NCBI GenBank assembly: GCA_963819125.1 | Contig: CAWFUQ010000009.1 | Location: forward strand, 13,813-77,812 | Reading direction: 5' to 3' | DNA: 64,000 bases | DNA from: Terriglobia bacterium | GTDB taxonomy: Bacteria > Acidobacteriota > Terriglobia > Bryobacterales > Bryobacteraceae | Shown here: positions 1 to 64,000 of the stretch, piece after piece | Numbering within the stretch: the first letter of the stretch is position 1 | How the letters are laid out: each line of letters opens with the position of its first letter | Made by a program: the position numbers and the translations under genes | The notes under the pieces: model-generated | What the model was told of the DNA's origin: nothing | Databases searched by the model: none | Seen by the model: the letters and a program-made list of their open reading frames with translations, nothing else

Positions 1-311
1 TTGGTTTTGGTCTTGAGATCCTTGCTGGAATGGATCGTGTCGTTGTTTTCGCTACCCAGGCTGTCGCGATAAAAGTATGTTTCGTGAGCGCCCTCGTAAA
101 CGAAATTCCGCTCCACGATGATGACGCCGTCGCGATCGCTGATGGTTACTGTGCCGGTCTGCACCACGGGCTCACCTGCGAATTCGCTCTTAGCAGGCTC
201 CAGCGTCCAGGTGCCGTTCAACTCCCGGTGATCGTAGGCGAACGCGCTGAGTGCGAATAGCAGCGTCGCCGATGCCACGGCCAACTTGATCGAAGTCGAG
301 TTTGTTTTCAT
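1..311 (-). CDS. secreted hypothetical protein, N-terminal part only (gene runs off the window start)
   Basis: ATG at 311 on the minus strand is followed by MKTNSTSIKLAVASATLLFALSAFA, a signal-peptide-like start. The frame stays open to position 1. It is absent from the ORF track because no stop lies in the window. Confidence 0.5.
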   Translation of the reverse strand, partial: MKTNSTSIKLAVASATLLFALSAFAYDHRELNGTWTLEPAKSEFAGEPVVQTGTVTISDRDGVIIVERNFVYEGAHETYFYRDSLGSENNDTIHSSKDLKTKT

Positions 312-329
312 GATGGGTTGCTCCTCAAA

Positions 330-986
330 TCAGCTCTGCGGGCGGCCCATTACGTCCGGAAGAAACTCGCGAACGATGTTGAATGCCGCGGTAAGCGCGA
401 ACGAGACGCCCGCATTCGTTCCGATTCCTCTGGCGCCTTCCCAACTTCGTGGTCCCCATATGCTGGAGAGCGCGCTCGCGCCCACCACGCCGCTGACGCT
501 GGAGATCGAAAACGCCTCATTGCCGTCCGGGTGGCGCGCCGTTACAGTCGAACGGACAGCGTAGCTGGTTCGGGCCCACACGCCGCGTTTATGCGATGCG
601 AAATATCGATTGTCTTCGTGAAACAGAATCGAGGTTCCGTAGGTGATGCTCTGGCGGATGCCGTTGTAGGCGAGGTTGCTCTCGGCGCGTTCCTCGAATG
701 CTCCCCAACCCTGGTGCCACTCTTTGGGGCGATCTTCCCATTGACCGATGCCCGCTCCAGCGATTTCCGCCAGCACCGGAACAGGCCCGATCACACTGAA
801 GAGATACAGATGGAAGCGCTTCTTCTCGGTCAATGCGCCGGATTCCGACGGGCTCACGATACCCATCACTTTCTCGATCAGATCCTCGTGGCGGACGACG
901 TCCGCGGTTGGCGCTGCCGCGGCGGGTAACACACTCTGCGCCGATGCCAGAGGCAAACACGTTAATAGAATTGCAATCGTTCTCAT
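330..986 (-). CDS. secreted hypothetical protein
   Basis: 218-aa ORF with a signal-like N-terminus (MRTIAILLTCLPLASAQS). Its ATG overlaps the stop of the upstream 983..1267 gene (ATGA). Confidence 0.6.
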   Translation of the reverse strand: MRTIAILLTCLPLASAQSVLPAAAAPTADVVRHEDLIEKVMGIVSPSESGALTEKKRFHLYLFSVIGPVPVLAEIAGAGIGQWEDRPKEWHQGWGAFEERAESNLAYNGIRQSITYGTSILFHEDNRYFASHKRGVWARTSYAVRSTVTARHPDGNEAFSISSVSGVVGASALSSIWGPRSWEGARGIGTNAGVSFALTAAFNIVREFLPDVMGRPQS

Positions 987-1267
987 AACGCTGAATGCCC
1001 CGCCGCAATATTCATGGATGAATCGAGCAGGCTCTGCAGTGAGTTCCTGATGATGCTGCGGGCGTCGCCTTTCGGAATGCAGGCGAGCGAGTCCTTCGCT
1101 TCGCGCAGGCTCAGACGATACTCGCCCGGCATCGCGCCCAGCAGATTTCGACGCGCCGCCTGCAAATGCTCCGACAATAATCCCAGCGGCCCCATACTGC
1201 GCTCCCCGGCATTGGTTCCGCCGAGATCGTCGATCAATTCATCTAGAGACTTCAAATGATGGTCCAT
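983..1267 (-). CDS. small hypothetical protein
   Basis: 94-aa ORF with a 4-nt ATGA stop/start overlap with the downstream gene, which suggests translational coupling. No recognisable domain. Confidence 0.5.
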   Translation of the reverse strand: MDHHLKSLDELIDDLGGTNAGERSMGPLGLLSEHLQAARRNLLGAMPGEYRLSLREAKDSLACIPKGDARSIIRNSLQSLLDSSMNIAAGHSAL

Positions 1268-1279
1268 ATAATTTCCTTG

Positions 1280-1564
1280 TCAGCAGTCCTTCGGATCCCC
1301 GCTCAACCACGGCGACGCGATCGACGGTTGAGCTCCGCGGTTCATCGCAACACCTTGCCGGACGTGCAGCCCATCCTGGTCGCTCCAGGTCGCCAGGTAG
1401 CACTTCGGGCAGAGCTGCAACTCTCGAACCTGGGGGCCTTCCGCATTCGTCTCGATCCGCTCCATTTCAACGCCACACTTCGGGCATTTCAGTTCGTCCA
1501 GCTCCAGGTCAGCGGCTGGAGGATTTGGCGCGGAGTTGTTCTGCGGCATGAAACCAATCCTCAT
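1280..1564 (-). CDS. small zinc-ribbon protein
   Basis: 94-aa ORF with paired CPKCG ... CPKC motifs. The start is uncertain (M at 1564 or 1549) and it overlaps the 3' end of the upstream gene. Confidence 0.5.
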   Translation of the reverse strand: MRIGFMPQNNSAPNPPAADLELDELKCPKCGVEMERIETNAEGPQVRELQLCPKCYLATWSDQDGLHVRQGVAMNRGAQPSIASPWLSGDPKDC

Positions 1565-1844
1565 CGGGCGATCCTTCGGGACAGCCTCTTTCCTGCCATA
1601 GTTTGTGAGCCAGAGCTACGATGTCGTCATGGCTAAACCGGTTTCGGTCGGCGGCTGCCGATTCGGTGTGCGCGTGCGCCCCGTGAAAGCGTTCCTCATC
1701 CTGCCGCGAATGTTCACTTCCGGTTAGGTGTTCGGCTTTGCCATGCTGTTCGGCCACGCGATGGGCATGCGCGGCAACATCGTGGAGTTCGGCTGCGCGC
1801 TGATGATTTTCGTAATGAGATCCGCTGTTATAACGGGTGGACAC
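1509..1844 (-). CDS. DUF2934-like protein with His-rich helical N-terminus
   Basis: The C-terminal LWQERGCPEGSPDEDWFHAAEQL matches the DUF2934 signature as I remember it. The N-terminus has HxxAAxxH repeats. Confidence 0.65.
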   Translation of the reverse strand: MSTRYNSGSHYENHQRAAELHDVAAHAHRVAEQHGKAEHLTGSEHSRQDEERFHGAHAHTESAAADRNRFSHDDIVALAHKLWQERGCPEGSPDEDWFHAAEQLRAKSSSR

Positions 1845-1846
1845 GG

Positions 1847-2044
1847 CTAGAGACTCCCGATCTGCCCCGACTTCGCGTGGGCTTCCTTGGCGAGTTTATA
1901 TGCATGATCTGAGTACTCGGGCGCACGTTCTGCGTGCCACTTGGCGGCGTCATGGTCACCTTTTTCGTTGTGCTCGGCGGCCGTCCGATGTGAACGTGCC
2001 GCAAGTTCGTGCTGCTCGGCCGCCTTCCGGTGTAAATCCTGCAT
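1847..2044 (-). CDS. small His-rich helical protein (paralog of the N-terminus of 1509..1844)
   Basis: 65-aa ORF (MQDLHRKAAEQHELAARSHRTAAEHNEKGDH...) that shares the H..AAE.H..AA..HR pattern with the neighbouring gene. There is a 2-nt gap to the next gene. Confidence 0.5.
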   Translation of the reverse strand: MQDLHRKAAEQHELAARSHRTAAEHNEKGDHDAAKWHAERAPEYSDHAYKLAKEAHAKSGQIGSL

Positions 2045-2297
2045 GGCATTTCTCCTCTATCGAAGCGTGGCCCACTTTCTTAATTGCACGAGTGCGGCCA
2101 ATTGTTTCGAGATCGAGAAAGGCCGCGCAGAAGCCGAGCGCACTTGAGCGCGACCGATGGTCATGACGACACGCGGTCGGGTTGACCATTAGCCGTTACT
2201 GGTGTGCCGCCACTTTTTCGCCAACCCGCGATTTGCTGAAGCACCGAATTGGACATCCGCGTGCCTTCAATACAGCAGCAATAAAGAAAAGGAAAAC

Positions 2298-2846
2298 ATG
2301 AAAACGTTTCAATCGTACCTAGTTGCCTTGTCGGCCCTCGCGATCAGTGCACTCACCGGATGCTCGACCACACCGACGAAATCAGCCGACATCGCTGACA
2401 GCCTTCGAGCTTCGCTCACTCAGGCAGGCTTCCAAGACGTCAAGGTGGATCAAGATCGCGATAACGGTGTCGTGACGCTCACGGGCCATGTCGCGGCGGA
2501 TGCGGATAAAGCGCAGGTCCAGTCGATCGCGCAGTCCATCGCGGTTGGGGAGGTGGTCTCGAATCAGGTCGCCGTGGTGCCGATCGGTGGTGAAAACGCC
2601 GCGAAAGCTGTAAACGCAGACCTCGATAAGGGGATCGAACAAAACCTCGACGCCGCCCTGATCGAAGCGCACCTACACGAACACGTGAAGTACGCGGTCA
2701 AGAACCACGTAGTGACGCTGACCGGCGAGGTCGACTCTGAAACCAAGCGTGCACGGGCACAAGCGGTAGCCGCCGCCGTCCTCAATGTGCAGCAGGTCGT
2801 CAACGAACTTCAGATCAAGGCACAGAAAGCCAGTTCGTCGAACTGA
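2298..2846 (+). CDS. BON-domain lipoprotein
   Basis: Internal start gives MKTFQSYLVALSALAISALTGCS (lipobox LTGC). Two BON-like units are present (VKVDQDRDNGVVTLTGHV; VKNHVVTLTGEVDSE...VQQVVNELQI). Confidence 0.8.
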   Translation: MKTFQSYLVALSALAISALTGCSTTPTKSADIADSLRASLTQAGFQDVKVDQDRDNGVVTLTGHVAADADKAQVQSIAQSIAVGEVVSNQVAVVPIGGENAAKAVNADLDKGIEQNLDAALIEAHLHEHVKYAVKNHVVTLTGEVDSETKRARAQAVAAAVLNVQQVVNELQIKAQKASSSN

Positions 2847-2890
2847 CCAAGCCGGCTGCAGCCGCAATTTGGGAATCGGAAACGGAAGGC

Positions 2891-3106
2891 GTGAGCATCA
2901 TGAGCGAGACAAATTTCGGGCACCCTGGAAACGAAGGCCCGGATCCGGGCAGCGTTCATCACGCTGTGCCTCAGGACCCGCGTCCTTACTGGAAGCGGGC
3001 TCACCACGATTGGAAAGTCTGGGTCGCTCTGTTTTTCATGCTTTTCGCGATGGCGATCTACATCTTGAGCGATGACTTGGCGTTCCTGCCACATCCATGG
3101 CGGTGA
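2891..3106 (+). CDS. small membrane protein
   Basis: 71-aa ORF with one hydrophobic helix (WVALFFMLFAMAIYIL). No known domain. Confidence 0.45.
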   Translation: MSIMSETNFGHPGNEGPDPGSVHHAVPQDPRPYWKRAHHDWKVWVALFFMLFAMAIYILSDDLAFLPHPWR

Positions 3107-3559
3107 GGTTATAGGACTCAGTTTCTGGCCTCAGTCTTGAGAATCAATAACATCTGGTTTTGGCAAATTGCGCAGCGCCGCTGGAAGTCGCCTATTTGCA
3201 ACCGGTCCTGGAAAGTTCGGTTGCGAGGTTTTGGCAAGGGATGATTGTCCACCGTTCCGAAGGTCCTTATTACTGAGCTTGAAGATTCCGAGATCCACTC
3301 TCTGCCAAAGTAACTCGTGTTCTTCCGAACGGATCGGGAGTCTAACAGCTAACCCGCGTCATCATTGACCGATCTTAGTCCGCGTGACCCTCGGCAGCTT
3401 CATTTTATGCATCGGTGGTCGCCATTGTCCCCGCGCCGGCGTCACGAGCCGCTCGGCCAGGCGCACCATCGTTTTTTTGAACTCCGCCGCGCAGCCGCGA
3501 TCGAATTCCCGCATGTCGCGCCGGTGAGTGCTGGGCTCGATTCCATCGCCGAATCGGGT

Positions 3560-4058
3560 CTATTCTGCGGAGACGGAAGACTCGCATTGTTTGGCAAGCG
3601 TGGGTCGGAGTTCCCGCCAGTCGTAGAACTTGCTGGCAGCGATATCGAGCCACACGATAAACCGCCCGGCGCCGATCTCGGTCTTCTCCGACCAGCGCCG
3701 GACAAAGTCAACGATCTGATCCCGCGTATCGTGCGGAACCCAGACCCCGGTCAGAGTTCCCCAAGCGTTTTTTTAGCGCGACGTGCGCCGCCATCAATTC
3801 GGCCAGGACCTCGTCCTTGGTCTGAATCTTCTTTTCCAGGTAGTCGATTCGTTGCTGCTCGGCGGAATGGTTGGGCCGCGCTTTCGGCTGAAAGGCAGCC
3901 GCTCCGTTCTCGAAGAACTCCTTCTGCCAGCGGTAGAATACCGTCGGCTAGAGGCCGTGCTTGTCACACAATTCTGAGATCGCAACCTGCTCCAACAGAT
4001 GCCGCCGCAGGATGGCGACTTTCTCTTCCGGCGTATAGTGCTTCCGTTGCTTCTTCAT
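3560..4058 (-). pseudogene. IS3-family transposase relic (orfA with in-frame stop, truncated orfB start)
   Basis: The minus strand from 4058 reads MKKQRKHYTPEEKVAILRRHLLEQVAISELCDKHGL*PTVFYRWQKEFFENGAAAF, with TAG at 3948..3950. A shifted frame then gives GELTGVWVPHDTRDQIVDFVRRWSEKTEIGAGRFIVWLDIAASKFYDWRE, which stops early. No catalytic DDE part is present. Confidence 0.7.
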
Positions 4059-4214
4059 GCGTTCGCTCCATTATCTTAATGGGGGAACGCTTTCTCCATT
4101 TCCAGCTGAACCGGAACAACTCCGCCGCTCGCCGGTTTGCTGCGTCGACGTGTTTTCGATCAGGTGTCCTGCGCCGTCACGAGAATTGTCGATACGGAAA
4201 GGATGACATGACCG

Positions 4215-4550
4215 TTATAAGAGTGAGGCTCGAATGGCTTCGTTCAGTTGAACACTGACATCGAAAGCGTCGTCGGTCCGTCGCGAGTGCCGGACCGTGC
4301 CAAGGTAAAACGATTCCTTCACGATGATTTGAATCACAGCTCCCACCATGAAGTCGCGTTTGGCGCGGACCTTCATTCCGAAGCGTGAGATTTCAACGAC
4401 CCGAGCCGGCATCGATGGACCGATGGTTTCAAGAGGGTTGAGGAGCTTGACGCGCGCTGGTGCATCGACTGGCAAACGCTGATGTTTGCGTCGGTCGGGT
4501 CCCCTGTAAGCCCCAGCTTCGATATAGGCACCAAGCAAATCGGCGGACAT
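4215..4550 (-). CDS. PilZ-domain protein
   Basis: 111-aa ORF with RRKHQR ... a beta-rich region and EISRFGMKV, resembling the RxxxR / (D/N)xSxxG PilZ pattern. Confidence 0.6.
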   Translation of the reverse strand: MSADLLGAYIEAGAYRGPDRRKHQRLPVDAPARVKLLNPLETIGPSMPARVVEISRFGMKVRAKRDFMVGAVIQIIVKESFYLGTVRHSRRTDDAFDVSVQLNEAIRASLL

Positions 4551-5086
4551 AAATTGAGCATGAGCCGCTTAGCTACTCGCAACAAGGGAGGAAGGTACTG
4601 GAAATGATGAACCTTCAGTTCTAAGGCGGCTGTTTCTGCTTTCGAGCGGTAATGTCCAGATGGAGTGTAATGCTCATTACGGGGGCGAACGGCTTCCGAC
4701 ACTTGCCAGTTTCGGAAAGGGCGCAAGCCATTTTGTCACTCGCTTTCAAGAAGGCTTCGGTTGCCGTAATCCTGGTTTCCCGTCGACTTACATGCCCCCG
4801 TGGTTCTGAACTGCACGAGTGCCCGTGCAGGTCTTGAGTGAACAGATATGAAACCTGAGGCGGAAGGTGACATGGAACGCCAAAGAGATCATGGGCCTCA
4901 CTGTGTTGCCTTATCCGTAAGAAGGCCTACAGCCACGCGAATGGATTGAGTTCATTGAATGGTACTTGCTCGGAGCCGAGACTATCGTTCAGCAGAACCG
5001 TTGTCGTCTGTTTGTCGCATGCATCTGGAGTCCCGGAATCTCGCACCCGGAACTGTGAAGCTCCGCCTTGGGGCCGTGCCCACTAA

Positions 5087-5737
5087 TCAGTACTCTTGGG
5101 ACACTTTGGACGTGCCAAGGATTCTGGCATACCGGGATGACCTCGACTCCCGCGGTTCCACCGTCACTACGAGCGCGGTTGTGCGCTTGGACCCCTGTCT
5201 GCGGTAGCCATGCGACACAGTGGAATCGAAGTAGATTGAATCGCCTTCCGAAAGCTCGTATTTGTCTGCTCCCACGCGCAGTTCCAGCCTCCCGGACAGA
5301 ACGTACAGGAATTCGATCCCAGGGTGTTCATGGGGCCGGATTCTTTCGTCGTCGATCGGTTCGAATGCGGCCAGGTAGGAATTCAGCGCGCGGTTGGGCA
5401 CCGGAAAGTCCAGGCTCTCGAAGTAGTAGGTGACTCTACGGGAGTCTGGTGAATCCGGAAAGCGCAGACGGTCCTTCTTGCGGACAATCTCCAACACGGG
5501 CTTGGGCTCCGGATTGAAGAAATACTCCAGCCCCACGCTGAACACCATGGCGATCCGCAACAGTGTAGGCAATGTGGGATACATCAAATCCCGCTCCAGT
5601 TTTGAGAGCAGCGCCGGCGAAAGACCGGTGTGTTTGCCTAACTCCACCAGGCCCATACTCTTGCGCAAGCGCAAATGCCGCAACTTGCTTCCGATCGCGT
5701 AGCTATTGAGACCCATGGTGATGGTGTCGGACGCCAT
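5087..5737 (-). CDS. XRE-family HTH plus cupin transcriptional regulator
   Basis: From the internal M (MASDTI...) there is an HTH (IGSKLRHLRLRKSMGLVELGKHTGLSPALLSKLERD) and a cupin (HEHPGIEFLYVLSGRLELRVG...GDSIYFDSTVSHGY). Confidence 0.8.
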   Translation of the reverse strand: MASDTITMGLNSYAIGSKLRHLRLRKSMGLVELGKHTGLSPALLSKLERDLMYPTLPTLLRIAMVFSVGLEYFFNPEPKPVLEIVRKKDRLRFPDSPDSRRVTYYFESLDFPVPNRALNSYLAAFEPIDDERIRPHEHPGIEFLYVLSGRLELRVGADKYELSEGDSIYFDSTVSHGYRRQGSKRTTALVVTVEPRESRSSRYARILGTSKVSQEY

Positions 5738-5897
5738 GACGAAGATCGTTTTCCTCCCAGTGCCCGTTTCCGGTGGAGTTTTTCCGCTCAGGAAAGTCAA
5801 CTTCCGGCTGTTCTTTACAGTAAAACACTTTTTCTCTAAGATCAAACTGTGCCCAAAAGAAATCGGCACTCGAGAAGTGAAAGGAAGCGTTCAAATC

Positions 5898-6137
5898 ATG
5901 AAGAAGCTTGACATACTCGCCGCCGCCCTAGTCATCATCGGCGCCCTGAACTGGGGCTTGGCCGGAGCATTCCATCTGGACCTGGTGGCGGCCGTGTTCG
6001 GTATGAAATTTGGCGAAACTTCCGCGCTCAGCACGGCGGTGTACAGCCTGGTGGGTCTGGCGGGGCTGTATCAGGCGCTGACATGGAAGTCGATTCAGCG
6101 CCGCTGGCATAGTGATCTGGCGTACGCCCAGGCGTAA
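5898..6137 (+). CDS. DUF378-family small membrane protein
   Basis: MKKLDILAAALVIIGALNWGLAGAFHLDLVAAVFG matches the DUF378 pattern. It lies divergent from the XRE-cupin regulator. Confidence 0.7.
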   Translation: MKKLDILAAALVIIGALNWGLAGAFHLDLVAAVFGMKFGETSALSTAVYSLVGLAGLYQALTWKSIQRRWHSDLAYAQA

Positions 6138-6179
6138 ATCTCTCTGAAGAAGTAAGACAGTTCAAAAAGGAGAAAAGAA

Positions 6180-6656
6180 ATGACACATTACTTGCCCATT
6201 CTACTGGCGGGAGTCTTGGCGATAACGATTGCCTCGTCTACTGCTTCCGCTGCCGACATCGTCGACACAGCGGTGGCCGGGAAATTCAATACACTCGTGG
6301 CCGCGGTGAAAGCCGCGGGGCTGGTGGATACACTGAAGGGTCCCGGCCCGTTCACAGTCTTCGCACCGACTGACGAAGCTTTCGCCAAGCTGCCGGCCGG
6401 CACGCTCGAATCCCTGCTCAAACCGGAGAACAAGGCCAAGTTGCAGAGCATCCTTACCTATCATGTGGTGGCGGGCACCGTGCTCGCAAAGGATGTGGTG
6501 AAGCTCCATTCCGCAAAAACCCTGGAAGGCCAGAACATCGCCATCAAAGTCGTGGATGGCGGCGTGATGGTGGACGCCGCTCATGTGACTAAGACCGACA
6601 TCGTGACCTCGAATGGCGTGATTCACGTCATTGATTCCGTTCTCTTGCCGAAGTGA
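6180..6656 (+). CDS. fasciclin (FAS1) domain protein, secreted
   Basis: An AAGGAG RBS lies upstream. There is a signal peptide and FAS1 motifs ([45 protein letters not shown]). Confidence 0.85.
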
Positions 6657-8140
6657 AACGGAGGGGCAAGCTCATGCATCTGCTGACCGGCGCAACTGGA
6701 TACATTGGGGGACGTCTCTTAAGGCGCCTCGAAAGAGACGGTGTGGCAGTCAGATGTTTGTGCCGCAACCCGGAGGCGCTTGGTTGGCGTGTGGCTCCTG
6801 GCACCGAAGTGGTGCAGGGGGACCTGCTGCAGCCGGCGTCTCTGGGTGAAGCTCTCTGTGGCGTGGACACGGCCTTTTACTTAGTCCATTCCATGAACAG
6901 CGGTGAGGAATTCGAGGCCGAGGAGCGCAGGGCGGCTCATAACTTCGCCGTGGCCGCGCGCAAAGCAGGGGTGCGGCGGATCGTCTACCTGGGTGGGCTG
7001 GCGCACGGCAGGAGGCTCTCAGCTCATATGCGCAGCCGGGCTGAGACGGGCAACATTCTCCGCGCGAGCGGCGTTCCCGTGATCGAGCTTCAGGCCTCTA
7101 TCGTGATCGGATCCGGCAGCGCGTCTTTTGAAATGATACGAGCTTTGGTAGAGCGGCTTCCTGTAATGATCACTCCCCGCTGGGTGAATACGGCGGCACA
7201 ACCCATTGCCATCGAAGACGTAATCGACTACTTGGCGGCTTGCTTACGGCTGCCTGCGAACGGCAATCTGACGTTCGAAATCGGCGGCGAGGACATCACG
7301 TCCTACATGGGGATCATGCGCGAGTACGCGCGGCAGCGGAAATTGCGGCGCTGGATCTTGCGCGTGCCGTTCCTCAGTTTGTCGTTGTCGAGCCGCTGGC
7401 TCACTCTGATCACACCGGTCTATGCGGCGATTGGGCGATCTCTTATCGCGAGCGTCCGCAATCCGAGTGTCGTGCTGAACCATGCGGCCCTGGACGTCTT
7501 CGACATTCGGCCCATGGGGATCACGCGCGCGATCGAGCGGGCACTAGCCAACGAGGATCGCAGCATCGCGGAGACTCGCTGGTCCGACGCGCGCACGCCA
7601 GTCGCACTCTTGAGTGCGATCTCGCAGCCAAACACTCATCATCTTGTCAATAAACAGACAACGCGCGTACCGGTGAGTCCGGTTCAGGCATTCGCGCCGA
7701 TTCGTCGCATTGGAGGCCGCACCGGCTGGTACTTCGGCAATGCGCTGTGGAGGATTCGCGGCCTGATCGATTTGATGATGGGGGGCGTGGGGATGAGGCG
7801 AGGACGGCCCGATCCCGAGACTCCCTATCCGGGAAGCACCTTGGATTTCTGGCGTGTGGAATCCTACGAGCCCGGCCGGCGGCTTCGATTAGTTGCCGAG
7901 ATGAAGGTTCCGGGTCGCGCCTGGCTCGAGTTCCGCGCCAAGCCTGAAGGCGCCTCTACGGTGATTACGCAGCTGGCAGAATTCGAGCCGCGCGGTTTGT
8001 TCGGGATCCTGTACTGGTATCTTCTGATTCCTGTGCACGAAGTGATGTTCCGGGGAATGCTGCGGCGCATTACCGCCGCGGCGCTCGAGCCGAAGGAACA
8101 CGTTGAGCCGGTGAAGCTGACAGGAACGGGAGCGATCTGA
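6653..8140 (+). CDS. NAD(P)-binding SDR-like protein with C-terminal DUF2867-like domain
   Basis: Rossmann motif [14 protein letters not shown] (alternative start at 6674). The C-terminal part carries [28 protein letters not shown] ... LDFWRVE. Confidence 0.8.
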
Positions 8141-8682
8141 TGACCATACGAGTTTTGGCGATGCTGGGAGTAGCGTTAACTGCGTCAGCCGCCGCACCGG
8201 TTGGCGAGCTGGCGGTTGGGGATCAGTTACCGCCGCTTAAGGGAGAATTTTTGAGCGTCCGCACCGCGGTTCTTCCGCAAGCTGCATCCGGCCGCGTGGC
8301 ACTGTTGATGCTCGGCTTCACTTACGACTCGCGGTTTCAGGTGGAAGCCTGGGCGAAGCGGTTTCGTCAGGACTTCGGAACCGAATCAGGCGTTACATTT
8401 TTCGAGATCCCCATGATCGGTGGCATGGCCAGGATGGGAAAGTGGTTCATCGATAGTGGCATGAGACGGAGCACGCCCAAAACGGACTACGAGAATGTCA
8501 TCACCGTCTACGGCGGCACGGATGTGTGGAAGCAGCGTGTGCGCTTAATCGACCCAAAGGCCGCATATCTCATATTGATCGATCAGCACGGCCGCGTCGC
8601 ATGGCGCAGTGCTGGGGATCTCAACGAGCAGCGCTACAGCGCGCTCTCGTCGGAGGTGTCGAGACTTCTTTCTGCGAACTGA
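8140..8682 (+). CDS. secreted thioredoxin-fold-like protein without CxxC
   Basis: The start overlaps the previous stop (TGATG). Signal peptide [19 protein letters not shown] is followed by a redoxin-like VGDQLPPLKG...GRVALLMLGF, but no catalytic Cys is present. Confidence 0.55.
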   Translation: MTIRVLAMLGVALTASAAAPVGELAVGDQLPPLKGEFLSVRTAVLPQAASGRVALLMLGFTYDSRFQVEAWAKRFRQDFGTESGVTFFEIPMIGGMARMGKWFIDSGMRRSTPKTDYENVITVYGGTDVWKQRVRLIDPKAAYLILIDQHGRVAWRSAGDLNEQRYSALSSEVSRLLSAN

Positions 8683-8685
8683 GCC

Positions 8686-9156
8686 ATGGGAATTTACACA
8701 CTCCATCGGGAATTGTGGGTACCGTACCCGTTGGCCACGGTCTTCGATTTCTTCTCCCGTGCCGAGAACCTGGAACAAATCACTCCCCCATGGATGCGCT
8801 TCCGGATTCTCACTCCGCTGCCCATCGTGATGAAGCGGGGATCCACCATCGCATATTCGCTGCACGTCCGAGGGATTCCGCTTCGCTGGTTGACGGAAAT
8901 AGAACACTGGAATCCACCTTTCGAATTTATCGATGTTCAGGTCAGGGGCCCATACAGGCTCTGGCGCCACACGCATCGGTTTTCGGAACGGCACGGTGGC
9001 ACGCTGATCGCGGATACCGTCGATTATGCTCTTCCGTTCGGATTGCTTGGCTGGCTGGTCCATCGCTTTCAGGTGGCGCGGGACCTCGGGCAGATATTCG
9101 ACTATCGTGCGCAGCAGGTTCAGGCACTGCTCCGTCGGCAACCAGGGAAGGCGTGA
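8686..9156 (+). CDS. SRPBCC-superfamily (cyclase/dehydrase-like) protein
   Basis: 156-aa ORF, 3 nt after the previous stop. The pattern WVPYPLATVFDFFSRAENLEQITPPWM...GPYRLWRHTHRF is typical of SRPBCC proteins that pair with SDR genes. Confidence 0.7.
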   Translation: MGIYTLHRELWVPYPLATVFDFFSRAENLEQITPPWMRFRILTPLPIVMKRGSTIAYSLHVRGIPLRWLTEIEHWNPPFEFIDVQVRGPYRLWRHTHRFSERHGGTLIADTVDYALPFGLLGWLVHRFQVARDLGQIFDYRAQQVQALLRRQPGKA

Positions 9157-9162
9157 TCCCGG

Positions 9163-9675
9163 ATGCGACTATGGTCCCTTCATCCCTCGTTACTGGACCG
9201 AGCAGGACTAGTGGCCTTGTGGCGCGAGGCACTGCTCGCCCAAGAGGTTTTGGCCGGAACAACCCGGGGCTACCGCCATCACCCACAACTCGATCGATTT
9301 CGACAATCCTGCAATCCTACCCGCGCCATCGCAAACTATCTGTGGAGTGTGGCTGACGAAGCGAAAGAACGCGGCTACCATTTCGACGTCTCAAAGATTG
9401 TGGCACCACGCGGAAGGATCAAAATTCCGGTCACCAAGGGACAGCTGGTATACGAACTCACGCATCTCAAACAGAAACTTCGTCGGCGTGATCCAAAGCA
9501 ATTGCAGTTAATCAGTAAACGCGAACCACTCAAGGCCAATTCAACATTCGAGGTGGTGGAGGGATTAATTGCACCTTGGGAGCGGACAGCGGAGGACCGT
9601 GCGCAGACGCATGCCAAAGAGAGTCGCACTCGTTCAGGCTCAAGTAACGATTTGCGGGCAATCCAGACAAGTTGA
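9163..9675 (+). CDS. pyrimidine dimer DNA glycosylase (DenV/Pyr_excise-like)
   Basis: MRLWSLHPSLLDRAGLVALWREALLAQEVLAGTTRGYRHHPQLDRF matches the family N-terminus as I recall it. Confidence 0.75.
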   Translation: MRLWSLHPSLLDRAGLVALWREALLAQEVLAGTTRGYRHHPQLDRFRQSCNPTRAIANYLWSVADEAKERGYHFDVSKIVAPRGRIKIPVTKGQLVYELTHLKQKLRRRDPKQLQLISKREPLKANSTFEVVEGLIAPWERTAEDRAQTHAKESRTRSGSSNDLRAIQTS

Positions 9676-9944
9676 AGCTGACCGAAGCGGGCCGTAATTA
9701 TCTGGTGCGCGATCGGCTGCACCTCTGACGGTTGCCAACAAACCGTCGATTGGGATTCGACGCGTTAGAGTTCCATTTTTGTCGAGGCAACAGCCCAACT
9801 CCGCATAAACTGAACCGTCTAAGCAGATAGGCTGGGTGAGATGACGAAGCTAGAGCCTCGGGTCGCCGCCGCACTGCTTTGCGTCTTCAGTCTTTCTGGG
9901 CAATCGCTGAAGGTGCGCCTCCCCGATGAGACCGCCGGTTTGGA

Positions 9945-11660
9945 CTAGCGCCGTGAGCGGATGCTGAACGCGAGCCTCCACCGGCGCCCATCGCGCGCCT
10001 GAAACCACAACTCCAACATTCCTGTTTCTGTAACCAGACTCTCGAGCGTTACCACGACCAGGTCCCCCGGCTGCCCTTCCAGCGTGATCTCGACCGGGGA
10101 TATCTCTTCAATCGCCGGCGGGATCTCCTGCAGCATCTCGCCGGCCGCGTCTGTCTTGCGCGCAGTGGAGTGAAAGAATCGAAATTGAGCGCGTTCCCCG
10201 ATGCGTAAGGAGAATTGGCGGTTGGCGATCCGGCGCTCGGCGCCTTCCTCCATTCCGAACGGCACCACCGTCAGCAATTTGAGCGGCGGAGCCATTCCTG
10301 GAACAGCTGGCATGGAAGTTTCGACGCCAATGTAATAACTGCGCGGAACGCCGCCGCGGACACGCACACCTTTGCCTTGGCGCGCCAAACCGTAGTACGC
10401 CGCGCCGCGCGCGACCGCGTGCATCAGATCGTCGGCGGCCAGCGGCGTCACTGGCCGCGGAAGCCAATGGCTCAAGACCTCTAGAATCCGTTCGCGAACC
10501 GGCGCCGCGCGAAGCACGCCTCCATTGAACAGGACATGGGTCGGCGACGCCTGGTGGCGATGCAGAAAATGAGCCAGATGGCGCGTAATCGCCGGATCGG
10601 CAGCATAAGGTAGCCCGATCTCGGCGAGACCTCCCTGCCCTGATTGCGGCTCGTCTTCGAACGGCACGATGGGAAGAAATCCGTCCAGCAGGATGCGATT
10701 CAAATCGTCGCGCTGCAGTTTAGTCTTCATCGTTCCGCCGACCAGCCCTGTTCCGCGACCGAGAACCGTAATCGCGTGGGACCCGGCGGTCGATCCTTCG
10801 GCGAGAAGTGCTTCCTTGGCGGCGCGAGTCTGCTGCAGAAGGGCGTGGAATTGCATCGAACTCATACGCTGGTTCAACGTTTGCGACACGGCGTGAGCCA
10901 GCGCAGCATCGATGTTGTCTCCGCCCAAGAGAATGTGATCGCCGACCGCGATTCGCTCCAGCGCGATCTCACCGGCTTGCTCCTTCACCGCAATCAGACT
11001 GAAGTCGGTCGTGCCCCCGCCGATATCGATCACCAGAATCAGATCGCCGACGTTAACCAGCTCGCGCCAGTCCGGATGCCGTTCGATCCAGTTGTAGAAA
11101 GCGGCTTGCGGCTCTTCGAGCAGAATGACATCGCGGTAGCCGGCGGCCTCTGCGGCTTTGACGGTCAACTCGCGCGCCACTTCGTCAAACGAAGCGGGCA
11201 CCGTCACCAGTACGCGATGCGCATCGAAAGGCTGTTCCGGATGCTTGGCATTCCAAGCCTCGCGAAGATGATTCAAATAGAGGCGCGACGCTTCGACCGG
11301 AGAGACGCGCGGCACTCCTTCGGGCGCATCCGGAGGCAGGATCGCGGCGTTGCGATCGACTTCCGCATACGACAACCAGGATTTGGCGGACGACACCAAA
11401 CGGCTCGCATTATCGAGTCCCTTCCGCTGCGCCAGAACTCCCACGATCGGCCCATCTTCTTCGAGGAACAGAAACGACGGCAGCAATGGCTCCTCACGAA
11501 TTTCGCCAGGCTGCACCAACTGCGGAATCGGGAACACCTCCACCGCGTCGCCGTTCGTAAAAGCCAGTGCGGAGTTGGTGGTTCCCAGGTCGATGCCGAT
11601 CACCGGCTTGACTGTCGTGGCTTCGTGTGGAACTTCATGGTCGCTTCTGGCTTTGCGCAC
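9945..11660 (-). CDS. Hsp70-family protein (non-canonical, no lid)
   Basis: GIDLGTTNSALAF, EEPQAAFYNW, IDIGGGTTDFSLI, GGDNIDAAL and LFNGGVLRAAPV are the actin/Hsp70 ATPase motifs. The beta-rich C-terminus is short. Confidence 0.85.
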   Translation of the reverse strand: MRKARSDHEVPHEATTVKPVIGIDLGTTNSALAFTNGDAVEVFPIPQLVQPGEIREEPLLPSFLFLEEDGPIVGVLAQRKGLDNASRLVSSAKSWLSYAEVDRNAAILPPDAPEGVPRVSPVEASRLYLNHLREAWNAKHPEQPFDAHRVLVTVPASFDEVARELTVKAAEAAGYRDVILLEEPQAAFYNWIERHPDWRELVNVGDLILVIDIGGGTTDFSLIAVKEQAGEIALERIAVGDHILLGGDNIDAALAHAVSQTLNQRMSSMQFHALLQQTRAAKEALLAEGSTAGSHAITVLGRGTGLVGGTMKTKLQRDDLNRILLDGFLPIVPFEDEPQSGQGGLAEIGLPYAADPAITRHLAHFLHRHQASPTHVLFNGGVLRAAPVRERILEVLSHWLPRPVTPLAADDLMHAVARGAAYYGLARQGKGVRVRGGVPRSYYIGVETSMPAVPGMAPPLKLLTVVPFGMEEGAERRIANRQFSLRIGERAQFRFFHSTARKTDAAGEMLQEIPPAIEEISPVEITLEGQPGDLVVVTLESLVTETGMLELWFQARDGRRWRLAFSIRSRR

Positions 11661-11679
11661 GCTTCAAGTTTAGTCTCGA

Positions 11680-11976
11680 TCACGCGTGCCCCGCCCCGAT
11701 GGGCCGCGCACCTTTCTGCTGGCTCACCGAGTCGCCGTCGCCGCTTCTCAAGGTGCTGAACACGATGGTCGACAAGATCGTCATTCCGCCCAACACGAAA
11801 AATCCCCGATGGATTCCTTCGATCATCTGCGGAGCGTTCGAATGAAAACACTCGGGCAGAAAGGTCGCGGTGACCAGCGATGCCGCCGCGATGCCGAAGC
11901 TGATCGACATCTGTTGCAGCGTGCTCGCGATCGAACTGGCGCTACTGGCTTGTCTTGCCCTTGCTGACGCGGGCAA
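11680..11976 (-). pseudogene. C-terminal fragment of an MFS-type transporter
   Basis: SSIASTLQQMSISFGIAAASLV ... GFFVLGGMTILSTIVF look like the last MFS helices. No upstream continuation is visible in any frame. Confidence 0.45.
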
Positions 11977-12033
11977 TTATTGAATACGTTAGCGAGATTC
12001 GACATGATCCGGGAAAGCGCGGACGGATGGTGT

Positions 12034-12191
12034 ATGAAGCATGAACAAGCACTCAGCTTACTCATGTTAATGCCGGGATGCGCGCTGATCGCGGCGCTGG
12101 TTTTCGTTCCCGCGATCTTACGTCCAACCATCTTAGCGTGGAGCGATTTTCGCCTCGTTGTTGCCGGTGTCTGGCCGTTTTCTACGACGCC
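12034..12191 (+). pseudogene. possible N-terminal fragment of an ABC-transporter permease, cut by IS21
   Basis: MKHEQALSLLMLMPGCALIAALVFVPAILRPTILAWSDF resembles a sugar-ABC permease N-terminus. The reading frame runs straight into the IS21 left end at 12192. Confidence 0.3.
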
Positions 12192-12218
12192 TGTCAAGGG
12201 CGGAGTAAAAATAGACCA
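12192..12218. repeat. IS21 left terminal inverted repeat
   Basis: TGTCAAGGGCGGAGTAAAAATAGACCA aligns with the reverse complement of the right end, TGTATAAGCGCCGGAGCGAAAATAGACCA. Confidence 0.6.
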
Positions 12219-12382
12219 CGGGGGCGGAGAGAAACTAGACCATTCCCTAGGCAGTTAGGGTCTTCTTTCCAAGGATTTGCGGGGACGGCTGCAGCGTAGG
12301 CCTGCGACCCGCCTTGCGGGGCGCGTTTAGGCCGGAGCGGAAGGCGGCCCTGCAAATCGCCGCCGTTTCCCCCGTCGGGTGA

Positions 12383-13147
12383 TTACGAGCGCGACTTCGC
12401 CGGACGCCGCTGTTTGCTGTCTTTCAACCGGTAACTCTCGCCATTCATTTCCAAAATATGAACGTGGTGCGTCAGCCGGTCCAGCAACGCCCCCGTCAGC
12501 CGTTCCGATCCGAAGGCCTCGGTCCATTCGTTGAACGGCAGGTTGCTGGTGACCAGCGTCGCACTGCGTTCGTAGCGGCGGCTGAACACCTCGAATAACA
12601 GTTCAGCTCCGGTCTTGGACAGCGGCACGAACCCCAACTCATCGATGATCAGCAACTCAAAACTCGATAGCATTTTCTGGAAGCGCATCAGCCGACGCTC
12701 GTCCTTGGCTTCGATCAGCTCGTGCGCCAGCGACGCCGCGGTGGTGAACCGCACCCGAAATCCTTTCTGACAAGCCGCCAGTCCTAGCGCCAACGCGAGG
12801 TGCGTTTTCCCTGTGCCCGAGTTTCCCAGTGCCAGAACATTTTCCTTCCGTTCGATGAACTCGCACCGAGCCAACTCCAACACCAGCGCCTTATTTAAGG
12901 ATGGGATCGCCGCGAACTCAAAACTATCCAGGCTCTTGATCACGTCGAACTTCGCCTGGCGAATGCGCCGCTCCGTTGCGCGGCGTTCGCGATCGAGCAG
13001 TTCCAGCTCAGTCAATCGCAGCAGGTAGCGCGGGAAGTCGACACCTTCGGCGGCGCATTGCTGCGCGACTTTATCGTACTCACGCAGAAACGTTGGTAGC
13101 CGCAACGTTTTCAGATGATGATCCAGCAGGACCTGCGGCGTGTCCAT
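12383..13147 (-). CDS. istB: IS21 helper ATPase IstB
   Basis: 254 aa with Walker A GNSGTGKTHLALALG and Walker B LLIIDELG. It follows istA with a 1-nt gap. Confidence 0.9.
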   Translation of the reverse strand: MDTPQVLLDHHLKTLRLPTFLREYDKVAQQCAAEGVDFPRYLLRLTELELLDRERRATERRIRQAKFDVIKSLDSFEFAAIPSLNKALVLELARCEFIERKENVLALGNSGTGKTHLALALGLAACQKGFRVRFTTAASLAHELIEAKDERRLMRFQKMLSSFELLIIDELGFVPLSKTGAELLFEVFSRRYERSATLVTSNLPFNEWTEAFGSERLTGALLDRLTHHVHILEMNGESYRLKDSKQRRPAKSRS

Positions 13148-13148
13148 A

Positions 13149-14666
13149 TTAATAGGTCCCGCCGCGGAGAAGCGTCAGGTAATCCGCCGCCGCGGTGGTG
13201 GCCACTTGCGCCGCGGGCAAGTGCGGATAGTTTTCCAGATCCAATCGCGCCGGCCGCTGCTCGACGCGGCACAGCAATAGATGCTTAACCGCATCGAAGG
13301 AAATCGCGCCGAGCCGCAATGCATCGTCGATCGCGTGTCCTACTTGCTGCAACGGAAAGTTTTCGATCAATCGCAGCGTTTGCACAAACTCGCGCTTGCC
13401 TTTCTTTCCCAGCCGCGCTTCCATCAAACGCTGCAGTTGCGGGAAGCCTTCCGGCAAAATCCAACCAGCCAGCGGCGCGGCCTGATCCAGAGCATTCGGC
13501 TTCTGCTCCAGCAGCGCCAGATAATGCAGCGGATCGAAGATCATGTCTTCGCGCTCATAACTCCTCCGATGGCGCGCGATCACTTCACTCGCCGCGCAGA
13601 TCACCACTTCATGCACGAAGCCTTTCACCAGCACTTCGCGATGTCCCCATTCCACCGGCACCGAATAATCATTGGTGCGATAGCGTACCAGCGACATCGA
13701 AGTCACCCGCGTCAATCGCTTGTCGCACGCTTCGTACGGCGCGGCTGGCAACGGCAGCAGGCGCTCGCGGTCTTTCTCGAATCGCTCCGCGATCGTTTGC
13801 TGGTGACCGCGCAGTTTGCGCTCGCGCCGCTTCTGGCACTGGATCAGAAGATGCGCGTTGAACTTGTCCCAGTCGGCGAATCGCGGAATCGGCACCATGA
13901 AGTTGCGTCGCGCGTGGCCCACCAGCCCTTCCACTTTCCCTTTGTCGTTGCCTTTGCCGGGACGTCCGAACTTTTCGGCGAACAGATAATGGCTCTGCAG
14001 TTCCGTGAACGCTCGCGTCTTCACGCGCGTACCGTCGCCCAGGATCCGCGCCACTGCGATTTTGGTGTTGTCGTACAGAATCGTGCGCGGCACGCCCCCG
14101 AAATAAGCGAACGCGTGGTTGTGACCTTCTAAGAATGCTTCCGTCGTCTCGGCCGGAAACGCCATCACGAAGCAATCATCGGACTGCGGCAGATCCATCG
14201 CCAGGTAGTGCGCCTTCGACTTCACTCCGCCGATCACCACCAGCGCTTCGCCGAAGTCTGCCTGCGCGTCGCCAGGCGGATGCGCGAGTGGCACGAACAT
14301 CTCGCGCTGACTCAGTTTTTTGAGCCGCACGTAATCCTTCACGATCGTGTAGCCGCCGGTATAGCTGTGCTCATCGCGCAGCCGTTCGAAGATGCGCTTG
14401 GCGGTGTGGCGCTGCTTCTTGGGCTCGGACTTGTCCTGTTCCAGGATCTGATCGATGGCGCCGACCCAGGCGTCCAGTTTCGGGCGGCGCGCCGGCTGTT
14501 GCCGCCGATAGCCCGGCGGCACCGCATAGCGCAGCATCTTCCGCACCGTCTCGCGAGCCAGCCCGAACTGCCGAGCCGCCTCGCGTTCACTCATCTTGTC
14601 GACGACGACCGCTCGCCGAACGCGCGCATACAGCTCCACTGTGTACACCTCTTGGGTGTTCCACAA
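13149..14666 (-). CDS. istA: IS21 transposase IstA
   Basis: 505 aa with an N-terminal HTH (SEREAARQFGLARETVRKMLRY) and a DDE-type core typical of IstA. Confidence 0.9.
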   Translation of the reverse strand: MWNTQEVYTVELYARVRRAVVVDKMSEREAARQFGLARETVRKMLRYAVPPGYRRQQPARRPKLDAWVGAIDQILEQDKSEPKKQRHTAKRIFERLRDEHSYTGGYTIVKDYVRLKKLSQREMFVPLAHPPGDAQADFGEALVVIGGVKSKAHYLAMDLPQSDDCFVMAFPAETTEAFLEGHNHAFAYFGGVPRTILYDNTKIAVARILGDGTRVKTRAFTELQSHYLFAEKFGRPGKGNDKGKVEGLVGHARRNFMVPIPRFADWDKFNAHLLIQCQKRRERKLRGHQQTIAERFEKDRERLLPLPAAPYEACDKRLTRVTSMSLVRYRTNDYSVPVEWGHREVLVKGFVHEVVICAASEVIARHRRSYEREDMIFDPLHYLALLEQKPNALDQAAPLAGWILPEGFPQLQRLMEARLGKKGKREFVQTLRLIENFPLQQVGHAIDDALRLGAISFDAVKHLLLCRVEQRPARLDLENYPHLPAAQVATTAAADYLTLLRGGTY

Positions 14667-14754
14667 AACATAAGCCTATGGGAATGTTTGATGGAACCAG
14701 TCTTCCGGCGGTCTAATTTTGCTCCGCCGAAAACGCCGCTCACGCGGCGTTTAC

Positions 14755-14783
14755 TGGTCTATTTTCGCTCCGGCGCTTATACA
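14755..14783. repeat. IS21 right terminal inverted repeat
   Basis: TGGTCTATTTTCGCTCCGGCGCTTATACA is the inverted partner of 12192..12218. Confidence 0.6.
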
Positions 14784-15197
14784 AAGCCATTGATTGCAAC
14801 AAATGCTCGTGTATACCCTCATGTAGTGCATCATGTGGGTTTCGGCACATCTGGTGCACCCTTCCCAAGAACATCCTATATAGCTTAACTATAAGAATCC
14901 GCTGGAGATGATGCCGAGGCCGCTCGGTGACGCAGATGATAGCGATTATGATATATGGATTGGCTGTGTTGAACGTGATGGCGCAAAACTGTGGGCGCGA
15001 GACTCGGTGCTACTCGCAGACCGCCCCCGCCTCTGACGACGCAGAGACTCACGTCGAGGCGACCGTTCTCGGGTGTGCCGGCATCGCCTTGGAGGGCGGC
15101 TGCTTCGCCGGCCGATCGGGAACGCCAATCATGTCGAACTCCGGTGGTTGCATTCGCACCCGATGACAAAAAATTTCTGACGAGATTACTTCCGCGA

Positions 15198-18092
15198 ATG
15201 CGGATTGATGCGCGTCTGTCCGAAATCGAGGCAGTTGCAGTGTACAATCGGGGAACCAGTTTCGTGTGGGGTACCCGGGCGTTGAAGACATTCGCATTTT
15301 CGATCTTTATTGCGCTTCCGCTAATGGCCGTTGCCCAATCTGGATGGATGGCGGACCGGCTGGCGGAAGGCGAGCGGGCGAACTCGGAAAGCAGGTGGGA
15401 CGCTGCCATGGCCGCCTACCAGGAGGTCCGCGCCGCGGCGATTGAGGCACGAGATACACGCTCGGAGGCCGCCGCGCTGGCCGGCATGGCAGGCGCGGAG
15501 TATGGGCTCTCGCATTACGAGATCGCGGAGAATCTGGCAAATCAAAGCCTTCGGATCGCGGAGCGGATGGGCAACCGCCTTGGAATCGCCGCGGCGCTCA
15601 TCCAGATCGCTAATGTCCAATACCGCCGAGGTCAATTCAAAGAAGACAAGAGCACCCTGGAACGAGTCCTCGCAATCCAGGAGGAACTGGGCGACCGCGC
15701 CAAAATCGCGGGGGTACTCAACAACCTCGGAAACGCAACACGCCAATTGGGTGACAAGCTACTGGCGATCGAATACCTCTCGCGCGCGGAGCATGAGTTC
15801 GCGATTCTGGGTAATGATCGAGCCCACGCAGTCGTTCTGAACAATATCGGCATTGGCTATGGCGAACTGGGCGACTACCAGCGCGGACTGGAGTTCAGCC
15901 GCAGGAGTCTCGCGCTGGCGGAGACGCTGAAAGACGACTCGCGCGCGGGCAACGCGCTGAACAACATCGCCGTGATCGAGACCTATCGCGGAAACTACCG
16001 CGAGTCTTTGCGCCTTTATGAGAAAGCTCTCGAGGCCGACCAGCGTGCCGGATCTCCGTGGGCCATGGTGGAGGTATCTAATAACATCGGCCTGGTCTAT
16101 CGCGCTCAGCAGAATCACGACCAAGCCATCGCTTATTTCAAGAAAACGATTGAAATGAACCGCACCGTTGGCGACAAAAGCTTGGATGCGGACGCCTATC
16201 GGAACCTGGGCGACGAAATGATCTCGCTCAACCGGTTCGACGAAGCCCGGGTGCACCTTCACGAAAGCCTTACCCTGGCACAGCAGATCTCGTACCGCTC
16301 GGGGGAGGCCCAGGCTCGTCTGGGCTCAGGGAGCCTCTTATTGCGGCTGAAGCGCCTTACCGAAGCCGGGGAGGAGTTGCAGAAGGCGGCGGCCATTCAA
16401 CGCGAGATCTCGGATTCGGGTAGTCTGGCGCAGACCCAAACCCAGTTGTCGCGCCTGCGATTGAAACAGGGCCGGAGCGAGGAAGCGCTGTCCGAGGCGC
16501 GCCAAGCGATGGAGCTACTGGCTTCGATCGACCGGCCGGAGACTCTGTGGCAGTCGCAGCTCGCCGCCGGACGCGCTCTTGCCAAACTCGGGCACGGCGA
16601 CGAAGCGGCCAGGGAATTCGGGGCATCGATCGCTACCATCGAGTCACTGCGGACGCGGATCGCGGGACCGCCGACCGCCCTTCCGGTCTATTTCGTCGAC
16701 AAGCTGGAGCCTTACCAGGAACGGGTCGCGCTCGCTCTGGCCAACCGACAGACCGATGCCGCGCTGGGTTTCACTGAGCAATCCAAGGCCCGGGCACTCG
16801 GCGATATTCTGCGCTCCGGCCGCGCCAACCTGGACAAGTCCCTCACGCCCGACGAGCGCGAGACCGAGCGTCGATTACAGAATCGGCTGGCCGGACTGAA
16901 TCTGCAAATTTCCAAACAGTCCGAAGCGCGGTTGATAACCGAACGCGACCGCGCGCGGCGTGAGCTCGACGCCAGGCAGAGCGAACTGTACGCGGCGCAT
17001 CCCGAAATCGCATTCCAGCGTGGAGCCTCTCCGGCCATGAGTGCGGCCCAGATGACGCAGGTCGCCTCCGATGCGGGGGCGGCGATCCTGAATTACTTCG
17101 TCACGCCCGGGAATACATACGTGTTCGTGATCAAGCGCGGGACGCCCGTCCGGCTGGTGCGCCTCGGCATCGGACGGACCGCGCTCAGCGCGAAATCGGC
17201 GGAGTTCCATCGGCAGCTCGCATCGCACGATTTGGGCTATACGGCCTCGGCCCAGGACCTTTATCGCCTGTTGCTGAGGCCAGTGGAGCACGACCTGGCG
17301 GGTCAGCCTCGCGTGGTGATCATTCCGGAAGGGCCGCTGTGGGATGTGGCATTCCAGGCACTTCAGCCCGGGCCGGGTCACTTCTTTATCGAGCAGACTG
17401 CTGTTTCTTATGCACCCTCGATGGCGGTCTTGAAAGAAACAATTCGAATGGCGCAAGATCGCCGGGCAACTCCCGCAGGGCGTGAACTGCTGGCGTTGGG
17501 AAATCCGTCGGGACAGGATCCGCTAGCCGATTCCGAGCGGCAGGTGCGCGAGATCGAGAAGCTATACGGTTCACGGAACAGCCGCATTCTCATCGGGGAG
17601 GCGGCCACCCAAGGACGGCTGAAAGATGAAGCTGCGAACTATCGTGTGCTTCATCTGGCAGCGCACGCGGTCCTCGATGACTTGAATCCGATGTATTCGC
17701 AAGTGCTGCTGGCTCGGTCTGGGGGGGACGCGGGTACGCTCGAAGCACGCGAGCTGATGCAATTTCAATTGAATGCAGAAGTGCTGGTACTATCGGCCTG
17801 TGAAACTGCGCGCGGCCGCGCGCCGGCCGGTGAAGGGATCAATGGAATGCTGTGGGCCGCCTTTGTCGCGGGAGCGCCCACCACCGTCGCCAGTCTGTGG
17901 CGGGTCGAATCGGTGAGCACCACGGAGCTGATGATCGGCTTCCACCGCAACTGGTTGGCTAGGCGGCCGGCCTCAGCCTCCTTCGCCAAAGCGACGGCGT
18001 TACAGCAGGCCGCACTTTCCCTCATTTCAAGCGCGAAATACTCGCACCCGTTCTACTGGGCCGGGTTCATCCTCGTCGGCAGCCCCAATTAA
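15198..18092 (+). CDS. TPR-repeat plus CHAT-domain (caspase-like) protein
   Basis: The start is uncertain (ORF opens at 14991; ATG at 15198; hydrophobic FAFSIFIALPLMAVAQ). There are many TPR units and a C-terminal CHAT domain with His (LHLAAHAVLD) and Cys (LVLSACETARG). Confidence 0.85.
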   Translation: MRIDARLSEIEAVAVYNRGTSFVWGTRALKTFAFSIFIALPLMAVAQSGWMADRLAEGERANSESRWDAAMAAYQEVRAAAIEARDTRSEAAALAGMAGAEYGLSHYEIAENLANQSLRIAERMGNRLGIAAALIQIANVQYRRGQFKEDKSTLERVLAIQEELGDRAKIAGVLNNLGNATRQLGDKLLAIEYLSRAEHEFAILGNDRAHAVVLNNIGIGYGELGDYQRGLEFSRRSLALAETLKDDSRAGNALNNIAVIETYRGNYRESLRLYEKALEADQRAGSPWAMVEVSNNIGLVYRAQQNHDQAIAYFKKTIEMNRTVGDKSLDADAYRNLGDEMISLNRFDEARVHLHESLTLAQQISYRSGEAQARLGSGSLLLRLKRLTEAGEELQKAAAIQREISDSGSLAQTQTQLSRLRLKQGRSEEALSEARQAMELLASIDRPETLWQSQLAAGRALAKLGHGDEAAREFGASIATIESLRTRIAGPPTALPVYFVDKLEPYQERVALALANRQTDAALGFTEQSKARALGDILRSGRANLDKSLTPDERETERRLQNRLAGLNLQISKQSEARLITERDRARRELDARQSELYAAHPEIAFQRGASPAMSAAQMTQVASDAGAAILNYFVTPGNTYVFVIKRGTPVRLVRLGIGRTALSAKSAEFHRQLASHDLGYTASAQDLYRLLLRPVEHDLAGQPRVVIIPEGPLWDVAFQALQPGPGHFFIEQTAVSYAPSMAVLKETIRMAQDRRATPAGRELLALGNPSGQDPLADSERQVREIEKLYGSRNSRILIGEAATQGRLKDEAANYRVLHLAAHAVLDDLNPMYSQVLLARSGGDAGTLEARELMQFQLNAEVLVLSACETARGRAPAGEGINGMLWAAFVAGAPTTVASLWRVESVSTTELMIGFHRNWLARRPASASFAKATALQQAALSLISSAKYSHPFYWAGFILVGSPN

Positions 18093-18095
18093 CGA

Positions 18096-19064
18096 ATGGA
18101 CCAGCGCCTCGACGCTTATCTCCATGCCGCGGATTCGACCGAGCAGCAGGAGCGCCTGGGCGAGTTGATGACAGCCTGCGCAGACCCTGTGATCCGGCGT
18201 ACGGTTCACTCGCGATTATCCGGGCGCTGGGACGATATCGAGGACGTTTGCTCCGAAGCGCGCCTGGAATTGCTGCTGTACTTGCGGCGCATGAAAGCCA
18301 AACCCGGCGCGGTTCCCATCGACGATTTCGGAGCTTACGTCGGCACGCTGGCCGCGAACACCTGCCACCACTATTTCCGGCGAAGGCGTTCCGGCTGGGC
18401 GCGCCTGAAGTCGCAGATTCGATTTCTACTGCAGGATTCCGAATTTCGAAGCTGGGAGAAACTCGGAACCATCTGGTGCGGACTGGCGTCGTGGCGGGAG
18501 GACCATCCTGTCGCGTCGCCGGAAATCCTTGGCGGGATTGTGAACCGGTTGGAGGGCAATCGTAATCTTGCTGCGCTACTGGAACAGATCTTCGAGGCCG
18601 CAGACGGCCCAATTCCTTTTGACGCGCTGACGGATCTGGTGGCGCGCATGTGGCGGATTGCGCCGGATTCTGAGGGCGCCTCGGTCGCGGTTGATGCAGA
18701 GTCCATTCCCGCTGCCGCATATCATGCCGAGCTCTCGATCGACCGCCGACGTTATACCGCACGCCTGTGGCAGGAAATTCACGAATTGCCGCGTCCTCAG
18801 CGGATCGCTCTGCTGCTCAATCTGCGGGATGGCCGCGGCAGCTCGATTCTTTCTCTTTTCCAACTGGCCGGCGTGGCCTCATTCCCCGAAACCGCGAGGG
18901 CACTGGAGATCGGCGACGCAGAGCTTGCGTCGATCTGGGTCGAGCTGCCGTGGGACGACAACACCATCGCCAAATTCCTCGGCGCGACGCGGCAGCAGGT
19001 GATCAATTTAAGGATGGCAGCGCGAAAGAGGTTGGTGAACCGGCTGGGAGATCAACCTGTCTAG
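18096..19064 (+). CDS. ECF-like sigma-70 family factor with long region2-region4 insert
   Basis: It starts 3 nt after the CHAT stop. Region 2-like: DIEDVCSEARLELLLYL...AANTCHHYFRRR. Region 4-like: LPRPQRIALLLNLRD...ATRQQVINLRMAARKRLVNRL. At 322 aa it is much longer than a normal ECF sigma. Confidence 0.7.
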   Translation: MDQRLDAYLHAADSTEQQERLGELMTACADPVIRRTVHSRLSGRWDDIEDVCSEARLELLLYLRRMKAKPGAVPIDDFGAYVGTLAANTCHHYFRRRRSGWARLKSQIRFLLQDSEFRSWEKLGTIWCGLASWREDHPVASPEILGGIVNRLEGNRNLAALLEQIFEAADGPIPFDALTDLVARMWRIAPDSEGASVAVDAESIPAAAYHAELSIDRRRYTARLWQEIHELPRPQRIALLLNLRDGRGSSILSLFQLAGVASFPETARALEIGDAELASIWVELPWDDNTIAKFLGATRQQVINLRMAARKRLVNRLGDQPV

Positions 19065-19122
19065 GTAATATATCTATGTCAAACGACTCAACCTTTTCAA
19101 GGGAGAAACTGCGAGGCGCCGC

Positions 19123-19974
19123 ATGAATCCATCCGACCATCTGCGGCCCGAGACCTTGTTCGGTTACGAGCACCAGTTGCTTTCGCCGGAAGAACTTCGC
19201 GAGGTGCACTATCACATCGCGGAGTGCACGGCCTGTCGGCAAGCACTGGCGCGGCGCATGGACGTGGACGGCATGATCACCGACGTTCGCGCCGCAATGC
19301 CGGCTCCTTCTCAGACCGGCTGGTCCCTAGTGCGCTACGCTGCCGCGGCAGCGATTGTGCTTCTTGCCGCTGGCGCCTTCTGGCTGGCTCACCGCTCCTC
19401 GGAACCTGCGGTGGTTGAGGGGGCGCTGCGCACCGGCCGAATTCTGTTGCCCGCTTTTCTCGATCAGCTTGGGCCCACCAGTCAGGTTCTAATGGGCGGC
19501 GCGGGCGCAAGTGCCGCAACTCTGCTTTCGCCCAAGGCAACCGCGGTGCTTGAACCTGCAGTCGAATTCCAGTGGCAGCCGATCAGTGGCGAATGGACTT
19601 ATCAGGTCCGCGTATTCTCGCTCACCGGTGAGCCCGCGGCATCGAGCCCCGAAATCAGCCAAACCCGGTGGACGGCGAATCTTTCGCGCGGGTCTGATTA
19701 CCAATGGCAGGTGACGGCGACGCGCGGAGCCGAGCGGGTCACTTTGCCGCCTCCCTCGGAAACCGCGCCGCGTTTCCGCGTCCTCGATTCGGCCGCCGCT
19801 GAACGTCTTCGCGACCTGGCGCGCCGTCAGCCCGGCGAGCATCTGCTGCTGGGAGTCGAATATGGCCGCGCCGGCCTGATCGACGACGCCCGGCGCGAGC
19901 TGACCGAAGCTTCGCACCTGGATCCCAAGCGCACGGCGATCCGCGATCTGCTCCAGAGTTTGGCAGCCCGATAA
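19123..19974 (+). CDS. putative anti-sigma factor (zf-HC2-like N-terminus, one TM)
   Basis: HYHIAECTACRQALARR is followed by a TM helix (YAAAAAIVLLAAGAFWLA) and an extracytoplasmic domain. Confidence 0.6.
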   Translation: MNPSDHLRPETLFGYEHQLLSPEELREVHYHIAECTACRQALARRMDVDGMITDVRAAMPAPSQTGWSLVRYAAAAAIVLLAAGAFWLAHRSSEPAVVEGALRTGRILLPAFLDQLGPTSQVLMGGAGASAATLLSPKATAVLEPAVEFQWQPISGEWTYQVRVFSLTGEPAASSPEISQTRWTANLSRGSDYQWQVTATRGAERVTLPPPSETAPRFRVLDSAAAERLRDLARRQPGEHLLLGVEYGRAGLIDDARRELTEASHLDPKRTAIRDLLQSLAAR

Positions 19975-20039
19975 AAATCGCTCGCGTCCAAGGTAATAAT
20001 CCGTCCAGGCCGGCACTCCCTTCCGATAGTTGCCACTTT

Positions 20040-23000
20040 ATGGATAGGATCGGCCTTCATTTCTTCCCGCAGCTAGCACTTTTTGCAGCCTTGTGCGCCA
20101 CTACGGCGCAGGCCCAGCCCAGCTGGGTACAACAATCGCCAGCCACATCTCCGCCGGTGCGAGCATTTGGCGCCATGGTTTACGACGATTCCCACCACCA
20201 GGTGGTCTTGTTCGGCGGGGACAACCAACGAAGACCTCCATCAATATCTTGCGGACACCTGGGTGTGGGACGGCGTCACCTGGACTCAAAAAACACCTGC
20301 CACCAGTCCGCCGGCCCGCGAATTACACGCTATGGCGTACGACAAATTGCACCAACAGGTGGTCCTGTTTGGCGGCCTGGATACACTCGACTACCGCAGC
20401 GATACGTGGGTGTGGGACGGCACCAACTGGACTCAGAAGACGCCGGCGACCGTGCCGCCGAAGCAGGCATTTCTCTGCATGGCGTACGACGAAGCGCGCC
20501 AGCGCGTGGTCATGGCGTGCGGCGGGAGTTTCGGTACGTTTATCGCCAACGACACCTGGGTGTGGGATGGAAGCAACTGGACCCATGAGACGTCCGTGGC
20601 CAATCCTCCGGCGGGAGCGGAATCGCAGATCGGTTACGACCAGACGCGGCAGCAGACGGTCCGCCTGACCTACGCCTTCGATTCGGTGGCGCGGCTGTAT
20701 CGCTCTCAAACATGGCTTTGGGATGGGACCAGTTGGACTCAGGCGACGCCTGCCACCTCGCCTGCGCCACGCAATGTTCTCGCTCCGCTTCAGTTTATGA
20801 CGGCGAGTCAGCAGACCCTTCTGTTCGGGGGGACGCTGACCAATACATCAGCGTACGTCGCTGACAATTGGGTGTGGGACGGAGTCACGTGGAGCCAGCT
20901 TAATCCGACGACGAGCCCGTCGCCGCGCGTTGGGTACGGGCTGGCGTATGACGCGGTGAACCAGCAGGTGGTCCTGTTTGGAGGAGAAGCGGGCGATGGC
21001 ACACATCTGTCGGACACGTGGCTGCTTGCCGACACCGGCTCGTCAATAGCGGTGACCGTGAACGTACCGGCCGGCGTCCAATTCACGTTCAACGGCACGG
21101 CGTACACCGGATCTCAGACCATCAATATCGCGCCGGGAAGCTATACTCTCGCCACCGTTTCGCCGCAGGCGATCGCGGCCGGCACGCAGGCGGTGTTTGC
21201 GTCGTGGTCCGATGCCGGCACACAGACCCACAGCGTAACCGTCGGCTCATCCGCCGTCAGCATCACCGGCGTTTTCACGACGCAGTACTTTCTGGGCACT
21301 ACCGTGAGTCCCTTCAACGGTGGCACCATCACTCCTTCGGGAACGGGCGGCTCGACCGGACCCTACTTCGACGCCGGATCCACTGTCAACGTGACAGAGC
21401 AGGCCGCTGCCAACTTCACCTTCTCGGGCTGGGCCGGCGCATGCGCAGGCACGGCGATTCCCTGTGTGGTGACTGTGAACGCCCCCGCGAGCGTGGTCGC
21501 AAACTTCCTGCCGCCCACTTACCAGGTCACCATCAACGTCCCCGCTGGAGTCCTGTTCAGCGTGGGAGGCCCGCCTTACACCGGGCCGCAGACGTTGTCG
21601 CTGGCGCCGAACACTTACGCGCTGGTGCTGGCCACTCCGCAATCCACCGGTGTGGGAACCCAGGCGGTCTTCGTTTCCTGGTCGGACGGCGGCGCGGCGT
21701 CCCATTCATTTGTGGTCTCAAACACAGCGCTAACCATCACAGGGACATTCAAGACTCAATATCAGTTCACCAGCGCCGTGTCGCCTGCCGGGAGCGGAAG
21801 CGTGTTGCCGGCCACGAGTTTCTACGATACCGGCACTCCGGTCACCGTGACCGAGAGCCCCAACCCCAGCTGGGCGTTCGCGGGTTATAGCGGCGATTGC
21901 TCCGGGCTCGGCCCGTGTTCCGTAACGATGAACGCGCCACACAGTGTGACGGCGCAATTCGCGGGCGTAACGGTAAACGTCCCCGCCGGGATTCAGTTCA
22001 CGCTAAACGGAACAACCTATACGGGATCGCAGAACATCGGGCTCGCGCCGGGCAGCTACTCGCTGACCATGGCTGCCGCCCAACCGAACGGCACGGGAAC
22101 GCAAGCATTGTTTGTTTCCTGGTCCGACGGCGGACTCCCGTCTCATTCGATCACCGTGGGCGCCGCGAGGCTGACCATCACCGCGACCTTCAAAACGCAA
22201 TATCTGCTGACGACGTCGGCCAACCCGCCCAGCGGTGGAAGCGTCACGCAAACCGGACCTGGATCGGCCGGGCCGTACTACGATCCGGGAACAGTGGTCA
22301 CAGTGATTGCGTTTACGTCCGGGGGCTCGACTTTCACCAGTTGGGTGGGAGCGTGCAGTGGCACCAGTCCCATCTGCTTCGTCACCATGAATTCGCCATT
22401 GAGCGCCACCGCGAATTTCGCCGTTCCGAAATTCCTGGTGACCATCAACGTGCCGCCGGGAATCCAGTACAGTCTGAGCGGATTCCCGCTCACCGGCTCC
22501 GCGAGTTTTTCGCTCCCCGCCGGGAGTTATCAGTTGGCGCTGGCGTCTCCCCAGTCGACAGGAGCCGGAGCCCAAGCGGTTTTCCTTTCCTGGTCCGACG
22601 GCGGCGCGCAGTCGCACAACGTGATCGTGACGAATGGAGCGGTCACGGTAAACGGAAGTTTTAAGAGTCAGTATCTGTTGACTACCACCGCTGTCCCCGC
22701 AAGCGAGGGCACAGTGACGCAGTTCGGTCCAGTCGGACCGTTTTACGATGCGGGGACCGTCGTGCTCGTGTCCAACACGCCCGCCCCGGGTTACCAGTTC
22801 CAGTTCTGGAGCGGCGCCTGCACCGGATTCTCGCCCGCCTGCGCCGTCACGATGAACGCGCCGGTTTCCGTCGTCGCGAATTTCGATCAGCCCCAGACCT
22901 GGGTCCAGTTTTTCCCAACGGCGAATCCGACGCCCCGCGAAGCAAGCGCGCTGGCTTATGATACGCAGCAGCACCAGTCCTTGTTGTTCGGCGGCGGCCC

Positions 23001-24165
23001 CACGGGATTCGACACCTGGACTTTCGATGGGACCAACTGGACGCAGCAGTCCCCGGCGACCGTTCCGGAATTGATGAATCCCGGCGCAGCGGGCCGGTCC
23101 GGTAACGCTCTCGCGTACGACGCCGGGAACGCCCAGGTGGTTCTGTTCGGCGGACAGCTGTACTTTGTGCCGCTCGTCTCGATACCGATGGATCTGGCGG
23201 ACACGTGGGTCTGGGATAGCACCAGCAATTGGACCCGTAAGTCGCCTCCCACCAGCCCGCCGGCCCGTGATTCGCATGCGATGGCGTATGACGCCGCTCG
23301 CCACCAGGTGGTCCTGTTCGGAGGGACCGCGTTAGGCGGCATCGGTCCGGACGTGTACTTCTCGGATACGTGGGTTTGGGACGGGAACAATTGGACGCAG
23401 AAGTTTCCCATTCACGTCCCCCCCGCGCGACAGAATCATTCCATGGCTTACGACGCGGAACGCCAGGTGGTGGTTTTATTTGGGGGCTTGCAACCCGGCG
23501 GCTATTTCGATGACACGTGGGTGTGGAATGGTGTCGACTGGCTGCTCCAGGCGCCTTTGACCCGTCCACCAGCCCGGGCCCTTGCCGGCATGACCTTTGA
23601 TTCCGCCCATCAGCAGACGCTTCTGTTCGGAGGAGATACAGGCGACAACGGCCTTTTTAGTGATACCTGGGCCTGGGACGGAGCGAACTGGATCCAGCGA
23701 ACTCCCGTATCGAGCCCGCCCGCGCGCGCACTTCCGGCGATGTCGTACGACGCTCTGTTACAAAGGCCCCTCGTGTTCGGAGGAGGGACGAATAGTGGCG
23801 TCGCCAACGACCTGTGGGAATGGATGGTGCCTTCGGTGAGCCTGGTGCCGCTCGCGCCGAGCGTCGTCAACGATGGTGCCGGCAATTACGTCGTCACCGT
23901 TACGTTGAAAAACGCGGGGAACGTTCCGGTGACCTTCCTCTTCGCCCTCAGCGCCAAGATGGGGAACATCGCAGCCACCGGATTCGTCGGCTCGACTTTT
24001 GTCGGGAACATCGCTCCCGGAGCTACGGGCAGCTTCTCCGCGAAGTTCCCGATCGCGTCAATTCCGGGCAAGACGTCGTCGATCAGCTTCCAGGGATCCT
24101 ACTCGGCCGCGGGCGTCACCGGCGCGCAATGGAACGCGAATATCCGTCAAGTGAATTTGCCATGA
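20040..24165 (+). CDS. giant secreted Kelch-repeat / bacterial B-repeat protein (apparent +1 frame break near 20217..20220)
   Basis: The signal peptide and first Kelch blade (MDRIGLHFFPQLALFAALCATTAQAQ...HHQVVLFGG) are in the frame of 20040. The 1360-aa body is in the frame of 20083. Kelch motif WVWDG..WTQ..P...P.AR..HAMAYD...QVVLFGG recurs at both ends. Confidence 0.8.
21049..22885 (+). repeat. four tandem ~150-aa A-B modules inside the Kelch protein
   Basis: Module starts lie near 21049, 21520, 21964 and 22433 (VTVNVPAGVQF / VTINVPAGVLF / VTVNVPAGIQF / VTINVPPGIQY). Each is followed by a Y..G..V.V...P..G..F.GW.G.C.G...C.VTMN.P.SV.ANF unit. Confidence 0.7.
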
Positions 24166-24188
24166 GATTCGTATCGGAGGGCTTCATC

Positions 24189-24791
24189 ATGAATCGGACG
24201 AAGTGCGGACTCTTTTGTCTGACGCTCCTTTGCGGGGCAGGTCTCGCGCCCGCAATGCGGGCCGACGTGCTCTCAGTGGAGCTGGTTCAGTCCACGCTCA
24301 CAGGTACGCCGGGAGCGACCGTGGCTTTTTTTGCCACCATTTTCAATTTATCTGCGACCGATACTATCTTTTTGAATGGAGACAGCTCAATAACCTCCAC
24401 TCCATTTCTCACCGTGAACGATGCACCGTTCAACGCGAACGCGCCATTCTCTCTCGATCCGTCAGCAGATAGCGGCCCTGATCCTTTCGAGTTCTTCGAC
24501 ATCACGATCGATTCGAGCGCGGTACCCGGAACATACGTCGGCAATCTGTTCTCGATCGTCGGCGGAACGGACGCCGGTACATTCGACGATCTCGTCGATG
24601 TTCCCTTCTCCGTGACTGTGGATGCGCCCTCGGTGTCAACTCCTGAACCAGCGACTCTATGGTTGTTTCTAACTGTCTTGATCGCTCTGGGCGTTGTTCG
24701 TTGGACCAGATACAATCGCACAAATGGATTATTGGAGCGGTACATTGGGCAACGCCGGAGCCGCCCATCTAATTCGATCCTTCGGGGATGA
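24189..24791 (+). CDS. PEP-CTERM sorting-signal protein
   Basis: Signal peptide MNRTKCGLFCLTLLCGAGLAPAMRA. The C-terminal STPEPATLWLFLTVLIALGVVRW is a PEP-CTERM anchor, and the tail after the anchor is longer than usual. Confidence 0.7.
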   Translation: MNRTKCGLFCLTLLCGAGLAPAMRADVLSVELVQSTLTGTPGATVAFFATIFNLSATDTIFLNGDSSITSTPFLTVNDAPFNANAPFSLDPSADSGPDPFEFFDITIDSSAVPGTYVGNLFSIVGGTDAGTFDDLVDVPFSVTVDAPSVSTPEPATLWLFLTVLIALGVVRWTRYNRTNGLLERYIGQRRSRPSNSILRG

Positions 24792-25242
24792 TTCATCTCC
24801 GGATAGCGAGGGTTTCCGCCCGTACCTCGCTAGCGAGCTTTCGAGAATACCGGCGATCGCCGCGCTCTGGCGACCCCACTCCACGGCTGATCTGCCCAAT
24901 GGGCTGCGCGATGCCGTATCCGTGCGTAGGTTCGAGCGCCTCTATCCCACAATTGAGGAAACCGCCCGACGGTGGCAAGCTGGCGTCTCCTCTATCCTGG
25001 GAGCTGTGATGGCGCACGAAATCGGTCACCTACTGCTCGATTCCCATGCTCACGGCTCTTCCGGCATCATGAGCGCCAGTTTCGGCCACATACAGATCAA
25101 GCAGGCCGGCAAGGGCGAACTGCTGTTCACCACTGATCAGACCGCGCGTTTCAGGTCGCAAGTTGCGCTGCGACAACGTACCAGCTCAAGCTTTCACTCG
25201 AGCTCGAATCCCTCTGAACCGCACGACGAGTCCACCTATTGA
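24694..25242 (+). CDS. HEXXH zinc-metalloprotease-like protein, start unclear
   Basis: AVMAHEIGHLLLDSHAHGSSGIMS is an HExxH...H..GIM pattern. There is no convincing start or signal peptide, and the ORF overlaps the PEP-CTERM gene tail. Confidence 0.4.
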   Translation: MFVGPDTIAQMDYWSGTLGNAGAAHLIRSFGDDSSPDSEGFRPYLASELSRIPAIAALWRPHSTADLPNGLRDAVSVRRFERLYPTIEETARRWQAGVSSILGAVMAHEIGHLLLDSHAHGSSGIMSASFGHIQIKQAGKGELLFTTDQTARFRSQVALRQRTSSSFHSSSNPSEPHDESTY

Positions 25243-25346
25243 CAGGAAAGCGCGGAGTGGTTGAGATACACGGGAACTTCGTGTTTGATTGTCGGCCCTG
25301 CCTCAATTACTCGCCATCGGACCGCTGCGGCGATGACTGGCCTTTA

Positions 25347-26036
25347 TCAAGGTGCTACCGTGGTCAGGCTTCCTGACGCTTGCGTCGCGCAACTGGTCGA
25401 AGACGCCTTGTAGGTATATTTCCCCGGCGTGAGACCTTGCTTGACGGCGCACATCGTATTTCCGCTGGACTGAATCGAGCCCTCTTCGCACACACCGGCG
25501 GTGTCGAAGATCACCGTCCAATCCGCTAGTCCGCCCACTGAAATCCAGTTCACCACGACACCCGGCTTGAGGGGCGCATTTTGCGCGTTATTGGGCAAAT
25601 CTGGCGGAGCAAGGGTTACCGTGCCCGAGTTGCAATATACTCCTACCGCGTCCATTACTTTACTGGTTTTTGATTTTCCGTCGTGCAATACGCCGACCCC
25701 GCTGCCCACGTCCACTTCGGGATCGCTACAGCCATAATCCTTGCAGATGTAAAAGAACTGCATTTGAGTGTTGGCGGTCGCGTTGTCCTTGACGTGGCAC
25801 TCTGAAATCCAGTTGCCTGTCTGAGAGTCGCCCTGCTCTGTGCACGGAGACAGCCCAAGAAACTGGACCGTAATCCCGTTCTTCCAGACCAGATGCTGCC
25901 CCGGCGTCGGAGACAACGCAATCTTGTTGTTTTGCCCGAGGGCTAAGTTTATTGGATTGTCGCACCCGGACAGAAAGACCATCGACAGGACGATCGGGAA
26001 ACACAACGCGACACGGCAGAGGCTTACGCTCAGCAT
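25347..26036 (-). CDS. Cys-rich lipoprotein, unknown function
   Basis: Lipobox LSMVFLSGCDN and about 10 further Cys residues. No known domain. Confidence 0.6.
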   Translation of the reverse strand: MLSVSLCRVALCFPIVLSMVFLSGCDNPINLALGQNNKIALSPTPGQHLVWKNGITVQFLGLSPCTEQGDSQTGNWISECHVKDNATANTQMQFFYICKDYGCSDPEVDVGSGVGVLHDGKSKTSKVMDAVGVYCNSGTVTLAPPDLPNNAQNAPLKPGVVVNWISVGGLADWTVIFDTAGVCEEGSIQSSGNTMCAVKQGLTPGKYTYKASSTSCATQASGSLTTVAP

Positions 26037-26076
26037 TCGTTTAAGGCTCCTTTGGTAGCAGCGAGTGTATACTATT

Positions 26077-28626
26077 TCAGCGCGCGGCGATACGCTGGCG
26101 ATATTTTGGATTGGCCCTCACTTGTTTTAGATCCAGCGCCAGATCCACGTCGACCGTCGACAGCCCCTGATCGATCAGTTTCAGTATTAGGTCGAGCGCC
26201 TCCTGCTGGCGACCGAGCACGGCCAGCGTTTGTGCCTTCGTGAATTGCCCGCGCTGGTCAAGCCCGCGATGGTCGGCAACTTTCAGGTCGGTTTCGGAAT
26301 CGACGGTTCGTCCCAGCTTGGCGTGATAAAACGCGAGCGTTATCCAGTTTGCGCTGGGCGCCGGGTTCACCTTCAAGGACTCCGAGAGAATCTCCGCCGC
26401 CTTTGCATAGTTCTCCGTCTGTTTCTTGGAATCGCCGAACATCGAATAGCTATCCGCCAGGTTGCGCCAGGTGCGGTGATTTTTCGGATTCAATTCGATC
26501 GCCTTGCCGTAATCCTCGATGGCTTTTCTATAGTTGCCCTGCACGAACGCGAGCGAACCCAGGTTCGAATACGCCAGTTCGTTCGGCGCGCGTTCCAGGC
26601 TCCGCCGGAATGCAACCTCCGCGTCCTTGTCCTTGTGCATTAACAGGTATGCCGTTCCCAGGTTGGTAAGTGGCAAAGCGACCTTTGGCGCCACTGCGGC
26701 GCCTTCGGCGAACGCGTCGGCTGCTTCTTGATACCTGGTCTGCCGATACAGGAAAACACCCAGGTCGTTGTATGCGAGCCAAAGATTGGGGCGCCGCCGC
26801 ACGATCTCGCGGTACACGGCCTCCTCCTCCTTGACCTGCCCCGTGTCCGCGAACGCGTGCGCCTTGTAAACCAGAGTTAGCGGGTTCCCTGGATCGAGCT
26901 GCAGCGCTTTGCCGAACCCATCCACTGCAGCTTGTGTCTTTCCTCTTTCGAGATCCACGACGGCCCCCGCCAGCACTCCCTTTGCCGATTCCGAATTGTA
27001 TTGCACAGCCAACGCCGCGTTCTTTTCCGCCAGATTCAGGAACGCCTGATCCTTAATCAGTTGAAATTTCCGGGTGTACGCAAGCGAAAGATCCGCATAG
27101 CCAAGTGCGAACCGAGGCTCCACATCCAGTAGTTTTTGATATCGATCGATTGCGTTGTCGAGCCCCTTATCATTCGGCTGGCTGCGCAACTCTTCGGCCT
27201 CGCCGAATAGCTGATACGCCGCTGCCGGCAGCTTCGCCATCTCATCCTGGTCCTTCAGCGCGGACTGCATTGGTGGGACGTCCAGCAATTCCGCCGCGAA
27301 GATCGACGCCCGCTCCGCCAGCCGGCTGATGTCGGCCGCGGTGAATTGCGACTCCTTCTTGCGCAGTACAGCTCCGCTCGCGGCATCGAATACCCTCAGC
27401 GCCAGCCAATAGCCGGGCCCGCGGTTGTGCAGCGACGCGCCCAGCACCAGATTTGCTCCCAGTGAGCTCACCACATCCGACAAAGTCGTCGGCGGCGCCT
27501 GGCCACCAGCGCCCGGCGCCATCACCGCGAATTGTTTCAACGCCGCTTCGGCCCGCGTCAACTGGTTATCGATCGCATCCAGCACTGTACGTAGCAGCGG
27601 TTTCGTCTCTGAATCCGCTTCCGGAGGCCACGCCAGCAGTGCCACGAAACGGTGCTGCGGTAGCGGATGAAACAGCGCATTCACTTTAGCGGCCGCTTCC
27701 GGCCAGCGCCACCAGATCGCACCGGCCCCGGCTACAACCACGGCGCTCACGCCGATCATTTTCCGCCGTGATGAGGGCTTGCCCGTACCCTTTGTCCTTC
27801 TTGCCGCATCGGGCCATCCAACAACCCCCAGTGCCTCGCCCGCCGATTGAAACCGCTTTTCGGGATCGGGTTCCAGACAGCCCCTCACAGCGGGCAACCA
27901 CGGCGCAGGGATTTTTTCGAGATCGCTCGAAGTTCTGTCGCCAGTCAGCATCTCGTGGAGCACTACGCCGTATGCATAGACGTCCGCCGCCGGGGTGGCA
28001 ATGCGGCCCTCCAGCAACTCCGGCGCGATATAGCCAATCGTGCCCGGAAATCTTCCCGTCTGGGCCAGAGTGTGGTCCGATTCGTTCAGCCTCGACAACC
28101 CGAAATCCGTGATGGAGACGCGCAATTGCCCTCCCGCGTTCTCCAGCATCACGTTACCCGGCTTGAAGTCGCGATGAACGATGCCGGCCTTGTGCGCCGC
28201 ATCCAGTCCCGCTGCCATTTGTTGCGCGATCTCCAAGGCCGTTTGCGCGTCGATTCTCCCGGGCCTTTTCAACCGCGCCCGCAAGGACTCGCCTCGCAGG
28301 AGTTTCATGGTCAGGAACAGCAGGTCCCCTGCCTCTTCGCGAAAGATATCGTACGTCGGACAGACATTCGGATGGTTAACTTCGCGCGCCAGGAGCACTT
28401 CGCGCTCGAAGCGCTGTTGCGCCATCGCGTCAGAGCCCATCTCCAACCGAAGCGTCTTCAAGGCACAATGTTTTCCTTGCAGATGTTCGTCAGAGACCTC
28501 GTACACCTCGCCCATACCGCCGCGCGCCAGGAATTGAACAACCACAAATCGTCCTGCCAGCCTGTCGCCCCGCCGCAGTCGAGGGCCGGACTCATGCATC
28601 GATTGCGTAATGTCGTCTTCGGTCAA
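26077..28626 (-). CDS. Ser/Thr protein kinase with TM segment and C-terminal TPR repeats
   Basis: Kinase motifs are HRDFKPGNVML, DFGLS and GTIGYIAPE. These are followed by TM VSAVVVAGAGAIWW and multiple TPR units. Confidence 0.9.
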   Translation of the reverse strand: MTEDDITQSMHESGPRLRRGDRLAGRFVVVQFLARGGMGEVYEVSDEHLQGKHCALKTLRLEMGSDAMAQQRFEREVLLAREVNHPNVCPTYDIFREEAGDLLFLTMKLLRGESLRARLKRPGRIDAQTALEIAQQMAAGLDAAHKAGIVHRDFKPGNVMLENAGGQLRVSITDFGLSRLNESDHTLAQTGRFPGTIGYIAPELLEGRIATPAADVYAYGVVLHEMLTGDRTSSDLEKIPAPWLPAVRGCLEPDPEKRFQSAGEALGVVGWPDAARRTKGTGKPSSRRKMIGVSAVVVAGAGAIWWRWPEAAAKVNALFHPLPQHRFVALLAWPPEADSETKPLLRTVLDAIDNQLTRAEAALKQFAVMAPGAGGQAPPTTLSDVVSSLGANLVLGASLHNRGPGYWLALRVFDAASGAVLRKKESQFTAADISRLAERASIFAAELLDVPPMQSALKDQDEMAKLPAAAYQLFGEAEELRSQPNDKGLDNAIDRYQKLLDVEPRFALGYADLSLAYTRKFQLIKDQAFLNLAEKNAALAVQYNSESAKGVLAGAVVDLERGKTQAAVDGFGKALQLDPGNPLTLVYKAHAFADTGQVKEEEAVYREIVRRRPNLWLAYNDLGVFLYRQTRYQEAADAFAEGAAVAPKVALPLTNLGTAYLLMHKDKDAEVAFRRSLERAPNELAYSNLGSLAFVQGNYRKAIEDYGKAIELNPKNHRTWRNLADSYSMFGDSKKQTENYAKAAEILSESLKVNPAPSANWITLAFYHAKLGRTVDSETDLKVADHRGLDQRGQFTKAQTLAVLGRQQEALDLILKLIDQGLSTVDVDLALDLKQVRANPKYRQRIAAR

Positions 28627-29050
28627 GCTGAGCCATAATACACCCGTACTTGTCCCATAAACGAACGATGAACGAGACCCGCTGCTTCCATCGATGCTCG
28701 ACCGGTTCGTGTGCTACGGTCGCGTGCCTCATCCGCGATCACAACAAGTGTCTGGCCGGGCGATGCATCCCGGGCAATCGATCGAATGGGACCCTCCGCG
28801 ACTGTTGGGAAAGCTCACCAGGCTAGCGTGCCCCGACAGAGACCCAGCCTGTTAAGAACCGTTATCGGGACATGCTTGATCGGTCACGACTGAATCAATG
28901 CGCACACGGCCTCGAATGATATCTCTCGATCGCACGGAAAACGCGAGTGTCATCATCGCTGAAAAAATCACGGGCCAATAGCGACGACGGAGTTCTCGCC
29001 GAACTATCCGCATCGTGCGTCGTTCGCTATTAGATAAAGCGCTAACTTCA

Positions 29051-30532
29051 CTATTGGACTCCGATGTACAAACCGAGCTGGCGGCCGGAGAGTGCTGGAA
29101 TCGAAGTGAACGCAGAGCCTCTGAATCGTAGGCCAAGGACGCTGATGCCTGCTTGCGGGGAACCGAAATGGACTGATCCTCGCGTCCCCGTGATGTTCGG
29201 TATGTAGGCGCTCAGCACGTTCTCGATTTTGTTCGCCGGAGGAATGGGTGGAAGGGTCGCCGTCCCGACGACGTTTCCGCTGTTGTCGGTCACAGTGATG
29301 GTCACCGTGATCGGGACGTTAATAGAGTTGACGAGCGCGAACGCTGTGGCTATGCCGGGTGTCTCATCATAAGTGAGAAACGCGTTACCGAAATTCGTGC
29401 CGGCGAGCGGCACCACTGCTTCCTGATCCGGGACGCCGGTCTGGCTCTGCCGGAACAATCCGTATCCAGTCACGTTCGGCGGCAAGGAGGTGATGACGTA
29501 ACCTTGTTGGAGGTTTCCGCTGCTAACTCCTTCAATAATCGTGGAGGCGCCGGAGGCGAGCGTCACGACGGTGGAGCCGCTATTGAGCGATGGAATAATC
29601 AGAGGCGTGCCGAGGTCTGAGGTAAAGTTCACCGTGAACGATACCGTTCCCCCCGAATCGTTGGTGAAATACACTGCGGAGTACCAGCCACCGCCAAAGG
29701 CGAACTGCGAGAGAATCGTTTTCGCAAAGCCAGCATCTTCCCCAAGCTTGTTGATTTGCGCCGGTGTCAGCGAAGCGTTGAACACCGCTGCGCCGCCAAT
29801 GTTGCCTTCAAAGGGAACGCTTCCGTCCTGCGTATTCCCGATGGTGAATACGGCAGTGTTGATGGGAGAGCCAGCCCCGGAACTCGCGATTGTGCTTGTG
29901 AACGCGGGGTTGCCATCGATATAAATGTGCAGCCCGGCTACCTGGCCAGTTCCATCGGAACTCCCGGCGATCAAATGCCAGTTCCCGTCATTAATCGCCA
30001 CTGAACTTTCGATTGTCAGTATCGGATTACCTTGCACGAAAAATCCGAATGCAACGCGTCCGCTCCCCTGCGTCAAACCCGAGGCGATACCGTTATTCCC
30101 GCCGTTGTCGATCAGCAGTCCCCACCCCGTTGACGTATTCTGATCGACCTTTGCTATCACCGGCATGACTCCCAATACCTGGCCCGTGGTTTTCACCCAT
30201 GCCATCGCCGTGAACTTGGACGAAGTCGAGAAACTGAAGTTGGCGCTCTGCGCCGCGGTCAGAGTCAAGACTTGCGTTCCACCGGTGAAGGCGGCAGACC
30301 CGCCACCGCTAGGGGGACCATTCGGGGTGACGAACGTGACACCGCTGCCCCCTAAGGACACGGCATGAGAGGACGAGTCGGCGCCATTACTAGCGAGCTG
30401 CCAATAGCCGAGGGGACTAAGGGCCAGCACGTCAGCGGAGTAATTCTGAGCGGCTGCCAGGGCCGCAAACGCAGTCATCAAAATAAAGCTTCGCAAGGGC
30501 TTCATCAGGTCTCCTAAATATCTTGATTTCAT
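29051..30532 (-). CDS. secreted LamG/concanavalin-like domain protein
   Basis: Signal peptide (alternative start at 30502, MKPLRSFILMTAFAALAAAQ). LamG-like core: FTAMAWVKT...NDGNWHLIAGSSDG...LHIYIDGN. Confidence 0.7.
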   Translation of the reverse strand: MKSRYLGDLMKPLRSFILMTAFAALAAAQNYSADVLALSPLGYWQLASNGADSSSHAVSLGGSGVTFVTPNGPPSGGGSAAFTGGTQVLTLTAAQSANFSFSTSSKFTAMAWVKTTGQVLGVMPVIAKVDQNTSTGWGLLIDNGGNNGIASGLTQGSGRVAFGFFVQGNPILTIESSVAINDGNWHLIAGSSDGTGQVAGLHIYIDGNPAFTSTIASSGAGSPINTAVFTIGNTQDGSVPFEGNIGGAAVFNASLTPAQINKLGEDAGFAKTILSQFAFGGGWYSAVYFTNDSGGTVSFTVNFTSDLGTPLIIPSLNSGSTVVTLASGASTIIEGVSSGNLQQGYVITSLPPNVTGYGLFRQSQTGVPDQEAVVPLAGTNFGNAFLTYDETPGIATAFALVNSINVPITVTITVTDNSGNVVGTATLPPIPPANKIENVLSAYIPNITGTRGSVHFGSPQAGISVLGLRFRGSAFTSIPALSGRQLGLYIGVQ

Positions 30533-30638
30533 GTGTTTTGGTCTTACGCGGAAACCCGCAACCGTGCGGGAAGATCAACCCTATACGCTCGGCGTTCGTC
30601 TGTCAACTTGCAGGGTGTGAGATTTTCTTGAGAAACTT

Positions 30639-32543
30639 ATGAGGCCGTCCATGTCGATCAACAAACAGGCACTTTATCGTTTCAATCCGTTCTACCTGGA
30701 CGTCCGCGAGCGGCGCCTTTGGCGGTCCGGCGAGGCCGTTTCGTTGAGCCCCAAGGTCATGGACACATTGATACTCCTTGTGGAAAACGCGGGAGGGTTG
30801 GTGGAACGCTCCACCATGAGGGATCGCCTCTGGCCTGGACAAATCGTCGAAGAGGGCACGCTAGCACGCGTCATCGCTGATCTGCGAAAGGCATTGGGAG
30901 ACGTCGCCGAGGCACGGTCGTTTGACGCCCGGCGGTACATCGAGACGGTGCCCAAGCATGGCTACCGGTTTGTCGCGTCCGTTGAGGAAGAACACTTCAC
31001 GGATGTGAACCCCGTGGAATCTCTCGATTCGATTGAGCCTCCAGTCAGTTCGCCGGCGGTGCCTGCTCATTCCATACCCGCTAGTGGAAGATGGAGGACG
31101 CGAGGGATCGTCGCCCTCGCGCTCGGAATCGTGCTGCTCTCGGGGGCGGCGTACGCCTTTAGCTGGATGCGTCACCCGCAGCCAGTGGTTCAAACCCTCC
31201 TGATTACGCCGTTGGAAATCGTCGAAGACACGCCTGAAGCAATCCTTGTTCAACGCGGGCTTCAGGACTCGCTAACCATGGAACTGAGCGGCCTTTCGGG
31301 ATTGGCGGTGATCGAGTTCAAGCCCGAGAGGGCGGCCAAATTAGAAGATCCCGCCGAACTCGGGCGCCGCCGCAAGACGGGATTTGTTCTAGCAGGAAGT
31401 ATCCAGACGGCTGGCGGGCGGATTCATATCAACGCGCGGCTGCTTCGGAGTGCGACCGGCGAGGCGATATGGGCGCAAAGCTTCGAGGAAAATTCAGGCG
31501 ATCTACTGAAGATGGAAGCGCGCCTGGCGAAGCTCGCGGTAAGCGAATTGGTTCCCGCGCTTCCAGCCGATGAAGACCGCCGCATGGCCCGCAGGCGGCC
31601 CTCGAGTGCGGCGGCCTATCGTTATTACTTGTTGGGCCGGCATTACTGGAATAAGCGCGACCAGAACGCGTACGCCCAGGCAATCGATAACTTCAAGAGA
31701 GCGGCTGACGCCGATCCCCAATACGGCCCGGCATACGTGGGCCTCGCCGACTCCTATCTTCTTCAGATCGGTGCGCCGCACTGCTCCGTCCAGGAGATGC
31801 TCCCGCTCGCCAAGGCCGCGATCGAGAAAGCGATCCAGGTGGATCCTTCCTTGGGCGAGGCTCATGCGACTCTTGCCCTAATGGCCGGCAATTACGATTT
31901 CGATTGGGATCGGGAGGAGCACGAGTTGAGATCCGCAATCCAGATGGCTCCCAACTACGTCACGGCGCATCATTGGTATGCGGAGTTCCTGACGATGATG
32001 GGAAAATTTAGCGAGTCGGAAGCGGAATTCGAAGTGGCTCGTAACCTGGATCCGGCCTCGCCCATCATCTTGACCGATCTGGCGCAGCTCTACAACTTCG
32101 AGAGGAACTACAGCCGTTCGCTTCAGACACTGGATGAAGTCCTGAAACTGGATGCATCATTCCACTTGGCGCACGATCGAAAAGGATATGCTTTGATGCT
32201 CATGCGTCGTCCGGGGGAAGCGATGAATGAATTCAATACTGGCGATCGAAGTGCCGGACGTCAAGGCTGGATCGGGGAACAGGCTTGGGCCGCTGCGGCA
32301 GGAGGGGCACGCCGGGAGGCCCTACAATGGGCACGCTCAGCGGAACTGGATAACCCCAATCCATTTATGCTCAGCGTCATCTGGGCCGAACTCGGTGAAA
32401 AAGATCGCGCGATGGATTGGCTACAGAAGGCCTACGACAGCCGCACTCCAGGGCTGATTTCATTGAAGGTCAATCCCATTTTCGATGGTCTAAGATCTTC
32501 TGCAAGATTTCACGCCATTCTGCATCAAATGAACTTGCTTTGA
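30639..32543 (+). CDS. CadC/OmpR-type winged-helix regulator with TM, TolB-like and TPR regions
   Basis: YRFNPFYLDVRERRLWRSGEAVSLSPKVMDTLILLVENAGGLVER...ETVPKHGYRFV, then TM IVALALGIVLLSGAAYAF, then TPR repeats. It is a paralog of 58129..60399. Confidence 0.8.
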   Translation: MRPSMSINKQALYRFNPFYLDVRERRLWRSGEAVSLSPKVMDTLILLVENAGGLVERSTMRDRLWPGQIVEEGTLARVIADLRKALGDVAEARSFDARRYIETVPKHGYRFVASVEEEHFTDVNPVESLDSIEPPVSSPAVPAHSIPASGRWRTRGIVALALGIVLLSGAAYAFSWMRHPQPVVQTLLITPLEIVEDTPEAILVQRGLQDSLTMELSGLSGLAVIEFKPERAAKLEDPAELGRRRKTGFVLAGSIQTAGGRIHINARLLRSATGEAIWAQSFEENSGDLLKMEARLAKLAVSELVPALPADEDRRMARRRPSSAAAYRYYLLGRHYWNKRDQNAYAQAIDNFKRAADADPQYGPAYVGLADSYLLQIGAPHCSVQEMLPLAKAAIEKAIQVDPSLGEAHATLALMAGNYDFDWDREEHELRSAIQMAPNYVTAHHWYAEFLTMMGKFSESEAEFEVARNLDPASPIILTDLAQLYNFERNYSRSLQTLDEVLKLDASFHLAHDRKGYALMLMRRPGEAMNEFNTGDRSAGRQGWIGEQAWAAAAGGARREALQWARSAELDNPNPFMLSVIWAELGEKDRAMDWLQKAYDSRTPGLISLKVNPIFDGLRSSARFHAILHQMNLL

Positions 32544-32890
32544 AAAACGCATGGCGCCTGTGCCAAGGCAACTCCTTTTTTATCTTCCGATGATGTCTCA
32601 ATCCCGGCCCTTCATTTGCTGCGGATCGGGAGCCTCGGGAATCCTGAAGTCGACCGTGGCGTTGAATCGTAATTCGGTTCTCGCGAGGCTCCCGACGACG
32701 GGAGAAACCGCGCGCGTGGAGTCATCAAGCCGCGGGTTCGTCAAAATCGGCCCGCGAATTGGCATCGGTAGCTTCGGCAGGATCGACGCCTGGGCTTGCG
32801 CGCCAATGCTGATGCGGCGCGATAACCACCATTGAACTAAGCCGCTGCGCGGCGGATTGCCGATTATTGTAGGTCGCGGAAGGAGATTCC

Positions 32891-33028
32891 GTGACCCAAC
32901 TTCGCAAACGAATGCAGGAGGAGATGCGGCGCCGCAACTACTCCGAATCCACGATTGTCTGCTACCTGCGGCAGATAACCGAGTTCGCTGAACACTTCGG
33001 ACGGGAGCACCATGGAAGCCCCGGTTGA
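32891..33028 (+). pseudogene. tyrosine-recombinase N-terminal (SAM-like) fragment
   Basis: A GTG-started 45-codon ORF reads VTQLRKRMQEEMRRRNYSESTIVCYLRQITEFAEHFGREHHGSPG*. This matches the N-terminus of phage-integrase-family recombinases, but the catalytic domain is missing. Confidence 0.55.
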
Positions 33029-33049
33029 GATAGCGTCAGGAGTAACTCA

Positions 33050-34096
33050 ATGCGGTTTACCGCAAAATACGATCGTTCGCAAGAAGCGGGAGGCCTACAC
33101 GTAGTGTCCGGAAACTCTGAGGAGCGCGATGACACAGTTCATCTGGTTCTGTCGCCGATGGAGTGGAAAGAGGTTCGCGCGCTCGCACACTTTGCCCAGT
33201 GCGGGCTGGCATACGATTGCTCGGCTCCGTATGTCACGCAGGTCTTCGTGTACCACCTGTCGCAACCCGAAGACCTCCAGTATGACGAGGACCTGCAGGC
33301 TGCGTTTTCAGCCGTCGGCGACTTGGCAGAAACTTTTCCCGCCGATGGCGGAAATGGAGACGATGTCACCCTTGGACTGCCCAAGGAGGAGATGCGCCAA
33401 CTTTTTGTTGTTCTCAGCATTGCAGCAGGCGCCGAAGAACAGGCTGCCTTTCTATACAATGGCGATTGCGCTGGGTATCATTATCCGTTTCCCGATCTCG
33501 CCGGTTCGCCTTCTGACTACGTCGAAGCCTTCGACAATCTTCTTACCTCGCTTCATCACGACAAGTCTGTGGTTATCGACGTAAAGTCGAGAGACAACGC
33601 CGTTCAGCAACTGGATGCGAAGAAGCTCCCTCTAGAACTTCGTACGTACCTTGAGGGCGCAATTAGAAATCTCAGAGCGCAGCATCCAGCGATATACGCA
33701 GACGACACCCGCACAATCGAGACTCAGACCGACGAGCTTATTGATAAGGTGAATTCGGAAAGTATCAGACGATACCAAGCCACCCCTCCCTCCAATCCGG
33801 AGAGTGCTCCTACTTCCACACCAAGGAATCCGTTTGAGCACAGTGAATTAAAAGCGCGCGTTGAAGAACAGGGTGGGACGATCAGTGCCGCACTTACAGC
33901 AGACCAGTTGCGGTCACAGTTGCCAGCCGGGCAATGGGAACAGATTACAAATATTGATCCTGAACTGATTAATGCAGAAAGAGAAAGACAACGAACAGCA
34001 TTCACTCCAAATTTAAGAAGGTATAACCTCGAAAGGCGGCTGGCAAAAGCGCTGGTGATAGATGAACGAATAAACCCGTATGTGCGTGCGCAATAG
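33050..34096 (+). CDS. hypothetical protein (acidic, no recognised domain)
   Basis: 348-aa ORF whose composition is visibly AT-richer than the flanks, especially the 3' third. Confidence 0.5.
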   Translation: MRFTAKYDRSQEAGGLHVVSGNSEERDDTVHLVLSPMEWKEVRALAHFAQCGLAYDCSAPYVTQVFVYHLSQPEDLQYDEDLQAAFSAVGDLAETFPADGGNGDDVTLGLPKEEMRQLFVVLSIAAGAEEQAAFLYNGDCAGYHYPFPDLAGSPSDYVEAFDNLLTSLHHDKSVVIDVKSRDNAVQQLDAKKLPLELRTYLEGAIRNLRAQHPAIYADDTRTIETQTDELIDKVNSESIRRYQATPPSNPESAPTSTPRNPFEHSELKARVEEQGGTISAALTADQLRSQLPAGQWEQITNIDPELINAERERQRTAFTPNLRRYNLERRLAKALVIDERINPYVRAQ

Positions 34097-34254
34097 CCTA
34101 TGCCGCACAGCGGGCAAAGGGGATTTAGGAAGTCGCGCGCGCCCAACCCCTAGGAAGCTCAGGCTATCTTATCCGGTTCGCGCGGATGGGGCTACAATGG
34201 ACCTGCGATCGTCGGCAATATCAGCCCCACGCTCCTGCCGAAATGGAGAAACCG

Positions 34255-34647
34255 ATGAAATGGTTTTGCGTTGTCTCTACTTTGTTGCCGATCTGTGCAT
34301 CTGCCGGGGAGACCAACTGCCCGGTGCCGCCGGGAGCTGTACAGATCGCGATTCCTTCTGGATTGCCGCCAGCATTACGCGATGCAATGAGCGACATCGC
34401 TCTGCCGGGCGAACCGTTTGACACCACCGACGTATTCGTCAAGGGACATAAGCACGGTCGTTACATCTTCGTCTGGAATGCGGGCACGCGGTGGATCGTG
34501 GCGACCGAACGAGGGGGCATTGCGCTGCACTCGGCGATTTCGGTTTATGACCTCGGCAAGGATGGCAAGACGGTAAGGTTGATCGACCAGCGCATCGGAT
34601 CTCCCACCAACGTGTGCGGACCTGCCACCAAGCTGGCCGGAAAGTGA
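34255..34647 (+). CDS. secreted hypothetical protein
   Basis: MKWFCVVSTLLPICASAGE is signal-like. 130 aa with no known domain. Confidence 0.5.
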   Translation: MKWFCVVSTLLPICASAGETNCPVPPGAVQIAIPSGLPPALRDAMSDIALPGEPFDTTDVFVKGHKHGRYIFVWNAGTRWIVATERGGIALHSAISVYDLGKDGKTVRLIDQRIGSPTNVCGPATKLAGK

Positions 34648-34739
34648 ATCCTAATCGGCGTCGATAAGCGATGCACAGGAAGCTGAAGGAAAACTTCCCG
34701 CCGTCGCCACGGAGGCAACCTTGACGAAAGGAACAAAGC

Positions 34740-35087
34740 ATGTCCTCTGACCGCGAGATACTCGAGGCATTGCTATACGAGGCATCAGGGCAATCGGCGC
34801 CCTTTCAAAGCCTGATCCACGACTATTCCGCGGATGTCATGAACGACCCCGAAGTCCACCGCCTGTTCAAGTCACGCCTTGATGCCGACCTGCCGATGCT
34901 GCGGGAGATCGAAGTCCTGAAGGCTTCGCTGCACGTACCGGCGGCGGGGCCGCTCACACCGGCAATGAGCGAAGTGCTACTGGCAGCGCAAACGCTGGCC
35001 GCCACTTGCCATACGAGCCTGAGTGAGATCGCCGCCCTCGTGGCGATCGAGCTCTTCTATAAGCGGCGCGATAATGCTCCCCGATAG
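34740..35087 (+). CDS. hypothetical protein
   Basis: 115-aa helical ORF with no known domain. Confidence 0.4.
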   Translation: MSSDREILEALLYEASGQSAPFQSLIHDYSADVMNDPEVHRLFKSRLDADLPMLREIEVLKASLHVPAAGPLTPAMSEVLLAAQTLAATCHTSLSEIAALVAIELFYKRRDNAPR

Positions 35088-35177
35088 CTGAATGGGCGGC
35101 GCAAGTGACCGGCGATTCGTCGCGGGCCCAGAGTCTGCGTAACCGCTTTACTCCCCGAGAAACGGCAGCGCGGTCGT

Positions 35178-35957
35178 TTAGTTGCTTCGCCACACCAGCG
35201 TTCCCGCGATCAAATCGTGTATGCCTTGTTTCTTCTGTGTGAAGGCGACGACGAGGCAACTCACCAGACCAAATATTGGGAAGGTTTCAATGATCCAACG
35301 GACAAACCCGGTGCCCAGCGAGATCCGGTTGCCTTCGAGATCGGTTACCTTAAGTCCCATAGCGCGCTTTCCAAGACTTGCCTGGTGCACCGAACTTTCG
35401 GTAATCGCGCCGTACAGGGCCGTAACGATCACGGACATTAAAATGGTGACGGGCACGAACAGGTCGAGTATCGGCACCAGCTCAAGGATTCCGAAAGTCA
35501 GAATGAGCACCAGCGTATCGATCAAATCCGCCACGACCCGAACCCCAAACCCCGCATAACTGGCTTGGCCCGCGATCCCAAGACCCGCTGAATTCCCGCA
35601 AATCGGACAGAAGTTGGTACCGGCAACGATAGGCGATCGGCACCGGCTACAAAGAAATGGATCAACCATTATCGGCCGTGGAGCCCCTTCGGGATGGGGC
35701 GGCGGAGCAGAGCCGGCTCTAGTTCCGCAGGCAGGGCAGAACTTGACGTCAGCCATGAACTCGGTCCCGCACTTGCCGCATAGCATCGTCGCTGTTGCAA
35801 ACGGCGGCGGAGGAATGGTCGAGCCTCCTGGCGCAGAGGCTGCGGCGGTCGCGGCCATTGGCTGAAACACCATGGCTCCGCCACAATTGGGGCAGAACTT
35901 CATCCCCGCAGCCGACTGAAATCCACATTTGCTGCAAGAGGAAATTGTTGTCGTCAT
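35178..35957 (-). CDS. triple zinc-ribbon plus RDD-family membrane protein
   Basis: Three C..CG...KFCP.CG units are followed by an RDD core (YAGFGVRVVADLIDT...LGKRAMGLKVTDLEG...GIHDLIAGTLVW). Confidence 0.8.
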   Translation of the reverse strand: MTTTISSCSKCGFQSAAGMKFCPNCGGAMVFQPMAATAAASAPGGSTIPPPPFATATMLCGKCGTEFMADVKFCPACGTRAGSAPPPHPEGAPRPIMVDPFLCSRCRSPIVAGTNFCPICGNSAGLGIAGQASYAGFGVRVVADLIDTLVLILTFGILELVPILDLFVPVTILMSVIVTALYGAITESSVHQASLGKRAMGLKVTDLEGNRISLGTGFVRWIIETFPIFGLVSCLVVAFTQKKQGIHDLIAGTLVWRSN

Positions 35958-36065
35958 CGACGCTCCTTACCGAGTAACGGTGATTGAGTGATTATAGACT
36001 AGGCACCCGATCGCGCTACTCACTTCATCAGACCCTCGCGTACAGGTTCCATTACAAGCGGATAG

Positions 36066-36491
36066 TCAGGACCTTTTGTGGCCGCAATCGGGGCAAAACT
36101 TGACGCCACTTGGATACGGAGATCCGCATTGCGGACAAGCAATCCGTTGCTGGAGCGGCTTTCCACATTCCCCACAGAACATCGGCCCTTGTGACTCCGC
36201 GCCACAGGCGCCACAAATCGAGGGCGCCGCGCGATGGGCAGGTGACACTTCGCTCCTGAAATCGCTGGCGCCCGTCAGGGGTGGCGGTGAACCTGCGCTC
36301 GTGACCGTGCCGCTCCCGGTTTCCGAACGATCCTGCCTGGTCAATAACCAGCCCGCGAACACCAGAATCACGACGATGATCACGATACCCAGGATCCAGT
36401 CTTGAGCAGAGTCAGCAGTGTTGGCCACTTTAGTGATGAAGGGAATCACCATCACAAGAGCCAGAATGATCCCGAGGATTAATTTTTTCAT
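36066..36491 (-). CDS. membrane protein with C-terminal double zinc ribbon
   Basis: Internal start MKKLILGIILALVMVIPF. Two TM helices are followed by CGACGAESQGPMFCGECGKPL...CPQCGSPYPSGVKFCPDCG. Confidence 0.65.
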   Translation of the reverse strand: MKKLILGIILALVMVIPFITKVANTADSAQDWILGIVIIVVILVFAGWLLTRQDRSETGSGTVTSAGSPPPLTGASDFRSEVSPAHRAAPSICGACGAESQGPMFCGECGKPLQQRIACPQCGSPYPSGVKFCPDCGHKRS

Positions 36492-36511
36492 GCCGCCACC
36501 TCGTCTATGAT

Positions 36512-36874
36512 TTACACGATCGTCCCGCACTCGGGACAAAACCTGGTTCCCTCTTGAAGTTGTGCACGGCAATGGGAGCACGTATTTTGGGGCTGGAATG
36601 GCTTGCCGCATGCGGGGCAAAACTTGGCGCCCGTCGATCGCGTGCCGCAACCTGAACACACGGAAAGAGCCCCGCCGTTCGCGGGAGGCGCGCCGGGCTG
36701 CGGAGCCCTCGGGCGGTCGAATCGAGTCAACCACCAGCCGACCAGGAGCGCGATGGCTACGAGACCGAGGCCGATTGCCCAGTCGCCAGCCGAATCGGCT
36801 TTGATCGCGATGCCGGCGATGAATACTACCAGCCCCACGATCCCGAGGATCTGTCCCGAAGTCCAGCCTTTCAT
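36512..36874 (-). CDS. membrane protein with C-terminal double zinc ribbon (paralog)
   Basis: Two TM helices are followed by CSGCGTRSTGAKFCPACGKPF...CSHCRAQLQEGTRFCPECG. The architecture matches 36066..36491. Confidence 0.65.
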   Translation of the reverse strand: MKGWTSGQILGIVGLVVFIAGIAIKADSAGDWAIGLGLVAIALLVGWWLTRFDRPRAPQPGAPPANGGALSVCSGCGTRSTGAKFCPACGKPFQPQNTCSHCRAQLQEGTRFCPECGTIV

Positions 36875-36959
36875 TTAGACCAATCCTCAACCACGCGCGA
36901 GCCTAAACTTCGGGCTCCGCAGTTGCGGCGGAATCGGGCTCGACCGCTCACCGCATGTT

Positions 36960-38219
36960 TCATTTCGCGGCAGGGATTTCCTTCATGTCCTCGCAGGCTT
37001 TTCTCTCTCCACCTGCACACGCCTTGCGATAGAGTTCCAAAGCACGAGCGTAATCCCGCACCACGCCCTTGGCGTCCCGATAACGGGCCGCAGCAGCAGC
37101 GCACCCTTCCGCGCTTCCCGCGTCGCATGCCTGGACGAACATCGCCGTCGCGTAGCTCTGACTGTCCTTGACGCTCTTGCCGTTCACCCCGAACAGCGAC
37201 ATCGTCCTGGCCCGATCGACCAGCTCGTCCACCTTTTTCACGGCTTCACAACTTGCGGCGCGGCCGGCCTCACACGCCTTTCGATGGAGCTGCATCGCCT
37301 TCACCGGGTCTGGTGCCGTCCCGCGCCCTTCCGCATTCATGACCGCGGCCTTGCCACACGCTTCCACATCGCCGGCATCGCAATTCCGTTCGTAGAACAG
37401 GCGATCGAATACATCTCTACCCTTCTCAGCGTCGGTTTGGGCTCTCCCTGGCTGGTCTTTCAGCAATTTCGTGGGATCGAAATCGCGATGTTCGAAGTCG
37501 TAATTTGATTTGTCCTCGCGTGCCTTCTCGGCGGCTTTCCGCTGCTGATTTTTCATGACCGTCCGCACGGCGACGATCGACAACACCAGAGCCACGACTA
37601 CGCCGGCAATGACTAGCCACACAGTTCCCGAGGACTGCGCACGTCCCGGCGCGCCGGCCGTCATTGCCAGCAAAGGCTTCCCGCATTTTGGACAGAACTT
37701 ACCTCCTTGTCCGGGCGCTCCGCAAGCTGCGCAGAATGACGGTGCTTGGACCACGGCGGCGGCCTCCACGGGAGTCTCCATGGCAAAGCGCGGCGTTTGG
37801 TCCACGACGACGGGCGGACTCGCTTGGTGCTGAAATATTTCCCGGGCGGGCGAAAAGTAGATCAACCCCAGGGTCAATCCGTTCAGCAGCGTCAAGCAGG
37901 TTTCGCAGAGGTCGGTCCAGCCGGTGGTGACGAATGGTCCCAGCAACAGGGACAAGAGCTGGACCACGATGGTGGTGACCAGATAAAAAACGGGCGCCCC
38001 ACGCCAGACCACGAAAAGACAAATGTTCGAGGCCAGATAAGCGAGAGCGAACCCGATCGCCAACACCGTGGCGCCCGGGACGATGAGATCTTTGTTCGCA
38101 GAGATGCTCTGCAGCGCGAAAGGAAGTGACGAGCTCGTCAGGTACGAGGCGAGCCCCATCGCCAGTCCCACGGGAATCTGCAGCAGAATCAGAAGTCGAA
38201 GCAGGCGTTTCGCAGGCAT
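36960..38219 (-). CDS. polytopic membrane protein with zinc ribbon, TM and Sel1-like C-terminal repeats
   Basis: Start at MPAKRLL. A 4-TM N-domain is followed by FCAACGAPGQGGKFCPKCGKPL, a TM helix and Cys-containing Sel1-like repeats (ACEAGRAASCE, ACDAGSAEGCAAAAARY, ACAGGERKACEDM). Confidence 0.7.
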   Translation of the reverse strand: MPAKRLLRLLILLQIPVGLAMGLASYLTSSSLPFALQSISANKDLIVPGATVLAIGFALAYLASNICLFVVWRGAPVFYLVTTIVVQLLSLLLGPFVTTGWTDLCETCLTLLNGLTLGLIYFSPAREIFQHQASPPVVVDQTPRFAMETPVEAAAVVQAPSFCAACGAPGQGGKFCPKCGKPLLAMTAGAPGRAQSSGTVWLVIAGVVVALVLSIVAVRTVMKNQQRKAAEKAREDKSNYDFEHRDFDPTKLLKDQPGRAQTDAEKGRDVFDRLFYERNCDAGDVEACGKAAVMNAEGRGTAPDPVKAMQLHRKACEAGRAASCEAVKKVDELVDRARTMSLFGVNGKSVKDSQSYATAMFVQACDAGSAEGCAAAAARYRDAKGVVRDYARALELYRKACAGGERKACEDMKEIPAAK

Positions 38220-38230
38220 AGTCGCTTCAC

Positions 38231-38780
38231 TCACAGAAAAGATTTGCCGCACTGCGTGCAAAATTTCGTTCCATCATTGGCGGTGCCGCAGGCTGGGCAG
38301 AACAGCACCCGTCTTGCCGCGACGTGTGGGCGCGGCGGTGCGGGTGTTGCGGGGGCTGGTTTCAGGTTCAGGCCGTCATACTGCTCCTTGAGCGGCGAGC
38401 TATAGATCATCATGAAGATGACTCCCGTCAGCACAACATTCGCCGAATGAAAAAAAATCCATCGAGCCGCTTCTGACCAGTGGCCCATGGACAATCGACA
38501 CGAGAATCGAAATCAAGTTGACGCCCGCGTACAGCGGCCGCGCGACATTCGAAAAGGCGCACAGACCGATACCCGCGCCGACCAGACCGATGAACAAGAT
38601 CAGGAAGGCGAGAAGGTCGACCCTGGATCCGAACCGAGCGGATAGCGGAGAGACGTCAGCCAGCGACGCCGCAAATTCTCCAAACAATCTGGGAGCGGAT
38701 AAGCTGATCGAGACGCGCTGCCCGATCCAGAGCGCCGCCTGAAGCGCCACCAGCATTCGAAGAATGTTTTTCGTTGGCAT
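38231..38780 (-). CDS. paralog of the N-domain plus zinc ribbon of 36960..38219, frame broken at an A8/T8 run
   Basis: ORFs 38400..38780 and 38231..38494 join into one paralog-like protein if one base is removed from the 8-nt homopolymer at 38460..38467. GPLVRSGSMDFFHSANVVLTGVIFMMIYSSPLKE aligns with GPFVTTGWTDLCETCLTLLNGLTLGLIYFSPARE. Confidence 0.55.
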
Positions 38781-38849
38781 ACCGGTTTCCGTCGCGACTG
38801 AGCTACTATATCGCGATCCAATCCGTAAGACCCCGCGCTGAGCCGTTCA

Positions 38850-39472
38850 TTACAGCCCGGACACGGGTGCTGAGACGATTTGCCACCCGCCTGCCTCCAG
38901 CCACATCCGGGTCACCTTGGCGGCATCGACGAAGCTGGCGCGGGCGAGGACGGGTCGCGGATGAAGAATCCGGTGATCTCTTCCGACAGAGCGTCTCGCG
39001 CCACGCCCTCGATCAGGACGGCATGGTTGGCTTCGATCATGCTGGGCTCGTCGGCGCGATCCCATAGCTCGGCTGCATTTACGAACGCGATGACATTCGA
39101 GCCCGCCTCGATATTCTGCGCCAAGTCCTCGAGCGAGTGTCCGCGCTCGGAATCGGCGGGCGCGTCGGAATTCGCAAGCAGACGGAGCAAATGATCTTGA
39201 GACACTCCCCCAGAAAGCGCGACGTCGGATGCGTCGTCGCACCAGCCGAGGTGCATGCCGCGAGTCACCAGATCGCCCTCCGAAAGTGCCCTGCCTAGGT
39301 AGAGCGCGCCCGCCGCCAGACTGCTGGTGTTCTCGAACCCGAAAGGATTGCTGAGCTGCGGCGTCGATTCCGCGGTCATATCCACGCCTGCCACGGTCAT
39401 GTCGCGGCCCCGGATCACCTCGCGGCGGACCGAAACATCGACTTGAAGCGGAACCTCTCGAAAATTAGACAT
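38850..39472 (-). CDS. papain-fold peptidase-like protein, Cys->Ser variant (paralog of 50680..51390), C-terminal frame break
   Basis: GFENTSSLAAGAL aligns with GFQGTCGLCSCEN, SLEDLAQNIEAGSNVIAFVNAAELW with TLEDLAGNIEQGRGVIIGVNAGVLW, and NHAVLIEGVARD with NHAITVTGVARD. The tail ASFVDAAKVTRMWLEAGGWQIV (like AKFVDAAMMREGWEEVGGSQVV) is in another frame, with the shift near 38935..38950. Confidence 0.6.
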
Positions 39473-39490
39473 AGAACATAACCTCCAATC

Positions 39491-40225
39491 CTAAGCAGGG
39501 CTCCAATTCAAGTTCCGAATCACCTTGCCACATGCGGTTCGCAACGCGCTCAAACTTCCCCGCGCCATGTAGCGGCGATCGGAATCCAGGACGATCTTGC
39601 GGAACGCCTCTTCTTCCGCCGCGGTCAACGGCTGCGCGGAGTCGGAAGCAGCCCTCGTGAGCGCCTCCGCAATCGCCGCGGGACTGCCCATCTGGTCGCG
39701 ATGATTCACGAACAGGTACGCACGCAGCTTGGGAATCGCCCGGCAATGGAGCACCGCGCAATGGGACCCACTGATCCCCAGCGTCTTCCCGATCTCATCC
39801 CATGACGCTTCGGCATGATTCAATTTCTCGAGTACGCAGTGCGATTCCTGGCCAGTCAATTCACCTGCTTCCGCAGCCCTGGAAAGCATGGACCGCAGGA
39901 AATCGGCTGACATCGCCGGCTCCGGCGCCACCTTCTTCGCAACCAGTCCGGGATTGCTTTCTGCAACTGTTTCAAGAGGTGTATCCCGGACCCGCTGCCG
40001 CACCAGCCGTTGAATCGCCCGGTTGATTTCGTTCCGCGCGATCTTCTGTACCCATTGGCTGAAGGGGCAATCGCCGCGAAATGTCGCCGAGCCTCGCCAG
40101 GCGCGAATGGCGACCTGTTGAACGACATCGCTCGCGAGCGCCGGATTGGACAATGCGTACCGGCACGCTCGTTCTACATGGACGGACGCTTCGCGCCATT
40201 GAGTCTCGAACTCTTCGCTGGTCAT
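39491..40225 (-). CDS. ECF-type sigma-70 family factor with ~70-aa C-terminal extension
   Basis: MTSEEFETQW...; region 2 is ASDVVQQVAIRAWRGSATFRGDCPFSQWVQKIARNEINRAIQR; region 4 is LTGQESHCVLEKLNHAEASWDEIGKTLGISGSHCAVLHCRAIPKLRAYL. The ATG overlaps a TGA in the neighbouring frame (GGATGACC). Confidence 0.75.
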   Translation of the reverse strand: MTSEEFETQWREASVHVERACRYALSNPALASDVVQQVAIRAWRGSATFRGDCPFSQWVQKIARNEINRAIQRLVRQRVRDTPLETVAESNPGLVAKKVAPEPAMSADFLRSMLSRAAEAGELTGQESHCVLEKLNHAEASWDEIGKTLGISGSHCAVLHCRAIPKLRAYLFVNHRDQMGSPAAIAEALTRAASDSAQPLTAAEEEAFRKIVLDSDRRYMARGSLSALRTACGKVIRNLNWSPA

Positions 40226-43200
40226 CCGCTTCCAAATACGTCGAGCGCCTTGCTCTCGGCGAGACCGCTTCGTTGGGATAACAACACGAGAAGCCGGTCG
40301 CGCGCGGCGATACTGTCGGCACCCGGCATCTTTGTGTTCGTCAACAAGCAATAGAGCCACGCCTGGCGGACGGCGCCGTCGGCGGGCTGTCCCGAGATCG
40401 CTCCCCACGGATTGCATGGCCGCGACCGTGGCGCGTTCCACAGATAAAATAGCTTTCTCGGGCGGATCCTGCATGACGAGCGGAAGCACTTGCCGCGTCA
40501 AGCCGCCGATGTGAGCAGCGACGAAAGAGAACATGAGGCAACGCATCGGGCACGCTTCGCAGCCAGGCTCCTCTCGTGGAGGCCGGTTGGTGACGGTCGC
40601 CACGAGCTGTTGATGAGCCTGCTCGAACGCATGACGCTGTTCGTCGTTCAACGCAGAGGCGCGCAGCCACCCAATCAGAAACGGACCGAGTGCGCGCGAC
40701 GCGGCTTCGCGCGTCAATCGATTCTCGGGAAGCAGTCCGCTTTCCGGAGTCAGCGCGCGGCGGCTCTCCAGAAAAACACCGAGCCAGTCGTGGACCGCCG
40801 AGGCCGCGGCGCAATACTCGATTCCAAATCCGCCATCGAGACGCAGACCGGACAATGCGCGGAGATCGGCACGCCAGGTATTCCACGCCGCCCACGCGCT
40901 GGCCGCGTCACCGAGCAAGAGATGTTCGCAGAACGCCGTCAGGCTCCTCTTCACGCGATCCCATCCGCGCGCCTCCTCGAGCGGCGTCAGAAAATCGCAA
41001 GGCGAGGCGCACCACTGGCAGCCTGCGTGTTGGCGGAGGTGGGCGCGCTTCTCCGGATCTGCCAGACGCGCCAGGTCGCGAACCTGATGATCGGTCAGCG
41101 CCTCTACGCGCGCTCCTTTCACCGGCAGGATCCGCACTAGAATCGCCGAACCGATTCGCTCATCATGAACGGCGGCCTGCCCGGTCGGCAGCGCGTTGAG
41201 ATGTCGGATCTGCGGCTCGCTCAGATTCATGCAGCTTCCGATCGCGTGCCGGTCCTCGGAGTCCAGGAGCTGATGCGCGATCTTGAGGTAGGAGTTCTTG
41301 AGAATCTCCGGCGCCAGCTTGCTGGGAATCTGGTCAGCGATGACGAAGCCTTCTCCATAAGCGCGCATTTCGGCGAGCATGTTGGTGAACATCGAAACGG
41401 CTTTCCCGCGCGGGTCGCCTGCCTCCGCGGAGACGCCGCCGCGTGGGGCTTCCAGCAGCCGGTGCGCCTCTTCCACTAGCGTCAAATGCTGCAGCCGCTC
41501 GCGCTGGTTTTCCGGCAGGTCGCGCTGTCGCGCTTCCGCGTATTGGCACAACAGGACAAACAACAGCGCCATGACGAAAGATTTTTCGTCGTCATCGCCT
41601 AGGTCCTGCAATTCCACTACCGCCGGCCGGGAAAAAATGGATTCGAGCGGCGTGGATCTCCTGGTGTTGAGCGCCAGGCCTTTGTTGCCGACCATCAGGC
41701 TGCGCAGCCGCGAGCGAAGTGCCGCGCCCATGTTCTGATGAATCTCCTGCCCATATTTTTTCCTGGCCAGCACGACCTCGATTTTGTCATGCAGATCCTG
41801 AAGATTAGGCGTTAGCGCGCTCAAATCGTCGAGCGAGGGACGATCTCCGAGAGAGGCGTTGCCGGAGTCGTACAGGCTCCAGCCACGCTCCGTGTAGATC
41901 TCGAGCAGCGCTTCCTCCAGCACGTACTGCATTCCGGCGAACATCGAAAAGGAGGCGTTAAAGACCGCCTTCAACATATCGATATGCCGTCCGAGAGGAA
42001 CGCCCTGCACCGGCGCCAGCGGATTCAGCCGGAGCGGGAGGGTAACCCCGCCACCAAAACCGAAGACGCCGAGCTTGCCTTTCAATTCTGGGGTCTGCAG
42101 CAGCCGGCGATATTCGCTCTTCGCCGGCTCGAGCACCAGGAACGGCACGCGCAGTTTCTCGAAAGACTCGAGGAGAATCTGCATGCACGTATTCGTCTTT
42201 CCGCTGCCGGGCGTTCCGGTGACGAACACGTGCCGGTTCAGCGATCCCGCGGGAATGGCAACCGGGCTCAGATCGCGGCTGAGTTCGTCCTGGAGGACGC
42301 CGATGGTGATCGAATCGGACTTGGGCGCCGGGACCGAGAGAGCGAACTCGCTGAAATCGCGCATCGGCAGACCGGGGATCTCGCGCTGCGGGGGCGTCAC
42401 CAGTACCGACAGCTCTTCGCAATCGAGACAGGTCGCCAGGGCGTCGAAGGCCGGTCCGAGCGGATGCCCCTGGTCGCCGGAGGCAGGCCGCATTTCCAGA
42501 ATGCGTCCGTATTCAATGCCGTTGCGCACGGACTCATCAGGGGGAGATAGGATACGCAGCGGATCGAGCGCGGAAGCATCGCCGCCGCCGAGACCGCGCA
42601 ATCCGCCGGCGACCGCGTGAACCGCAGCGTCGCTTTCGGCCACCAGGTACACTGCTGTTTGCCAGCATCCGCTGCCGCGGGCCCGGATCAGACGGTCCGT
42701 GTACTGTTGGATCATCTGCTCGCAGGCTTCGGCATGGGCGTCCAGCAAATCGACCCCGCCCGATTCGGACCAGTTCGTCCCGTCCTGGATCTGGCTTGCT
42801 CTGCCGGTGCTGTCCCGGCGTCCCGCCAAGTTCGCGGCAGTCATGGTTGTATTGAGCGCCGCGACGAATGGCATGGCGTTCATCCCTAGAGGAAGGGCGA
42901 CCAGGCTGGAGAAAGCCGCCACACTCGAAAGACAGAGCGGGAGATCCTGCAGCCACCGGTTCTTCTTCTGTGTTTCCTCAGTCTCGGTACGCGACTCGGA
43001 TTTCGATCCACCCTGCACCCGCTGCACCGTGCGCCGCACGTAGGCGTGCATCTCGCTCTTGAGGCGCCGGCAGATGTCGATGGCATCATCGATCGCCTCC
43101 GCTTCCAGGGGCCGGGCGACCAACATCAGCGCATAAGGCTGATCGCCGACGGCGGCCACCAGCCGGTCCAGACTCTGGAAGCTCGATGAGGGATCCTTCG

Positions 43201-43753
43201 ATCGCCGGGAGGGTATCCCGGTCATCACGCGCGTCGCTGGGGCATCGCGCAGGAAGGAAGCCAAATCCGGGAGGTCCTGCTGAGTGAGGCCGGCGAGCGG
43301 CCCGAATTCGAGCCCGTTCAAGTGTGAGCGGTAGGCGCTCTCCTGCATGGAGAGATAATCTTCCGTCGATCGCGCTCCGGCGCCGATGATGCGCCGGCCG
43401 CCCACGTACAGACGATGGCGGCCGCGTGAGCCATGAAGAATCACCACGAGTGAGTGCCCGGGATCGGAGCATGCCGTCAACACTTGCGGCATGGCGCGAG
43501 CGAAAATTCCGGGCTCCTGCGGGCGGCCCAGGCCCGTCACTTCGCGCAGCAGCGGACGCGCAATGTCGCCAGTTCTCGGCTGGATGTTCCAGTCAGCAGC
43601 CCGAAAGTGCGAGAGATACCTTCGTTCCAGAACCGACACCAATGCCTGCGGCAGACCTTCGGTGAATTGCACCTCGGCGGCCAGCGAGGGTCGCGCGGGC
43701 TCAGCGGCCGCGGATACCGCGACAGGCTGCGCCGGACGGGGATCAATCGGCAT
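40222..43753 (-). CDS. large HerA/FtsK-superfamily (DUF87-like) ATPase with ~480-aa unknown N-domain and Cys-cluster C-domain; apparent frame break near 40385..40395
   Basis: Walker A VFVTGTPGSGKTN, Walker B HLTLVEEAHRLLE, and GEGFVIADQIPSKL. The C-terminus has CQWCASPC and CEACPMRC. The last ~55 codons (GQPADGAVRQAWLYCLLTNTKMPGADSIAARDRLLVLLSQRSGLAESKALDVFGSG*) are in a different frame with better third-position GC. Confidence 0.8.
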
Positions 43754-44900
43754 CGACGTTTCCTCGTTCCCATGGCGGAATCAGCGGGGCTGGAGATGGC
43801 GAAGATTCCAGGTCAGGTTGCGCGAAGGTGGACGCCTCAATCGCGGGCATGGAATCGAGGAGCATTCCCGAGGGATGCTCGCCCAACTCGCCCCACCAAG
43901 TCGCTCCCGCGGCGACATCTTCGGCCGCTGCGCCGCTCCGCCATACCGGGGCCAGCGCGGCTGCGATTCTTTCGGCGAACGGCCAAACGGAACCCAGCCC
44001 GCCCACTAACAACAGTTCCGGCGAGTCACTTCCGATGGCTCGCAGCGCTCCTCGGATCGCGTCTGGAAGCTGCTGCGAGAACGAAACGAATTCGGGCCAA
44101 GCCGTGCATTCCCGATAAGAGAGTGACAGCGGAGCGTATAAGCGCTCCTCGAAGATCTCGCGCCACTCAACCGGTTGCTCAGCGCTCGATTGAGAAAGGC
44201 GCGCGGCGTAGCGGGCGGCCGCCTCGCGAAGGGGTCGTTCGAAGCCGGTTCCGGGTTCTTCGTTCAGCCGCTTGCGCACCAGGTCGAGCAGCCGCCGGTT
44301 CCAAGCGGACTCGCCGGCTTCCTCGATCGCCTGGGGGGCGCTGACAGCCGCGATCGACGGGAAGCCACGGCTGTCCCATTCAAGCCAGAAGGCAGTCACG
44401 AGAGTGGACGTCTCTCCCACAGCGATTGCGACGACGGCTTTCTGTTTGGCTGGTTCGAGCGACCGCGATGCGAACCAGCGGCACAGCAGCGCATGCGTGG
44501 CCGGAAGAACCGTGATCTCATCGAACCCCGCGGCGCGGGCCAAAGCGTCGACCGTATGCGCCTCCGTTCGAAAATTCGATCCCTGCAAAGCGATCGCGAG
44601 ACGGTATCCGTTTTTTCGCACGGGCGCGAGCCGGCCGAGATAGGCGGATAGACGGCGATACGCTCCCTCCCAAAAAAGACGGGCACCGGGCTCCTCGACC
44701 CATGCGCCGTTTCCGGAGGCGGTCCACAGAGGGGCATGTCCAGCCGCGCGGCTGCCCCAATCTCCCGTGCCCGCCACGGCGTTCGGAATTTGTGCGCGGA
44801 CGCCGTCGCCGACCAAAGCAACGTGCGCACCTTCATCACCCTCCTCGCGTAAAGCGATCACTGTGACGGAAGGCTGGTAATCCACGCCGAAGGTATTCAT
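43743..44900 (-). CDS. degenerate actin/Hsp70-fold (ASKHA-like) protein
   Basis: MNTFGVDYQPSVTVIAL, VVAIAVGETSTLVTAF and ELLLVGGLGSVWPFAERI sit where the phosphate-1, phosphate-2 and adenosine motifs would be. The stop overlaps the ATPase start by 11 nt. The fold assignment is tentative. Confidence 0.5.
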   Translation of the reverse strand: MNTFGVDYQPSVTVIALREEGDEGAHVALVGDGVRAQIPNAVAGTGDWGSRAAGHAPLWTASGNGAWVEEPGARLFWEGAYRRLSAYLGRLAPVRKNGYRLAIALQGSNFRTEAHTVDALARAAGFDEITVLPATHALLCRWFASRSLEPAKQKAVVAIAVGETSTLVTAFWLEWDSRGFPSIAAVSAPQAIEEAGESAWNRRLLDLVRKRLNEEPGTGFERPLREAAARYAARLSQSSAEQPVEWREIFEERLYAPLSLSYRECTAWPEFVSFSQQLPDAIRGALRAIGSDSPELLLVGGLGSVWPFAERIAAALAPVWRSGAAAEDVAAGATWWGELGEHPSGMLLDSMPAIEASTFAQPDLESSPSPAPLIPPWERGNVDAD

Positions 44901-44966
44901 CCGGCGAACCCTTGTTTCCATCCCCGCGGCGTCTCCGTGACGAAAGGGGCGGCCAGTTTGGCTGCT

Positions 44967-46569
44967 TCATCTGCCAGTTCTCGAAAGGCGGCTCTGCGCG
45001 TCCCGAAGCCGCCGAAGAGCGGTTTCATCGGGCATCGGACAATCCGCGGGCTGCAGCGAATAAAGCCGATCGAAACCCTCCAGGAGGCGCGGGCCGCGGG
45101 ACTGCATCGCCGTGATCAGGTTTTCGATCAGCCGCTGGATCTCCGCGCGAACGGTGGCCAGCCATTGCGGCGGACGGCCCAGCTTCTCGCCGACGAATGC
45201 AGGAATGGCCGCCACCACCGCATTGACGCCGCCTGCTTCGATTTTTTCAAGAAACCGGATCGGAAGAGCCGGCGGACAAGTCTGGCTCAATAAATACTCG
45301 GTCCACTCCGGATTCAAAGGCGCTTCGCCGCTTCGTCGCAACGTTTCACCGGCATGTTGAATCATCCGCCGCGCGGCGGCATCGGCGACGGCGGCGATTT
45401 CGCGATTCAATTCCTCCGCGTGGATTCCGCCTGAAGCCACTGCCACATTCGTCAGTCGTGATGAAATGCTTGCGCCGCAGGCTTTCGCGCCAACGGAGAA
45501 ATCCTCCAGGAATTTTTCGATAGCCTTGGACAAGGATTCCGCGAGTTGGCGCTTTCCCTCCGCACGGCGATCCACTTCCGCTGCCTCAGCTTCTTGCCGC
45601 TCGAAATCAGCCACCGCTTGGGCAGATGGGTTCTTCGAGCCGCGACGCACAATCCCGCAGCGCTGCCGCAGCGCGCCATAGCCGCGTCCGCATCACGCGT
45701 GGATGAAATCGCAGAATCCACTTGCACCATGAATCCCAGAAGATCCGCGCCGCCAAAGGTGTTCTGTCCGGATTTGCACATCGCACGCCCGCCACCGGCA
45801 GGATGGTGGGAGGCGCTTGTTCCGGAAAGCCCATATCCGGAGACGAAATGGCACACTTTATTGATCAACTGCGGAGCGCTTTTAGACAGGAACTGTTCCC
45901 ACTCCGCGGGACTGTCGGTACGAAGAAATCCATTCAGGATGAAGATCACCGAAGCCGGTCCGGATTCCTGGACGTGGCTCGCGAGGAATTCCATCTCCAC
46001 CTGCGAAAGGAGCTGGCGCGACGTCAGCACCCACGCCAACACATCCGAGTACGCGGCCGACCGGCGCGTGCGTTCGTCCATCTCGGGAGTATCGTTGTAT
46101 CCGGGCGAATCCACCCAGCACGCGTTGGCTGGAATCACGGAATCCTTGAGAACGATTTCGGCACGTTCGATAGCCGCCACCTCGCTGCGCCGCTCTCCAC
46201 GTTCCGAAAGCAATGTGATTTCGGCGCGAATGGCTTCAGTGGAGCAGGGGATCGCGCGCCTTGCTCCCGCTTCGATGACAACGGCGCCATCCTCATCGCC
46301 ACTCAGCAAGCAACAGATCGCGCCGGTATCGGGCACATCGTCGACCGGTAGGATGTCGCGCCCGACCACCGCGTTCATCATGGTCGATTTGCCGGCCTTG
46401 AACACGCCCCCGAAATTCACGGTCACCTGTTCTTCCCCGATCACACGTGTGAGCTTCCAAGCCGCGTCGCGATATCCGGAGCGTCGGCCTTCGTCATCGC
46501 AGCGAGTTCCTCGATCCGGGCATTCAGATCCTGCACAGCTTCTTTCGAAACACCAGCACAAAAAATCAT
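44967..46569 (-). pseudogene. dynamin-like GTPase 2, reading frame broken at least three times
   Basis: ATG at 46569 gives MIFCAGVSKEAVQDLNARIEELAAMTKADAPDIA. The GTPase domain lies in a second frame (GGVFKAGKSTMMNAVVG, WVDSPGYND). The helical C-terminal 227 aa lie in a third frame (ORF 44967..45650). Confidence 0.6.
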
Positions 46570-46577
46570 GCGGCTCT

Positions 46578-48591
46578 TTACGCTGTCTGCTGCAAACTCA
46601 CATTGAGCACCGTAAGCTCCTGCCGCAGCGCCCCGACCCGGCGCAACGATTGATCGAGCGAGGAAAGCATCCGCGCTTTTTCCGACTGGCTTCGCCGGTT
46701 GTTTTCGGCGATGGTGCGCAGATTTCTCTCTTTCCCTCGATGATGGTCAGCACCGCGGCGCTGATGTCCGTAGCCAGCTTGTCAATGTACGCCCCCGTTT
46801 CCGATTCGATCGGTGGAGCATAATTTTTCACCCACTTCATCGAGCCGAGGCAGGACGTCGTCGAGCGCTTTCTTCTTGACTCTCTGGGTGAGCCCGATGG
46901 TCCCGCCGACTACGTTCGCCACCATCCCTGCGCCGATGCCCCACAGCACCAGGTAGGGCAGTCCGAACCATCCAAGAGCGGCTACCGCTGCCAGGCGCGC
47001 GGCGATATTGAAGCTCAATCCGCGAAATCCGGTGGATAGCCCGGTCAGTGTCGTGAAATCCTGAAAGAGAACCAGTCCAACCACGGTCGACCACGCCCGT
47101 TCCTGATCGCTGATCATCTTATTGTCCGCTCCCGGTTCGAGTTTCCAGCCGGTCACCTGGAATTGGACATCGTCGAACTCGCGCTCGATCGCCGCCACCT
47201 CGTCCTGAACTTCCCGCAGCAGCGCTTCGAGGCCGGGCTCCAGAATTTTCTGCGCCGTGTCACCTTCCGCTGGCGGTTCCGTTGCACCAGGAGAGAACCT
47301 GCTCGCTGATCTGGCGTTCGCAGAACGAGTATGCCTCGGCCAACATTTCCTTCTGATGCGCGAGCGCCAGAGCCGTATCGGACGGCAGCTTTTCTGCCAT
47401 GAGCCGATCGGGAAGGGTTTGTTTCAACTGCACGGTTACCATTCCGAACCCGGCACGGATGTCGCGCAGGCTCTGGTCGCGGTACCGCCGGAAGATCTCC
47501 GGTAGCCGTTCATAACGCTTGCGAATGTCAGCCAGTTGCGGTTGAATCGCTTCGAACGCGACCCGCAATTGTTCGGTGTCGGCCTGCAGCGCGGCTTGCC
47601 GCTGCCGGACCTGCTGCTCGATGGTGACCGCCGAGTTGTCCGCCGCTTTCAGAAAACGATCGATATGAACGCGCTGCCGGTCGTGGACCAGGAACTCGCC
47701 GAGTTTCGCTTCAAAGCCGGCCAGACCCGATTGCTCCATCTGCCTCGCGTCAGCCAGCAACTTGCCCTGCTCCGCTTGCCTGGCGTCTACGAAGTAAATG
47801 TCGCGGCTCTTGAAATCCTGCGGAGCGTCGGCGCTGCCGCCAAAGTCCGTCACCAGACGACGCCACACAAAACCCTTGAAGCGATCATCCACCGCACGGC
47901 CATCCTGCAAATTCACCACCGTGAAAACGCGTGTTCCCGAGTTGGTGAGCGTCTCGTGCACGAACTTCCGCTCGTCCTCGCCGGCCAGGACGTCGCTGCG
48001 GTACACGACGATCGCCACGTCGCACTTGCCGATCGCCTGCCGCGTCACTTCGGTGCGCTCGGGGATATCGTCGGTGCCGGGCGAGTCGATGATCGTGACG
48101 CCGGATTGGCATAGCTCAGCCGGAAAGCCCATCTCGAATTCACGAATCTTGCGGAAGAAATCGCGCGTTTCGCTCTCGTTCTCGCGTACCGTGCCCTCGC
48201 GCCGGTACTTTTCTAGCGACCAGTCTTCTGAGTTTCCATCAAAACCCCATGCGCGAACAGTGGGCCGCTCGGCGTAATGAATGGAGGTCAGCGTAGCGGT
48301 GCACGGCAGCTCGCCAACCGGCATGGGGCCCTGGCCGAACCCGAGCTCGGGAACCGGCCTTGTGGAGCCACCAAGAAGCGCATTCAGAAGGGTCGATTTA
48401 CCGTTCTTAAAGCGGCCCGTGACAATGATCTGAAAAGTATCCGACGCCAGCCGTTCGGCGGTTTGCTCCAGCCGGGCGGCGGTCTCTTTCATATCGAGAC
48501 TCGACGCCAGCGTTGTCAGATCGAGAATTGTTTTGCGAGCCTGGGTTTTCGATCGTCCAAATTCCTGTTCCAGTAATTGCTTCAGAACCAT
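46578..48591 (-). pseudogene. dynamin-like GTPase 1 (BDLP-like, ~670 aa) split over four frames
   Basis: G1 is GRFKNGKSTLLNALLG and G3 is IIDSPGTDD. ORF 47260..48591 continues sensibly into 46782..47198 (hydrophobic paddle LAAVAALGWFGLPYLVLWGIGAGMVANVVGG). It then continues into 46598..46840 and into a fourth frame ending ...LRQELTVLNVSLQQTA* at 46578. Confidence 0.7.
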
Positions 48592-48610
48592 CGATGCGCT
48601 CCATCCTACC

Positions 48611-50116
48611 CTATAGCCTTTGCCTGTACAACAACAACTGAGCTCGATCCAACTCCGCGGCCGAATCTCCGTCGGGAACCTTCATCGCCTGTGCGTAGGC
48701 GGCATCCAATGTGGTCTCGATCGCGCTTAATTCCGCAGCCAGGCGATCGCGGTATTCGGCGATCGCGCCCTGGATCGCGGTCCTCGATTCGGGGATCGCT
48801 TGGCGCGTCATCGCATGAATGGCTTGCCGCGCCGCCTGAGCGGACTGCTCGAAGGATTGGCCGCGCCGCGCGATACCCAGCGCCGCAAGCAAGCTGGAAA
48901 CGGCGACCGTCGCGACCAGACCGGTGCTGAGCGCCGCGGCTAAACCGAACAGCGCCACGACACCGGTCACTCTATCCTGCCACTCCGGTCCTGAGGTGGT
49001 GTGCTCCAGCGCGGGAGCGTGCGGATCCACCGGAATTCTCAGCGACACCGCAGCCGGCCGCGCGGGATTTCCCGCCATCGCGTGAACGAAGTCCCAATCG
49101 ATTCGATCCAGCAGCGTCTGCGTTTCGAGGATGATCCCGGCGACCCGCTGATCGAGTTCCACCTCCAGGCGCAGCCGCCATGAGGTCATCCCTTCTTCGA
49201 TGCACTTTTCCAGCAGCGACTGAAACTTGCGGCTGTAGACATGAGTGTCCTTCCACAGTCCGGACTGTCCCTCCCGCACCTTTTCGATCCGCCGTAGCAG
49301 ATCCTGTTCGAGCGCCAGCAGCGAGGCGGCTACCTGGGCCGAAAGACTCGCGGCGTCGCCATCCATGCGGCGCGCCACGCGGCTTCGAACTTCAGCGACT
49401 TCAACTCGCGCGCGGCGCAGGCGGCCGGCATCGCCGTCGCGGGCCGGATGTGTTGCCGGCGTGAATCCTTCCGCGAAGTCCAGCAGCCGGGACACTTGCG
49501 CGCGATCCAGCAATTCGACATCGGGATCGGCCAGAGGCCGCCGCAGCAGCGCCGCCAGTTCCTCCGCGTCACGGCGGCAGCGGTCGCGCAGAAATTCGTT
49601 GGGTTCGGAAGCGCTCCACAAGTAGCACTGATACGCGAGGAGATCCTGCCGCTGCCACTCGCGTTTTGGATCGGGAACCACCAGCCGCCAGATGGCGCGT
49701 TCCATCTGGTCCAGATCCTCCGGCGATTTGAGGCGTTCCGCGTGCGTGAATACGATCGCGAAGGATTCGAGAGGCCGCGTCAGGAACTGCTCCGCGATAG
49801 CCGTCGCCGCGGCTGCATCGAGTGCGCGGCCGCACTCGAAAACGGCGACCAGCTTCGTCGCGAACCACGCGCTAAACGGCGGCGCGGCGATCTCCCCGAT
49901 GGGGGCTTCCGTGATTTCCGCGGGATCGGCCGTTTGCTGCATCCAGTTCCGCAGCGGTGTAGCGTCCACGCCAGCGCCGTGCGCGAGCAGGATCTCCCGC
50001 CGCGTCCTGCGAGACAGAATCGCCGCCGCAAGATCCTCGACGGATTTCCAGCCGCGGCGCGCCGCCAGGTCGCGTATGCCCTGGACAACCTCTTCGTTAA
50101 TGGATGCTGCCGTCAT
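48611..50116 (-). CDS. dynamin-like paralog with degenerate P-loop and hydrophobic paddle
   Basis: 501 aa. LLAHGAGVDATPLRNWM sits where G1 would be, with no GK[ST]. There is a helical stalk, a paddle-like VTGVVALFGLAAALSTGLVATVAVSSLLAALGIA and a C-terminal helix. The layout matches the two downstream DLPs. Confidence 0.55.
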   Translation of the reverse strand: MTAASINEEVVQGIRDLAARRGWKSVEDLAAAILSRRTRREILLAHGAGVDATPLRNWMQQTADPAEITEAPIGEIAAPPFSAWFATKLVAVFECGRALDAAAATAIAEQFLTRPLESFAIVFTHAERLKSPEDLDQMERAIWRLVVPDPKREWQRQDLLAYQCYLWSASEPNEFLRDRCRRDAEELAALLRRPLADPDVELLDRAQVSRLLDFAEGFTPATHPARDGDAGRLRRARVEVAEVRSRVARRMDGDAASLSAQVAASLLALEQDLLRRIEKVREGQSGLWKDTHVYSRKFQSLLEKCIEEGMTSWRLRLEVELDQRVAGIILETQTLLDRIDWDFVHAMAGNPARPAAVSLRIPVDPHAPALEHTTSGPEWQDRVTGVVALFGLAAALSTGLVATVAVSSLLAALGIARRGQSFEQSAQAARQAIHAMTRQAIPESRTAIQGAIAEYRDRLAAELSAIETTLDAAYAQAMKVPDGDSAAELDRAQLLLYRQRL

Positions 50117-50122
50117 GGCGCA

Positions 50123-50647
50123 CTACTTCTCCAGCCATTCGAAGAAATCGGGCACGATGGCGCGATACTGCGGCTGAAGCGGCTCCGGAAGAAGTTCCGT
50201 CAACATCGACGCAAGGCTCCGGCGCTCGATCGCATCCCCTGGTTCGCCTGCGAAAAAGCGCGGCGTCAGAGTCTCCAGTTTCTCTTCCATAGTCTTCAAC
50301 GATTGACGCAGCTCGTCTCTGGTGATCGCGACGCGCGGCAACGTGACCGCCTCGAATTTCGCGCCCGATGGAAAGGTAATCGACTTCGTCAATGCGTAGA
50401 CCATCAGCCGCCCGCCGTAGGCTGCCACTACCCACCAGCGGTCTGGGGCGCTTTGCTGCATGGGCTCCTGCGGCCGCCGCAGCGCCGCGGCTGCGAAGTA
50501 GGCGTAGGAAGGCTCGCCCCATTTCATCGTCGGTAGCGGCAGTGAGATGGCATGCTCGGTGGGAATTTCCGAGCGGATCAGGAAGTGGGTCTTCTGAAGC
50601 TCGCGCAGTTCCGCGTAACTCATGAGATGTTTTTGGATGGTTGTCAT
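50123..50647 (-). CDS. small hypothetical protein (174 aa)
   Basis: I prefer the start at MTTIQKHL because GGAGAG lies 6 nt upstream. The ORF track opens at 50752, which overlaps the peptidase gene. There is a 6-nt gap to the next gene and no known domain. Confidence 0.5.
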   Translation of the reverse strand: MTTIQKHLMSYAELRELQKTHFLIRSEIPTEHAISLPLPTMKWGEPSYAYFAAAALRRPQEPMQQSAPDRWWVVAAYGGRLMVYALTKSITFPSGAKFEAVTLPRVAITRDELRQSLKTMEEKLETLTPRFFAGEPGDAIERRSLASMLTELLPEPLQPQYRAIVPDFFEWLEK

Positions 50648-50679
50648 ATCTGCTCTCTCCGCTTGGTCCATATGGTTTG

Positions 50680-51390
50680 TTAATTCGGCAAAGCCTTGGA
50701 AAAGGGGCGGCTTTCCGCGGTCACAACCTGCGATCCGCCGACTTCTTCCCAACCCTCACGCATCATGGCAGCGTCCACGAATTTTGCGGCTTCGCCTGTT
50801 CCGCTGTCATTCACGAAAAAGCCCTGAATATCGCCGGTCGCGGGATCGCGGGCTACTCCTGTCACCGTGATTGCATGATTCGATACGTTGCCGCTGTCGG
50901 CGTTCGCGTCATTCCAAAGCACGCCGGCATTGACCCCGATGATCACTCCCCGGCCCTGCTCGATGTTGCCGGCCAGATCCTCCAGCGTTCCGCCATGAGA
51001 CGCGCTGGAGGGGACACCGAGACGCGTGAGGATGTCGGCACGCCCTTCCGCCGTGGTGCCTCCGTTCTTGGCCGGGTCCGGATCGTCGCATGAGCACAGA
51101 CCGCGCGTACCTGCGAAAAATACCAGGTCCGATTCCGTTACTTCCAGTCCGAACGACCGCAGAACATTTTCGCATGAGCACAGTCCACAGGTTCCCTGAA
51201 ATCCGCTGAAACTGTCGCCTTGCCGGTGCGTAAATCGTTTGTCCCCTTCCGGGTCGCCGATCACCACGGTCTCACGGCCGTCCGGAAGCACGTCCACGTG
51301 GGACGGCACCTCACCAGTGCCGAAATCGCTGAAATTGGGCACATCAGCAGGTACGTCCCGGATGAAATCGTCTTTGAATCTGTCTTCCAT
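50680..51390 (-). CDS. papain-fold cysteine peptidase-like protein
   Basis: A Cys motif (GFQGTCGLCSCENVLRSFG), a His motif (NHAITVTGVARD) and a downstream D/N (GFFVNDSG) suggest a C-H-D/N triad. No signal peptide. I cannot assign the family by eye. Confidence 0.65.
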   Translation of the reverse strand: MEDRFKDDFIRDVPADVPNFSDFGTGEVPSHVDVLPDGRETVVIGDPEGDKRFTHRQGDSFSGFQGTCGLCSCENVLRSFGLEVTESDLVFFAGTRGLCSCDDPDPAKNGGTTAEGRADILTRLGVPSSASHGGTLEDLAGNIEQGRGVIIGVNAGVLWNDANADSGNVSNHAITVTGVARDPATGDIQGFFVNDSGTGEAAKFVDAAMMREGWEEVGGSQVVTAESRPFSKALPN

Positions 51391-51452
51391 CGCGTCCTCT
51401 CTTTACGTCTCCTACCGCCTTCAATCCTTCAGACCCCCGATCAGGGCCGCCC

Positions 51453-52328
51453 TTACAGCTTGTTGGAACATTTCTCCGTCAATGCTCCTAAGAGATAGGC
51501 ACTTGTCCAGATCGCCGCTGACATCAGGGGGAAGAAGAGGATGACGCCGATTCCGCTCAACGCGGCGATCGCGGTTATCGAAATGACGGCGGCCATCATG
51601 CACCACAGCAACACCAGAAACTTTGCGAATCCAAAGAAATGACGGAAAAGCAGGGCGACACACGCCGGAAGGTTAAAGAAGCTGCCGGCCTTTCCCGTTT
51701 GCGAGAACCGGACGACGGCAGCGCTGAATACCGGCAACGCCAGCGAAATGTACCCGAGAACAATTACCGGTCGCCACCACGATAGTACGAGCTGCGCGTA
51801 CAGCATTTCCCATAAGGGAGGACTCGCCTGGCCCTGCAGATGGTGCCACAGCCATAGTGAGATTTGGAGAGCGAGGGTCCACAGTCCGAACGAAGCAACC
51901 CACCAGTACAGCATCACAGGCAGCATTATATAGAGCCAGAAGAACGCGACGACGATCGCGCCATCCGTCAGAAAGCGGCCAAGATCGTTTGGCTGCGGCA
52001 AAGATTCCGGCATGCGACGGCTCTTTCTCCGGACCGCGTCGATCGCCCATCCGGCGCTGAGAAACATTCCCAGTGGAATCGGCAAAGGAAGCCACCACAG
52101 GAACGTCATCCACAGACTCCGGATCCATTCGCGTCGATAGAACGGCCAACTGACGGAATTTCCAGCGTACGGCGTCCGCCAGATCATGCTGAGCGGCACC
52201 CAGTCCTGAAGCGCGTCGGTTTTCGCCAGGTCGGATAAGCCCACCCTGCCCTCGAACAGGAACGCCCTTATTTGCGTGTCCGAGTACGGGCCGTACGATT
52301 GGCCTGTCCTATGGATGAAGTAATTCAC
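51453..52328 (-). CDS. GYF_2 (DUF4339)-like domain fused to a polytopic membrane domain
   Basis: A GTG start gives VNYFIHRTGQSYGPYSDTQIRAFLFEGRVGLSDLAKTDALQDWVPLSMIW, followed by about 6 TM helices. The ORF track opens further upstream at 52544. Confidence 0.65.
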   Translation of the reverse strand: MNYFIHRTGQSYGPYSDTQIRAFLFEGRVGLSDLAKTDALQDWVPLSMIWRTPYAGNSVSWPFYRREWIRSLWMTFLWWLPLPIPLGMFLSAGWAIDAVRRKSRRMPESLPQPNDLGRFLTDGAIVVAFFWLYIMLPVMLYWWVASFGLWTLALQISLWLWHHLQGQASPPLWEMLYAQLVLSWWRPVIVLGYISLALPVFSAAVVRFSQTGKAGSFFNLPACVALLFRHFFGFAKFLVLLWCMMAAVISITAIAALSGIGVILFFPLMSAAIWTSAYLLGALTEKCSNKL

Positions 52329-52542
52329 CGTTTCGACCCTTCCCGATCGTCGATGAGAATGACCCTGGCAAGTCCGCAAGCTTACAACATTCTGCGAATT
52401 TGCCGCGAACTTTCTTCGCCGCTGCAACCTGCTCGGGCAGAACCTGTGCATGCCCTCGTCCCGAGGCGATTTGGAAGGTCGATGTATAATCACCGCTGAC
52501 CTGGACACCCCAAAAGGAAATCGTGGCTCGGATGTCGAACAC

Positions 52543-53031
52543 ATGTCTGTGACGTGCCCAAAGTGCGGATTGATGAGTCCGCAAGGGGCGGAGGAATGCG
52601 ACTGCGGCTACAACTTCGCGACCGGCAGCTTCACGCCAAAGCCCAAGCCTAGCCCTGCCCCGGGAACGAGCGTCTCAACATATCTCACGTTCTCGGCGGG
52701 AGCTGTATGCTGCTGGGGCTGGATGATTTTCACACTTGCAGAGCGAGGATTACACCCTTCCACTCTTGCTGCAGCTTCATATTTCGTGGTGTTAGTCCTA
52801 CTGACTTGTGGTTTCGCGTTTTCGTTTCTGAGGCTTGCCAAACGCTCCCAGTGGAGCCAGATGATTATGCTGATCCAAATCGTCACGCTGATGGCGGTGG
52901 CTGGATCGTTTGCGTGGCAACTCGGCTTTTCTGACGAAGGCGTTTTCATTGCCTTCATGGGTGGTGGGATTGTGCTCATCGCCGGGCTCTTTTGGCTCGC
53001 TGCCCGCGTGAACAAGAAGCGAGGCTACTGA
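52543..53031 (+). CDS. N-terminal zinc-ribbon membrane protein
   Basis: MSVTCPKCGLMSPQGAEECDCGYNF is followed by four TM helices. An alternative start at 52450 is possible. Confidence 0.6.
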   Translation: MSVTCPKCGLMSPQGAEECDCGYNFATGSFTPKPKPSPAPGTSVSTYLTFSAGAVCCWGWMIFTLAERGLHPSTLAAASYFVVLVLLTCGFAFSFLRLAKRSQWSQMIMLIQIVTLMAVAGSFAWQLGFSDEGVFIAFMGGGIVLIAGLFWLAARVNKKRGY

Positions 53032-53096
53032 GCCCTTGGCGCCGGCCCTCTTGCTCTCTCGACAGAATCGAAGATCGTTCAAGCTCTGCGTGGCCA

Positions 53097-53462
53097 TCAC
53101 TGGATGGTCGGTGGGTCGACCCACTCTCGTTCCACGAAATAATACAACTGCTGTAAGAGATCCATCAGCTTTTCGAGACACTCGCAGACATCTGCTCGGT
53201 CGCTAAGCGGTGGATAGGCGGCGGCAAACACGCAACAAAGACAACTCAAATGGCCTTGCGCGAGACGCACGCTCTTCTCCCGCGCCGGCGAGAAAGGCGC
53301 TTCCGCGAAACGCGCCGCGAGGCGATCGATGTCGTGTTGCTGGAATCCGATGATCGCCCGATCCATGTGGGGAACGAAAGCAAAAAGTTCTTGGATCGTA
53401 GCGTATTCGTCCTCCGATACGCGGAGGAGAAGAACCGGTCCATCACTCACCTGGCCATGCAT
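53097..53462 (-). CDS. hypothetical protein
   Basis: 121-aa ORF with no domain recognised. Confidence 0.4.
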   Translation of the reverse strand: MHGQVSDGPVLLLRVSEDEYATIQELFAFVPHMDRAIIGFQQHDIDRLAARFAEAPFSPAREKSVRLAQGHLSCLCCVFAAAYPPLSDRADVCECLEKLMDLLQQLYYFVEREWVDPPTIQ

Positions 53463-53737
53463 ATTTCAGTCGTGGACCACCTTCATGTAGGTCATCTAAT
53501 TTCGCCCATCACGTCGAACTGTCGGCATCGGTTTTCCTGTGTGCGCCCATCTGCAGCGGCGGACCCACCAAGTCGAGCGGTATTGTACTCTATCCGTTGT
53601 GCGGCAGGACTGGGCCGCGGTTCATGGGCAACGAGCTTGACGCCACGCACCACCGCACGGAGGGCGTGCATGCGGGAACTGTGATTCGGATCGGTTCCTG
53701 ATGCGAGGAGTTTATAAGCGCACTGGAGACATCCGCT

Positions 53738-54418
53738 ATGGGCGAAGTTAGCCGGATCAACCTCAAGCTTGACCGAAAGTCATTTCAGGTTGTATTGGGA
53801 ACCTTTTCTTTCATGTGCGAAAACGATTCCAATCCTCCAGTGATCGACTTTGCGGCGATGTTCATCAGCCCGCAGGAGATCGCAGACACGGTGAGCAAGC
53901 TCGAGAGCAGCGATACCGGTGGCGATGAAGTCACGATCTCCATGAACTTTAACGACTGGACGGTTTACAGCACCTTGCTGCTGCATACTAGCGCCAAAAT
54001 ACCTCAAGCCGACCCTGACGCATGCGAAATCCTGGATACACTGTCTCACGAATGTGCTCGTCTGGACGATGCCGGAGAAGCGCCGGACCGTTCGGAGCAA
54101 GTCCGCTCGTGGCAATTGCTTTCAAGTTTAGAGAAAGATTCCGTTGCCGTCCAGATCGATGCCCAGGATTCGTTCAATAATTACGGTGCAAACGCGGGTA
54201 CCATCATGGAAGTTGGCCTTTCCTTTTATCCCGGGGCACAGCTGCTGCGAGTGACAAGTCAAAGCCCGGCCGTCGGGAGCAGGTACTTCGTTCAACATGA
54301 CAATGAGTTGATCCCGTTACACAGACTCGGGGATATTCAGACTTTCTGCGACGACCGTTTCGGAGTCAGCCTGGTACGGCGCTCGATTATTTCCGGTTTG
54401 CCCATTTTTTTCCGATGA
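53738..54418 (+). CDS. hypothetical protein (AT-richer)
   Basis: 226-aa ORF with no domain recognised. The 3' end abuts or overlaps the recombinase relic. Confidence 0.45.
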   Translation: MGEVSRINLKLDRKSFQVVLGTFSFMCENDSNPPVIDFAAMFISPQEIADTVSKLESSDTGGDEVTISMNFNDWTVYSTLLLHTSAKIPQADPDACEILDTLSHECARLDDAGEAPDRSEQVRSWQLLSSLEKDSVAVQIDAQDSFNNYGANAGTIMEVGLSFYPGAQLLRVTSQSPAVGSRYFVQHDNELIPLHRLGDIQTFCDDRFGVSLVRRSIISGLPIFFR

Positions 54419-54880
54419 AGGGCAAAGAACGTCTTGGTCGAATGTCCACAGGATTTGCGGATCGATCCTGCGGTGTACCATGCGGGAAAAAGAAGAGCGA
54501 CCGCCTTCACAAGGCCGCCGGAAACTAACATTGACCAGGCCGGTTTGACGGTGACCGTCTGCACATTCGCCAAACGTGAATCCCGGCTCTACCGTGACCT
54601 AAAACGGTCAGTTTCAGTCGCGCGAACAATACGCGAACATTCGTCATCCGATGTTCGCCGTGTCGCAAACAGAAGATTCCATGAGCCTCCAGATTTCCCG
54701 GGCGGTTCCGCTGGTTCTGGCGATGTGTTGCTTCGCCAGCTTCGCGTATCCGAAAAGACGGCATGTGTCTCCCAATCGAACCTTTCGCGGTTTTCCCCGC
54801 GAACTCCGTTTATGGGACACGTCCTTTCCCGGGGCAACTGTTCCTCGTTGTCTTTTGGAAGCGCCGATATCGGCATTTAT
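54390..54880 (-). pseudogene. tyrosine-recombinase C-terminal relic, multiply frameshifted
   Basis: Minus-strand pieces are LLFATRRTSDDECSRI (like LL.TGLRISEL), RAGIHVWRMCRRS (like ..PHVLRHTFAT) and AGSIRKSCGHSTKTFFALH (like G.DIR.IQ.LLGHSS.KTT.IYTH). They lie in different frames. Confidence 0.35.
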
Positions 54881-55136
54881 CGTGCCTGCCAGTCATCAGT
54901 CGTTTCAGCGACCGGCGCGGAGTAAACCGAAGCTGTCGAAGGCAATCTCTGCAGAAGCCGAGCGATTTCGGGCGAAACTTCTCATGGACACATAGCGCCA
55001 GTTCTCGGAAGCTGGAGAAATGCCCCCGGGTCCCGTCACTCTTCGCTCGGCAGACGGAACACCGCTGAAGAACCTGCCCTTTCCCACCCCTTGACCTCCG
55101 AACCAGCGGGCAGTAACATCCTTAGCGTGCATCCTC

Positions 55137-56153
55137 TTGCGCAAAAGGAGCCGGAAAATGAGCTTGCGACTTTTGGGTCTGGTTGTTTGCGTTACAGCAT
55201 TCGGTGCTCTGGCCGAAGCGCAGCAGTATAAAGCACCTCTAGCTTCCGATGGGCATCCGGATTTGCAGGGGTTCTGGGCCAACAACAATGCCACGCCGCT
55301 CCAACGCCCGAAAGAGCTCGCCGATCATCCGGTGCTGACCGATGCGGAAGTAACGGCAATGCGGCAAAAAGGTGAGGAGATGTTCACTGGAAAGGCGGAC
55401 GCCGCGTTCGGTGATCAACTTTTCCTCACAGTTTGGGCGAACCTGAAGGGCCTGAAGGTTGGCTTCAAGAGCACAGACGGCGAGACGGGGGACTATAGCT
55501 CGGAGTGGAATGATCACAGAGTCTGGGATAACCGGACTTCGCTGATTACCAACCCGGCCGATGGGCGCGTCCCCCCGGTGACCGCAAGGGCGCGGCAGGT
55601 TCAGGAAGAGCAGAGGATCGCCCGGACGCGTCCCGCTCAGGGGCCCGAGGATCGGTCTTTAGGAGAACGGTGTATCACTCGTGGCTCACCAGCGGTCGGG
55701 GCGGGATACCAGAGCTATTTCCAGATCGTGCAGACGCCTGGGGCGGTGATGATGATGACAGAAATGTTCCACGATGCGCGCGTCATCAAGATGGACAATC
55801 GGCCGCATCCGCCGGCGGCCATCCAAGAGTGGATGGGCGACTCACGCGGGCACTGGGAAGGCAACACCTTGGTCGTCGACACTACGAACTACAAGCCGCT
55901 CGCCTTTCAGGGCATCTCGAGCGCGAAGCTGCACATCACAGAGCGGATCTCGCGTCAGGATGCCGAGACGATTCGGTGGGAAATTACCGTGGACGATCCG
56001 GACACCTGGACAAAGCCGTGGAGCCTGATGATTCCGCTGCAGCGGTCGGCACAGCCGGTTTATGAGTATGCTTGCCATGAGGGCAATATCGGCCTAATGG
56101 GCATACTAGCCGGTGCGCGGGCCGATGAGGCCAAAGCGTTATCGCAGAAGTAG
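55137..56153 (+). CDS. secreted hypothetical protein
   Basis: Signal peptide (MSLRLLGLVVCVTAFGALAEAQ; start at 55137 or 55158). 338 aa with no domain recognised. Confidence 0.6.
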   Translation: MRKRSRKMSLRLLGLVVCVTAFGALAEAQQYKAPLASDGHPDLQGFWANNNATPLQRPKELADHPVLTDAEVTAMRQKGEEMFTGKADAAFGDQLFLTVWANLKGLKVGFKSTDGETGDYSSEWNDHRVWDNRTSLITNPADGRVPPVTARARQVQEEQRIARTRPAQGPEDRSLGERCITRGSPAVGAGYQSYFQIVQTPGAVMMMTEMFHDARVIKMDNRPHPPAAIQEWMGDSRGHWEGNTLVVDTTNYKPLAFQGISSAKLHITERISRQDAETIRWEITVDDPDTWTKPWSLMIPLQRSAQPVYEYACHEGNIGLMGILAGARADEAKALSQK

Positions 56154-56213
56154 TCGACAAGAGGACTTCTGGATTACGCAAACTGCGCGCGGCCGCTCAC
56201 AGCCGGGATATAA

Positions 56214-57374
56214 ATGTTTAACATGATCACGACACAGGTGCGACTCTCTCGTTCCGCGTACGCCCTCACCGGCGTGGCTGCACTGGCTCTTGCGGCGATC
56301 GCTTTCGCGCAGAATCCGCCGGGCGGTCACACCGCGCCACCGGAACAAGCGAACGCGAAGCCCATCAACAATCTTCCCAACCCCTATGAAACCGTGCGGG
56401 ACTGGGGCGTTCTGCCGAACGGCCGCAAGTGGGGCTCGGTTAGCGCGATCAATGTAGACGTCGACGGCAAGAGCATCTGGGCGGCGGATCGTTGTGGCGC
56501 GAATTCCTGCGCCGGTTCCGACGTAGACCCGATCGTGAAGCTCGACCACGACGGCAAAGTGGTGCAGAGCTTCGGCAAAGGACTGCTGCTCTGGCCCCAT
56601 GGAATGTTCGTCGACAAGCAGGGCAACGTGTGGGTCGCCGACGGCCGTTCGGCAACGCCCGCGGAACTCCAGCAGTTTCCCAATGCCGGTGGCAAGGGCC
56701 ATAGCGTCATCAAGTTCAGTCCGCAGGGTAAAGTGCTGATGACCATCGGCAAGCCGGGTGTCGCGGGCAACCCGCCGGACAAGCTCAATGAGCCGAACGA
56801 CGTTCTCATCGCTCCGGACGGAAGCATCTTCATCGCCGAAGGGCACGGTGTTCAGTTCCTCGATCAAGGCGGGCTCGACACCGTGGCGCGCATCTCGAAG
56901 TACACGGCCGGCGGAAAGTTCATCAAGAGCTGGGGCGGCTTCGGTTATGGACCCGGCGAATTTCGCGGTGCGCACTCGCTCGCCATGGATTCGCGCGGAC
57001 GCCTTTTTGTGGCTGACCGCGGCAACCGCCGCATCCAGATCTTCGACCAGGAAGGCAAGCATCTGGAGACCTGGTATCAGTTCAGCCGCGTCAGCGGGCT
57101 CTACATCGACGCGAAGGACGTTTTGTACGCCATCGATTCGGAGTCCGACGACAACTACAATCCCGGCTGGCGAAAGGGCCTGCGCGTAGGCAGCGCAAAG
57201 ACCGGCGAGGTGTGGTTCTTCGTTCCCGAGCACGTGTCGAAGCGCGCCTCGGGGATGGGCGGGTACGGCGCCATGGGTGAAGGCGTCACCGCCGACGCGC
57301 AAGGGAACGTGTTCGGAGGCGAGGTCGGGCCGGTTCAAGGCGTGACGAAGTTCATATTGCGGCTGAAGCGCTAG
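56214..57374 (+). CDS. secreted NHL-repeat six-bladed beta-propeller protein
   Basis: NHL-like blades are present (GNVWVADG, DGSIFIAEGHG, RGRLFVADRGNRRIQIFDQEGKHLETW, VLYAIDSESD), with a signal peptide. Confidence 0.8.
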   Translation: MFNMITTQVRLSRSAYALTGVAALALAAIAFAQNPPGGHTAPPEQANAKPINNLPNPYETVRDWGVLPNGRKWGSVSAINVDVDGKSIWAADRCGANSCAGSDVDPIVKLDHDGKVVQSFGKGLLLWPHGMFVDKQGNVWVADGRSATPAELQQFPNAGGKGHSVIKFSPQGKVLMTIGKPGVAGNPPDKLNEPNDVLIAPDGSIFIAEGHGVQFLDQGGLDTVARISKYTAGGKFIKSWGGFGYGPGEFRGAHSLAMDSRGRLFVADRGNRRIQIFDQEGKHLETWYQFSRVSGLYIDAKDVLYAIDSESDDNYNPGWRKGLRVGSAKTGEVWFFVPEHVSKRASGMGGYGAMGEGVTADAQGNVFGGEVGPVQGVTKFILRLKR

Positions 57375-57419
57375 CGCATTTCGGTGAGCGAAATTCAGTC
57401 ACCATCAGCACTCCTATCG

Positions 57420-57740
57420 TGTAAGCTGGGCGGAATGATTTTCGGAGACTTCAAGGTGATCATTGGGCTGCCTGTCGTGTTTGCGCTTGTCGTGTTGCGC
57501 GGCGCTTAGCCCGCTCATCAGATGAGGGTTCTGATAAAGCCCGACGCGATGAGCGAATCCGTTGGTAAAGGGGATTTGATTATCGATATAACCATCTCCG
57601 ATACCCGCGCTGTGCAAGAAACAACATTTTGCGCGTCGCAAGCATCTGGGCTCAAAGGCCATCCAGGTGAGAGAGTGAAGACTGGTCCGGAGCCCCGGTC
57701 TTTGTAGTAGATTGTGGTTAGCCTCTTCCGAAACAGGCAA
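57420..57740 (-). pseudogene. possible alpha/beta-hydrolase N-terminal relic
   Basis: The minus-strand TTIYYKDRGSGPVFTLSPGWPLSPDACDAQ resembles the IYYKDWGSGQP.VFSHGWPLSAD.WD.Q start of chloroperoxidase-type hydrolases. Similarity is then lost. Confidence 0.3.
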
Positions 57741-58128
57741 GTCTCGGAAGACTGAATTCGCTGTATTTGGTCGGAAGCTCCCGATGAGCCTGCGTGCCCG
57801 ATAGTGAACATCGTCGGTACCTGGCCGCTTCGGTTAGATTGCCGCCGGATCGCGTGTTCGTTGATTTGTTCGCTGCTCATTTTGAATTCGTTCTTTTCTG
57901 CGCTTGTTGCGCATGACGATTCATCGCTCTGAACCCGAAAACTTGCAGGTGAAATTGTGACGCCCTACGGCCCCTTTAGTTGTGACGATTGTCGGCGGCC
58001 CGATCTTTTTGTTAAGGCCGACAAAACGGGCCGCGCAGACAACCGCGCAAGTGGTGCGCGCGAGCCTCGCGGTCAACAGTGTACCGCATTCACTGAAAAT
58101 GGCCTATTTTCACGAATAGTATGATGGT

Positions 58129-60399
58129 GTGGTCGTGGGGACCCAGGCGGCTAAGCTTTATCGCTGCGGCGATGTTGAGATCATTCCCGCTCGAGGTGTT
58201 TTGCAGGTGCGGGGTGTGGAATTGCATCTCCGCGCGAAATCCCTCGAGATGCTTGAATACCTCATCGCCAATCGCAATCGATTGGTGGCCAAGAGTGAGC
58301 TCCTAGCCGAATTGTGGAAGGACACCAATGTAAATGAGAATGCTCCCGCACAGTGCGTGATCGAGCTGCGCAAGGCGCTCGGCGACAATTCCCGCAATCC
58401 GCGCTTTATCAAAACCGTCTCCAAGCTCGGCTATCAGTTCATTGGGCCGGTGGAAGAAACTATGGAGCCGGACGCGACGGCGATCGAGTTCCGTGAAGTT
58501 GTCACCACCAACATCGAGATCGAGGAAGGCGTGCCCCGCCACTGGTTCGTTGCCGGCGGGATCGCCGTTGCGCTCGCGGGTTTGATCTTCTTATGGCGCG
58601 CCGGCGAAGCGCGGCCCGAGACTGCCTTGCGACCCATTGACGGACAGCGCCCGGTGGTGGTGATGTATTTCGAGAATCAATCCAAATCGCCGGAGCTCGA
58701 CTGGCTGCGTGAAGGATTGGCCGACATGCTGATCAGCAATTTGTCGCGGGTACCGAAGTTGAGTGTGCTCAGCCGGCAGCAGCTCGCGCTGTCGCTTTCG
58801 CGGTCGCGTCAGGCGGGGCCTCCGGATCTCGGCGAAGCCCTGGAGATCGGCCGCGATGCCCGCGCGGATCGAGTCATTCTGGGCGGTTTCGCAAAGATTG
58901 GCTCTCAGGTGCGCGTCTTATCGCAAATTGTCAACGTAGCCAGCGGCCAGACAATCGCATCGGAGAGCGTCACCGCTGCAGGGCCAGACCAGATCCTGCC
59001 GCAGATCGATTCGCTGGCGATGGAACTCGCTGCGGACCTCGGCGCGCCCGTCGGCGGACGTGCCCGCACCACCGGACTGGCCTCCCTGATGACCAATAAT
59101 CTCGAGGCCTATCGCGATTATTCGACCGGCCTGAAACTAGCGGAGGCGCTTCGCTACGACGAAGCGATCGAATGGTTCAAGAAGGCCATCGCACTCGACC
59201 CGAATTTTGCAATGGCTCAGGCGCGCATCGGCTATACCTTGGCGTTCGCAAGCCAAAAACTGGCGGAAGCGCGCCCATATCTGGAAAAGGCGTTCGCGCG
59301 ATCCAACAACCTGACCACCGCCGATCGGCTGCACATCGCCGCCTGGTACGCCGTTGCGATGAGTGATTGTCCCGAAGCCATTCGCCGTTACCGGGAATTG
59401 ATGGCCGCCGATCCAAGCGACACCGAGACCTATAGCCGGCTCGGCCGCCTGCTGCGCGGCGAAGAGCAGCGCGAAGAAGCTATCGAAGTCCTGAAACAGG
59501 GGCTCACCTGGGACCCGAACGCTGTCAGCATCCTTAATGTCCTCGGCGCCATCTACTCCCAACTCGGCAGGCACGACGAGGCGATCGCGACCGAGAAGAA
59601 ATATGTGATGCTCGCCTCTTACGACCCCAACGCGCACGACAGCCTGGGCCTCGCCTATCATTGGGCTGGCCGCGACGCCGAAGCCGAACGGGAGTACCAG
59701 CGGGCAATTGAGATCAAACCAGACTTCGAAATTGCACTTCGCCACCTGGGCGTGCTGTACTTTCACACCGGCCGTTATCGCGCCGCGCTCCGCCAGTTGG
59801 GCCGGGCCTTCGAGACCGGCGTCGATGAATGGAATGCGCGGTATTTTCGGGGAACTATCCTGACTCAGATTGGCGACTGGGACCGTGCGCGGTTGGATAA
59901 CGGACCGCAATGGGATCAGGTTACGCACGCGTTGATGTGGCTGCATGAAGGCGATCTCGCTCGCGCCTCCGCCGTGGCGGCCGGGTTGTCCGAATCTGCC
60001 GGGATCAGCCGTGGAGAACGCGAAGCCAACCGCAGAGCGGGAGGATACATAAAAGGACAGATCGCGCTGCGCGAGAACCATCCCGATGAAGCGATTGCCG
60101 ACTTCAAAGAAGCCCTGCATCACTGGCCTCACTGGTCTGATCCCTTGTGGTTCGAAGATTGCCTTGCGGACGCCTATCTCCAGCTCGGCCGGCTGGATGA
60201 GGCCATTCTGGAGTATCAGCGGGCTTTGCGCCTCTATCCTGGGATGGGGCTGCCGCGATTTCACTTAGCCGAAGCCTATCGAAGGAAGGGGGACCGCGCT
60301 CGCGCGTCCGCCGAATACCGTAACTTCCTCGAGCTATGGAGCGGTGCCGATTCCGGAATCCCCGAAGTGGTCGCCGCGCGGGCGCAATTGGCGAATTGA
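58129..60399 (+). CDS. CadC/OmpR-type winged-helix regulator with TM, TolB-like and TPR regions (paralog of 30639..32543)
   Basis: YRCGDVEIIPARGVLQVRGVELHLRAKSLEMLEYLIANRNRLVAKSELLAELW...KTVSKLGYQFIGPV, then TM FVAGGIAVALAGLIFLW, then TPR repeats. Confidence 0.8.
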   Translation: MVVGTQAAKLYRCGDVEIIPARGVLQVRGVELHLRAKSLEMLEYLIANRNRLVAKSELLAELWKDTNVNENAPAQCVIELRKALGDNSRNPRFIKTVSKLGYQFIGPVEETMEPDATAIEFREVVTTNIEIEEGVPRHWFVAGGIAVALAGLIFLWRAGEARPETALRPIDGQRPVVVMYFENQSKSPELDWLREGLADMLISNLSRVPKLSVLSRQQLALSLSRSRQAGPPDLGEALEIGRDARADRVILGGFAKIGSQVRVLSQIVNVASGQTIASESVTAAGPDQILPQIDSLAMELAADLGAPVGGRARTTGLASLMTNNLEAYRDYSTGLKLAEALRYDEAIEWFKKAIALDPNFAMAQARIGYTLAFASQKLAEARPYLEKAFARSNNLTTADRLHIAAWYAVAMSDCPEAIRRYRELMAADPSDTETYSRLGRLLRGEEQREEAIEVLKQGLTWDPNAVSILNVLGAIYSQLGRHDEAIATEKKYVMLASYDPNAHDSLGLAYHWAGRDAEAEREYQRAIEIKPDFEIALRHLGVLYFHTGRYRAALRQLGRAFETGVDEWNARYFRGTILTQIGDWDRARLDNGPQWDQVTHALMWLHEGDLARASAVAAGLSESAGISRGEREANRRAGGYIKGQIALRENHPDEAIADFKEALHHWPHWSDPLWFEDCLADAYLQLGRLDEAILEYQRALRLYPGMGLPRFHLAEAYRRKGDRARASAEYRNFLELWSGADSGIPEVVAARAQLAN

Positions 60400-60513
60400 A
60401 GAAAAACTGAAGCGTTTTTTGAAGACTTCGCGCCCGCTCGCCGCCACAATGTGTGGGTGAAGCGCACCCGTATCACCCAAACCACATCCCGAACTGTGCG
60501 GATCGTTGTTCCG

Positions 60514-63500
60514 ATGACCGGCGGCGGCCCGCGTTCTATCCTCGGGCTTCTCCTTGCTTTCGCCCGGTGGATCTTTGGCATTCGCGGGATGCCGGTGCTG
60601 ATCCCGTTTGCCGCGTTGACACTGCTCGATCCTACTGTTCACGCGCAGAGTCAGACCTATAATCTCCAAACTAGTATCGCCAACCTCCAGGTCGGGGGGG
60701 CCGCGGGGTATACCGATTGCAGTCCCACCTTGAGCCCGACGAACCCGGCCTTCGATTCTACCGGACAGCTCGCTTTCACCTTCAAGAATAACTGCCCGAA
60801 GGAGACGCTTCAAACCAGTGGAACAGTGACGGTGAAAGTTCCCACATCGTTCACCGGAACCATCAGCGGATCGCAAATTGTTGTTTCCGGCTCACCATTG
60901 ATGTCCGGAATGGAGTCAGTGACCTTTACCCCCTCCCAAACTTCCGACTTCGTCGAATTGGGAATCGCCGCGTGTGGTGCAAACGGGAGTGTCAGCAACG
61001 GCAGCTCAACCGCGACTGCAACGATGCTGCCCTGCGCCCTTCCATCCAGGCTGAGCATCGGATCCAACGGCGGGACCTCTCTGTCCCTCAGCATCCTTAA
61101 TATCGATCTGACGATCACCGCGACCCTGGTCTACACCCCCGCCAACCCGGGCACGACCTACAGCCTCCAATCTGCTCCCTCCAGTTTCGTACCGGCTAAG
61201 GTGTCCGGCTGTACCCTTACGCTTCCGTCGAGTCCGGCCTTCGATGCGACAGGACAGATCGCGATCAACTTCACCAACAACTGCGGGACGTATCAAGAGA
61301 CCGGAACACTAACGCTCAAATTTCCGTTGTCGATCACCGGAACCCTAGACTCCCTCGGAACCGGAATTACCGGTATTACCGGCTCGCAGATGATCACCGC
61401 AACGCTCACAGAGACGGCTACTACTGCAGCTGGCGGAGCTAACGCAGGCTTCCAGAATTTGACCATAAAATGGGAAGCGGCCAACCAGACGTCTGGTCAA
61501 TGTTTTACTGCAACCACCGCAATTGGCAACGGCGGCTTAACCGCGACTGCAACGTTGCCGACCTGCCTTGTTCCATCGACGTTGCTGATAACTAACGGCG
61601 GGTTGCAATTTGGATTCTTTGTGGTCCAGCCGGATATGTCCTTCTCCGCGGGCGCGAATTACTACCCCGGCACCACGCCCCCGCCGACGCCCCACATCGG
61701 GGTGAGTCCGGCCTTACTTTCTTTCGGCAACGTGCTGGTGGGCGACATTCCAACTCAGACGCTCACCGTGTCGAATACGGGGTCGGCCGCGTTAACCGTC
61801 AGCGGGATCGCAAGCTCGGATTCGGCGTACAGCGTCACAGCCCCCTCGATTCCGTTTACTGTGGCAGCGAACGGCTCGTCGAAGGTTACAGTGCAGTACG
61901 CGCCGGTCGCGGTCGCGACGGATAACGCCACGTTAACAATTACGAGCAACGACTCTTCCTCGCCCAACACGAGTGTCGCGCTGAGCGGAGCGGGCGTGTG
62001 CAGCCTGGGCGGGACAGGGCCCACCGTGGGCGGCTCGATGGCAGCCCCCGCGCCAGCGACGTGCATGCCGCCTTCGATCTCGATCCAAACCGCGGTGCCG
62101 CGTAATGGCAATCCCCTCCTTGCCGTCGCGACCATGCTTCCGCCGTTCTGCGCTTTCGGCACCTACACGTCGGGCCCAAATCCCGTACTCGTGGATCTGG
62201 TCCTGTCGGACAGCATGGGAAATGTGATCACTTCGAATATCGCGCAAAGCCCCACGTTTCCCGCGGGACAGGGCCAGAGCTGGGGCGGCGGGTGCGCCAA
62301 CGCGTCCCAGCTTGTCTTCCTGAAAGAGGCCGCCATGCCTCCGCTGAACGTTCCGTCGGGTGCAAAATACAACACCGTCATTACGACCTTCAAGCTGCAA
62401 GCGGTGATGACGGATGCAGTGACGTTGAAAACACTTGTCATCAGCGATCCGGTTTTGTACCCGGTCGAGCTTGGGGCGGATGTGACCAGTTCGGAGTTGG
62501 ATGTGACTCGCGTCCTGTTGGATAACACTGCGGATACCATTCTCGACCCCACCAAAAACGTATTCCGCAAGACGACGGAGGGATTGGCGGACTCGATAGT
62601 TGGGGATTTCACCGGCAACTATCTCACTCTGAAGATCAATTACGACTTTGCGGGTAGCTCGGCTCAATTCAACGCACTGATCCAGCAGGAAGACGCTAAC
62701 GGCAAGGTAGTGGATTCGTTCACGTCGTTTCCCGAAGGCATCCCCGGCGCTCAACCGTTGGGCCTCATTATTCCGGGGGGAGCATCGCTAACGGCGCAAC
62801 GCAGATTTCCTTTGTACCGTACCTCACGCTTCCGAGCGGGCAGGCCATCGCATTTCCGAATTCCAAGCTGACCTTCGGGGTGGAGAGTGTGTCCATTACC
62901 AAAGCTAACCCCGACCCTTCAGACTGCCGGAAAGCGATTCAGAGCGGGAACTTCAACAATTTGTCGGTGTGTCCGATCCTGGGCCAAGGAACGCAGACTA
63001 CGCCGAACACTATCCTCATCGACGGAATGGCGGTGTCATCCAACCCGGCCGAGGCTTTGTATCGCATCGTATTTATTGACAGGCCCAAGGGTTCGCCGGT
63101 TCCTGTTGTATCTATCGTGAAAAACGTCACACTCACGCCAGGAACGCCCGTACCGTTCGAGGACTCCGTGACCGTCGAGTTGCCGGCGGATGCGACCCAG
63201 GTTATCGTCGCCTATGTCCTTGCGACGTCGCAAAGCAGCGCTACGAATCTGATGCAGGCATATGATCAAAAAACGTATCAAGATTTTATCTCGCCCACTG
63301 CTTTGCAGCTGGCGACCGCTGCCATCAATGTAACCTTCACCGCCGCGCAGGCACAACTGAAACTGCTGGGAATCAAAGCTCCGGCGAAGGTGAACAGCTT
63401 GCTTGGCGACCTGAATCTCGCCAATGCAGGTGTCCAAAGTGCCGTGGGTTCCAAGAACGGGGCCAGTGTCCGTGGGCCCGGTTTGCCCTCCAAGTTGAAG

Positions 63501-64000
63501 AGGAACGATCAGGCACACGCGTCCGCGGCAAATCAGATCCTCACCGGAATCTCGACGACCTGGATCTTCGATACGGCGATTCCGCACGACGGGACTTTTT
63601 CGGCTTCACTCTCGCTGGATTATTCCGCGACACAGTTCCCCGACGATCCCAATTTTTCTGAAGCGACGATGCAGATGGTCTCGCTCGACCCATCCGGGAC
63701 GTTTCATTTTTATCCGACCACCGTGGACACGACGAACAAAGTTGCCACGGCGACGATCGACGGCCTGGATAATTATTATTCATTGGTCAATGTCGGAGCG
63801 AATGGGCAGACCGCGGTGATGCTCGCTTCGGCGCCAACCGGTTACACGCTGGTGAATGCGGGCACGGCCACTTCGAATGTGACCGTAACGCAGTATGCCG
63901 ACAATGGCACCGGAACTCCCACCACGGTGAGCCTCACATCGGGAGCGCAGCGGGCGACCACGCCCGGCTGGCTGCAAGCCTGGGCCGGTTCGCCAAGCGT
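60514..64000 (+). CDS. large repeat-rich secreted protein (more than 1100 aa, runs off window), frame broken at a G6 run
   Basis: The start is uncertain (60451, 60514 or 60589) and a signal-like PVLIPFAALTLLDPTVHAQ is present. A choice-of-anchor-D-like unit reads LSFGNVLVGDIPTQTLTVSNTGSAALTVSGI...TITSNDSSSPNTSVALSGAG. After GGGGGG at 62775..62780 a shifted frame stays open for about 400 codons to position 64000. Confidence 0.7.
60659..61665 (+). repeat. two tandem ~167-aa modules (500-nt period) in the large secreted protein
   Basis: YNLQTSIANL...NPAFDSTGQLAFTFKNNCPKETLQTSGTVTVKVPTSFTGT...ATATMLPCALPS aligns with YSLQSAPSSF...SPAFDATGQIAINFTNNCGTYQETGTLTLKFPLSITGT...ATATLPTCLVPS. Confidence 0.55.

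What the first reader, a model, noticed from the sequence alone, without database searches (positions are those of the whole stretch)
38850..52328. Ten-gene co-directional module (peptidase, three dynamin-like proteins, ASKHA-like protein, HerA-like ATPase, sigma factor, pseudo-peptidase): candidate undescribed system
All ten genes are on the minus strand, separated by tiny gaps or overlaps. Read downstream, the junctions are a 62-nt gap, an 8-32-nt gap, then 6, 19, 8 and 45-66-nt gaps, then an 11-nt overlap, a 4-nt ATGA overlap and an 18-nt gap. The order is: GYF-membrane protein; papain-like Cys peptidase; 174-aa ORF; P-loop-less dynamin-like protein; two dynamin-like GTPases; degenerate actin/Hsp70-fold protein; ~1175-aa HerA/FtsK-type ATPase; ECF-type sigma; Ser-variant copy of the peptidase. 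Tandem dynamin-like proteins, HerA-type ATPases and peptidase effectors are each recurrent parts of bacterial conflict systems. I know of no described system that combines them, and none that ends in a dedicated, translationally coupled sigma factor. The module sits in an island flanked by recombinase relics, which fits accessory or defence cargo. A working hypothesis is that a membrane or invader sensor (DLPs plus ATPase) drives a transcriptional output (sigma) and proteolytic effectors. Caveat: several members look frameshifted in this copy.
Basis: partly seen in the sequence, partly recalled or inferred. Interest (0 to 1): 0.9.

Follow-up and report, generated by a model that had tools for sequence, protein, structure and literature searches.

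The report
Conserved dynamin–Hsp70–ATPase–peptidase operon
The block is a real operon, kept in the same gene order in at least nine bacterial phyla, that joins three dynamin-like membrane proteins, an Hsp70-like protein, a large pumping ATPase, a cysteine peptidase with a small partner and often its own sigma factor; I found no description of it and its function is untested.

Summary
The genes, their order and all nine junctions are as described, and every domain call was confirmed by profile or fold searches.

The block is not a chance juxtaposition. A seven-gene core is kept in the same order wherever flank is available. It runs C39-like peptidase, 175-aa protein, P-loop-less DLP, DLP1, DLP2, Hsp70-NBD-like protein, ~1150-aa HerA/VirB4-type ATPase. 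It occurs in Actinomycetota, Abditibacteriota, Armatimonadota, Acidobacteriota, Cyanobacteriota, Chloroflexota, Planctomycetota and Pseudomonadota, with a reduced form in Nitrospirota.

- The sigma factor is optional and usually sits at the front, next to the peptidase.
- The GYF membrane gene is not conserved.
- "Recombinase relics" were not found.
- The frameshifts are most likely assembly indels. Short-read contigs at least 99% identical differ only by 1-nt indels, all three at frame breaks.
- The system is rare and patchy: 0 of 40 relatives and 2 of 301 Streptomyces species.
- The Hsp70-like/ATPase pair is an older dyad. The peptidase/175-aa pair also travels with such ATPases without DLPs.

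No literature description of the combination was found. Its function, defence-type or otherwise, is inferred, not shown.

The parts
51453..52544 (-). GYF_2 + DUF4013 membrane protein. It is adjacent and co-directional, but it is not a conserved member of the system.
   Evidence: Pfam GYF_2 2.3e-6 and DUF4013 3.4e-9. phmmer found no relative in any of about 90 fetched loci. No conserved flanking cluster was found.
50680..51390 (-). pepA: cytoplasmic papain-fold cysteine peptidase of the C39-like family. The Gln, Cys, His and Asp positions are conserved across the family.
   Evidence: The window copy scores 21.8 bits against PF13529, below the 24-bit cut-off. Across alignment A8, 17 of 19 orthologs match at E <= 0.01, and the best, L004, scores 30.2 bits. 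The Q59, C70, H173 and D196 columns are invariant. No hydrophobic segment was found.
50123..50647 (-). B178: a ~175-aa soluble protein of no known family, always directly after pepA. It carries PDRWW and C-terminal PDFFxWLE motifs. I propose it as a partner or inhibitor of the peptidase; that role is inferred.
   Evidence: Alignment A3. No hit in Pfam, NCBIfam, PADLOC or PDB sequences. It has 336 cluster representatives among 1.84 billion, all listed ones 73-227 aa. It pairs with pepA even in a DLP-less locus, L097.
48611..50116 (-). C500: dynamin-like protein without a P-loop. It has a degenerate G-domain-like N half, a BDLP-like helical stalk and one hydrophobic hairpin.
   Evidence: Profile A5 hits Nostoc BDLP 2j68 at E 4.9e-6, positions 201-512 against 347-676. 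PADLOC LeoBC 3.5e-5. Hydrophobic stretch at about residues 375-420. Alignment.
46578..48591 (-). DLP1: ~670-aa bacterial dynamin-like GTPase with a hydrophobic paddle. The window copy is broken at 47272, at about 46815-46825 and at 46730.
   Evidence: Dynamin_N 5.8e-21 and Dynamin-like_hel_bact 1e-9. The L002 ortholog matches BDLP 2j68 over its full length at E 4.5e-26. G1 and G3 motifs are present. Breaks mapped; run X1 removes two of them.
44967..46569 (-). DLP2: ~570-aa second dynamin-like GTPase. The window copy is broken at about 45512-45623, and probably also in the T-run just after the ATG at 46569.
   Evidence: Dynamin_N 1.7e-17. The L002 ortholog matches BDLP and mitofusin G domains at 2.7e-9 and 1.5e-5. 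Breaks mapped.
43743..44921 (-). F380: Hsp70 nucleotide-binding-domain-like protein with no substrate-binding domain. Its phosphate-binding motifs are degenerate. A disordered linker leads to a conserved C-terminal PPWxR tail.
   Evidence: AF2 model pLDDT 84. Foldseek top hits are Hsp70/DnaK NBDs, E 2e-14, TM about 0.62. hhalign against canonical Hsp70-like partners of paralogous ATPases gives 98.5% probability, E 4e-15. Alignment A2.
40222..43753 (-). ATPase of ~1176 aa. Its parts are an alpha/beta N-domain of no named family, a hydrophobic helical hairpin, a HerA/VirB4-type P-loop ATPase and a C-terminal domain with 8 invariant Cys. A 1-nt break at 40403 fuses it in frame to the sigma gene in the assembly.
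   Evidence: The PDB profile search hits HerA at 1.1e-10 and a VirB4-like chain at 0.008. PADLOC mad8 6e-17 and HerA hits. Invariant columns listed. N-domain model and searches. Hydropathy. Break mapped.
39491..40225 (-). ECF-like sigma factor with sigma2 and sigma4 regions and a conserved ~65-aa C-terminal extension. Its start overlaps the ATPase stop (ATGA).
   Evidence: Sigma70_r2 7.8e-8. TIGR02937 scores 43.0 bits against a cut-off of 42.9. Alignments A6 and A9. Overlap shown.
38850..39472 (-). pepI: paralog of pepA with the catalytic Cys replaced, by Ser here and by Ala in L002. The window copy is broken at about 38882-38945.
   Evidence: Alignment A4. tblastn against the L002 210-aa protein. 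Present only in the window, L002 and L013, where it is truncated.
35178..38780 (-). Downstream block of zinc-ribbon (DZR), Sel1 and RDD membrane proteins, shared with locus L002. It is probably an accessory module of this variant. It carries a 1-nt break in a T8 run at about 38450.
   Evidence: tblastn of the four L002 proteins. Pfam DZR, RDD and Sel1. Relatives lie directly upstream of the Hsp70-like gene in the paralogous loci L028-L031.

Best explanation
This is one copy of a horizontally mobile, membrane-associated multi-NTPase system with a seven-gene core: pepA, B178, C500, DLP1, DLP2, F380, ATPase.

Shown by tools:
- The order is conserved across at least nine phyla.
- DLP1, C500 and the ATPase each carry a hydrophobic hairpin. 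The other proteins are soluble.
- The Hsp70-like/ATPase pair is an ancient dyad.
- The peptidase/B178 pair recurs with such ATPases without DLPs.
- The sigma gene always abuts a peptidase gene or the ATPase gene.

Inferred:
1. The DLP trio forms a heteromeric membrane-remodelling assembly on the cytoplasmic face.
2. It is coupled to a hexameric HerA/VirB4-type motor through the nucleotide-degenerate Hsp70-like adaptor.
3. On a trigger at the membrane (invader DNA entry or membrane damage), the machine releases or activates the papain-like peptidase that B178 otherwise keeps in check.
4. Where a sigma gene is present, the peptidase also acts on the sigma factor. The likely site is the [LIC]GG that joins sigma4 to its C-terminal extension. 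That would give inducible, self-amplifying expression.

The most likely biological role is a conflict or defence-type response in the manner of DLP-based Eleos and DynA. About 0.4 is my odds for the defence role. I put about 0.95 on it being a genuine conserved system.
For: Synteny:
- Searches show the same order in about 19 complete loci.
- In the FastTree of 88 ATPases, the DLP-linked clade is one branch with 100% support and mixed phyla inside.

Patchiness and mobility:
- 0 of 24 same-genus and 0 of 16 same-order genomes carry the ATPase.
- The B178 profile was found in 2 of 301 Streptomyces species.
- B178 has 336 representatives among 1.84 billion clusters.
- Neighbours include an integrase (L002), nSTAND1-CHAT (L091), caspase plus STAND (L003), and PDDEXK_3 plus an SMC-like ATPase (L092).

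DLP identity:
-, with weak LeoA/LeoBC hits.

Membrane hairpins:
-.

Hsp70-like fold and homology to the dyad partner:
-.
- DLP2 and F380 share one 986-codon frame in Actinoplanes.

Peptidase:
- Catalytic residues are invariant.
- Its domain also occurs inside RTX-type proteins.

Peptidase/B178 pair with a DUF87 ATPase but no DLPs:
-.

Sigma:
- It is adjacent to pepA or pepI in 13 of 14 aligned loci.
- [LIC]GG sits 6-7 residues after sigma4 in 11 of 14.
- Complex prediction on the L004 pepA and sigma pair gave 'weak support'. Median ipSAE was 0.60 and the best control 0.20. That mark was reached by 58 of 80 solved complexes and 2 of 110 mismatches. At 0.60 or under it was reached by only 7 of those 80 and by both mismatches. 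The runs agree in at least 65% of contacts, and partner pLDDT is at least 76.
Against: - There are no functional data of any kind.
- No PADLOC system model fits. Only the ATPase core (mad8, HerA) and weak LeoA/LeoBC hits were seen.
- No ortholog occurs on 72,556 plasmids or in IMG/VR contigs.
- Some loci sit among housekeeping genes, for example L004 between radical-SAM and acyl-CoA metabolism genes.
- I did not test enrichment next to known defence genes against a background.
- The peptidase is as conserved as the other parts, unlike the swappable effectors typical of many defence systems.
- A dedicated sigma factor inside a defence operon is unusual.
- The sigma-peptidase complex score is in the range that is more often wrong than right without a strong prior.
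- The GG site is missing in the window, L002 and L020.
Confidence: 0.4

Rival explanations
1. It is a specialised export or vesiculation apparatus. The HerA/VirB4-type ATPase, whose N-domain may resemble EccE, and the DLPs drive secretion or membrane-vesicle release of the papain-like peptidase. B178 would be its cytoplasmic immunity protein or chaperone, and the role would be interbacterial antagonism or surface remodelling.
For: - The ATPase N-domain's best non-helical structural matches are chains of ESX-5 and ESX-3 type VII complexes and TrwK/VirB4 (Z 7.0, 6.3 and 6.3).
- Bell et al. 2024 describe EccE3-like domains fused to VirB4-like ATPases (PMC11090510).
- The DLP-less locus L097 places pepA, B178 and the ATPase beside YukD and an FtsK_SpoIIIE multi-domain ATPase, both type-VII-like.
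- The peptidase domain occurs in RTX-type secreted proteins.
- The gene order of peptidase followed by a small protein is typical of toxin-immunity or protease-inhibitor pairs. This point rests on general knowledge.
Only the titles of PMC4159319 and PMC10240201 appeared.
Against: - There is no polytopic channel protein, no WXG100-like substrate and no signal peptide on pepA.
- The structural Z-scores are within the tool's stated noise range.
- The peptidase is not polymorphic between loci (45-66% identity, like the rest).
- Distant ATPase relatives on plasmids sit in conjugation-like clusters rather than toxin clusters.
Confidence: 0.2
2. It is an envelope-stress or membrane-repair module. The ECF-like sigma would induce a DLP-based membrane-sealing machine after membrane damage, analogous to iniBAC or DynA. 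The peptidase would process the sigma factor or damaged proteins. No invader would be involved.
For: - An ECF-type sigma lies in the operon. ECF sigmas typically govern envelope-stress regulons; that is established knowledge.
- DLP1 is similar to IniA (E 1.1e-4) and BDLP.
- Three components carry hydrophobic hairpins.
- Some loci lie in housekeeping neighbourhoods.
Against: - The distribution is extremely patchy within genera and phyla are mixed in the ATPase tree. Both fit accessory cargo better than a general stress function.
- The sigma gene is missing from about a third of loci.
- No anti-sigma or sensor of the usual kinds is present.
Confidence: 0.2
3. It is a decayed, non-functional relic in this genome. 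The copy would be pseudogenised by at least seven frameshifts, so whatever the family does, this locus does nothing.
For: tblastn against intact L002 proteins shows frame breaks in DLP1 (three), DLP2, the ATPase, pepI and the DZR gene. rpoB and rpoC of the same assembly are intact.
Against: - Contigs of run X1, all at least 99% identical, differ from the window over the covered parts by exactly three 1-nt indels and at most one substitution.
- All three indels fall at frame breaks (40403, 47272, 46730). Applying them restores the frames.
- Several breaks lie in homopolymer runs: G5 at 40403, T8 at about 38450 and a T-run at 46560-46566.
- Indels without substitutions are the signature of long-read assembly error, not of gene decay.
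- Caveats: X1 depth is only about 2.5-3x, it may come from the same sample, and four breaks are not covered.
Confidence: 0.1

Closest known systems
Eleos (formerly 'Dynamins'; LeoA + LeoBC) anti-phage system and ETEC LeoABC
   Same: Both use several co-operonic bacterial dynamin-like proteins, including one that carries only the helical and paddle part. The PADLOC LeoA and LeoBC models hit DLP1, DLP2 and C500 weakly (1.5e-10, 2.3e-8, 3.5e-5).
   Different: Eleos has two genes, or three in ETEC. This system adds four invariant partners (Hsp70-like, ~1150-aa HerA/VirB4-type ATPase, C39-like peptidase, B178) and often a sigma factor. The HMM scores are far from ortholog level. No phage test exists for it.
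Paired bacterial DLPs: Nostoc BDLP, Campylobacter DLP1/2, B. subtilis DynA, mycobacterial IniA/IniC
   Same: DLP1 aligns with BDLP over its full length (E 4.5e-26) and weakly with Cj-DLP and IniA. The DLP genes are paired in one operon and carry a hydrophobic paddle.
   Different: Those are one- or two-gene units without the ATPase, Hsp70-like or peptidase partners. Jilly et al. 2018 (PMC5827413) noted a cyanobacterial 'chaperone clade' of DLPs with a DnaK-domain gene downstream. That may be this system seen in part, but they did not describe the rest.
'EccE3-HerA' ATPases of extended type III-A CoCoNuT loci (Bell et al. 2024, PMC11090510)
   Same: That paper reports an uncharacterised N-domain, modelled there as EccE3-like, fused to a VirB4/HerA-like ATPase, in loci that also encode Hsp70-like proteins. 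My N-domain model's best non-helical matches are ESX-5 and ESX-3 chains and TrwK/VirB4.
   Different: This locus has no McrBC/CoCoNuT genes. I did not compare the proteins directly, so orthology is not shown. The DLP-linked clade has an extra 8-Cys C-terminal domain. My Z-scores (6.3-7.0) are within the noise range.
Hsp70-like + DUF87/HerA-type ATPase dyad (found here; I know of no name for it)
   Same: A canonical Pfam HSP70 protein lies directly upstream of the paralogous ATPases in 7 of 10 loci scanned, and also in L029. These come from Acidobacteriota, Verrucomicrobiota, Lentisphaerota and Chloroflexota. hhalign links F380 to these proteins.
   Different: The dyad loci lack the DLPs, pepA and B178. 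Their Hsp70-like proteins keep canonical ATP-binding motifs and often carry zinc-ribbon or FHA domains.
MADS (mad7/mad8 module)
   Same: The PADLOC mad8 model hits the ATPase core at 6.1e-17.
   Different: The match covers only the P-loop domain. No methyltransferase, nuclease or kinase genes of MADS are present. According to PMC13662399, MAD7-MAD8 is an ATPase-nuclease module.
B. subtilis spoIIGA-sigE (protease gene next to the pro-sigma it cleaves) and ECF sigmas with regulatory C-terminal extensions (ECF41/42 type)
   Same: A peptidase gene abuts the sigma gene, and the sigma has a conserved C-terminal extension. This is an analogy from established knowledge.
   Different: The protease class differs (papain fold versus aspartic). 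The extension here is C-terminal, not an N-terminal pro-sequence. Cleavage is not shown.

Membership tests
Bacterial dynamin-like proteins (DLP1, DLP2) | Dynamin-type GTPase domain with G1 (GxxxxGKS/T) and G3 (DxxG) motifs | tested here: met
   Dynamin_N 5.8e-21 and 1.7e-17. G1 is present in all eight proteins checked. DSPG was found in six of them; my simple DSPG pattern did not find it in the two L092 proteins.
Bacterial dynamin-like proteins (DLP1, C500) | BDLP-like helical neck and trunk with a hydrophobic membrane paddle | tested here: met
   DLP1 matches 2j68 over 31-618 at E 4.5e-26. The C500 profile matches 2j68 over 347-676 at E 4.9e-6. Hydrophobic hairpins are present.
Bacterial dynamin-like proteins (C500) | Functional P-loop | tested here: not met
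   No GxxxxGK motif and no Dynamin_N hit. C500 is a P-loop-less relative, as LeoC is to LeoB.
Bacterial dynamin-like proteins | GTP-dependent membrane tethering, fusion or fission | not testable with these tools
   Needs biochemistry.
Eleos (LeoA/LeoBC) defence system | LeoA and LeoBC orthologs as the complete system | tested here: not met
   PADLOC scores are only 18-39 bits. The conserved unit has seven or eight genes.
Eleos (LeoA/LeoBC) defence system | Protection against phage | not testable with these tools
HerA/FtsK/VirB4 superfamily ATPase | P-loop domain with Walker A and Walker B and profile similarity to HerA or VirB4 | tested here: met
   G513-G516-G518-K519-T520 and E761-E762-A763-H764 are invariant. 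PDB profile hits: HerA 1.1e-10 and 5.7e-8, a VirB4-like chain 0.008. NCBIfam CedD 2.2e-15.
'EccE3-like + VirB4-like' ATPases (Bell et al. 2024) | N-terminal domain with the fold of the EccE cytoplasmic domain | tested here: inconclusive
   VIA-align gives 7b9f_E Z 7.0 (127 residues aligned, rmsd 3.7) and 6lar_G Z 6.3. Foldseek found nothing below 1e-3. The tool states that Z under 8 is common by chance. The subunit identity of those chains was not given by the tool.
Hsp70 / ASKHA superfamily (F380) | Two-lobed actin-like ATPase fold of the Hsp70 NBD | tested here: met
   Model pLDDT 84. The top 50 Foldseek hits are all Hsp70 NBDs, E down to 2e-14. hhalign against Pfam-HSP70-positive partners gives 98.5%.
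Hsp70 chaperones (F380) | Canonical phosphate-1 and phosphate-2 motifs and a substrate-binding domain | tested here: not met
   F380 has GIDxQ in place of GIDxG and A-V-G-D/E-x-x-T in place of DxGGGT. There is no SBD, only a disordered tail ending in PPWxR. No Pfam HSP70 hit.
Peptidase C39-like (PF13529) (pepA) | Profile match and the papain-type Gln/Cys/His/Asp set | tested here: met
   17 of 19 orthologs match PF13529 at E <= 0.01 and the best scores 30.2 bits against a cut-off of 24. The window copy scores 21.8 bits, below the cut-off. Q59, C70, H173 and D196 are invariant.
Peptidase C39-like (pepI) | Catalytic cysteine | tested here: not met
   Cys is replaced by Ser in the window and by Ala in L002. 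In L002 the His is also replaced by Cys.
Peptidase C39 | Cleavage after a double-glycine motif | not testable with these tools
   I can only note that [LIC]GG follows sigma4 in 11 of 14 sigma factors.
ECF sigma factors | Sigma2 and sigma4 regions only, and a match to the ECF superfamily model | tested here: met
   TIGR02937 scores 43.0 bits against a cut-off of 42.9, which is marginal. Sigma70_r2 7.8e-8.
ECF sigma factors | Co-encoded anti-sigma factor and an autoregulated ECF-type promoter | tested here: inconclusive
   No known anti-sigma domain was found in the operon. Inspection of upstream regions gave no shared motif. The sigma-70 consensus scan was at chance level.
Type VII secretion (ESX/Ess) | EccC/EssC multi-FtsK ATPase, a WXG100 substrate and polytopic channel subunits | tested here: not met
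   None was found in the window operon. YukD and an FtsK_SpoIIIE ATPase appear only beside the DLP-less relative L097.
MADS | mad1-mad8 set including a methyltransferase and nucleases | tested here: not met
   Only the mad8 model hits, on the ATPase core.

The most novel reading that the evidence does not exclude
The operon encodes a previously unrecognised kind of bacterial membrane machine. A dynamin-like heterotrimer would be mechanically coupled, through an Hsp70-like adaptor, to a HerA/VirB4-type hexameric pump with a metal-binding (8-Cys) sensor domain. Its output would be proteolytic: a papain-like peptidase released from its dedicated inhibitor B178. That peptidase would also activate a pro-sigma factor by cutting a Gly-Gly linker. 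If so, this would be a new signalling logic joining membrane remodelling, ATP-driven translocation and regulated proteolysis of a sigma factor, and a new class of defence or conflict system.
Probability: 0.2. Interest if true: 0.9.

Novelty: new variant of a known kind. Interest (0 to 1): 0.72.

Why it matters
Bacterial dynamin-like proteins are widespread, but their partners and triggers are largely unknown. This operon gives them a fixed set of six partners, with a clear genetic handle and intact copies in culturable strains (Streptomyces sp. BK340 and NRRL B-2790, Microbispora sp. NBC_01189, Nocardia sp. alder85J, Abditibacteriota IAD-21, Leptolyngbya JSC-1).

It also brings out two gene pairs for which I know no name:
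- an Hsp70-like protein with a DUF87/HerA-type ATPase, and
- a C39-like peptidase with a 175-aa protein.

These pairs recur outside the operon, which points to modular machinery that nobody has tested.

If the defence or regulated-proteolysis reading is right, it adds a multi-NTPase system with a built-in sigma factor to the catalogue of conflict systems. It would also offer a testable example of peptidase control of an ECF-type sigma. If it is instead a repair or export device, it would be a new context for HerA/VirB4-type pumps at the membrane.

Tried and rejected
- **Chance juxtaposition.** Rejected by the conserved synteny.
- **Named system.** PADLOC, NCBIfam and Pfam gave no system-level or family names for pepA (beyond PF13529), B178, C500 or F380. 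Eight full-text searches found no description of the combination. The ECF reclassification paper had no supplements held.
- **DO-GTPase/GAP1 systems of Kaur et al. 2020** (which include Hsp70). Considered and rejected. Those GTPases are a different TRAFAC family, and the two GTPases here are clear Dynamin_N proteins.
- **B178.** The Atlas feature search, the PDB sequence profile and Pfam gave nothing.
- **ATPase N-domain.**
  - Foldseek against PDB found nothing below 1e-3.
  - VIA-align and the Atlas search gave only weak matches or matches to its own kind.
- **ATPase C-terminal domain.** The 8-Cys domain was not folded, so Zn versus Fe-S is unresolved.
- **Plasmid or phage carriage.** No full-length ortholog was found on plasmids or in IMG/VR, only distant relatives.
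- **Fusions.** No sigma-peptidase fusion was found in the 'longer' search, and the 470-aa pepA relative does not contain a sigma.
- **Promoters and terminators.** The consensus scan was at chance level. Inspection of upstream regions found no shared ECF-type promoter.
- **Expression.** No RNA holder was listed for the locus, so a single transcript could not be checked.
- **Coverage by X1.** Run X1 does not cover the breaks in DLP2, pepI, the DZR gene or the middle DLP1 break.
- **Recombinase relics.**
  - The PF00589 search and the Pfam scans of the flanking ORFs I chose found none in the window. Serine recombinases and transposases were not searched separately.
  - The multi-copy stretches at 55.2-57.2 kb are secreted-protein paralogs, not mobile-element genes.
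- **Island borders.** They could not be mapped. Same-genus genomes share only short stretches at 65-77% identity.
- **IQ-TREE.** The quick search did not finish, so FastTree was used.

Full report
**1. What is in the window**

Between 38.85 and 52.5 kb all long ORFs lie on the minus strand.

Profile searches confirm each assignment:
- GYF_2 + DUF4013.
- Peptidase_C39_2.
- A ~175-aa ORF with no family.
- A 501-aa helical protein with weak LeoBC similarity.
- Two Dynamin_N GTPases.
- A 392-aa protein with no family.
- A long frame with DUF87/HerA signatures, followed in the same frame by Sigma70_r2 / TIGR02937.
- A second weak C39_2 match.

**2. The frame breaks**

I laid the proteins of an intact relative on the window. 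The relative is locus L002, a Steroidobacteraceae MAG whose ATPase is 79% identical. The comparison shows breaks in:
- DLP1, at 47272, about 46820 and 46730;
- DLP2, at about 45512-45623, and probably in the T-run after its ATG;
- the ATPase, at 40403, in a G5 run;
- the second peptidase, at about 38900;
- the downstream zinc-ribbon gene, in a T8 run.

The ATPase break is what fuses ATPase and sigma into the 1420-codon frame.

One public run holds the locus. It is X1, a freshwater-sediment metagenome kept as Logan contigs at about 2.5-3x depth.
- Its 12 contigs are all at least 99% identical to the window.
- They differ by exactly three 1-nt indels, at 40403, 47272 and 46730.
- Applying the three restores a ~1176-aa ATPase ending in the ATGA overlap with sigma, and extends DLP1.

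Indels at every covered break, with almost no substitutions, are the signature of assembly error rather than gene decay. There are caveats. The depth is low, the run may come from the same sample, and four breaks are uncovered. In addition, rpoB and rpoC in the assembly are intact, so errors are not uniformly dense.

**3. Conservation**

The ATPase has more than 2100 relatives. Contexts came from the look-up of encoding contigs and from 80 genome loci, screened with phmmer.

Every ATPase ortholog of at least 44% identity with enough flank sits at the end of the same series: pepA, B178, C500, DLP1, DLP2, F380, ATPase.
- About 19 loci are complete.
- Six more are cut by contig ends but are consistent.

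They come from:
- Streptomyces, Kitasatospora, Nocardia, Microbispora, Acrocarpospora and Actinoplanes;
- Abditibacteriota and Chthonomonadaceae;
- Blastocatellia, Thermoanaerobaculia and Holophagales;
- Leptolyngbya and Rivularia;
- Anaerolineales and Planctomycetaceae;
- a Steroidobacteraceae MAG.

Variants exist:
- Rivularia has one DLP (L091).
- Nitrospira has a reduced set (L093).
- One actinomycete MAG lacks a detectable pepA and B178 (L021).
- One locus has a PQQ-repeat gene inserted (L003).

Clustering of all flanking ORFs found no further conserved neighbour. The GYF-DUF4013 gene has no relative in any locus.

The sigma gene is present in about 15 loci.
- It usually comes first and abuts pepA (actinomycetes, Abditibacteriota, Planctomycetaceae).
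- In the window, L002 and L013 it follows the ATPase and is itself followed by pepI.
- In L011 it is convergent after the ATPase.
- It is absent or truncated elsewhere.

**4. Distribution**

- None of 24 same-genus and 16 same-order genomes has the ATPase.
- The B178 profile was found in 2 of 301 Streptomyces species genomes. Only 11 candidates were scored per genome, so this may undercount.
- B178 has 336 representatives among 1.84 billion clusters, and all listed ones are 73-227 aa with no long fused form.
- No ortholog is on 72,556 plasmids or in IMG/VR.
- In a FastTree of 88 ATPases, the DLP-linked proteins form one clade with 100% support, with phyla interleaved inside it. I read that as horizontal transfer.

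The system is therefore rare, patchy, accessory cargo.

**5. The parts**

- **DLP1.** It resembles Nostoc BDLP over its whole length (E 4.5e-26) and has a ~50-residue hydrophobic paddle.
- **DLP2.** It keeps the G domain.
- **C500.** It lacks a P-loop, but its profile matches the BDLP stalk and paddle, and it has one hydrophobic hairpin.
- **F380.**
  - It folds with pLDDT 84 into an Hsp70 NBD (Foldseek E 2e-14, TM about 0.62).
  - Its phosphate motifs are degenerate and it has no substrate-binding domain.
  - It ends in a disordered linker and a conserved PPWxR tail.
- **ATPase.**
  - It has invariant Walker A and B motifs and HerA/VirB4 similarity.
  - A hydrophobic helical hairpin lies at about residues 260-312.
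  - The N-domain belongs to no named family. Its best non-helical structural matches are chains of ESX-5 and ESX-3 complexes and TrwK/VirB4, at Z 6.3-7.0, which is inside the tool's noise range.
  - The C-terminal domain has two GCxxCxxxC motifs and two YC motifs, eight invariant Cys in all.
- **pepA.** It has invariant Gln, Cys, His and Asp, and 17 of 19 orthologs match PF13529.
- **pepI.** It has lost the catalytic Cys.
- **Sigma.**
  - It is ECF-like, only marginally over the TIGR02937 cut-off.
  - It has a conserved ~65-aa C-terminal extension.
  - In 11 of 14 sequences a [LIC]GG lies 6-7 residues after sigma4. The window, L002 and L020 lack it.

**6. Deeper modules**

*The Hsp70-like/ATPase dyad.*
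- In paralogous ATPase loci, the gene directly upstream encodes a canonical Pfam HSP70 protein. This held in 7 of 10 loci scanned in one call, and in L029 (E 4e-8 to 2e-52). Some of these proteins carry zinc-ribbon or FHA domains.
- hhalign links these proteins to F380 (98.5%, E 4e-15).
- So Hsp70-like plus ATPase is an older dyad, and the DLP-linked clade is a derived branch of it.

*The zinc-ribbon proteins.*
- Zinc-ribbon (DZR) proteins like those downstream of the operon in the window and in L002 lie directly upstream of the Hsp70-like gene in the Bryobacteraceae and Acidobacteriota loci.
- The 35.2-38.8 kb block is therefore probably an associated module.

*The peptidase/B178 pair.*
- A search for longer pepA relatives found the peptidase domain inside RTX-type proteins.
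- It also found locus L097. There a pepA homolog (E 1e-74) and a B178 homolog (E 1e-50) follow a DUF87 ATPase and zinc-ribbon proteins, without DLPs. That block sits beside VWA, PP2C, YukD and FtsK_SpoIIIE genes.
- So pepA plus B178 is a second portable pair.

**7. Literature**

- I found no paper describing this combination.
- Jilly et al. 2018 noted a cyanobacterial DLP 'chaperone clade' with a DnaK-domain gene downstream.
- Bell et al. 2024 noted 'EccE3-like + VirB4-like' ATPases in extended CoCoNuT loci that also carry Hsp70-like proteins.
- The DO-GTPase systems of Kaur et al. 2020 are a different GTPase family.
- The search covers open-access papers and bioRxiv only.

**8. Mechanism**

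Shown:
- three membrane-anchored components;
- two active GTPases and one active P-loop ATPase;
- a nucleotide-degenerate Hsp70-like protein whose gene overlaps both neighbours, and which shares one 986-codon frame with DLP2 in Actinoplanes;
- an apparently active cytoplasmic peptidase with an inseparable small partner;
- a sigma gene that always abuts a peptidase or the ATPase.

Inferred:
1. A DLP heteromer at the membrane is coupled to the ATPase through F380.
2. A membrane or invader trigger frees the peptidase from B178.
3. The peptidase also controls the sigma factor.

For the last step, complex prediction on the Microbispora pepA and sigma pair gave only 'weak support'. The median score was 0.60 and the best control 0.20. 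That mark was reached by 58 of 80 solved complexes and 2 of 110 mismatched pairs, but at 0.60 or under by only 7 of the 80 and by both mismatches. The runs agree in at least 65% of contacts, and partner pLDDT is at least 76.

I rate a defence or conflict role most likely (about 0.4). The reasons are the rarity, the horizontal spread, the occasional conflict-gene neighbours and the kinship of parts with Eleos, MADS and CoCoNuT components. Export or vesiculation of the peptidase and plain envelope-stress repair are live rivals, at about 0.2 each.

**9. Verdict**

This is a real, widely conserved operon that I could not find described in the literature I could search. In kind it is a new, much enlarged variant of dynamin-like-protein systems. 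Its function remains to be tested.

Noticed in passing
L028-L031, L034, L035, L037-L039, L057, L066, L074, L085; also viral contigs L094 and L095: A two-gene dyad is widespread outside the DLP system: an Hsp70-like protein, often with zinc-ribbon or FHA domains, directly upstream of a ~1000-aa DUF87/HerA-type ATPase with the same N-domain. Two IMG/VR contigs carry it. I know of no name for it.
   Followed up: partly
L097:5060-11942: This locus has no DLPs. It has two Zn-ribbon proteins, a DUF87 ATPase, a 66-aa ORF, a pepA homolog with a 260-aa Pro-rich N-terminal extension and a B178 homolog. The block sits between Ser/Thr kinases and a WD40, VWA, PP2C, YukD and FtsK_SpoIIIE block (TerY-P-like and type-VII-like).
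   Followed up: partly
L020:7014-9971: In Actinoplanes subglobosus, DLP2 and the Hsp70-like protein lie in one 986-codon open frame. This is either a natural fusion or a lost stop codon.
   Followed up: partly
G042:C2:236593-237102 (Leptolyngbya sp. JSC-1), just upstream of L019: A second B178 copy (E 2.4e-51) lies 4 kb upstream of the operon's own B178. It may mark a duplicated pepA-B178 pair.
   Followed up: no
L015:~1190-1230 and L016 equivalent, upstream of the sigma gene: A perfect inverted repeat, GGTACAC-N-GTGTACC, lies in the Streptomyces upstream regions. It is a possible operator for a repressor. A CCGGATAT-like word also recurs upstream in L004, L015 and L016.
   Followed up: no
L014:~1900-2150 and 13371-13493: The Holophagales locus keeps only the first 41 codons of the downstream sigma gene, plus a truncated different ECF sigma2 fragment upstream of pepA. 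The near-identical L013 keeps the whole sigma. This looks like recent loss of the regulator.
   Followed up: partly
window 55137-57374: Two secreted proteins are encoded here: one of 338 aa with a signal peptide, and a 386-aa protein rich in repeats that look NHL/beta-propeller-like by eye. They belong to families with many copies (14-25 DNA matches per genome) in all five same-genus genomes searched. Neither hits Pfam or NCBIfam.
   Followed up: partly
window 26077-32543 and 58129-60399: The flanks are rich in signalling genes. They include a Ser/Thr kinase with TPR repeats and two Trans_reg_C + TPR (BTAD-like) regulators.
   Followed up: no
window 38450 (T8), 40403 (G5), 46560-46566 (T-run): The assembly has 1-nt indels in homopolymer runs. 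Genome completeness of 85% with only 15 contigs fits a long-read assembly with residual indel errors. Other genes of this genome may be falsely split.
   Followed up: partly
L090 (Planktothrix agardhii plasmid p1, 81612-102176): A distant DUF87 relative with the same N-domain sits in a run of six small hypothetical genes plus a second ATP-binding protein, on a plasmid typed MPF_T. It looks like a conjugation-type cluster.
   Followed up: no

What the first reader, a model, noticed from the sequence alone, without database searches (positions are those of the whole stretch)
39491..40400. Sigma factor translationally coupled to the HerA-like ATPase; the 1420-aa ORF is probably two genes
The ORF track shows one 1420-aa ORF (39491..43753). 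About 55 codons before the sigma-factor Met, the protein-like sequence (…AAMQSVGSDLG) becomes an Arg-rich low-complexity stretch (TARRRRRPPGVALLLVDEHKDAGCRQYRRARPASRVV...). A neighbouring frame there reads like real protein with GC-rich third positions (GQPADGAVRQAWLYCLLTNTKMPGADSIAARDRLLVLLSQRSGLAESKALDVFGSG*). That frame stops at 40222..40224 and overlaps the sigma ATG at 40225 (GGATGACC). So the ATPase most likely ends there after a 1-nt slip near the GGG at ~40388, and the sigma is a separate, coupled gene. No zf-HC2 anti-sigma is adjacent. The sigma has a ~70-aa C-terminal extension and is followed by the Ser-variant peptidase-like protein, which could act as its partner.
Basis: partly seen in the sequence, partly recalled or inferred. 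Interest (0 to 1): 0.7.

Follow-up and report, generated by a model that had tools for sequence, protein, structure and literature searches.

The report
Frameshift-fused ATPase and dedicated sigma factor
The 1420-codon reading frame is not one gene: one extra G joins a large HerA-like ATPase gene to a separate ECF-type sigma factor gene, and this sigma appears to control the surrounding dynamin/HerA gene island, which occurs in many phyla and which I did not find described.

Summary

- **Two genes, not one.** On the minus strand, a ~1176-aa HerA-like ATPase (43753..40222) loses its frame 59 codons before its natural stop. It then runs, with no stop, into the frame of a 244-aa ECF-type sigma factor (40225..39491).
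- **Evidence from relatives.** Most full-length ATPase relatives are about 1115-1215 aa. They carry the tail encoded in the other frame (WLYCLLTN...VFGS). All 37 sigma relatives are stand-alone proteins.
- **Overlap.** The ATGA stop/start overlap is present in all four close relative lineages. It is 8 nt in a Thermoanaerobaculia genome.
- **Site of the extra base.** It most likely lies in the G-run at 40403-40406, not the GGG at 40391-40393.
- **Island-wide damage.** At least five more indels break other island genes, while long ORFs elsewhere in the window show no sign of disruption. Assembly error and real decay cannot be told apart here.
- **New: the sigma family.** It has its own conserved 73-aa C-terminal extension. 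In the loci examined it sits next to a C39-like gene, here a paralog that has lost the catalytic cysteine.
- **New: a promoter-like motif.** TGTAAK-N16-GGTCT occurs three times in the window (0.02 expected), only upstream of island operons. It recurs in orthologous loci, including a Streptomyces locus fetched afterwards.

Interest is moderate.

The parts
40222..43753 (-). HerA/FtsK-superfamily ATPase gene (~1176 aa once one base is removed). Walker A is GTPGSGKT and Walker B is LTLVEEAHRL. The C-terminal domain is rich in cysteines. The natural stop is TGA 40224..40222.
   Evidence: Orthologs of 1176-1180 aa align from residue 1 at 43753 to ~40403 in one frame, then to 40228 in the next frame. 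Other support: length distribution, invariant Walker residues and cysteines, weak DUF87/HerA hits.
40402..40406 (-). Most likely site of the 1-nt insertion: GGGG(A) on the minus strand. Removing one base gives ...QSVGAISGQPADG...
Evidence: Each single base from 40380 to 40424 was deleted in turn and the result scored against 7 orthologs. The blastn gap falls at 40402 and the tblastn frame change at 40403-40406.
40226..40401 (-). Arg-rich pseudo-linker of about 59 codons. It is the real ATPase tail read in the sigma's frame, and it happens to contain no stop codon.
   Evidence: Translation. The other frame over the same bases matches the ortholog C-termini.
40222..40225 (-). ATGA stop/start overlap of the ATPase and the sigma. 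A weak Shine-Dalgarno-like GGAAG lies at 40233..40229.
   Evidence: Sequence. The same ATGA overlap occurs in L001-3, L004/5, L085 and L086, and an ATGATTGA overlap occurs in L014.
39491..40225 (-). ECF-type sigma factor gene (244 aa). The sigma2-sigma4 core is residues 9-171 (40201..39713). The family-specific C-terminal extension is residues 172-244 (39712..39494).
   Evidence: TIGR02937 scores 47.1 bits against a cutoff of 42.9, covering the full profile. Pfam Sigma70_r2 also hits. The AlphaFold model has pLDDT 86 with three confident helices in the extension. The best Foldseek hits are all ECF sigmas. Orthologs align from residue 1.
38850..39472 (-). C39b, a papain/C39-like paralog that has lost the catalytic cysteine. 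It is Ser here and Ala in close orthologs. It is the candidate partner or anti-sigma. It carries its own frameshift near 38940, and its natural stop TAA 38852..38850 lies inside promoter-like site 2.
   Evidence: Weak Peptidase_C39_2 hit, active-site alignment, frame change, reading of the natural stop.
51431..51457 (-). Promoter-like site 1, TGTAAG-N16-GGTCT, 40 nt upstream of the C39a ATG (51390), at the head of the long operon.
   Evidence: The same site is present in the orthologous locus L004.
38828..38854 (-). Promoter-like site 2, TGTAAT-N16-GGTCT, upstream of the first double-zinc-ribbon membrane protein gene (ATG 38780).
   Evidence: Conserved in L001/L002 and L004.
36030..36056 (-). 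Promoter-like site 3, TGTAAT-N16-GGTCT, upstream of the zinc-ribbon/RDD gene (ATG 35957).
   Evidence: Found by the pattern search and not used to define the motif. Conserved in L001 and L085.
50680..51390 (-). C39a, a predicted active papain/C39-like cysteine peptidase (QG..GTCGLCS, NHA, ND motifs). It is the first gene of the operon.
43743..50752 (-). The rest of the conserved core: p178 (50123..50752 ORF), p502 (48611..50116), dynamin-like protein 1 (46581..48591, indel near 47267 plus a pair at 46812/46729), dynamin-like protein 2 (~44946..46566, indels near 45712 and 45624), and p384 (43743..44921).
   Evidence: Synteny with L001-L005 and about 35 genomes. Dynamin_N hits. Indels.
35178..38780 (-). 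Downstream membrane proteins with double zinc ribbons (36066..38780, partly frame-broken) and a zinc-ribbon/RDD protein (35178..35957). These are the predicted second and third transcription units.
   Evidence: Pfam DZR/RDD/Sel1 hits, orthologs in L001 and L004.

Best explanation
The 1420-aa ORF joins two genes through one extra base.

**What is shown**
- The ancestral arrangement is a ~1176-aa HerA-like ATPase whose TGA stop overlaps the ATG of a separate 244-aa ECF-type sigma factor (ATGA). This layout allows translational coupling.
- In this sequence, one extra G in the run at 40403-40406 moves the ATPase reading frame into the sigma's frame. That frame happens to be free of stops for 59 codons, so ORF finders report a fusion.

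**What is inferred**
- The sigma is the dedicated regulator of the 16-kb island around it. The island holds a C39-like peptidase, two proteins of unknown function, two dynamin-like GTPases, a further protein of unknown function, the ATPase, the sigma, an inactive C39-like paralog, and zinc-ribbon membrane proteins.
- The sigma probably directs RNA polymerase to GTAA-N16/17-GGGTCT promoters. Three of these lie in front of the island's three transcription units.
- Because the sigma sits inside the first unit, it would reinforce its own expression.
- Its activity is probably held in check by the adjacent inactive C39-like protein, by its own three-helix C-terminal extension, or by both.

**What is unresolved**
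- The extra base may be a consensus error or a real mutation. If it is real, the ATPase lacks its conserved last 59 residues and the island is decaying.
For: **Two genes**
- The repaired ATPase is 1176 aa and its closest relatives are 1176-1180 aa.
- The alternate-frame tail is shared by most of the 30 best relatives aligned and matches the closest ortholog with tblastn E = 1e-16.
- The deletion scan peaks at the G-run.
- All 37 sigma relatives are 219-308 aa.
- The ATGA overlap is present in L001-3, L004/5, L085 and L086, and L014 has an 8-nt overlap.

**ECF type**
- TIGR02937 scores above its cutoff over the full profile.
- The Foldseek top hits are SigL, SigH, RpoE, AlgU and SigW.

**Dedicated regulator**
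- Sigma orthologs were found beside this cluster in Pseudomonadota-like, Acidobacteriota, Actinomycetota and Abditibacteriota-like loci.
- The 73-aa extension matches only 38 representative clusters among 1.84 billion proteins. Nearly all matches lie at the C-terminus of proteins of this size.

**Promoter**
- The motif occurs 3 times in the window against 0.02 expected. All three are on the coding strand in island intergenic regions, and the third was not used to define the motif.
- In 51 non-redundant orthologous loci it occurs 10 times on the coding strand. It occurs once on the opposite strand, once in reversed sequence, once in complemented sequence, and 0.75 times on average in shuffles.
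- In the Streptomyces locus L092, fetched afterwards, the only coding-strand match in 23 kb lies between the sigma stop and the C39a start.

**Partner**
- A sigma followed by a C39-like gene that has lost the catalytic cysteine is seen in both gene orders.
Against: - No reads are available, so the indel cannot be assigned to error or mutation.
- The motif is linked to this sigma only by co-occurrence and by its ECF-like two-part shape. Its -35 element (GTAA) often overlaps the stop codon of the upstream gene, which inflates part of the signal.
- In head-type loci the motif lies downstream of the sigma gene, so self-activation is not a general feature.
- Several actinomycete loci and L087 have only the active C39a next to the sigma, so the inactive paralog cannot be a universal anti-sigma.
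- The cyanobacterial cluster L093 has neither a sigma nor the motif within 10 kb.
- The Shine-Dalgarno-like GGAAG lies only 3 nt from the ATG.
- The sigma did not reach subfamily level in NCBIfam. ECF-group HMMs were not available.
Confidence: 0.85

Rival explanations
1. The extra G and the other island indels are consensus errors of the assembly. In the organism the ATPase, the dynamin-like proteins and C39b are intact, and the ATPase and sigma are made as separate, coupled proteins.
For: - All disruptions are indels. No nonsense substitution was seen in the aligned frames.
- The ATPase indel lies in a homopolymer.
- The two closest sigma-bearing contigs, L085 and L086, have names ending in _np1212, which I read as a long-read assembly pipeline. 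Their cluster genes are fragmented in the same way, and in L086 unrelated genes are fragmented too.
Against: Long ORFs outside the island show no sign of disruption: 1360, 1033, 849, 806 and 756 aa, plus an IS21 element. An island rate of about one indel per 2 kb applied to roughly 20 kb of intact ORFs gives about e^-10. Errors would therefore have to be strongly local. Several island indels are not in homopolymers.
Confidence: 0.5
2. The indels are real. This copy of the island is being inactivated, and the cell would make a truncated ATPase fused through a junk linker to the sigma, or nothing useful at all.
For: - Indels are concentrated in the island, while the rest of the window looks intact.
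- Two independent assemblies of the closest relative (L001 and L003, from different samples) carry a 2-nt CT deletion that splits the sigma gene. A third (L002) has it intact. Natural loss-of-function variants of this cluster therefore seem to exist.
Against: There are no nonsense codons and no large deletions. Protein similarity to orthologs stays high on both sides of each indel. Long-read contigs of relatives show similar fragmentation.
Confidence: 0.45
3. The 1420-aa product is a genuine ATPase-sigma fusion protein, or it is produced by a programmed ribosomal frameshift.
For: The joined frame is open for 1420 codons. The sigma frame follows the ATPase frame with no stop.
Against: - No sigma domain was recorded in any of the 79 ATPase relatives, and only three exceed 1215 aa.
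- None of the 37 sigma relatives exceeds 308 aa.
- The linker is low-complexity and has no counterpart in relatives, whereas the other frame over the same bases is conserved.
- The closest ortholog has GTGCCG-GCG in place of the G-run, so there is no shared slippery site.
Confidence: 0.03
4. The GTAA-N16/17-GGGTCT element is not this sigma's promoter. It could be the binding site of another regulator or another sigma, or an RNA-level or end-of-gene signal.
For: No direct binding data exist. GTAA often contains the upstream gene's TAA stop. The window encodes a second, weak ECF-like sigma at 18096..19064.
Against: - The two-part layout, the 16-17 nt spacer of unconserved sequence and the GTC-containing -10 box are typical of ECF promoters (general knowledge of the family).
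- The element is strand-specific, lies upstream of genes, and follows the sigma family across phyla.
- In the one cluster examined that has no sigma nearby (L093), the element is absent.
Confidence: 0.2

Closest known systems
ECF sigma factors with regulatory C-terminal extensions (ECF41 SigJ, ECF42, ECF44 CorE, ECF56 SigG1)
   Same: A minimal sigma2-sigma4 core followed by a conserved extension of more than 50 aa, with no classical zf-HC2 anti-sigma nearby. SigG1 (7qh5) appears among the structural matches.
   Different: The extension is a short three-helix unit with no SnoaL_2, TPR or Cys-rich metal motif. It has no Pfam match and is found only in this family. A conserved neighbouring protein (C39-like) is present, which extension-regulated groups usually lack.
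Classical ECF sigma/anti-sigma pairs (sigmaE-RseA, SigW-RsiW, AlgU-MucA)
   Same: The sigma gene is directly followed by a conserved partner gene. The target motif is two-part with a GTC-containing -10 box. In this lineage the sigma lies within the operon it probably controls.
   Different: The neighbour is a papain/C39-like fold that has lost its cysteine, not a zf-HC2/ASD membrane protein. The proposed -35 is GTAA rather than GGAAC. No regulated-proteolysis genes were identified.
Overlapping, translationally coupled gene pairs (ATGA)
   Same: A 4-nt stop/start overlap that is present in close relatives.
   Different: Nothing unusual in itself. In this sequence the coupling is masked, or destroyed, by the upstream frameshift.
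Dynamin-like and HerA-based anti-phage systems (Eleos LeoA/LeoBC; SIR2-HerA, DUF4297-HerA; MADS mad8)
   Same: The island encodes two dynamin-like GTPases with weak LeoA/LeoBC similarity and a HerA-superfamily ATPase with weak mad8/HerA similarity.
   Different: The scores are weak. The ATPase is twice the usual size, with large N- and C-terminal domains. The gene set (C39-like, p178, p502, p384, sigma) matches no PADLOC system. A defence role is untested.
DdvS/DdvA, the ECF pair that controls a CRISPR-Cas locus in Myxococcus (PMC6061681, seen; only title and abstract read)
   Same: A dedicated ECF sigma switches on one specialised gene island.
   Different: DdvS has a membrane anti-sigma, and the target island is unrelated.

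Membership tests
ECF (group 4) sigma-70 family | Only sigma2 and sigma4 domains, detectable by family profiles | tested here: met
   TIGR02937 scores 47.1 bits against a cutoff of 42.9; residues 9-171 cover profile positions 6-165 of 165. Pfam Sigma70_r2 has E = 7.8e-8. The Foldseek top 25 hits are almost all ECF sigmas.
ECF (group 4) sigma-70 family | Recognises a two-part promoter (-35 AAC-like, -10 CGT/GTC-like, 16-17 nt spacer), often in front of its own operon | tested here: inconclusive
   GTAA-N16/17-GGGTCT is enriched, strand-specific, and predicted correctly in L092. Binding by this sigma has not been shown.
ECF (group 4) sigma-70 family | Assignment to a named ECF group or NCBIfam subfamily | tested here: not met
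   No subfamily or equivalog model reaches its cutoff. ECF-group HMMs were not available, and the supplements of the reclassification paper are not held.
ECF sigma with classical anti-sigma (zf-HC2/ASD) | An adjacent gene encodes an anti-sigma domain | tested here: not met
   The neighbours are the ATPase and a C39-like protein, and neither has a zf-HC2 hit. The only zf-HC2 hit in the window (weak) is at 19123..19974, next to another sigma.
HerA/FtsK-superfamily ATPase | Walker A and B motifs and a HerA-type core | tested here: met
   G513, G516, G518, K519 and E761-E762 are invariant. The profile hits HerA structures at E = 1e-9. DUF87 is precomputed for most relatives. The window protein itself scores just below the Pfam cutoff, 20.8 against 23.2 bits.
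Natural ATPase-sigma fusion protein | Relatives encode both domains in one polypeptide | tested here: not met
   No sigma domain is recorded in any of the 79 ATPase relatives, and all 37 sigma relatives are at most 308 aa.
Programmed ribosomal frameshift | A slippery site and a two-frame layout conserved in relatives | tested here: not met
   The closest relatives read through in one frame and the closest lacks the G-run.
Translationally coupled gene pair | A stop/start overlap shared by relatives | tested here: met
   ATGA is present in the repaired window gene and in L001-3, L004/5, L085 and L086. ATGATTGA is present in L014. Actual coupling was not measured.
Peptidase C39-like (papain fold) | Catalytic Cys and His plus a profile match | tested here: inconclusive
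   C39a has the Q/C/H/N-D motifs but scores 21.8 bits against a cutoff of 24. C39b lacks the Cys (Ser, Ala or Gly) and in some relatives the His. Relatives carry precomputed PF13529.
Known anti-phage systems in PADLOC | Component proteins match a defined system | tested here: not met
   Only weak single-protein hits were found (LeoA/LeoBC, mad8, HerA), and six of ten proteins have no hit.

The most novel reading that the evidence does not exclude
The island may be an undescribed system found in at least eight phyla. Its parts are an active C39-like peptidase, two proteins of unknown function, two dynamin-like GTPases, a further protein of unknown function, and a giant Cys-rich HerA-like ATPase. 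It would bring its own transcription switch: a new ECF-like sigma group with a private three-helix extension, a GTAA-N16/17-GGGTCT promoter, and a pseudopeptidase acting as a new kind of anti-sigma. The active peptidase paralog might relieve that inhibition.
Probability: 0.35. Interest if true: 0.65.

Novelty: new variant of a known kind. Interest (0 to 1): 0.45.

Why it matters
- **Annotation.** The 1420-aa 'fusion' should be split into two genes. The whole island should be checked for indels before any functional inference is drawn.
- **Biology.** The sigma gives a concrete handle on a large gene cluster found in many phyla and not found described in my searches. The cluster combines dynamin-like GTPases with a HerA-like motor.
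- **Testable predictions.** There is a predicted regulator, a predicted promoter with three sites here that recurs across phyla, and a candidate non-classical anti-sigma (a pseudopeptidase). Each can be tested with standard assays.
- **If confirmed.** This would add a new ECF group with a new mode of control. It would also indicate when cells deploy this dynamin/HerA machinery.

Tried and rejected
- **Source contig.** I looked for the window's own contig by exact protein look-up, using the 1420-aa ORF and p502. Neither is on record. The organism and sequencing platform stay unknown.
- **Coding-frame tracker.** A codon-usage tracker meant to find frameshifts outside the island was too noisy to use.
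- **Indirect check for broken genes elsewhere.** I ran tblastn with all ORFs of the fetched loci against the rest of the window. It gave only five uninformative hits. Suspicious overlapping ORF pairs (8140/8526 and 23814/24694) look like ordinary gene starts or non-coding frames.
- **First promoter search.** Enumerating two-part words in six upstream regions from distant phyla gave nothing above shuffles. The motif appeared only when close relatives' intergenic regions were compared by eye. It was then tested formally.
- **Sigma-70 promoter and terminator scans** of the island were not above chance.
- **RNA genes.** Rfam and tRNA scans of the window found nothing.
- **Literature.** Six searches found no description of the cluster or of a papain-like anti-sigma. 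The ECF reclassification paper mentions neither dynamin, HerA nor C39, and its supplements are not held.
- **Solved structures.** PDB sequence searches for p384 and C39a found nothing.
- **Fusion and programmed frameshifting** were considered and rejected on the ortholog evidence.


Full report
**1. The observation**

On the minus strand, ORF 39491..43753 is open for 1420 codons. After ...AAMQSVGSDLG its translation turns into an Arg-rich, low-complexity stretch. The neighbouring frame reads GQPADGAVRQAWLYCLLTNTKMPGADSIAARDRLLVLLSQRSGLAESKALDVFGSG*. That frame ends at TGA 40224..40222, which overlaps ATG 40225..40223.

**2. Two genes, not one**

- I repaired the frame and searched 5.8 billion proteins. 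The best relatives, at 74-83% identity, are 1176-1180 aa, matching the repaired length of 1176 aa. Most full-length relatives are about 1115-1215 aa, and none has a recorded sigma domain.
- Most of the 30 best relatives share the C-terminal tail, W/L-LYC-L-TN...LL..L...FG. This is the alternate-frame sequence.
- tblastn with ortholog proteins shows the ATPase aligning from residue 1 at 43753 down to about 40403 in one frame. It then continues to 40228 in the next frame (E = 1e-16 for the tail).
- All 37 relatives of the sigma part are stand-alone proteins of 219-308 aa.
- A natural fusion and a programmed frameshift are therefore both rejected. The closest relatives read through in a single frame, and the closest lacks the G-run.

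**3. Where the extra base is**

I deleted each base from 40380 to 40424 in turn and scored the result against seven orthologs. The score peaks at 614 for 40402-40406, the GGGG(A) on the minus strand. That repair gives QSVGAISGQP, compared with QSVPAITEQP and TSGVIAESP in relatives. The site lies just above the finding's upper coordinate.

**4. Coupling**

In the closest orthologous contigs the ATPase stop and the sigma start overlap as ATGA. This holds for L001-3 (one lineage), L004/5 (a Steroidobacteraceae MAG), L085 and L086. A Thermoanaerobaculia MAG (L014) has an 8-nt overlap, ATGATTGA. A weak Shine-Dalgarno-like GGAAG/GGGAG lies 3 nt upstream of the ATG.

This arrangement is not universal:
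- In a Blastocatellia MAG the sigma is convergent with the ATPase.
- In Nocardia, Acrocarpospora, Actinoplanes, Lentzea and Streptomyces the sigma is the first gene of the cluster. The same is true of an Abditibacteriota-like MAG and three metagenome lineages.
- A Rivularia cluster has no sigma within 10 kb.

**5. The frameshift is not alone**

Compared with orthologs, the island carries further uncompensated indels:
- dynamin-like protein 1, near 47267, plus a pair at 46812/46729;
- dynamin-like protein 2, near 45712 and 45624;
- C39b, near 38940;
- the first zinc-ribbon gene, near 38455.

No nonsense substitution was seen in the aligned frames. Outside the island, long ORFs of 1360, 1033, 849, 806 and 756 aa and an IS21 element show no sign of disruption.

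Two related contigs have names ending in _np1212, which I read as a long-read assembly pipeline. They show the same kind of fragmentation. On the other hand, two independent assemblies of the closest relative carry a real-looking 2-nt deletion that splits the sigma gene, while a third has it intact.

I cannot decide between consensus error and genuine decay, and I rate them about equal. Reads are needed.

**6. What the sigma is**

- NCBIfam places it in the sigma70-ECF superfamily, above the cutoff and over the full profile (residues 9-171). No subfamily model reaches its cutoff.
- An AlphaFold model built on 22 relatives is confident (pLDDT 86). It shows three further helices at 182-193, 202-213 and 225-237.
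- Foldseek matches only the ~170-aa core, to SigL, SigH, RpoE, AlgU and SigW.
- The extension is conserved, with E204, F208, R229, A231 and C232 invariant. H160 and C161 in the sigma4 recognition helix are also invariant.
- Searched alone against 1.84 billion representative proteins, the 73-aa extension finds only 38 clusters. Nearly all matches lie at the C-terminus of proteins of the same size. The extension is therefore private to this family.

**7. The neighbourhood**

A scan of one genome per species shows a conserved gene order: C39-like peptidase, p178, p502, dynamin-like 1, dynamin-like 2, p384, ATPase. This order occurs in about 35 genomes of Actinomycetota, Acidobacteriota, Planctomycetota, Chloroflexota, Cyanobacteriota, Armatimonadota, Abditibacteriota and a Steroidobacteraceae MAG.

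In the loci where the sigma was found, it lies directly next to a C39-like gene.
- The head-of-operon copy, C39a, keeps the Gln/Cys/His/Asn-Asp motifs.
- The copy after the sigma in the window's lineage, C39b, has Ser (window) or Ala at the Cys position. In some relatives it has also lost the His.
- Head-type loci L089 and L091 carry the sigma, then an inactive C39-like gene, then an active C39a. L090 has only an inactive copy.

However, some actinomycete loci have only the active copy next to the sigma.

**8. A candidate cognate promoter**

Comparing intergenic regions of close relatives showed a shared two-part element.

- As TGTAAK-N16-GGTCT it occurs three times in the 64-kb window, against 0.02 expected. 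All three are on the minus strand and in island intergenic regions. They lie 40 nt before C39a, before the first zinc-ribbon gene, and before the zinc-ribbon/RDD gene. The third site was not used to define the pattern.
- In 51 non-redundant orthologous loci, GTAA-N16/17-GGGTCT occurs 10 times on the coding strand. It occurs once on the opposite strand, once in reversed sequence, once in complemented sequence, and 0.75 times on average in shuffles.
- In head-type loci it lies between the sigma (or the sigma-pseudopeptidase pair) and C39a.
- As a test after the fact, I fetched a Streptomyces locus once the motif was fixed. Its only coding-strand match in 23 kb lies in the 105-nt gap between the sigma stop and the C39a start.
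- The Rivularia locus with no sigma has no such site.

That this island's sigma uses these sites is an inference. It rests on co-occurrence and on the ECF-like layout of the element.

**9. Model**

*Shown:* there are two genes with an ATGA overlap, a single-base frame break, an ECF-type sigma with a private extension, conserved linkage to the cluster, and an enriched promoter-like motif.

*Inferred:*
- the sigma drives three transcription units of the island;
- in this lineage it sits inside the first unit and so reinforces its own expression;
- it is restrained by the pseudopeptidase, by its extension, or by both;
- the signal that activates it and the function of the dynamin/HerA machinery are unknown. 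Similarity to the Eleos, HerA and MADS defence proteins is weak.

**10. Comparison and novelty**

The frame break itself is ordinary. The sigma is a new variant of a known kind. It has an ECF core, but a new extension, a non-classical neighbour and an unusual -35 element. Six literature searches and the ECF reclassification paper gave no description of it or of the cluster. That library is incomplete, however.

**Verdict**

I rate interest at 0.45.

Noticed in passing
window 44946..48591 and 38378..38960 (minus strand): At least five further frame-breaking indels relative to orthologs. They are in dynamin-like protein 1 (~47267, plus a pair at 46812/46729), dynamin-like protein 2 (~45712, ~45624), C39b (~38940) and the first zinc-ribbon gene (~38455). 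No nonsense codons were seen, and genes outside the island look intact.
   Followed up: partly
L001 10500-10540 and L003 4130-4170, compared with L002 9335-9345: Two independent assemblies of the closest relative (different samples) carry a 2-nt deletion in a CTCT repeat that splits the sigma gene into 84 + 155 aa. A third assembly with the identical ATPase has the sigma intact. This may be natural loss-of-function or switching.
   Followed up: partly
window 40222..41100 (ATPase residues ~900-1176): The ATPase C-terminal domain has eight cysteines that are invariant or nearly invariant across phyla: C912, C915, C919, C981, C1065, C1068, C1072 and C1135. They form motifs such as HAGCxxCxxPC and GCxxCPxRC, which look like two metal-binding sites. 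The frameshift removes the last one.
   Followed up: no
window 39491..40225 (sigma residues 161 and 232): One cysteine in the sigma4 recognition helix (HCRAIPKLR) and one in the last helix of the extension (LRxAC) are invariant in all 22 aligned relatives. A redox or contact role is conceivable but untested.
   Followed up: no
window 12383..14666 (minus strand): An apparently intact IS21-family element: IstA-like transposase (505 aa) and IstB ATPase (254 aa, full-length Pfam match).
   Followed up: no
window 14991..24165 (plus strand): A second regulatory module. It comprises a CHAT-TPR protein (1033 aa), a weak ECF-like sigma (18096..19064), a weak zf-HC2 protein (19123..19974) and a 1360-aa Kelch/InlB-repeat protein. 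The island motif does not occur here.
   Followed up: no
L085 and L086 (ENA ERZ26871208, contig names ending _np1212): The contigs carrying the closest sigma relatives have many fragmented genes. In L086 these include unrelated TonB-receptor and oxidoreductase genes, which points to contig-wide indel errors in that assembly.
   Followed up: partly
L089 6830-8597 and L091 7175-9093: Some head-type loci carry two C39-like genes in tandem after the sigma, first an inactive copy and then an active one. In L091 the promoter-like motif lies between them.
   Followed up: yes
window 9945..11660 (minus strand): An Hsp70/MreB-like protein (571 aa) lies outside the island. Its relation to the island was not examined.
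   Followed up: no

What the first reader, a model, noticed from the sequence alone, without database searches (positions are those of the whole stretch)
44967..50116. Three tandem dynamin-like paralogs, the first a pseudo-GTPase
DLP1 (46578..48591) and DLP2 (44967..46569) carry clear G1/G3 motifs: GRFKNGKST / DSPG and GVFKAGKST / DSPG. The upstream 501-aa protein has the same layout (N-domain, long helical stalk, hydrophobic paddle VTGVVALFGLAAALSTGLVATVAVSSLLAALGIA, terminal helix). In the G1 position it reads LLAHGAGVDATPLRNWM, so it has no GK[ST]. Bacterial DLPs commonly work as pairs (Nostoc BDLP, B. subtilis DynA, E. coli LeoABC). Dynamin-like pairs are also listed as an anti-phage system (Eleos, LeoA/LeoBC) in defence catalogues. 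A trio with one catalytically dead member, embedded in a larger NTPase operon, is unusual.
Basis: partly seen in the sequence, partly recalled or inferred. Interest (0 to 1): 0.75.

Follow-up and report, generated by a model that had tools for sequence, protein, structure and literature searches.

The report
Bacterial dynamin trio with dead partner
Three adjacent genes encode two working-looking bacterial dynamin GTPases and a third, membrane-anchored dynamin relative that has lost every nucleotide-binding motif; this trio is conserved across several bacterial phyla and I found no published description of it.

Summary
On the minus strand lie p500 (48611-50116), DLP1 (46578-48591) and DLP2 (44897-46569, not 44967). 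DLP1 and DLP2 pass Pfam Dynamin_N well above threshold, and their G1/G3/G4 residues are invariant in their families. Nine single-base indels break them in the window. Three are absent from an independent 99.8%-identical contig, so I treat all nine as assembly errors.

p500 has no Pfam hit, but it is a dynamin relative:
- A 126-sequence profile aligns to the DLP1 family (hhalign 97.9%, E 5e-13).
- A confident AlphaFold model (pLDDT 85) hits Nostoc BDLP, IniA, Campylobacter DLP1/2, SynDLP, MxA and mitofusins first.

None of 122 full-length family representatives has a GxxxxGK[ST] motif or any GK[ST] in the N-domain. That N-domain is nevertheless the best-conserved part of the protein.

The trio recurs in Actinomycetota, Gammaproteobacteria, Abditibacteriota and Acidobacteriota. 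It usually sits in an 8-10 gene operon with a papain-like peptidase, a HerA-like ATPase and an ECF sigma factor; in one MAG only the trio was found on an 11-kb contig.

It is not a LeoA/LeoBC (Eleos) orthologue. Most likely it is a heterotypic dynamin machine with a non-catalytic scaffold subunit. Its biological role is unknown.

The parts
48611..50116 (-). p500: 501-aa dynamin-like pseudo-GTPase (two N-terminal helices, alpha/beta domain without a P-loop, helical stalk, hydrophobic paddle, C-terminal helices)
   Evidence: Intact ORF. No Pfam or NCBIfam hit. hhalign to the DLP1 family 97.9%. AF2 pLDDT 85. Foldseek top hits are BDLP, IniA and Cj-DLP. 23 of 64 family members hit PADLOC LeoBC in the stalk region.
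49532..50002 (-). p500 degenerate G-like domain (residues 39-195): five beta-alpha units
   Evidence: AF2 secondary structure. It is the most conserved block of the family, 0.44 against 0.30-0.35 elsewhere. Conserved D51, W58, C95-G96, R114-P115 and G125-A-E127 replace the G motifs.
49940..49990 (-). p500 first strand-loop-helix, LLAHGAGVDATPLRNWM (topological G1 position, no GK[ST])
48869..48970 (-). p500 hydrophobic paddle or hairpin (residues 383-416)
   Evidence: Kyte-Doolittle maximum 2.15 over 35 residues. Lies at the tip between the stalk helices, in a low-pLDDT region.
46578..48591 (-). DLP1: 670-aa dynamin-like GTPase with helical stalk and hydrophobic paddle. The window copy carries three 1-bp indel errors (47273, 46811, 46736).
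   Evidence: Dynamin_N 5.8e-21 and PF21808. Repaired ORF. 91% identical to intact P0017. G1 48391-48417, G3 48067-48087, G4 47899-47919, paddle 46896-46994.
44897..46569 (-). DLP2: 556-aa dynamin-like GTPase with no hydrophobic segment. The window copy carries six 1-bp indel errors (46458, 45843, 45787, 45713, 45624, 44988).
   Evidence: Dynamin_N 1.7e-17. Repaired ORF. Three of the indels are absent in L013. G1 46382-46408, G3 46091-46111, G4 45914-45943. No hydrophobic segment.
50680..51390 (-). Operon context: papain-like (Peptidase_C39_2-like) cysteine peptidase that keeps its Cys and His
   Evidence: Pfam 3e-4. Conserved QGTCGLCSCE and NHAITV. Same position in L003, L005, L006, L010, L011 and L012.
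50123..50671 (-). Operon context: conserved ~180-aa protein of unknown fold
   Evidence: Alignment A6. No family hit. Not related to the DLP G domain.
43743..44900 (-). Operon context: conserved 385-aa protein of unknown fold; its start overlaps the DLP2 stop
   Evidence: Alignment A4. No Pfam or PDB hit.
40222..43753 (-). Operon context: ~1180-aa HerA/FtsK-like P-loop ATPase. A 1-bp indel at 40406 falsely fuses it to the sigma ORF.
   Evidence: DUF87/HerA. Indel.
39491..40225 (-). Operon context: ECF-type sigma-70 factor
   Evidence: Sigma70_r2. TIGR02937.
38856..39472 (-). Operon context: second C39_2-like paralogue lacking the catalytic Cys (pseudo-peptidase). Carries a 1-bp indel at 38934.

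Best explanation
The three genes encode one heterotypic bacterial dynamin machine.

- DLP1 is a BDLP-type GTPase that inserts into the cytoplasmic membrane through a hydrophobic paddle.
- DLP2 is a soluble GTPase partner that probably pairs with DLP1 through the G domains, as in other operon-paired bacterial DLPs.
- p500 is an ancient DLP1-like paralogue. It kept the stalk and a membrane paddle, but its G domain has become a compact five-strand alpha/beta module with no P-loop, no DxxG and no N/TKxD. It cannot use GTP in the canonical way.

I infer that p500 acts as a non-catalytic, membrane-resident scaffold or regulator that co-assembles with the two active DLPs. The conserved pseudo-G domain would serve as the interaction surface.

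The trio is usually one module of a larger accessory operon: papain-like peptidase, 180-aa protein, trio, 385-aa protein, HerA-like ATPase and ECF sigma factor. I think this operon most likely remodels or seals the membrane in response to envelope damage or infection.

Shown: gene identities, homology, fold, motif loss, conservation and synteny. Inferred: physical assembly, the scaffold role and the biological trigger.
For: - DLP1 and DLP2 are dynamin-family proteins. G1, G2-Thr, G3 and G4-Asn are invariant in their families, and the two families are related over the G domain (98.9%).
- p500 is homologous to DLP1 from strand beta4 of the G domain through the stalk. It also matches DLP2 in the same register, weakly (P 0.0014).
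- The p500 HMM hits DLP1 orthologues directly (8e-7 and 2.8e-7).
- 23 of 64 family members hit the LeoBC stalk model.
- The confident AF2 model has a BDLP-like fold.
- No GxxxxGK[ST] motif, and no GK[ST] in the N-domain, in any of 122 representatives, yet the pseudo-G domain is the most conserved region.
- Hydrophobic segments are present in p500 and DLP1 but not in DLP2.
- p500 lies immediately upstream of DLP1-DLP2 in all 11 distinct loci examined: L001, L003, L004, L005 (= L007), L006, L009, L010, L011, L012, L014 and the window.
- In Acidobacteriota MAG L014 only the trio was found, on an 11-kb contig.
- Gene spacing is tight: gaps of 6, 19 and 8 nt and a 4-nt overlap.
- Precedent from papers: most bacterial DLP genes are paired in operons and act as hetero-oligomers (PMC6104087 abstract). 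The fungal DRP-like pseudoenzyme Mmc1 self-assembles and is proposed to be a scaffold (10.1101/2023.10.03.560745).
Against: - There is no direct evidence that the three proteins interact.
- Alleles of p500 and of DLP1-DLP2 are not co-inherited. The window and L001 share an identical p500 but have DLP1/DLP2 19-31% diverged at the DNA level. That argues against tight allele-specific co-adaptation.
- The exact equivalence of the p500 loops to G1/G3 is unresolved.
- Non-canonical nucleotide binding by p500 cannot be excluded from sequence.
- The role of the operon is guesswork. No component apart from the DLPs, the ATPase, the sigma factor and the peptidase has a recognisable family.
Confidence: 0.6

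Rival explanations
1. The locus is an Eleos (LeoA/LeoBC) type anti-phage dynamin system, or a larger derivative of one. The DLPs would act with the HerA-like ATPase and the peptidase to block phage at the membrane.
For: - PADLOC LeoBC and LeoA are the only defence models hit by DLP1, DLP2 and p500.
- The ATPase hits PADLOC mad8 (4.9e-17) and several defence HerA models.
- The DLP1-DLP2-p387 block is replaced by a 19-31% divergent allele between otherwise identical strains. The differences are biased to the third codon position, a pattern common in conflict genes.
- The system is rare and patchily distributed across distant phyla.
- B. subtilis DynA contributes to phage defence (PMC12998192 abstract).
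Against: - LeoA/LeoBC scores are low and partial (21-47 bits). Gene content differs: there are three DLP-type genes, not LeoA plus LeoBC, and there are five or more further conserved genes.
- A dedicated ECF sigma factor would, to my knowledge, be unusual in a defence system.
- No relatives were found in viral contigs, and only a distant DLP in plasmids.
- No defence phenotype has been tested.
Confidence: 0.25
2. p500 together with the upstream 180-aa protein is a split dynamin like LeoC plus LeoB. The 180-aa protein would supply the P-loop half of the G domain, so the pair would be an active GTPase rather than a pseudo-GTPase.
For: - Sizes and gene order resemble LeoC (206 aa: P-loop plus switch 1) followed by LeoB (572 aa: switch 2, stalk, paddle) (PMC4159319).
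- A zero-confidence stretch of the greedy hhalign puts p500 HGAGVD opposite DLP1 DSPGTD, the G3 motif.
Against: - The 180-aa family has no GK[ST] in any of its 8 members.
- It shows no profile similarity to the DLP1 or DLP2 G domains (P 0.23 and 0.46).
- The AF2 model of p500 alone already forms a complete five-strand alpha/beta domain at high confidence.
- The L014 trio lacks the 180-aa gene.
Confidence: 0.04
3. DLP1 and DLP2 in this organism are decaying pseudogenes and the trio is a dead remnant.
For: There are nine frameshifting indels in 2.3 kb of the window, against two in about 9 kb of flanking operon.
Against: - The three indels covered by an independent assembly of the same population are absent there.
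- Removing the nine single bases restores full ORFs with no stop codon and 81-92% identity to intact orthologues.
- Nanopore-type contigs L001 and L004 show different breaks, while three short-read or NCBI assemblies and nanopore-type L003 are intact.
- Substitutions between alleles are biased to the third codon position, which indicates purifying selection.
Confidence: 0.04

Closest known systems
Operon-paired bacterial dynamin-like proteins (Nostoc BDLP; Campylobacter jejuni DLP1/DLP2; Streptomyces DynA/DynB)
   Same: - Tandem DLP genes.
- G domain, helical neck and trunk, and a hydrophobic paddle in one partner, with a soluble second partner.
- DLP1 matches Pfam Dynamin_N and Dynamin-like_hel_bact.
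- The best structural match of p500 is BDLP 2j68.
   Different: - A third, conserved DLP-type gene without any nucleotide-binding motif.
- The trio is usually embedded in an 8-10 gene operon with a HerA-like ATPase, a papain-like peptidase and a sigma factor.
- NCBIfam DynA scores are far below cut-off (23-32 bits against 1600).
LeoABC / Eleos (LeoA plus LeoBC) of E. coli and relatives
   Same: - Three adjacent dynamin-type ORFs.
- One membrane-anchored DLP and one soluble DLP.
- Weak HMM similarity.
- LeoB, like p500, lacks a P-loop of its own (PMC4159319).
   Different: - In LeoABC the missing P-loop is supplied by LeoC, so LeoBC is a split but complete GTPase. Here no gene supplies it.
- HMM scores are only 21-47 bits.
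- The accessory genes are different.
Mmc1, the fungal DRP-like pseudoenzyme (10.1101/2023.10.03.560745)
   Same: A dynamin-superfamily relative that lacks the GTP-binding and hydrolysis residues, is membrane-associated, and is proposed to act as a structural scaffold.
   Different: - It is a eukaryotic mitochondrial protein that works with MICOS, not with active DLP partners encoded beside it.
- No sequence relationship was tested here.
Mycobacterial IniA/IniC (iniBAC operon)
   Same: - Two DLPs in a stress-induced operon with a third non-GTPase gene.
- IniA is the second-best structural match of p500 (6j72, E 2.6e-5).
   Different: From my own knowledge, IniB is a small Ala/Gly-rich protein and not a DLP-fold protein. 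There is no HerA-like ATPase or peptidase.

Membership tests
Dynamin superfamily, bacterial DLP (for DLP1 and DLP2) | Dynamin_N (PF00350) match above the gathering score | tested here: met
   DLP1 75.7 bits and DLP2 64.4 bits against a cut-off of 27. Intact orthologues score 76.9 and 61.1 bits.
Dynamin superfamily, bacterial DLP (for DLP1 and DLP2) | G1 GxxxxGK[ST], G2 Thr, G3 DxxG and G4 N/TKxD-like motifs present and conserved | tested here: met
   DLP1: G59-T67, T98, D169-G172 and N227 are invariant in 33 sequences. DLP2: G62, G67-K68-S69, D161, P163-G164 and N220 are invariant and T89 is nearly invariant in 19 sequences.
Dynamin superfamily, bacterial DLP (for DLP1 and DLP2) | Helical stalk or trunk after the G domain, with a membrane paddle | tested here: inconclusive
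   DLP1: PF21808 at 55 bits, plus a hydrophobic segment at residues 533-565. DLP2: no helical-domain family hit and no hydrophobic segment.
Dynamin superfamily, bacterial DLP (for DLP1 and DLP2) | GTP hydrolysis and membrane remodelling activity | not testable with these tools
   Requires biochemistry.
Dynamin superfamily (for p500) | Detectable homology to bona fide DLPs | tested here: met
   hhalign of A3 against the DLP1 family: 97.9%, E 5.2e-13 over 243 columns. The HMM hits DLP1 orthologues. 23 of 64 members hit LeoBC. Pfam Dynamin_N itself does not hit.
Dynamin superfamily (for p500) | DLP fold: G-like alpha/beta domain plus long helical stalk with a tip insertion | tested here: met
   AF2 pLDDT 85.1, pTM 0.72. 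Foldseek PDB ranks 1-12 are all dynamin-superfamily, led by BDLP at 1.4e-6 with probability 1.0. TM-scores are low (0.16-0.30), as expected for multi-domain proteins with different hinge states.
Dynamin superfamily (for p500) | Functional nucleotide-binding motifs (P-loop, DxxG, N/TKxD) | tested here: not met
   No GK[ST] in the window protein. 0 of 122 representatives have a GxxxxGK[ST] motif or any GK[ST] in the N-domain. The loop consensus is A-[APG]-x-[GDE]-V-D. p500 is therefore filed as a DLP-like pseudo-GTPase, not as a GTPase.
Eleos / LeoABC anti-phage system | Proteins match the LeoA and LeoBC models over full length at orthologue-level scores | tested here: not met
   Best scores are 47 bits (DLP1 against LeoBC, two partial stretches), 35.5 bits (DLP1 against LeoA), 25.7 bits (DLP2 against LeoA) and 21-22 bits (p500 against the LeoBC C-terminal part).
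Eleos / LeoABC anti-phage system | Gene content of LeoA plus LeoBC, or split LeoB and LeoC with LeoC supplying the P-loop | tested here: not met
   There are two complete DLPs plus a protein with no P-loop. The upstream 180-aa protein is not LeoC-like (PMC4159319).
Eleos / LeoABC anti-phage system | Protection against phage | not testable with these tools
   Requires a phage challenge.

The most novel reading that the evidence does not exclude
The trio is the core of an undescribed, horizontally mobile multi-protein membrane machine: pseudo-dynamin scaffold, heterotypic dynamin pair, HerA/FtsK-type ATPase, active and inactive papain-like peptidase pair, and its own ECF sigma factor. This machine would constitute a new class of envelope-defence or vesicle/secretion system. 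Its dynamin cassette would be exchanged between strains under diversifying pressure.
Probability: 0.3. Interest if true: 0.8.

Novelty: new variant of a known kind. Interest (0 to 1): 0.6.

Why it matters
Bacterial dynamins are widespread, but their cellular roles and the logic of their hetero-oligomers remain poorly understood.

A conserved nucleotide-free third subunit gives a natural handle on how DLP assemblies are nucleated or restrained. It would be a bacterial counterpart to the eukaryotic DRP-like pseudoenzyme Mmc1.

The same cassette is present in culturable, and in the case of Streptomyces genetically tractable, genera (Streptomyces and Microbispora; loci L010 and L012). Knock-outs, localisation studies and phage or envelope-stress assays should therefore be feasible in these genera.

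The surrounding operon (HerA-like ATPase, papain-like peptidase with a dead paralogue, ECF sigma factor) has no description in the literature I could search. It may represent a new membrane-associated system.

Tried and rejected
1. Shallow 16-sequence p500 profile against DLP1. It gave only a weak hit (probability 7.5%, P 0.0047), and AF2 with the same alignment gave pLDDT 66. Both were superseded by the 126-sequence alignment.
2. Aligning the first 100 residues of p500 alone to the DLP1 N-terminus was not significant (P 0.31). The G1 assignment therefore rests on topology.
3. Split-DLP idea (180-aa protein as a LeoC equivalent): rejected.
4. Pseudogene idea: rejected.
5. The 385-aa protein. 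No hit by sequence or profile against PDB or Pfam. A motif-level resemblance to actin/Hsp70-type ATPases was not testable and is not claimed.
6. The 180-aa protein: no family hit.
7. Viral contigs and plasmids: no relatives of DLP1 apart from one distant Lysinibacillus DLP.
8. Promoter and terminator scan: nothing above chance.
9. Rfam and tRNA: none in the window.
10. Exact look-ups of seven other window proteins to name the organism failed, so the source organism is undetermined.
The scan with A1 found only 3 loci because its patterns were specific to the close subfamily.
12. Eight literature searches found no description of this operon or of a bacterial pseudo-GTPase DLP. The library is incomplete, so this is not proof of absence.

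Full report
WHAT IS THERE

The finding lies in a tightly packed minus-strand gene row. From upstream to downstream the genes are:
- a GYF_2+DUF4013 membrane protein (51453-52544);
- a Peptidase_C39_2-like protein (50680-51390);
- a conserved 180-aa protein (50123-50671);
- p500 (48611-50116);
- DLP1 (46578-48591);
- DLP2 (44897-46569);
- a conserved 385-aa protein (43743-44900);
- a HerA/DUF87-like ATPase of about 1180 aa (40222-43753);
- an ECF-type sigma factor (39491-40225);
- a second C39_2-like protein (about 38856-39472).

Gaps between p180, p500, DLP1 and DLP2 are 6, 19 and 8 nt. DLP2 overlaps the next gene by 4 nt.

THE TWO GTPASES

The DLP1 fragment matches Pfam Dynamin_N at 5.8e-21 (75.7 bits, cut-off 27) and Dynamin-like_hel_bact. 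The DLP2 fragment matches Dynamin_N at 1.7e-17. Intact orthologues give the same result.

They are invariant across 33 DLP1-family and 19 DLP2-family sequences. The two families are related over the G domain only (hhalign 98.9%, E 1.3e-17).

DLP1 has a hydrophobic paddle at residues 533-565. DLP2 has no hydrophobic segment.

FRAMESHIFTS ARE ARTEFACTS

In the window DLP1 and DLP2 are split into several ORFs. Alignment with the intact relative L003 shows nine single-base indels between 47273 and 44988. Only two more occur in the other ~9 kb of the operon. One of those, at 40406, falsely fuses the ATPase and sigma ORFs into a 1420-aa ORF.

Deleting or adding those single bases restores ORFs of 670 and 556 aa without internal stops.

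An independent contig from run ERR11594403 (L013) is 99.8% identical to window 45784-42114. It lacks the three insertions at 45713, 45625 and 44984 and reads DLP2's last 294 codons in one frame. Two nanopore-style contigs (L001, L004) are fragmented at other places. Three short-read or NCBI assemblies (L005, L006, L010) and the nanopore-style L003 are intact.

I conclude that the genes are intact in the organism.

P500 IS A DYNAMIN RELATIVE WITHOUT A NUCLEOTIDE SITE

p500 has no Pfam or NCBIfam match, and a word-indexed search found only 16 relatives. A full profile search of 1.84 billion representatives found 178 clusters at E <= 1e-3. Most full-length members are 470-560 aa.

None of the 122 near-full-length representatives has a GxxxxGK[ST] motif or any GK[ST] in the N-terminal domain.

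Profile comparisons gave the following:
- With 16 sequences, the comparison with the DLP1 family was weak (P 0.0047).
- With 126 sequences it gives 97.9% probability and E 5.2e-13 over 243 columns. p500 84-337 aligns to DLP1 188-466, that is from strand beta4 of the G domain through G4, G5 and into the stalk.
- A greedier alignment runs from p500 16 to 501 against DLP1 139-659, including the hydrophobic tip and the C-terminal helices.
- The comparison with DLP2 is weak (P 0.0014) but in the same register.
- The p500 HMM directly hits DLP1 orthologues (8e-7 and 2.8e-7).
- 23 of 64 family members individually hit the PADLOC LeoBC model in its stalk part.

AlphaFold2 with the deep alignment gives mean pLDDT 85.1 and pTM 0.72. 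The model has:
- two N-terminal helices;
- five beta-alpha units (residues about 39-195);
- long stalk helices (197-348 and 422-500);
- a low-confidence tip that contains the hydrophobic segment 383-417.

Foldseek against the PDB ranks Nostoc BDLP first (2j68, E 1.4e-6, probability 1.0). IniA, Campylobacter DLP1/DLP2, SynDLP, MxA and mitofusin 2 follow. Among the domain-only hits are other GTPases and, from my own knowledge of those entries, the pseudo-GTPases Tsr1 and IRGQ. The shallower model gave the same families.

IS THE HGAGVDAT LOOP THE G1 POSITION?

Topologically it is the first strand-loop-helix after two N-terminal helices, exactly as in DLP1, where the same layout ends in GRFKNGKST. 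Five beta-alpha units correspond to a TRAFAC GTPase core minus the antiparallel strand beta2. This last point is my inference from general knowledge of the fold.

By sequence the N-terminal 100 residues do not align significantly (P 0.31). A zero-confidence stretch of the greedy alignment instead places the loop opposite G3. The assignment is therefore plausible but not proven. The absence of any P-loop is certain either way.

Across the family the loop reads A-[APG]-x-[GDE]-V-D, with an acidic residue where the lysine would be. Other conserved residues sit at the C-terminal ends of the strands: C95-G96, R114-P115 and G125-A-E127. The pseudo-G domain is the best-conserved part of the protein, with mean top-residue frequency 0.44 against 0.30-0.35 elsewhere. 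It is therefore a maintained non-catalytic domain, not a decaying one.

CONSERVATION OF THE TRIO

A p500-family gene lies directly upstream of DLP1-DLP2 in every locus examined:
- L001, L003, L004 and L006 (metagenomes);
- L005/L007 (Steroidobacteraceae MAG);
- L009 (Abditibacteriota IAD-21, complete genome);
- L010 (Streptomyces);
- L012 (Microbispora);
- L011 (JGI metagenome);
- L014 (Acidobacteriota MAG).

Family membership was checked by HMM for L004, L009, L010, L011, L012 and L014. The p500 genes of L003, L005 and L006 are full-length relatives from the homology search.

Most loci carry the full row from C39-like peptidase through the HerA-like ATPase, with an ECF sigma factor at one end or the other. 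In L014 only the trio was found on the 11-kb contig: the neighbours are an LPG_synthase_C gene and an aldo-keto reductase on the opposite strand. That is the strongest argument that the three genes form a functional unit.

WHAT IT IS NOT

It is not an Eleos/LeoABC orthologue. PADLOC scores are 21-47 bits and partial.

In LeoABC the P-loop-less LeoB is completed by LeoC, which supplies the P-loop and switch 1 (PMC4159319). Here the upstream 180-aa protein has no P-loop and no profile similarity to DLP G domains, and it is absent from L014.

No relatives were found in viral contigs. Only one distant DLP was found in plasmids.

MECHANISM

Shown:
- two probably active DLPs, one with a membrane paddle and one soluble;
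- a third DLP-fold protein with a paddle but no nucleotide motifs;
- strict synteny across several phyla.

Inferred:
- the three co-assemble;
- p500 acts as a non-catalytic scaffold or regulator, with its conserved pseudo-G domain as the interface.

This follows what is known of paired bacterial DLPs that act as hetero-oligomers (PMC6104087, PMC6162298 abstracts) and of the fungal DRP-like pseudoenzyme Mmc1 (10.1101/2023.10.03.560745).

The role of the operon is open. I favour a membrane remodelling or sealing response to envelope insult. An anti-phage or other conflict function is the main rival. Three observations favour that rival: the strain-level cassette replacement described below, the sporadic phyletic spread, and the ATPase's similarity to defence HerA and mad8 models.

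MOSAIC ALLELES (SIDE OBSERVATION)

Contig L001 carries a p500 identical to the window's, and its flanks differ from the window by at most a few mismatches or indels per 300 nt. From window 48518 down to about 43700 (DLP1 from codon ~25, DLP2, the 385-aa gene and the start of the ATPase) it differs by 19-31%. These differences are concentrated at third codon positions: 182 of 277 in DLP1 and 150 of 249 in the 385-aa gene. They are therefore real diverged alleles under purifying selection.

Logan contig L002 breaks at 48474, close to that boundary. Against L003 the operon is also mosaic. This points to recombinational exchange of the DLP1-DLP2 cassette independently of p500.

VERDICT

The trio is a new variant of the known operon-paired bacterial dynamins. 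It is defined by a conserved pseudo-GTPase third member and, usually, by a larger operon for which I found no published description.

Noticed in passing
window 43700-48518 compared with L001: Two otherwise near-identical strains carry alleles of DLP1-DLP2 and the 385-aa gene that differ by 19-31% at the DNA level. The differences are biased to third codon positions. The breakpoints lie just inside DLP1 and at the start of the ATPase. This looks like recombinational replacement of a cassette.
   Followed up: partly
window 47273, 46811, 46736, 46458, 45843, 45787, 45713, 45624, 44988, 40406, 38934: Single-base indel errors in the assembly. They are concentrated in the strain-variable region. The one at 40406 creates a false 1420-aa ATPase-sigma fusion ORF. 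Three are directly shown to be absent from an independent contig.
   Followed up: yes
window 50680-51390 and about 38856-39472: Two Peptidase_C39_2-like paralogues (about 36% identical) bracket the operon. The upstream one keeps the catalytic Cys and His. The downstream one has lost the Cys in all three orthologues aligned, so the operon contains a second active-plus-dead enzyme pair.
   Followed up: partly
L009 13927-16107 (Abditibacteriota IAD-21): The DLP2 orthologue carries a C-terminal Malectin (carbohydrate-binding) domain, 8.7e-11. This is odd for a presumed cytoplasmic GTPase.
   Followed up: no
L014 1401-6993 (Acidobacteriota MAG GCA_034211275.1): On this 11-kb contig only the p500-DLP1-DLP2 trio was found, without the peptidase, 180-aa, 385-aa or ATPase genes nearby.
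   Followed up: yes
window 35178-38261: Genes for RDD, double-zinc-ribbon and Sel1 membrane proteins lie downstream of the operon. Similar RDD or zinc-ribbon genes sit beside the operon in L005 and L011.
   Followed up: no
window 40222-43753 (ATPase): The HerA-like ATPase has an N-terminal extension of about 490 aa with one hydrophobic segment. It matches NCBIfam ser_rich_anae_1 (2.6e-32), CedD (1.9e-15) and PADLOC mad8 (4.9e-17) better than canonical HerA.
   Followed up: no
window 14991-18092 and 26077-28626: A TPR-CHAT protease-like protein (CHAT 1.3e-61) and a Ser/Thr kinase with TPR repeats lie elsewhere in the window. No tRNA or Rfam family was found in the whole 64 kb.
   Followed up: no
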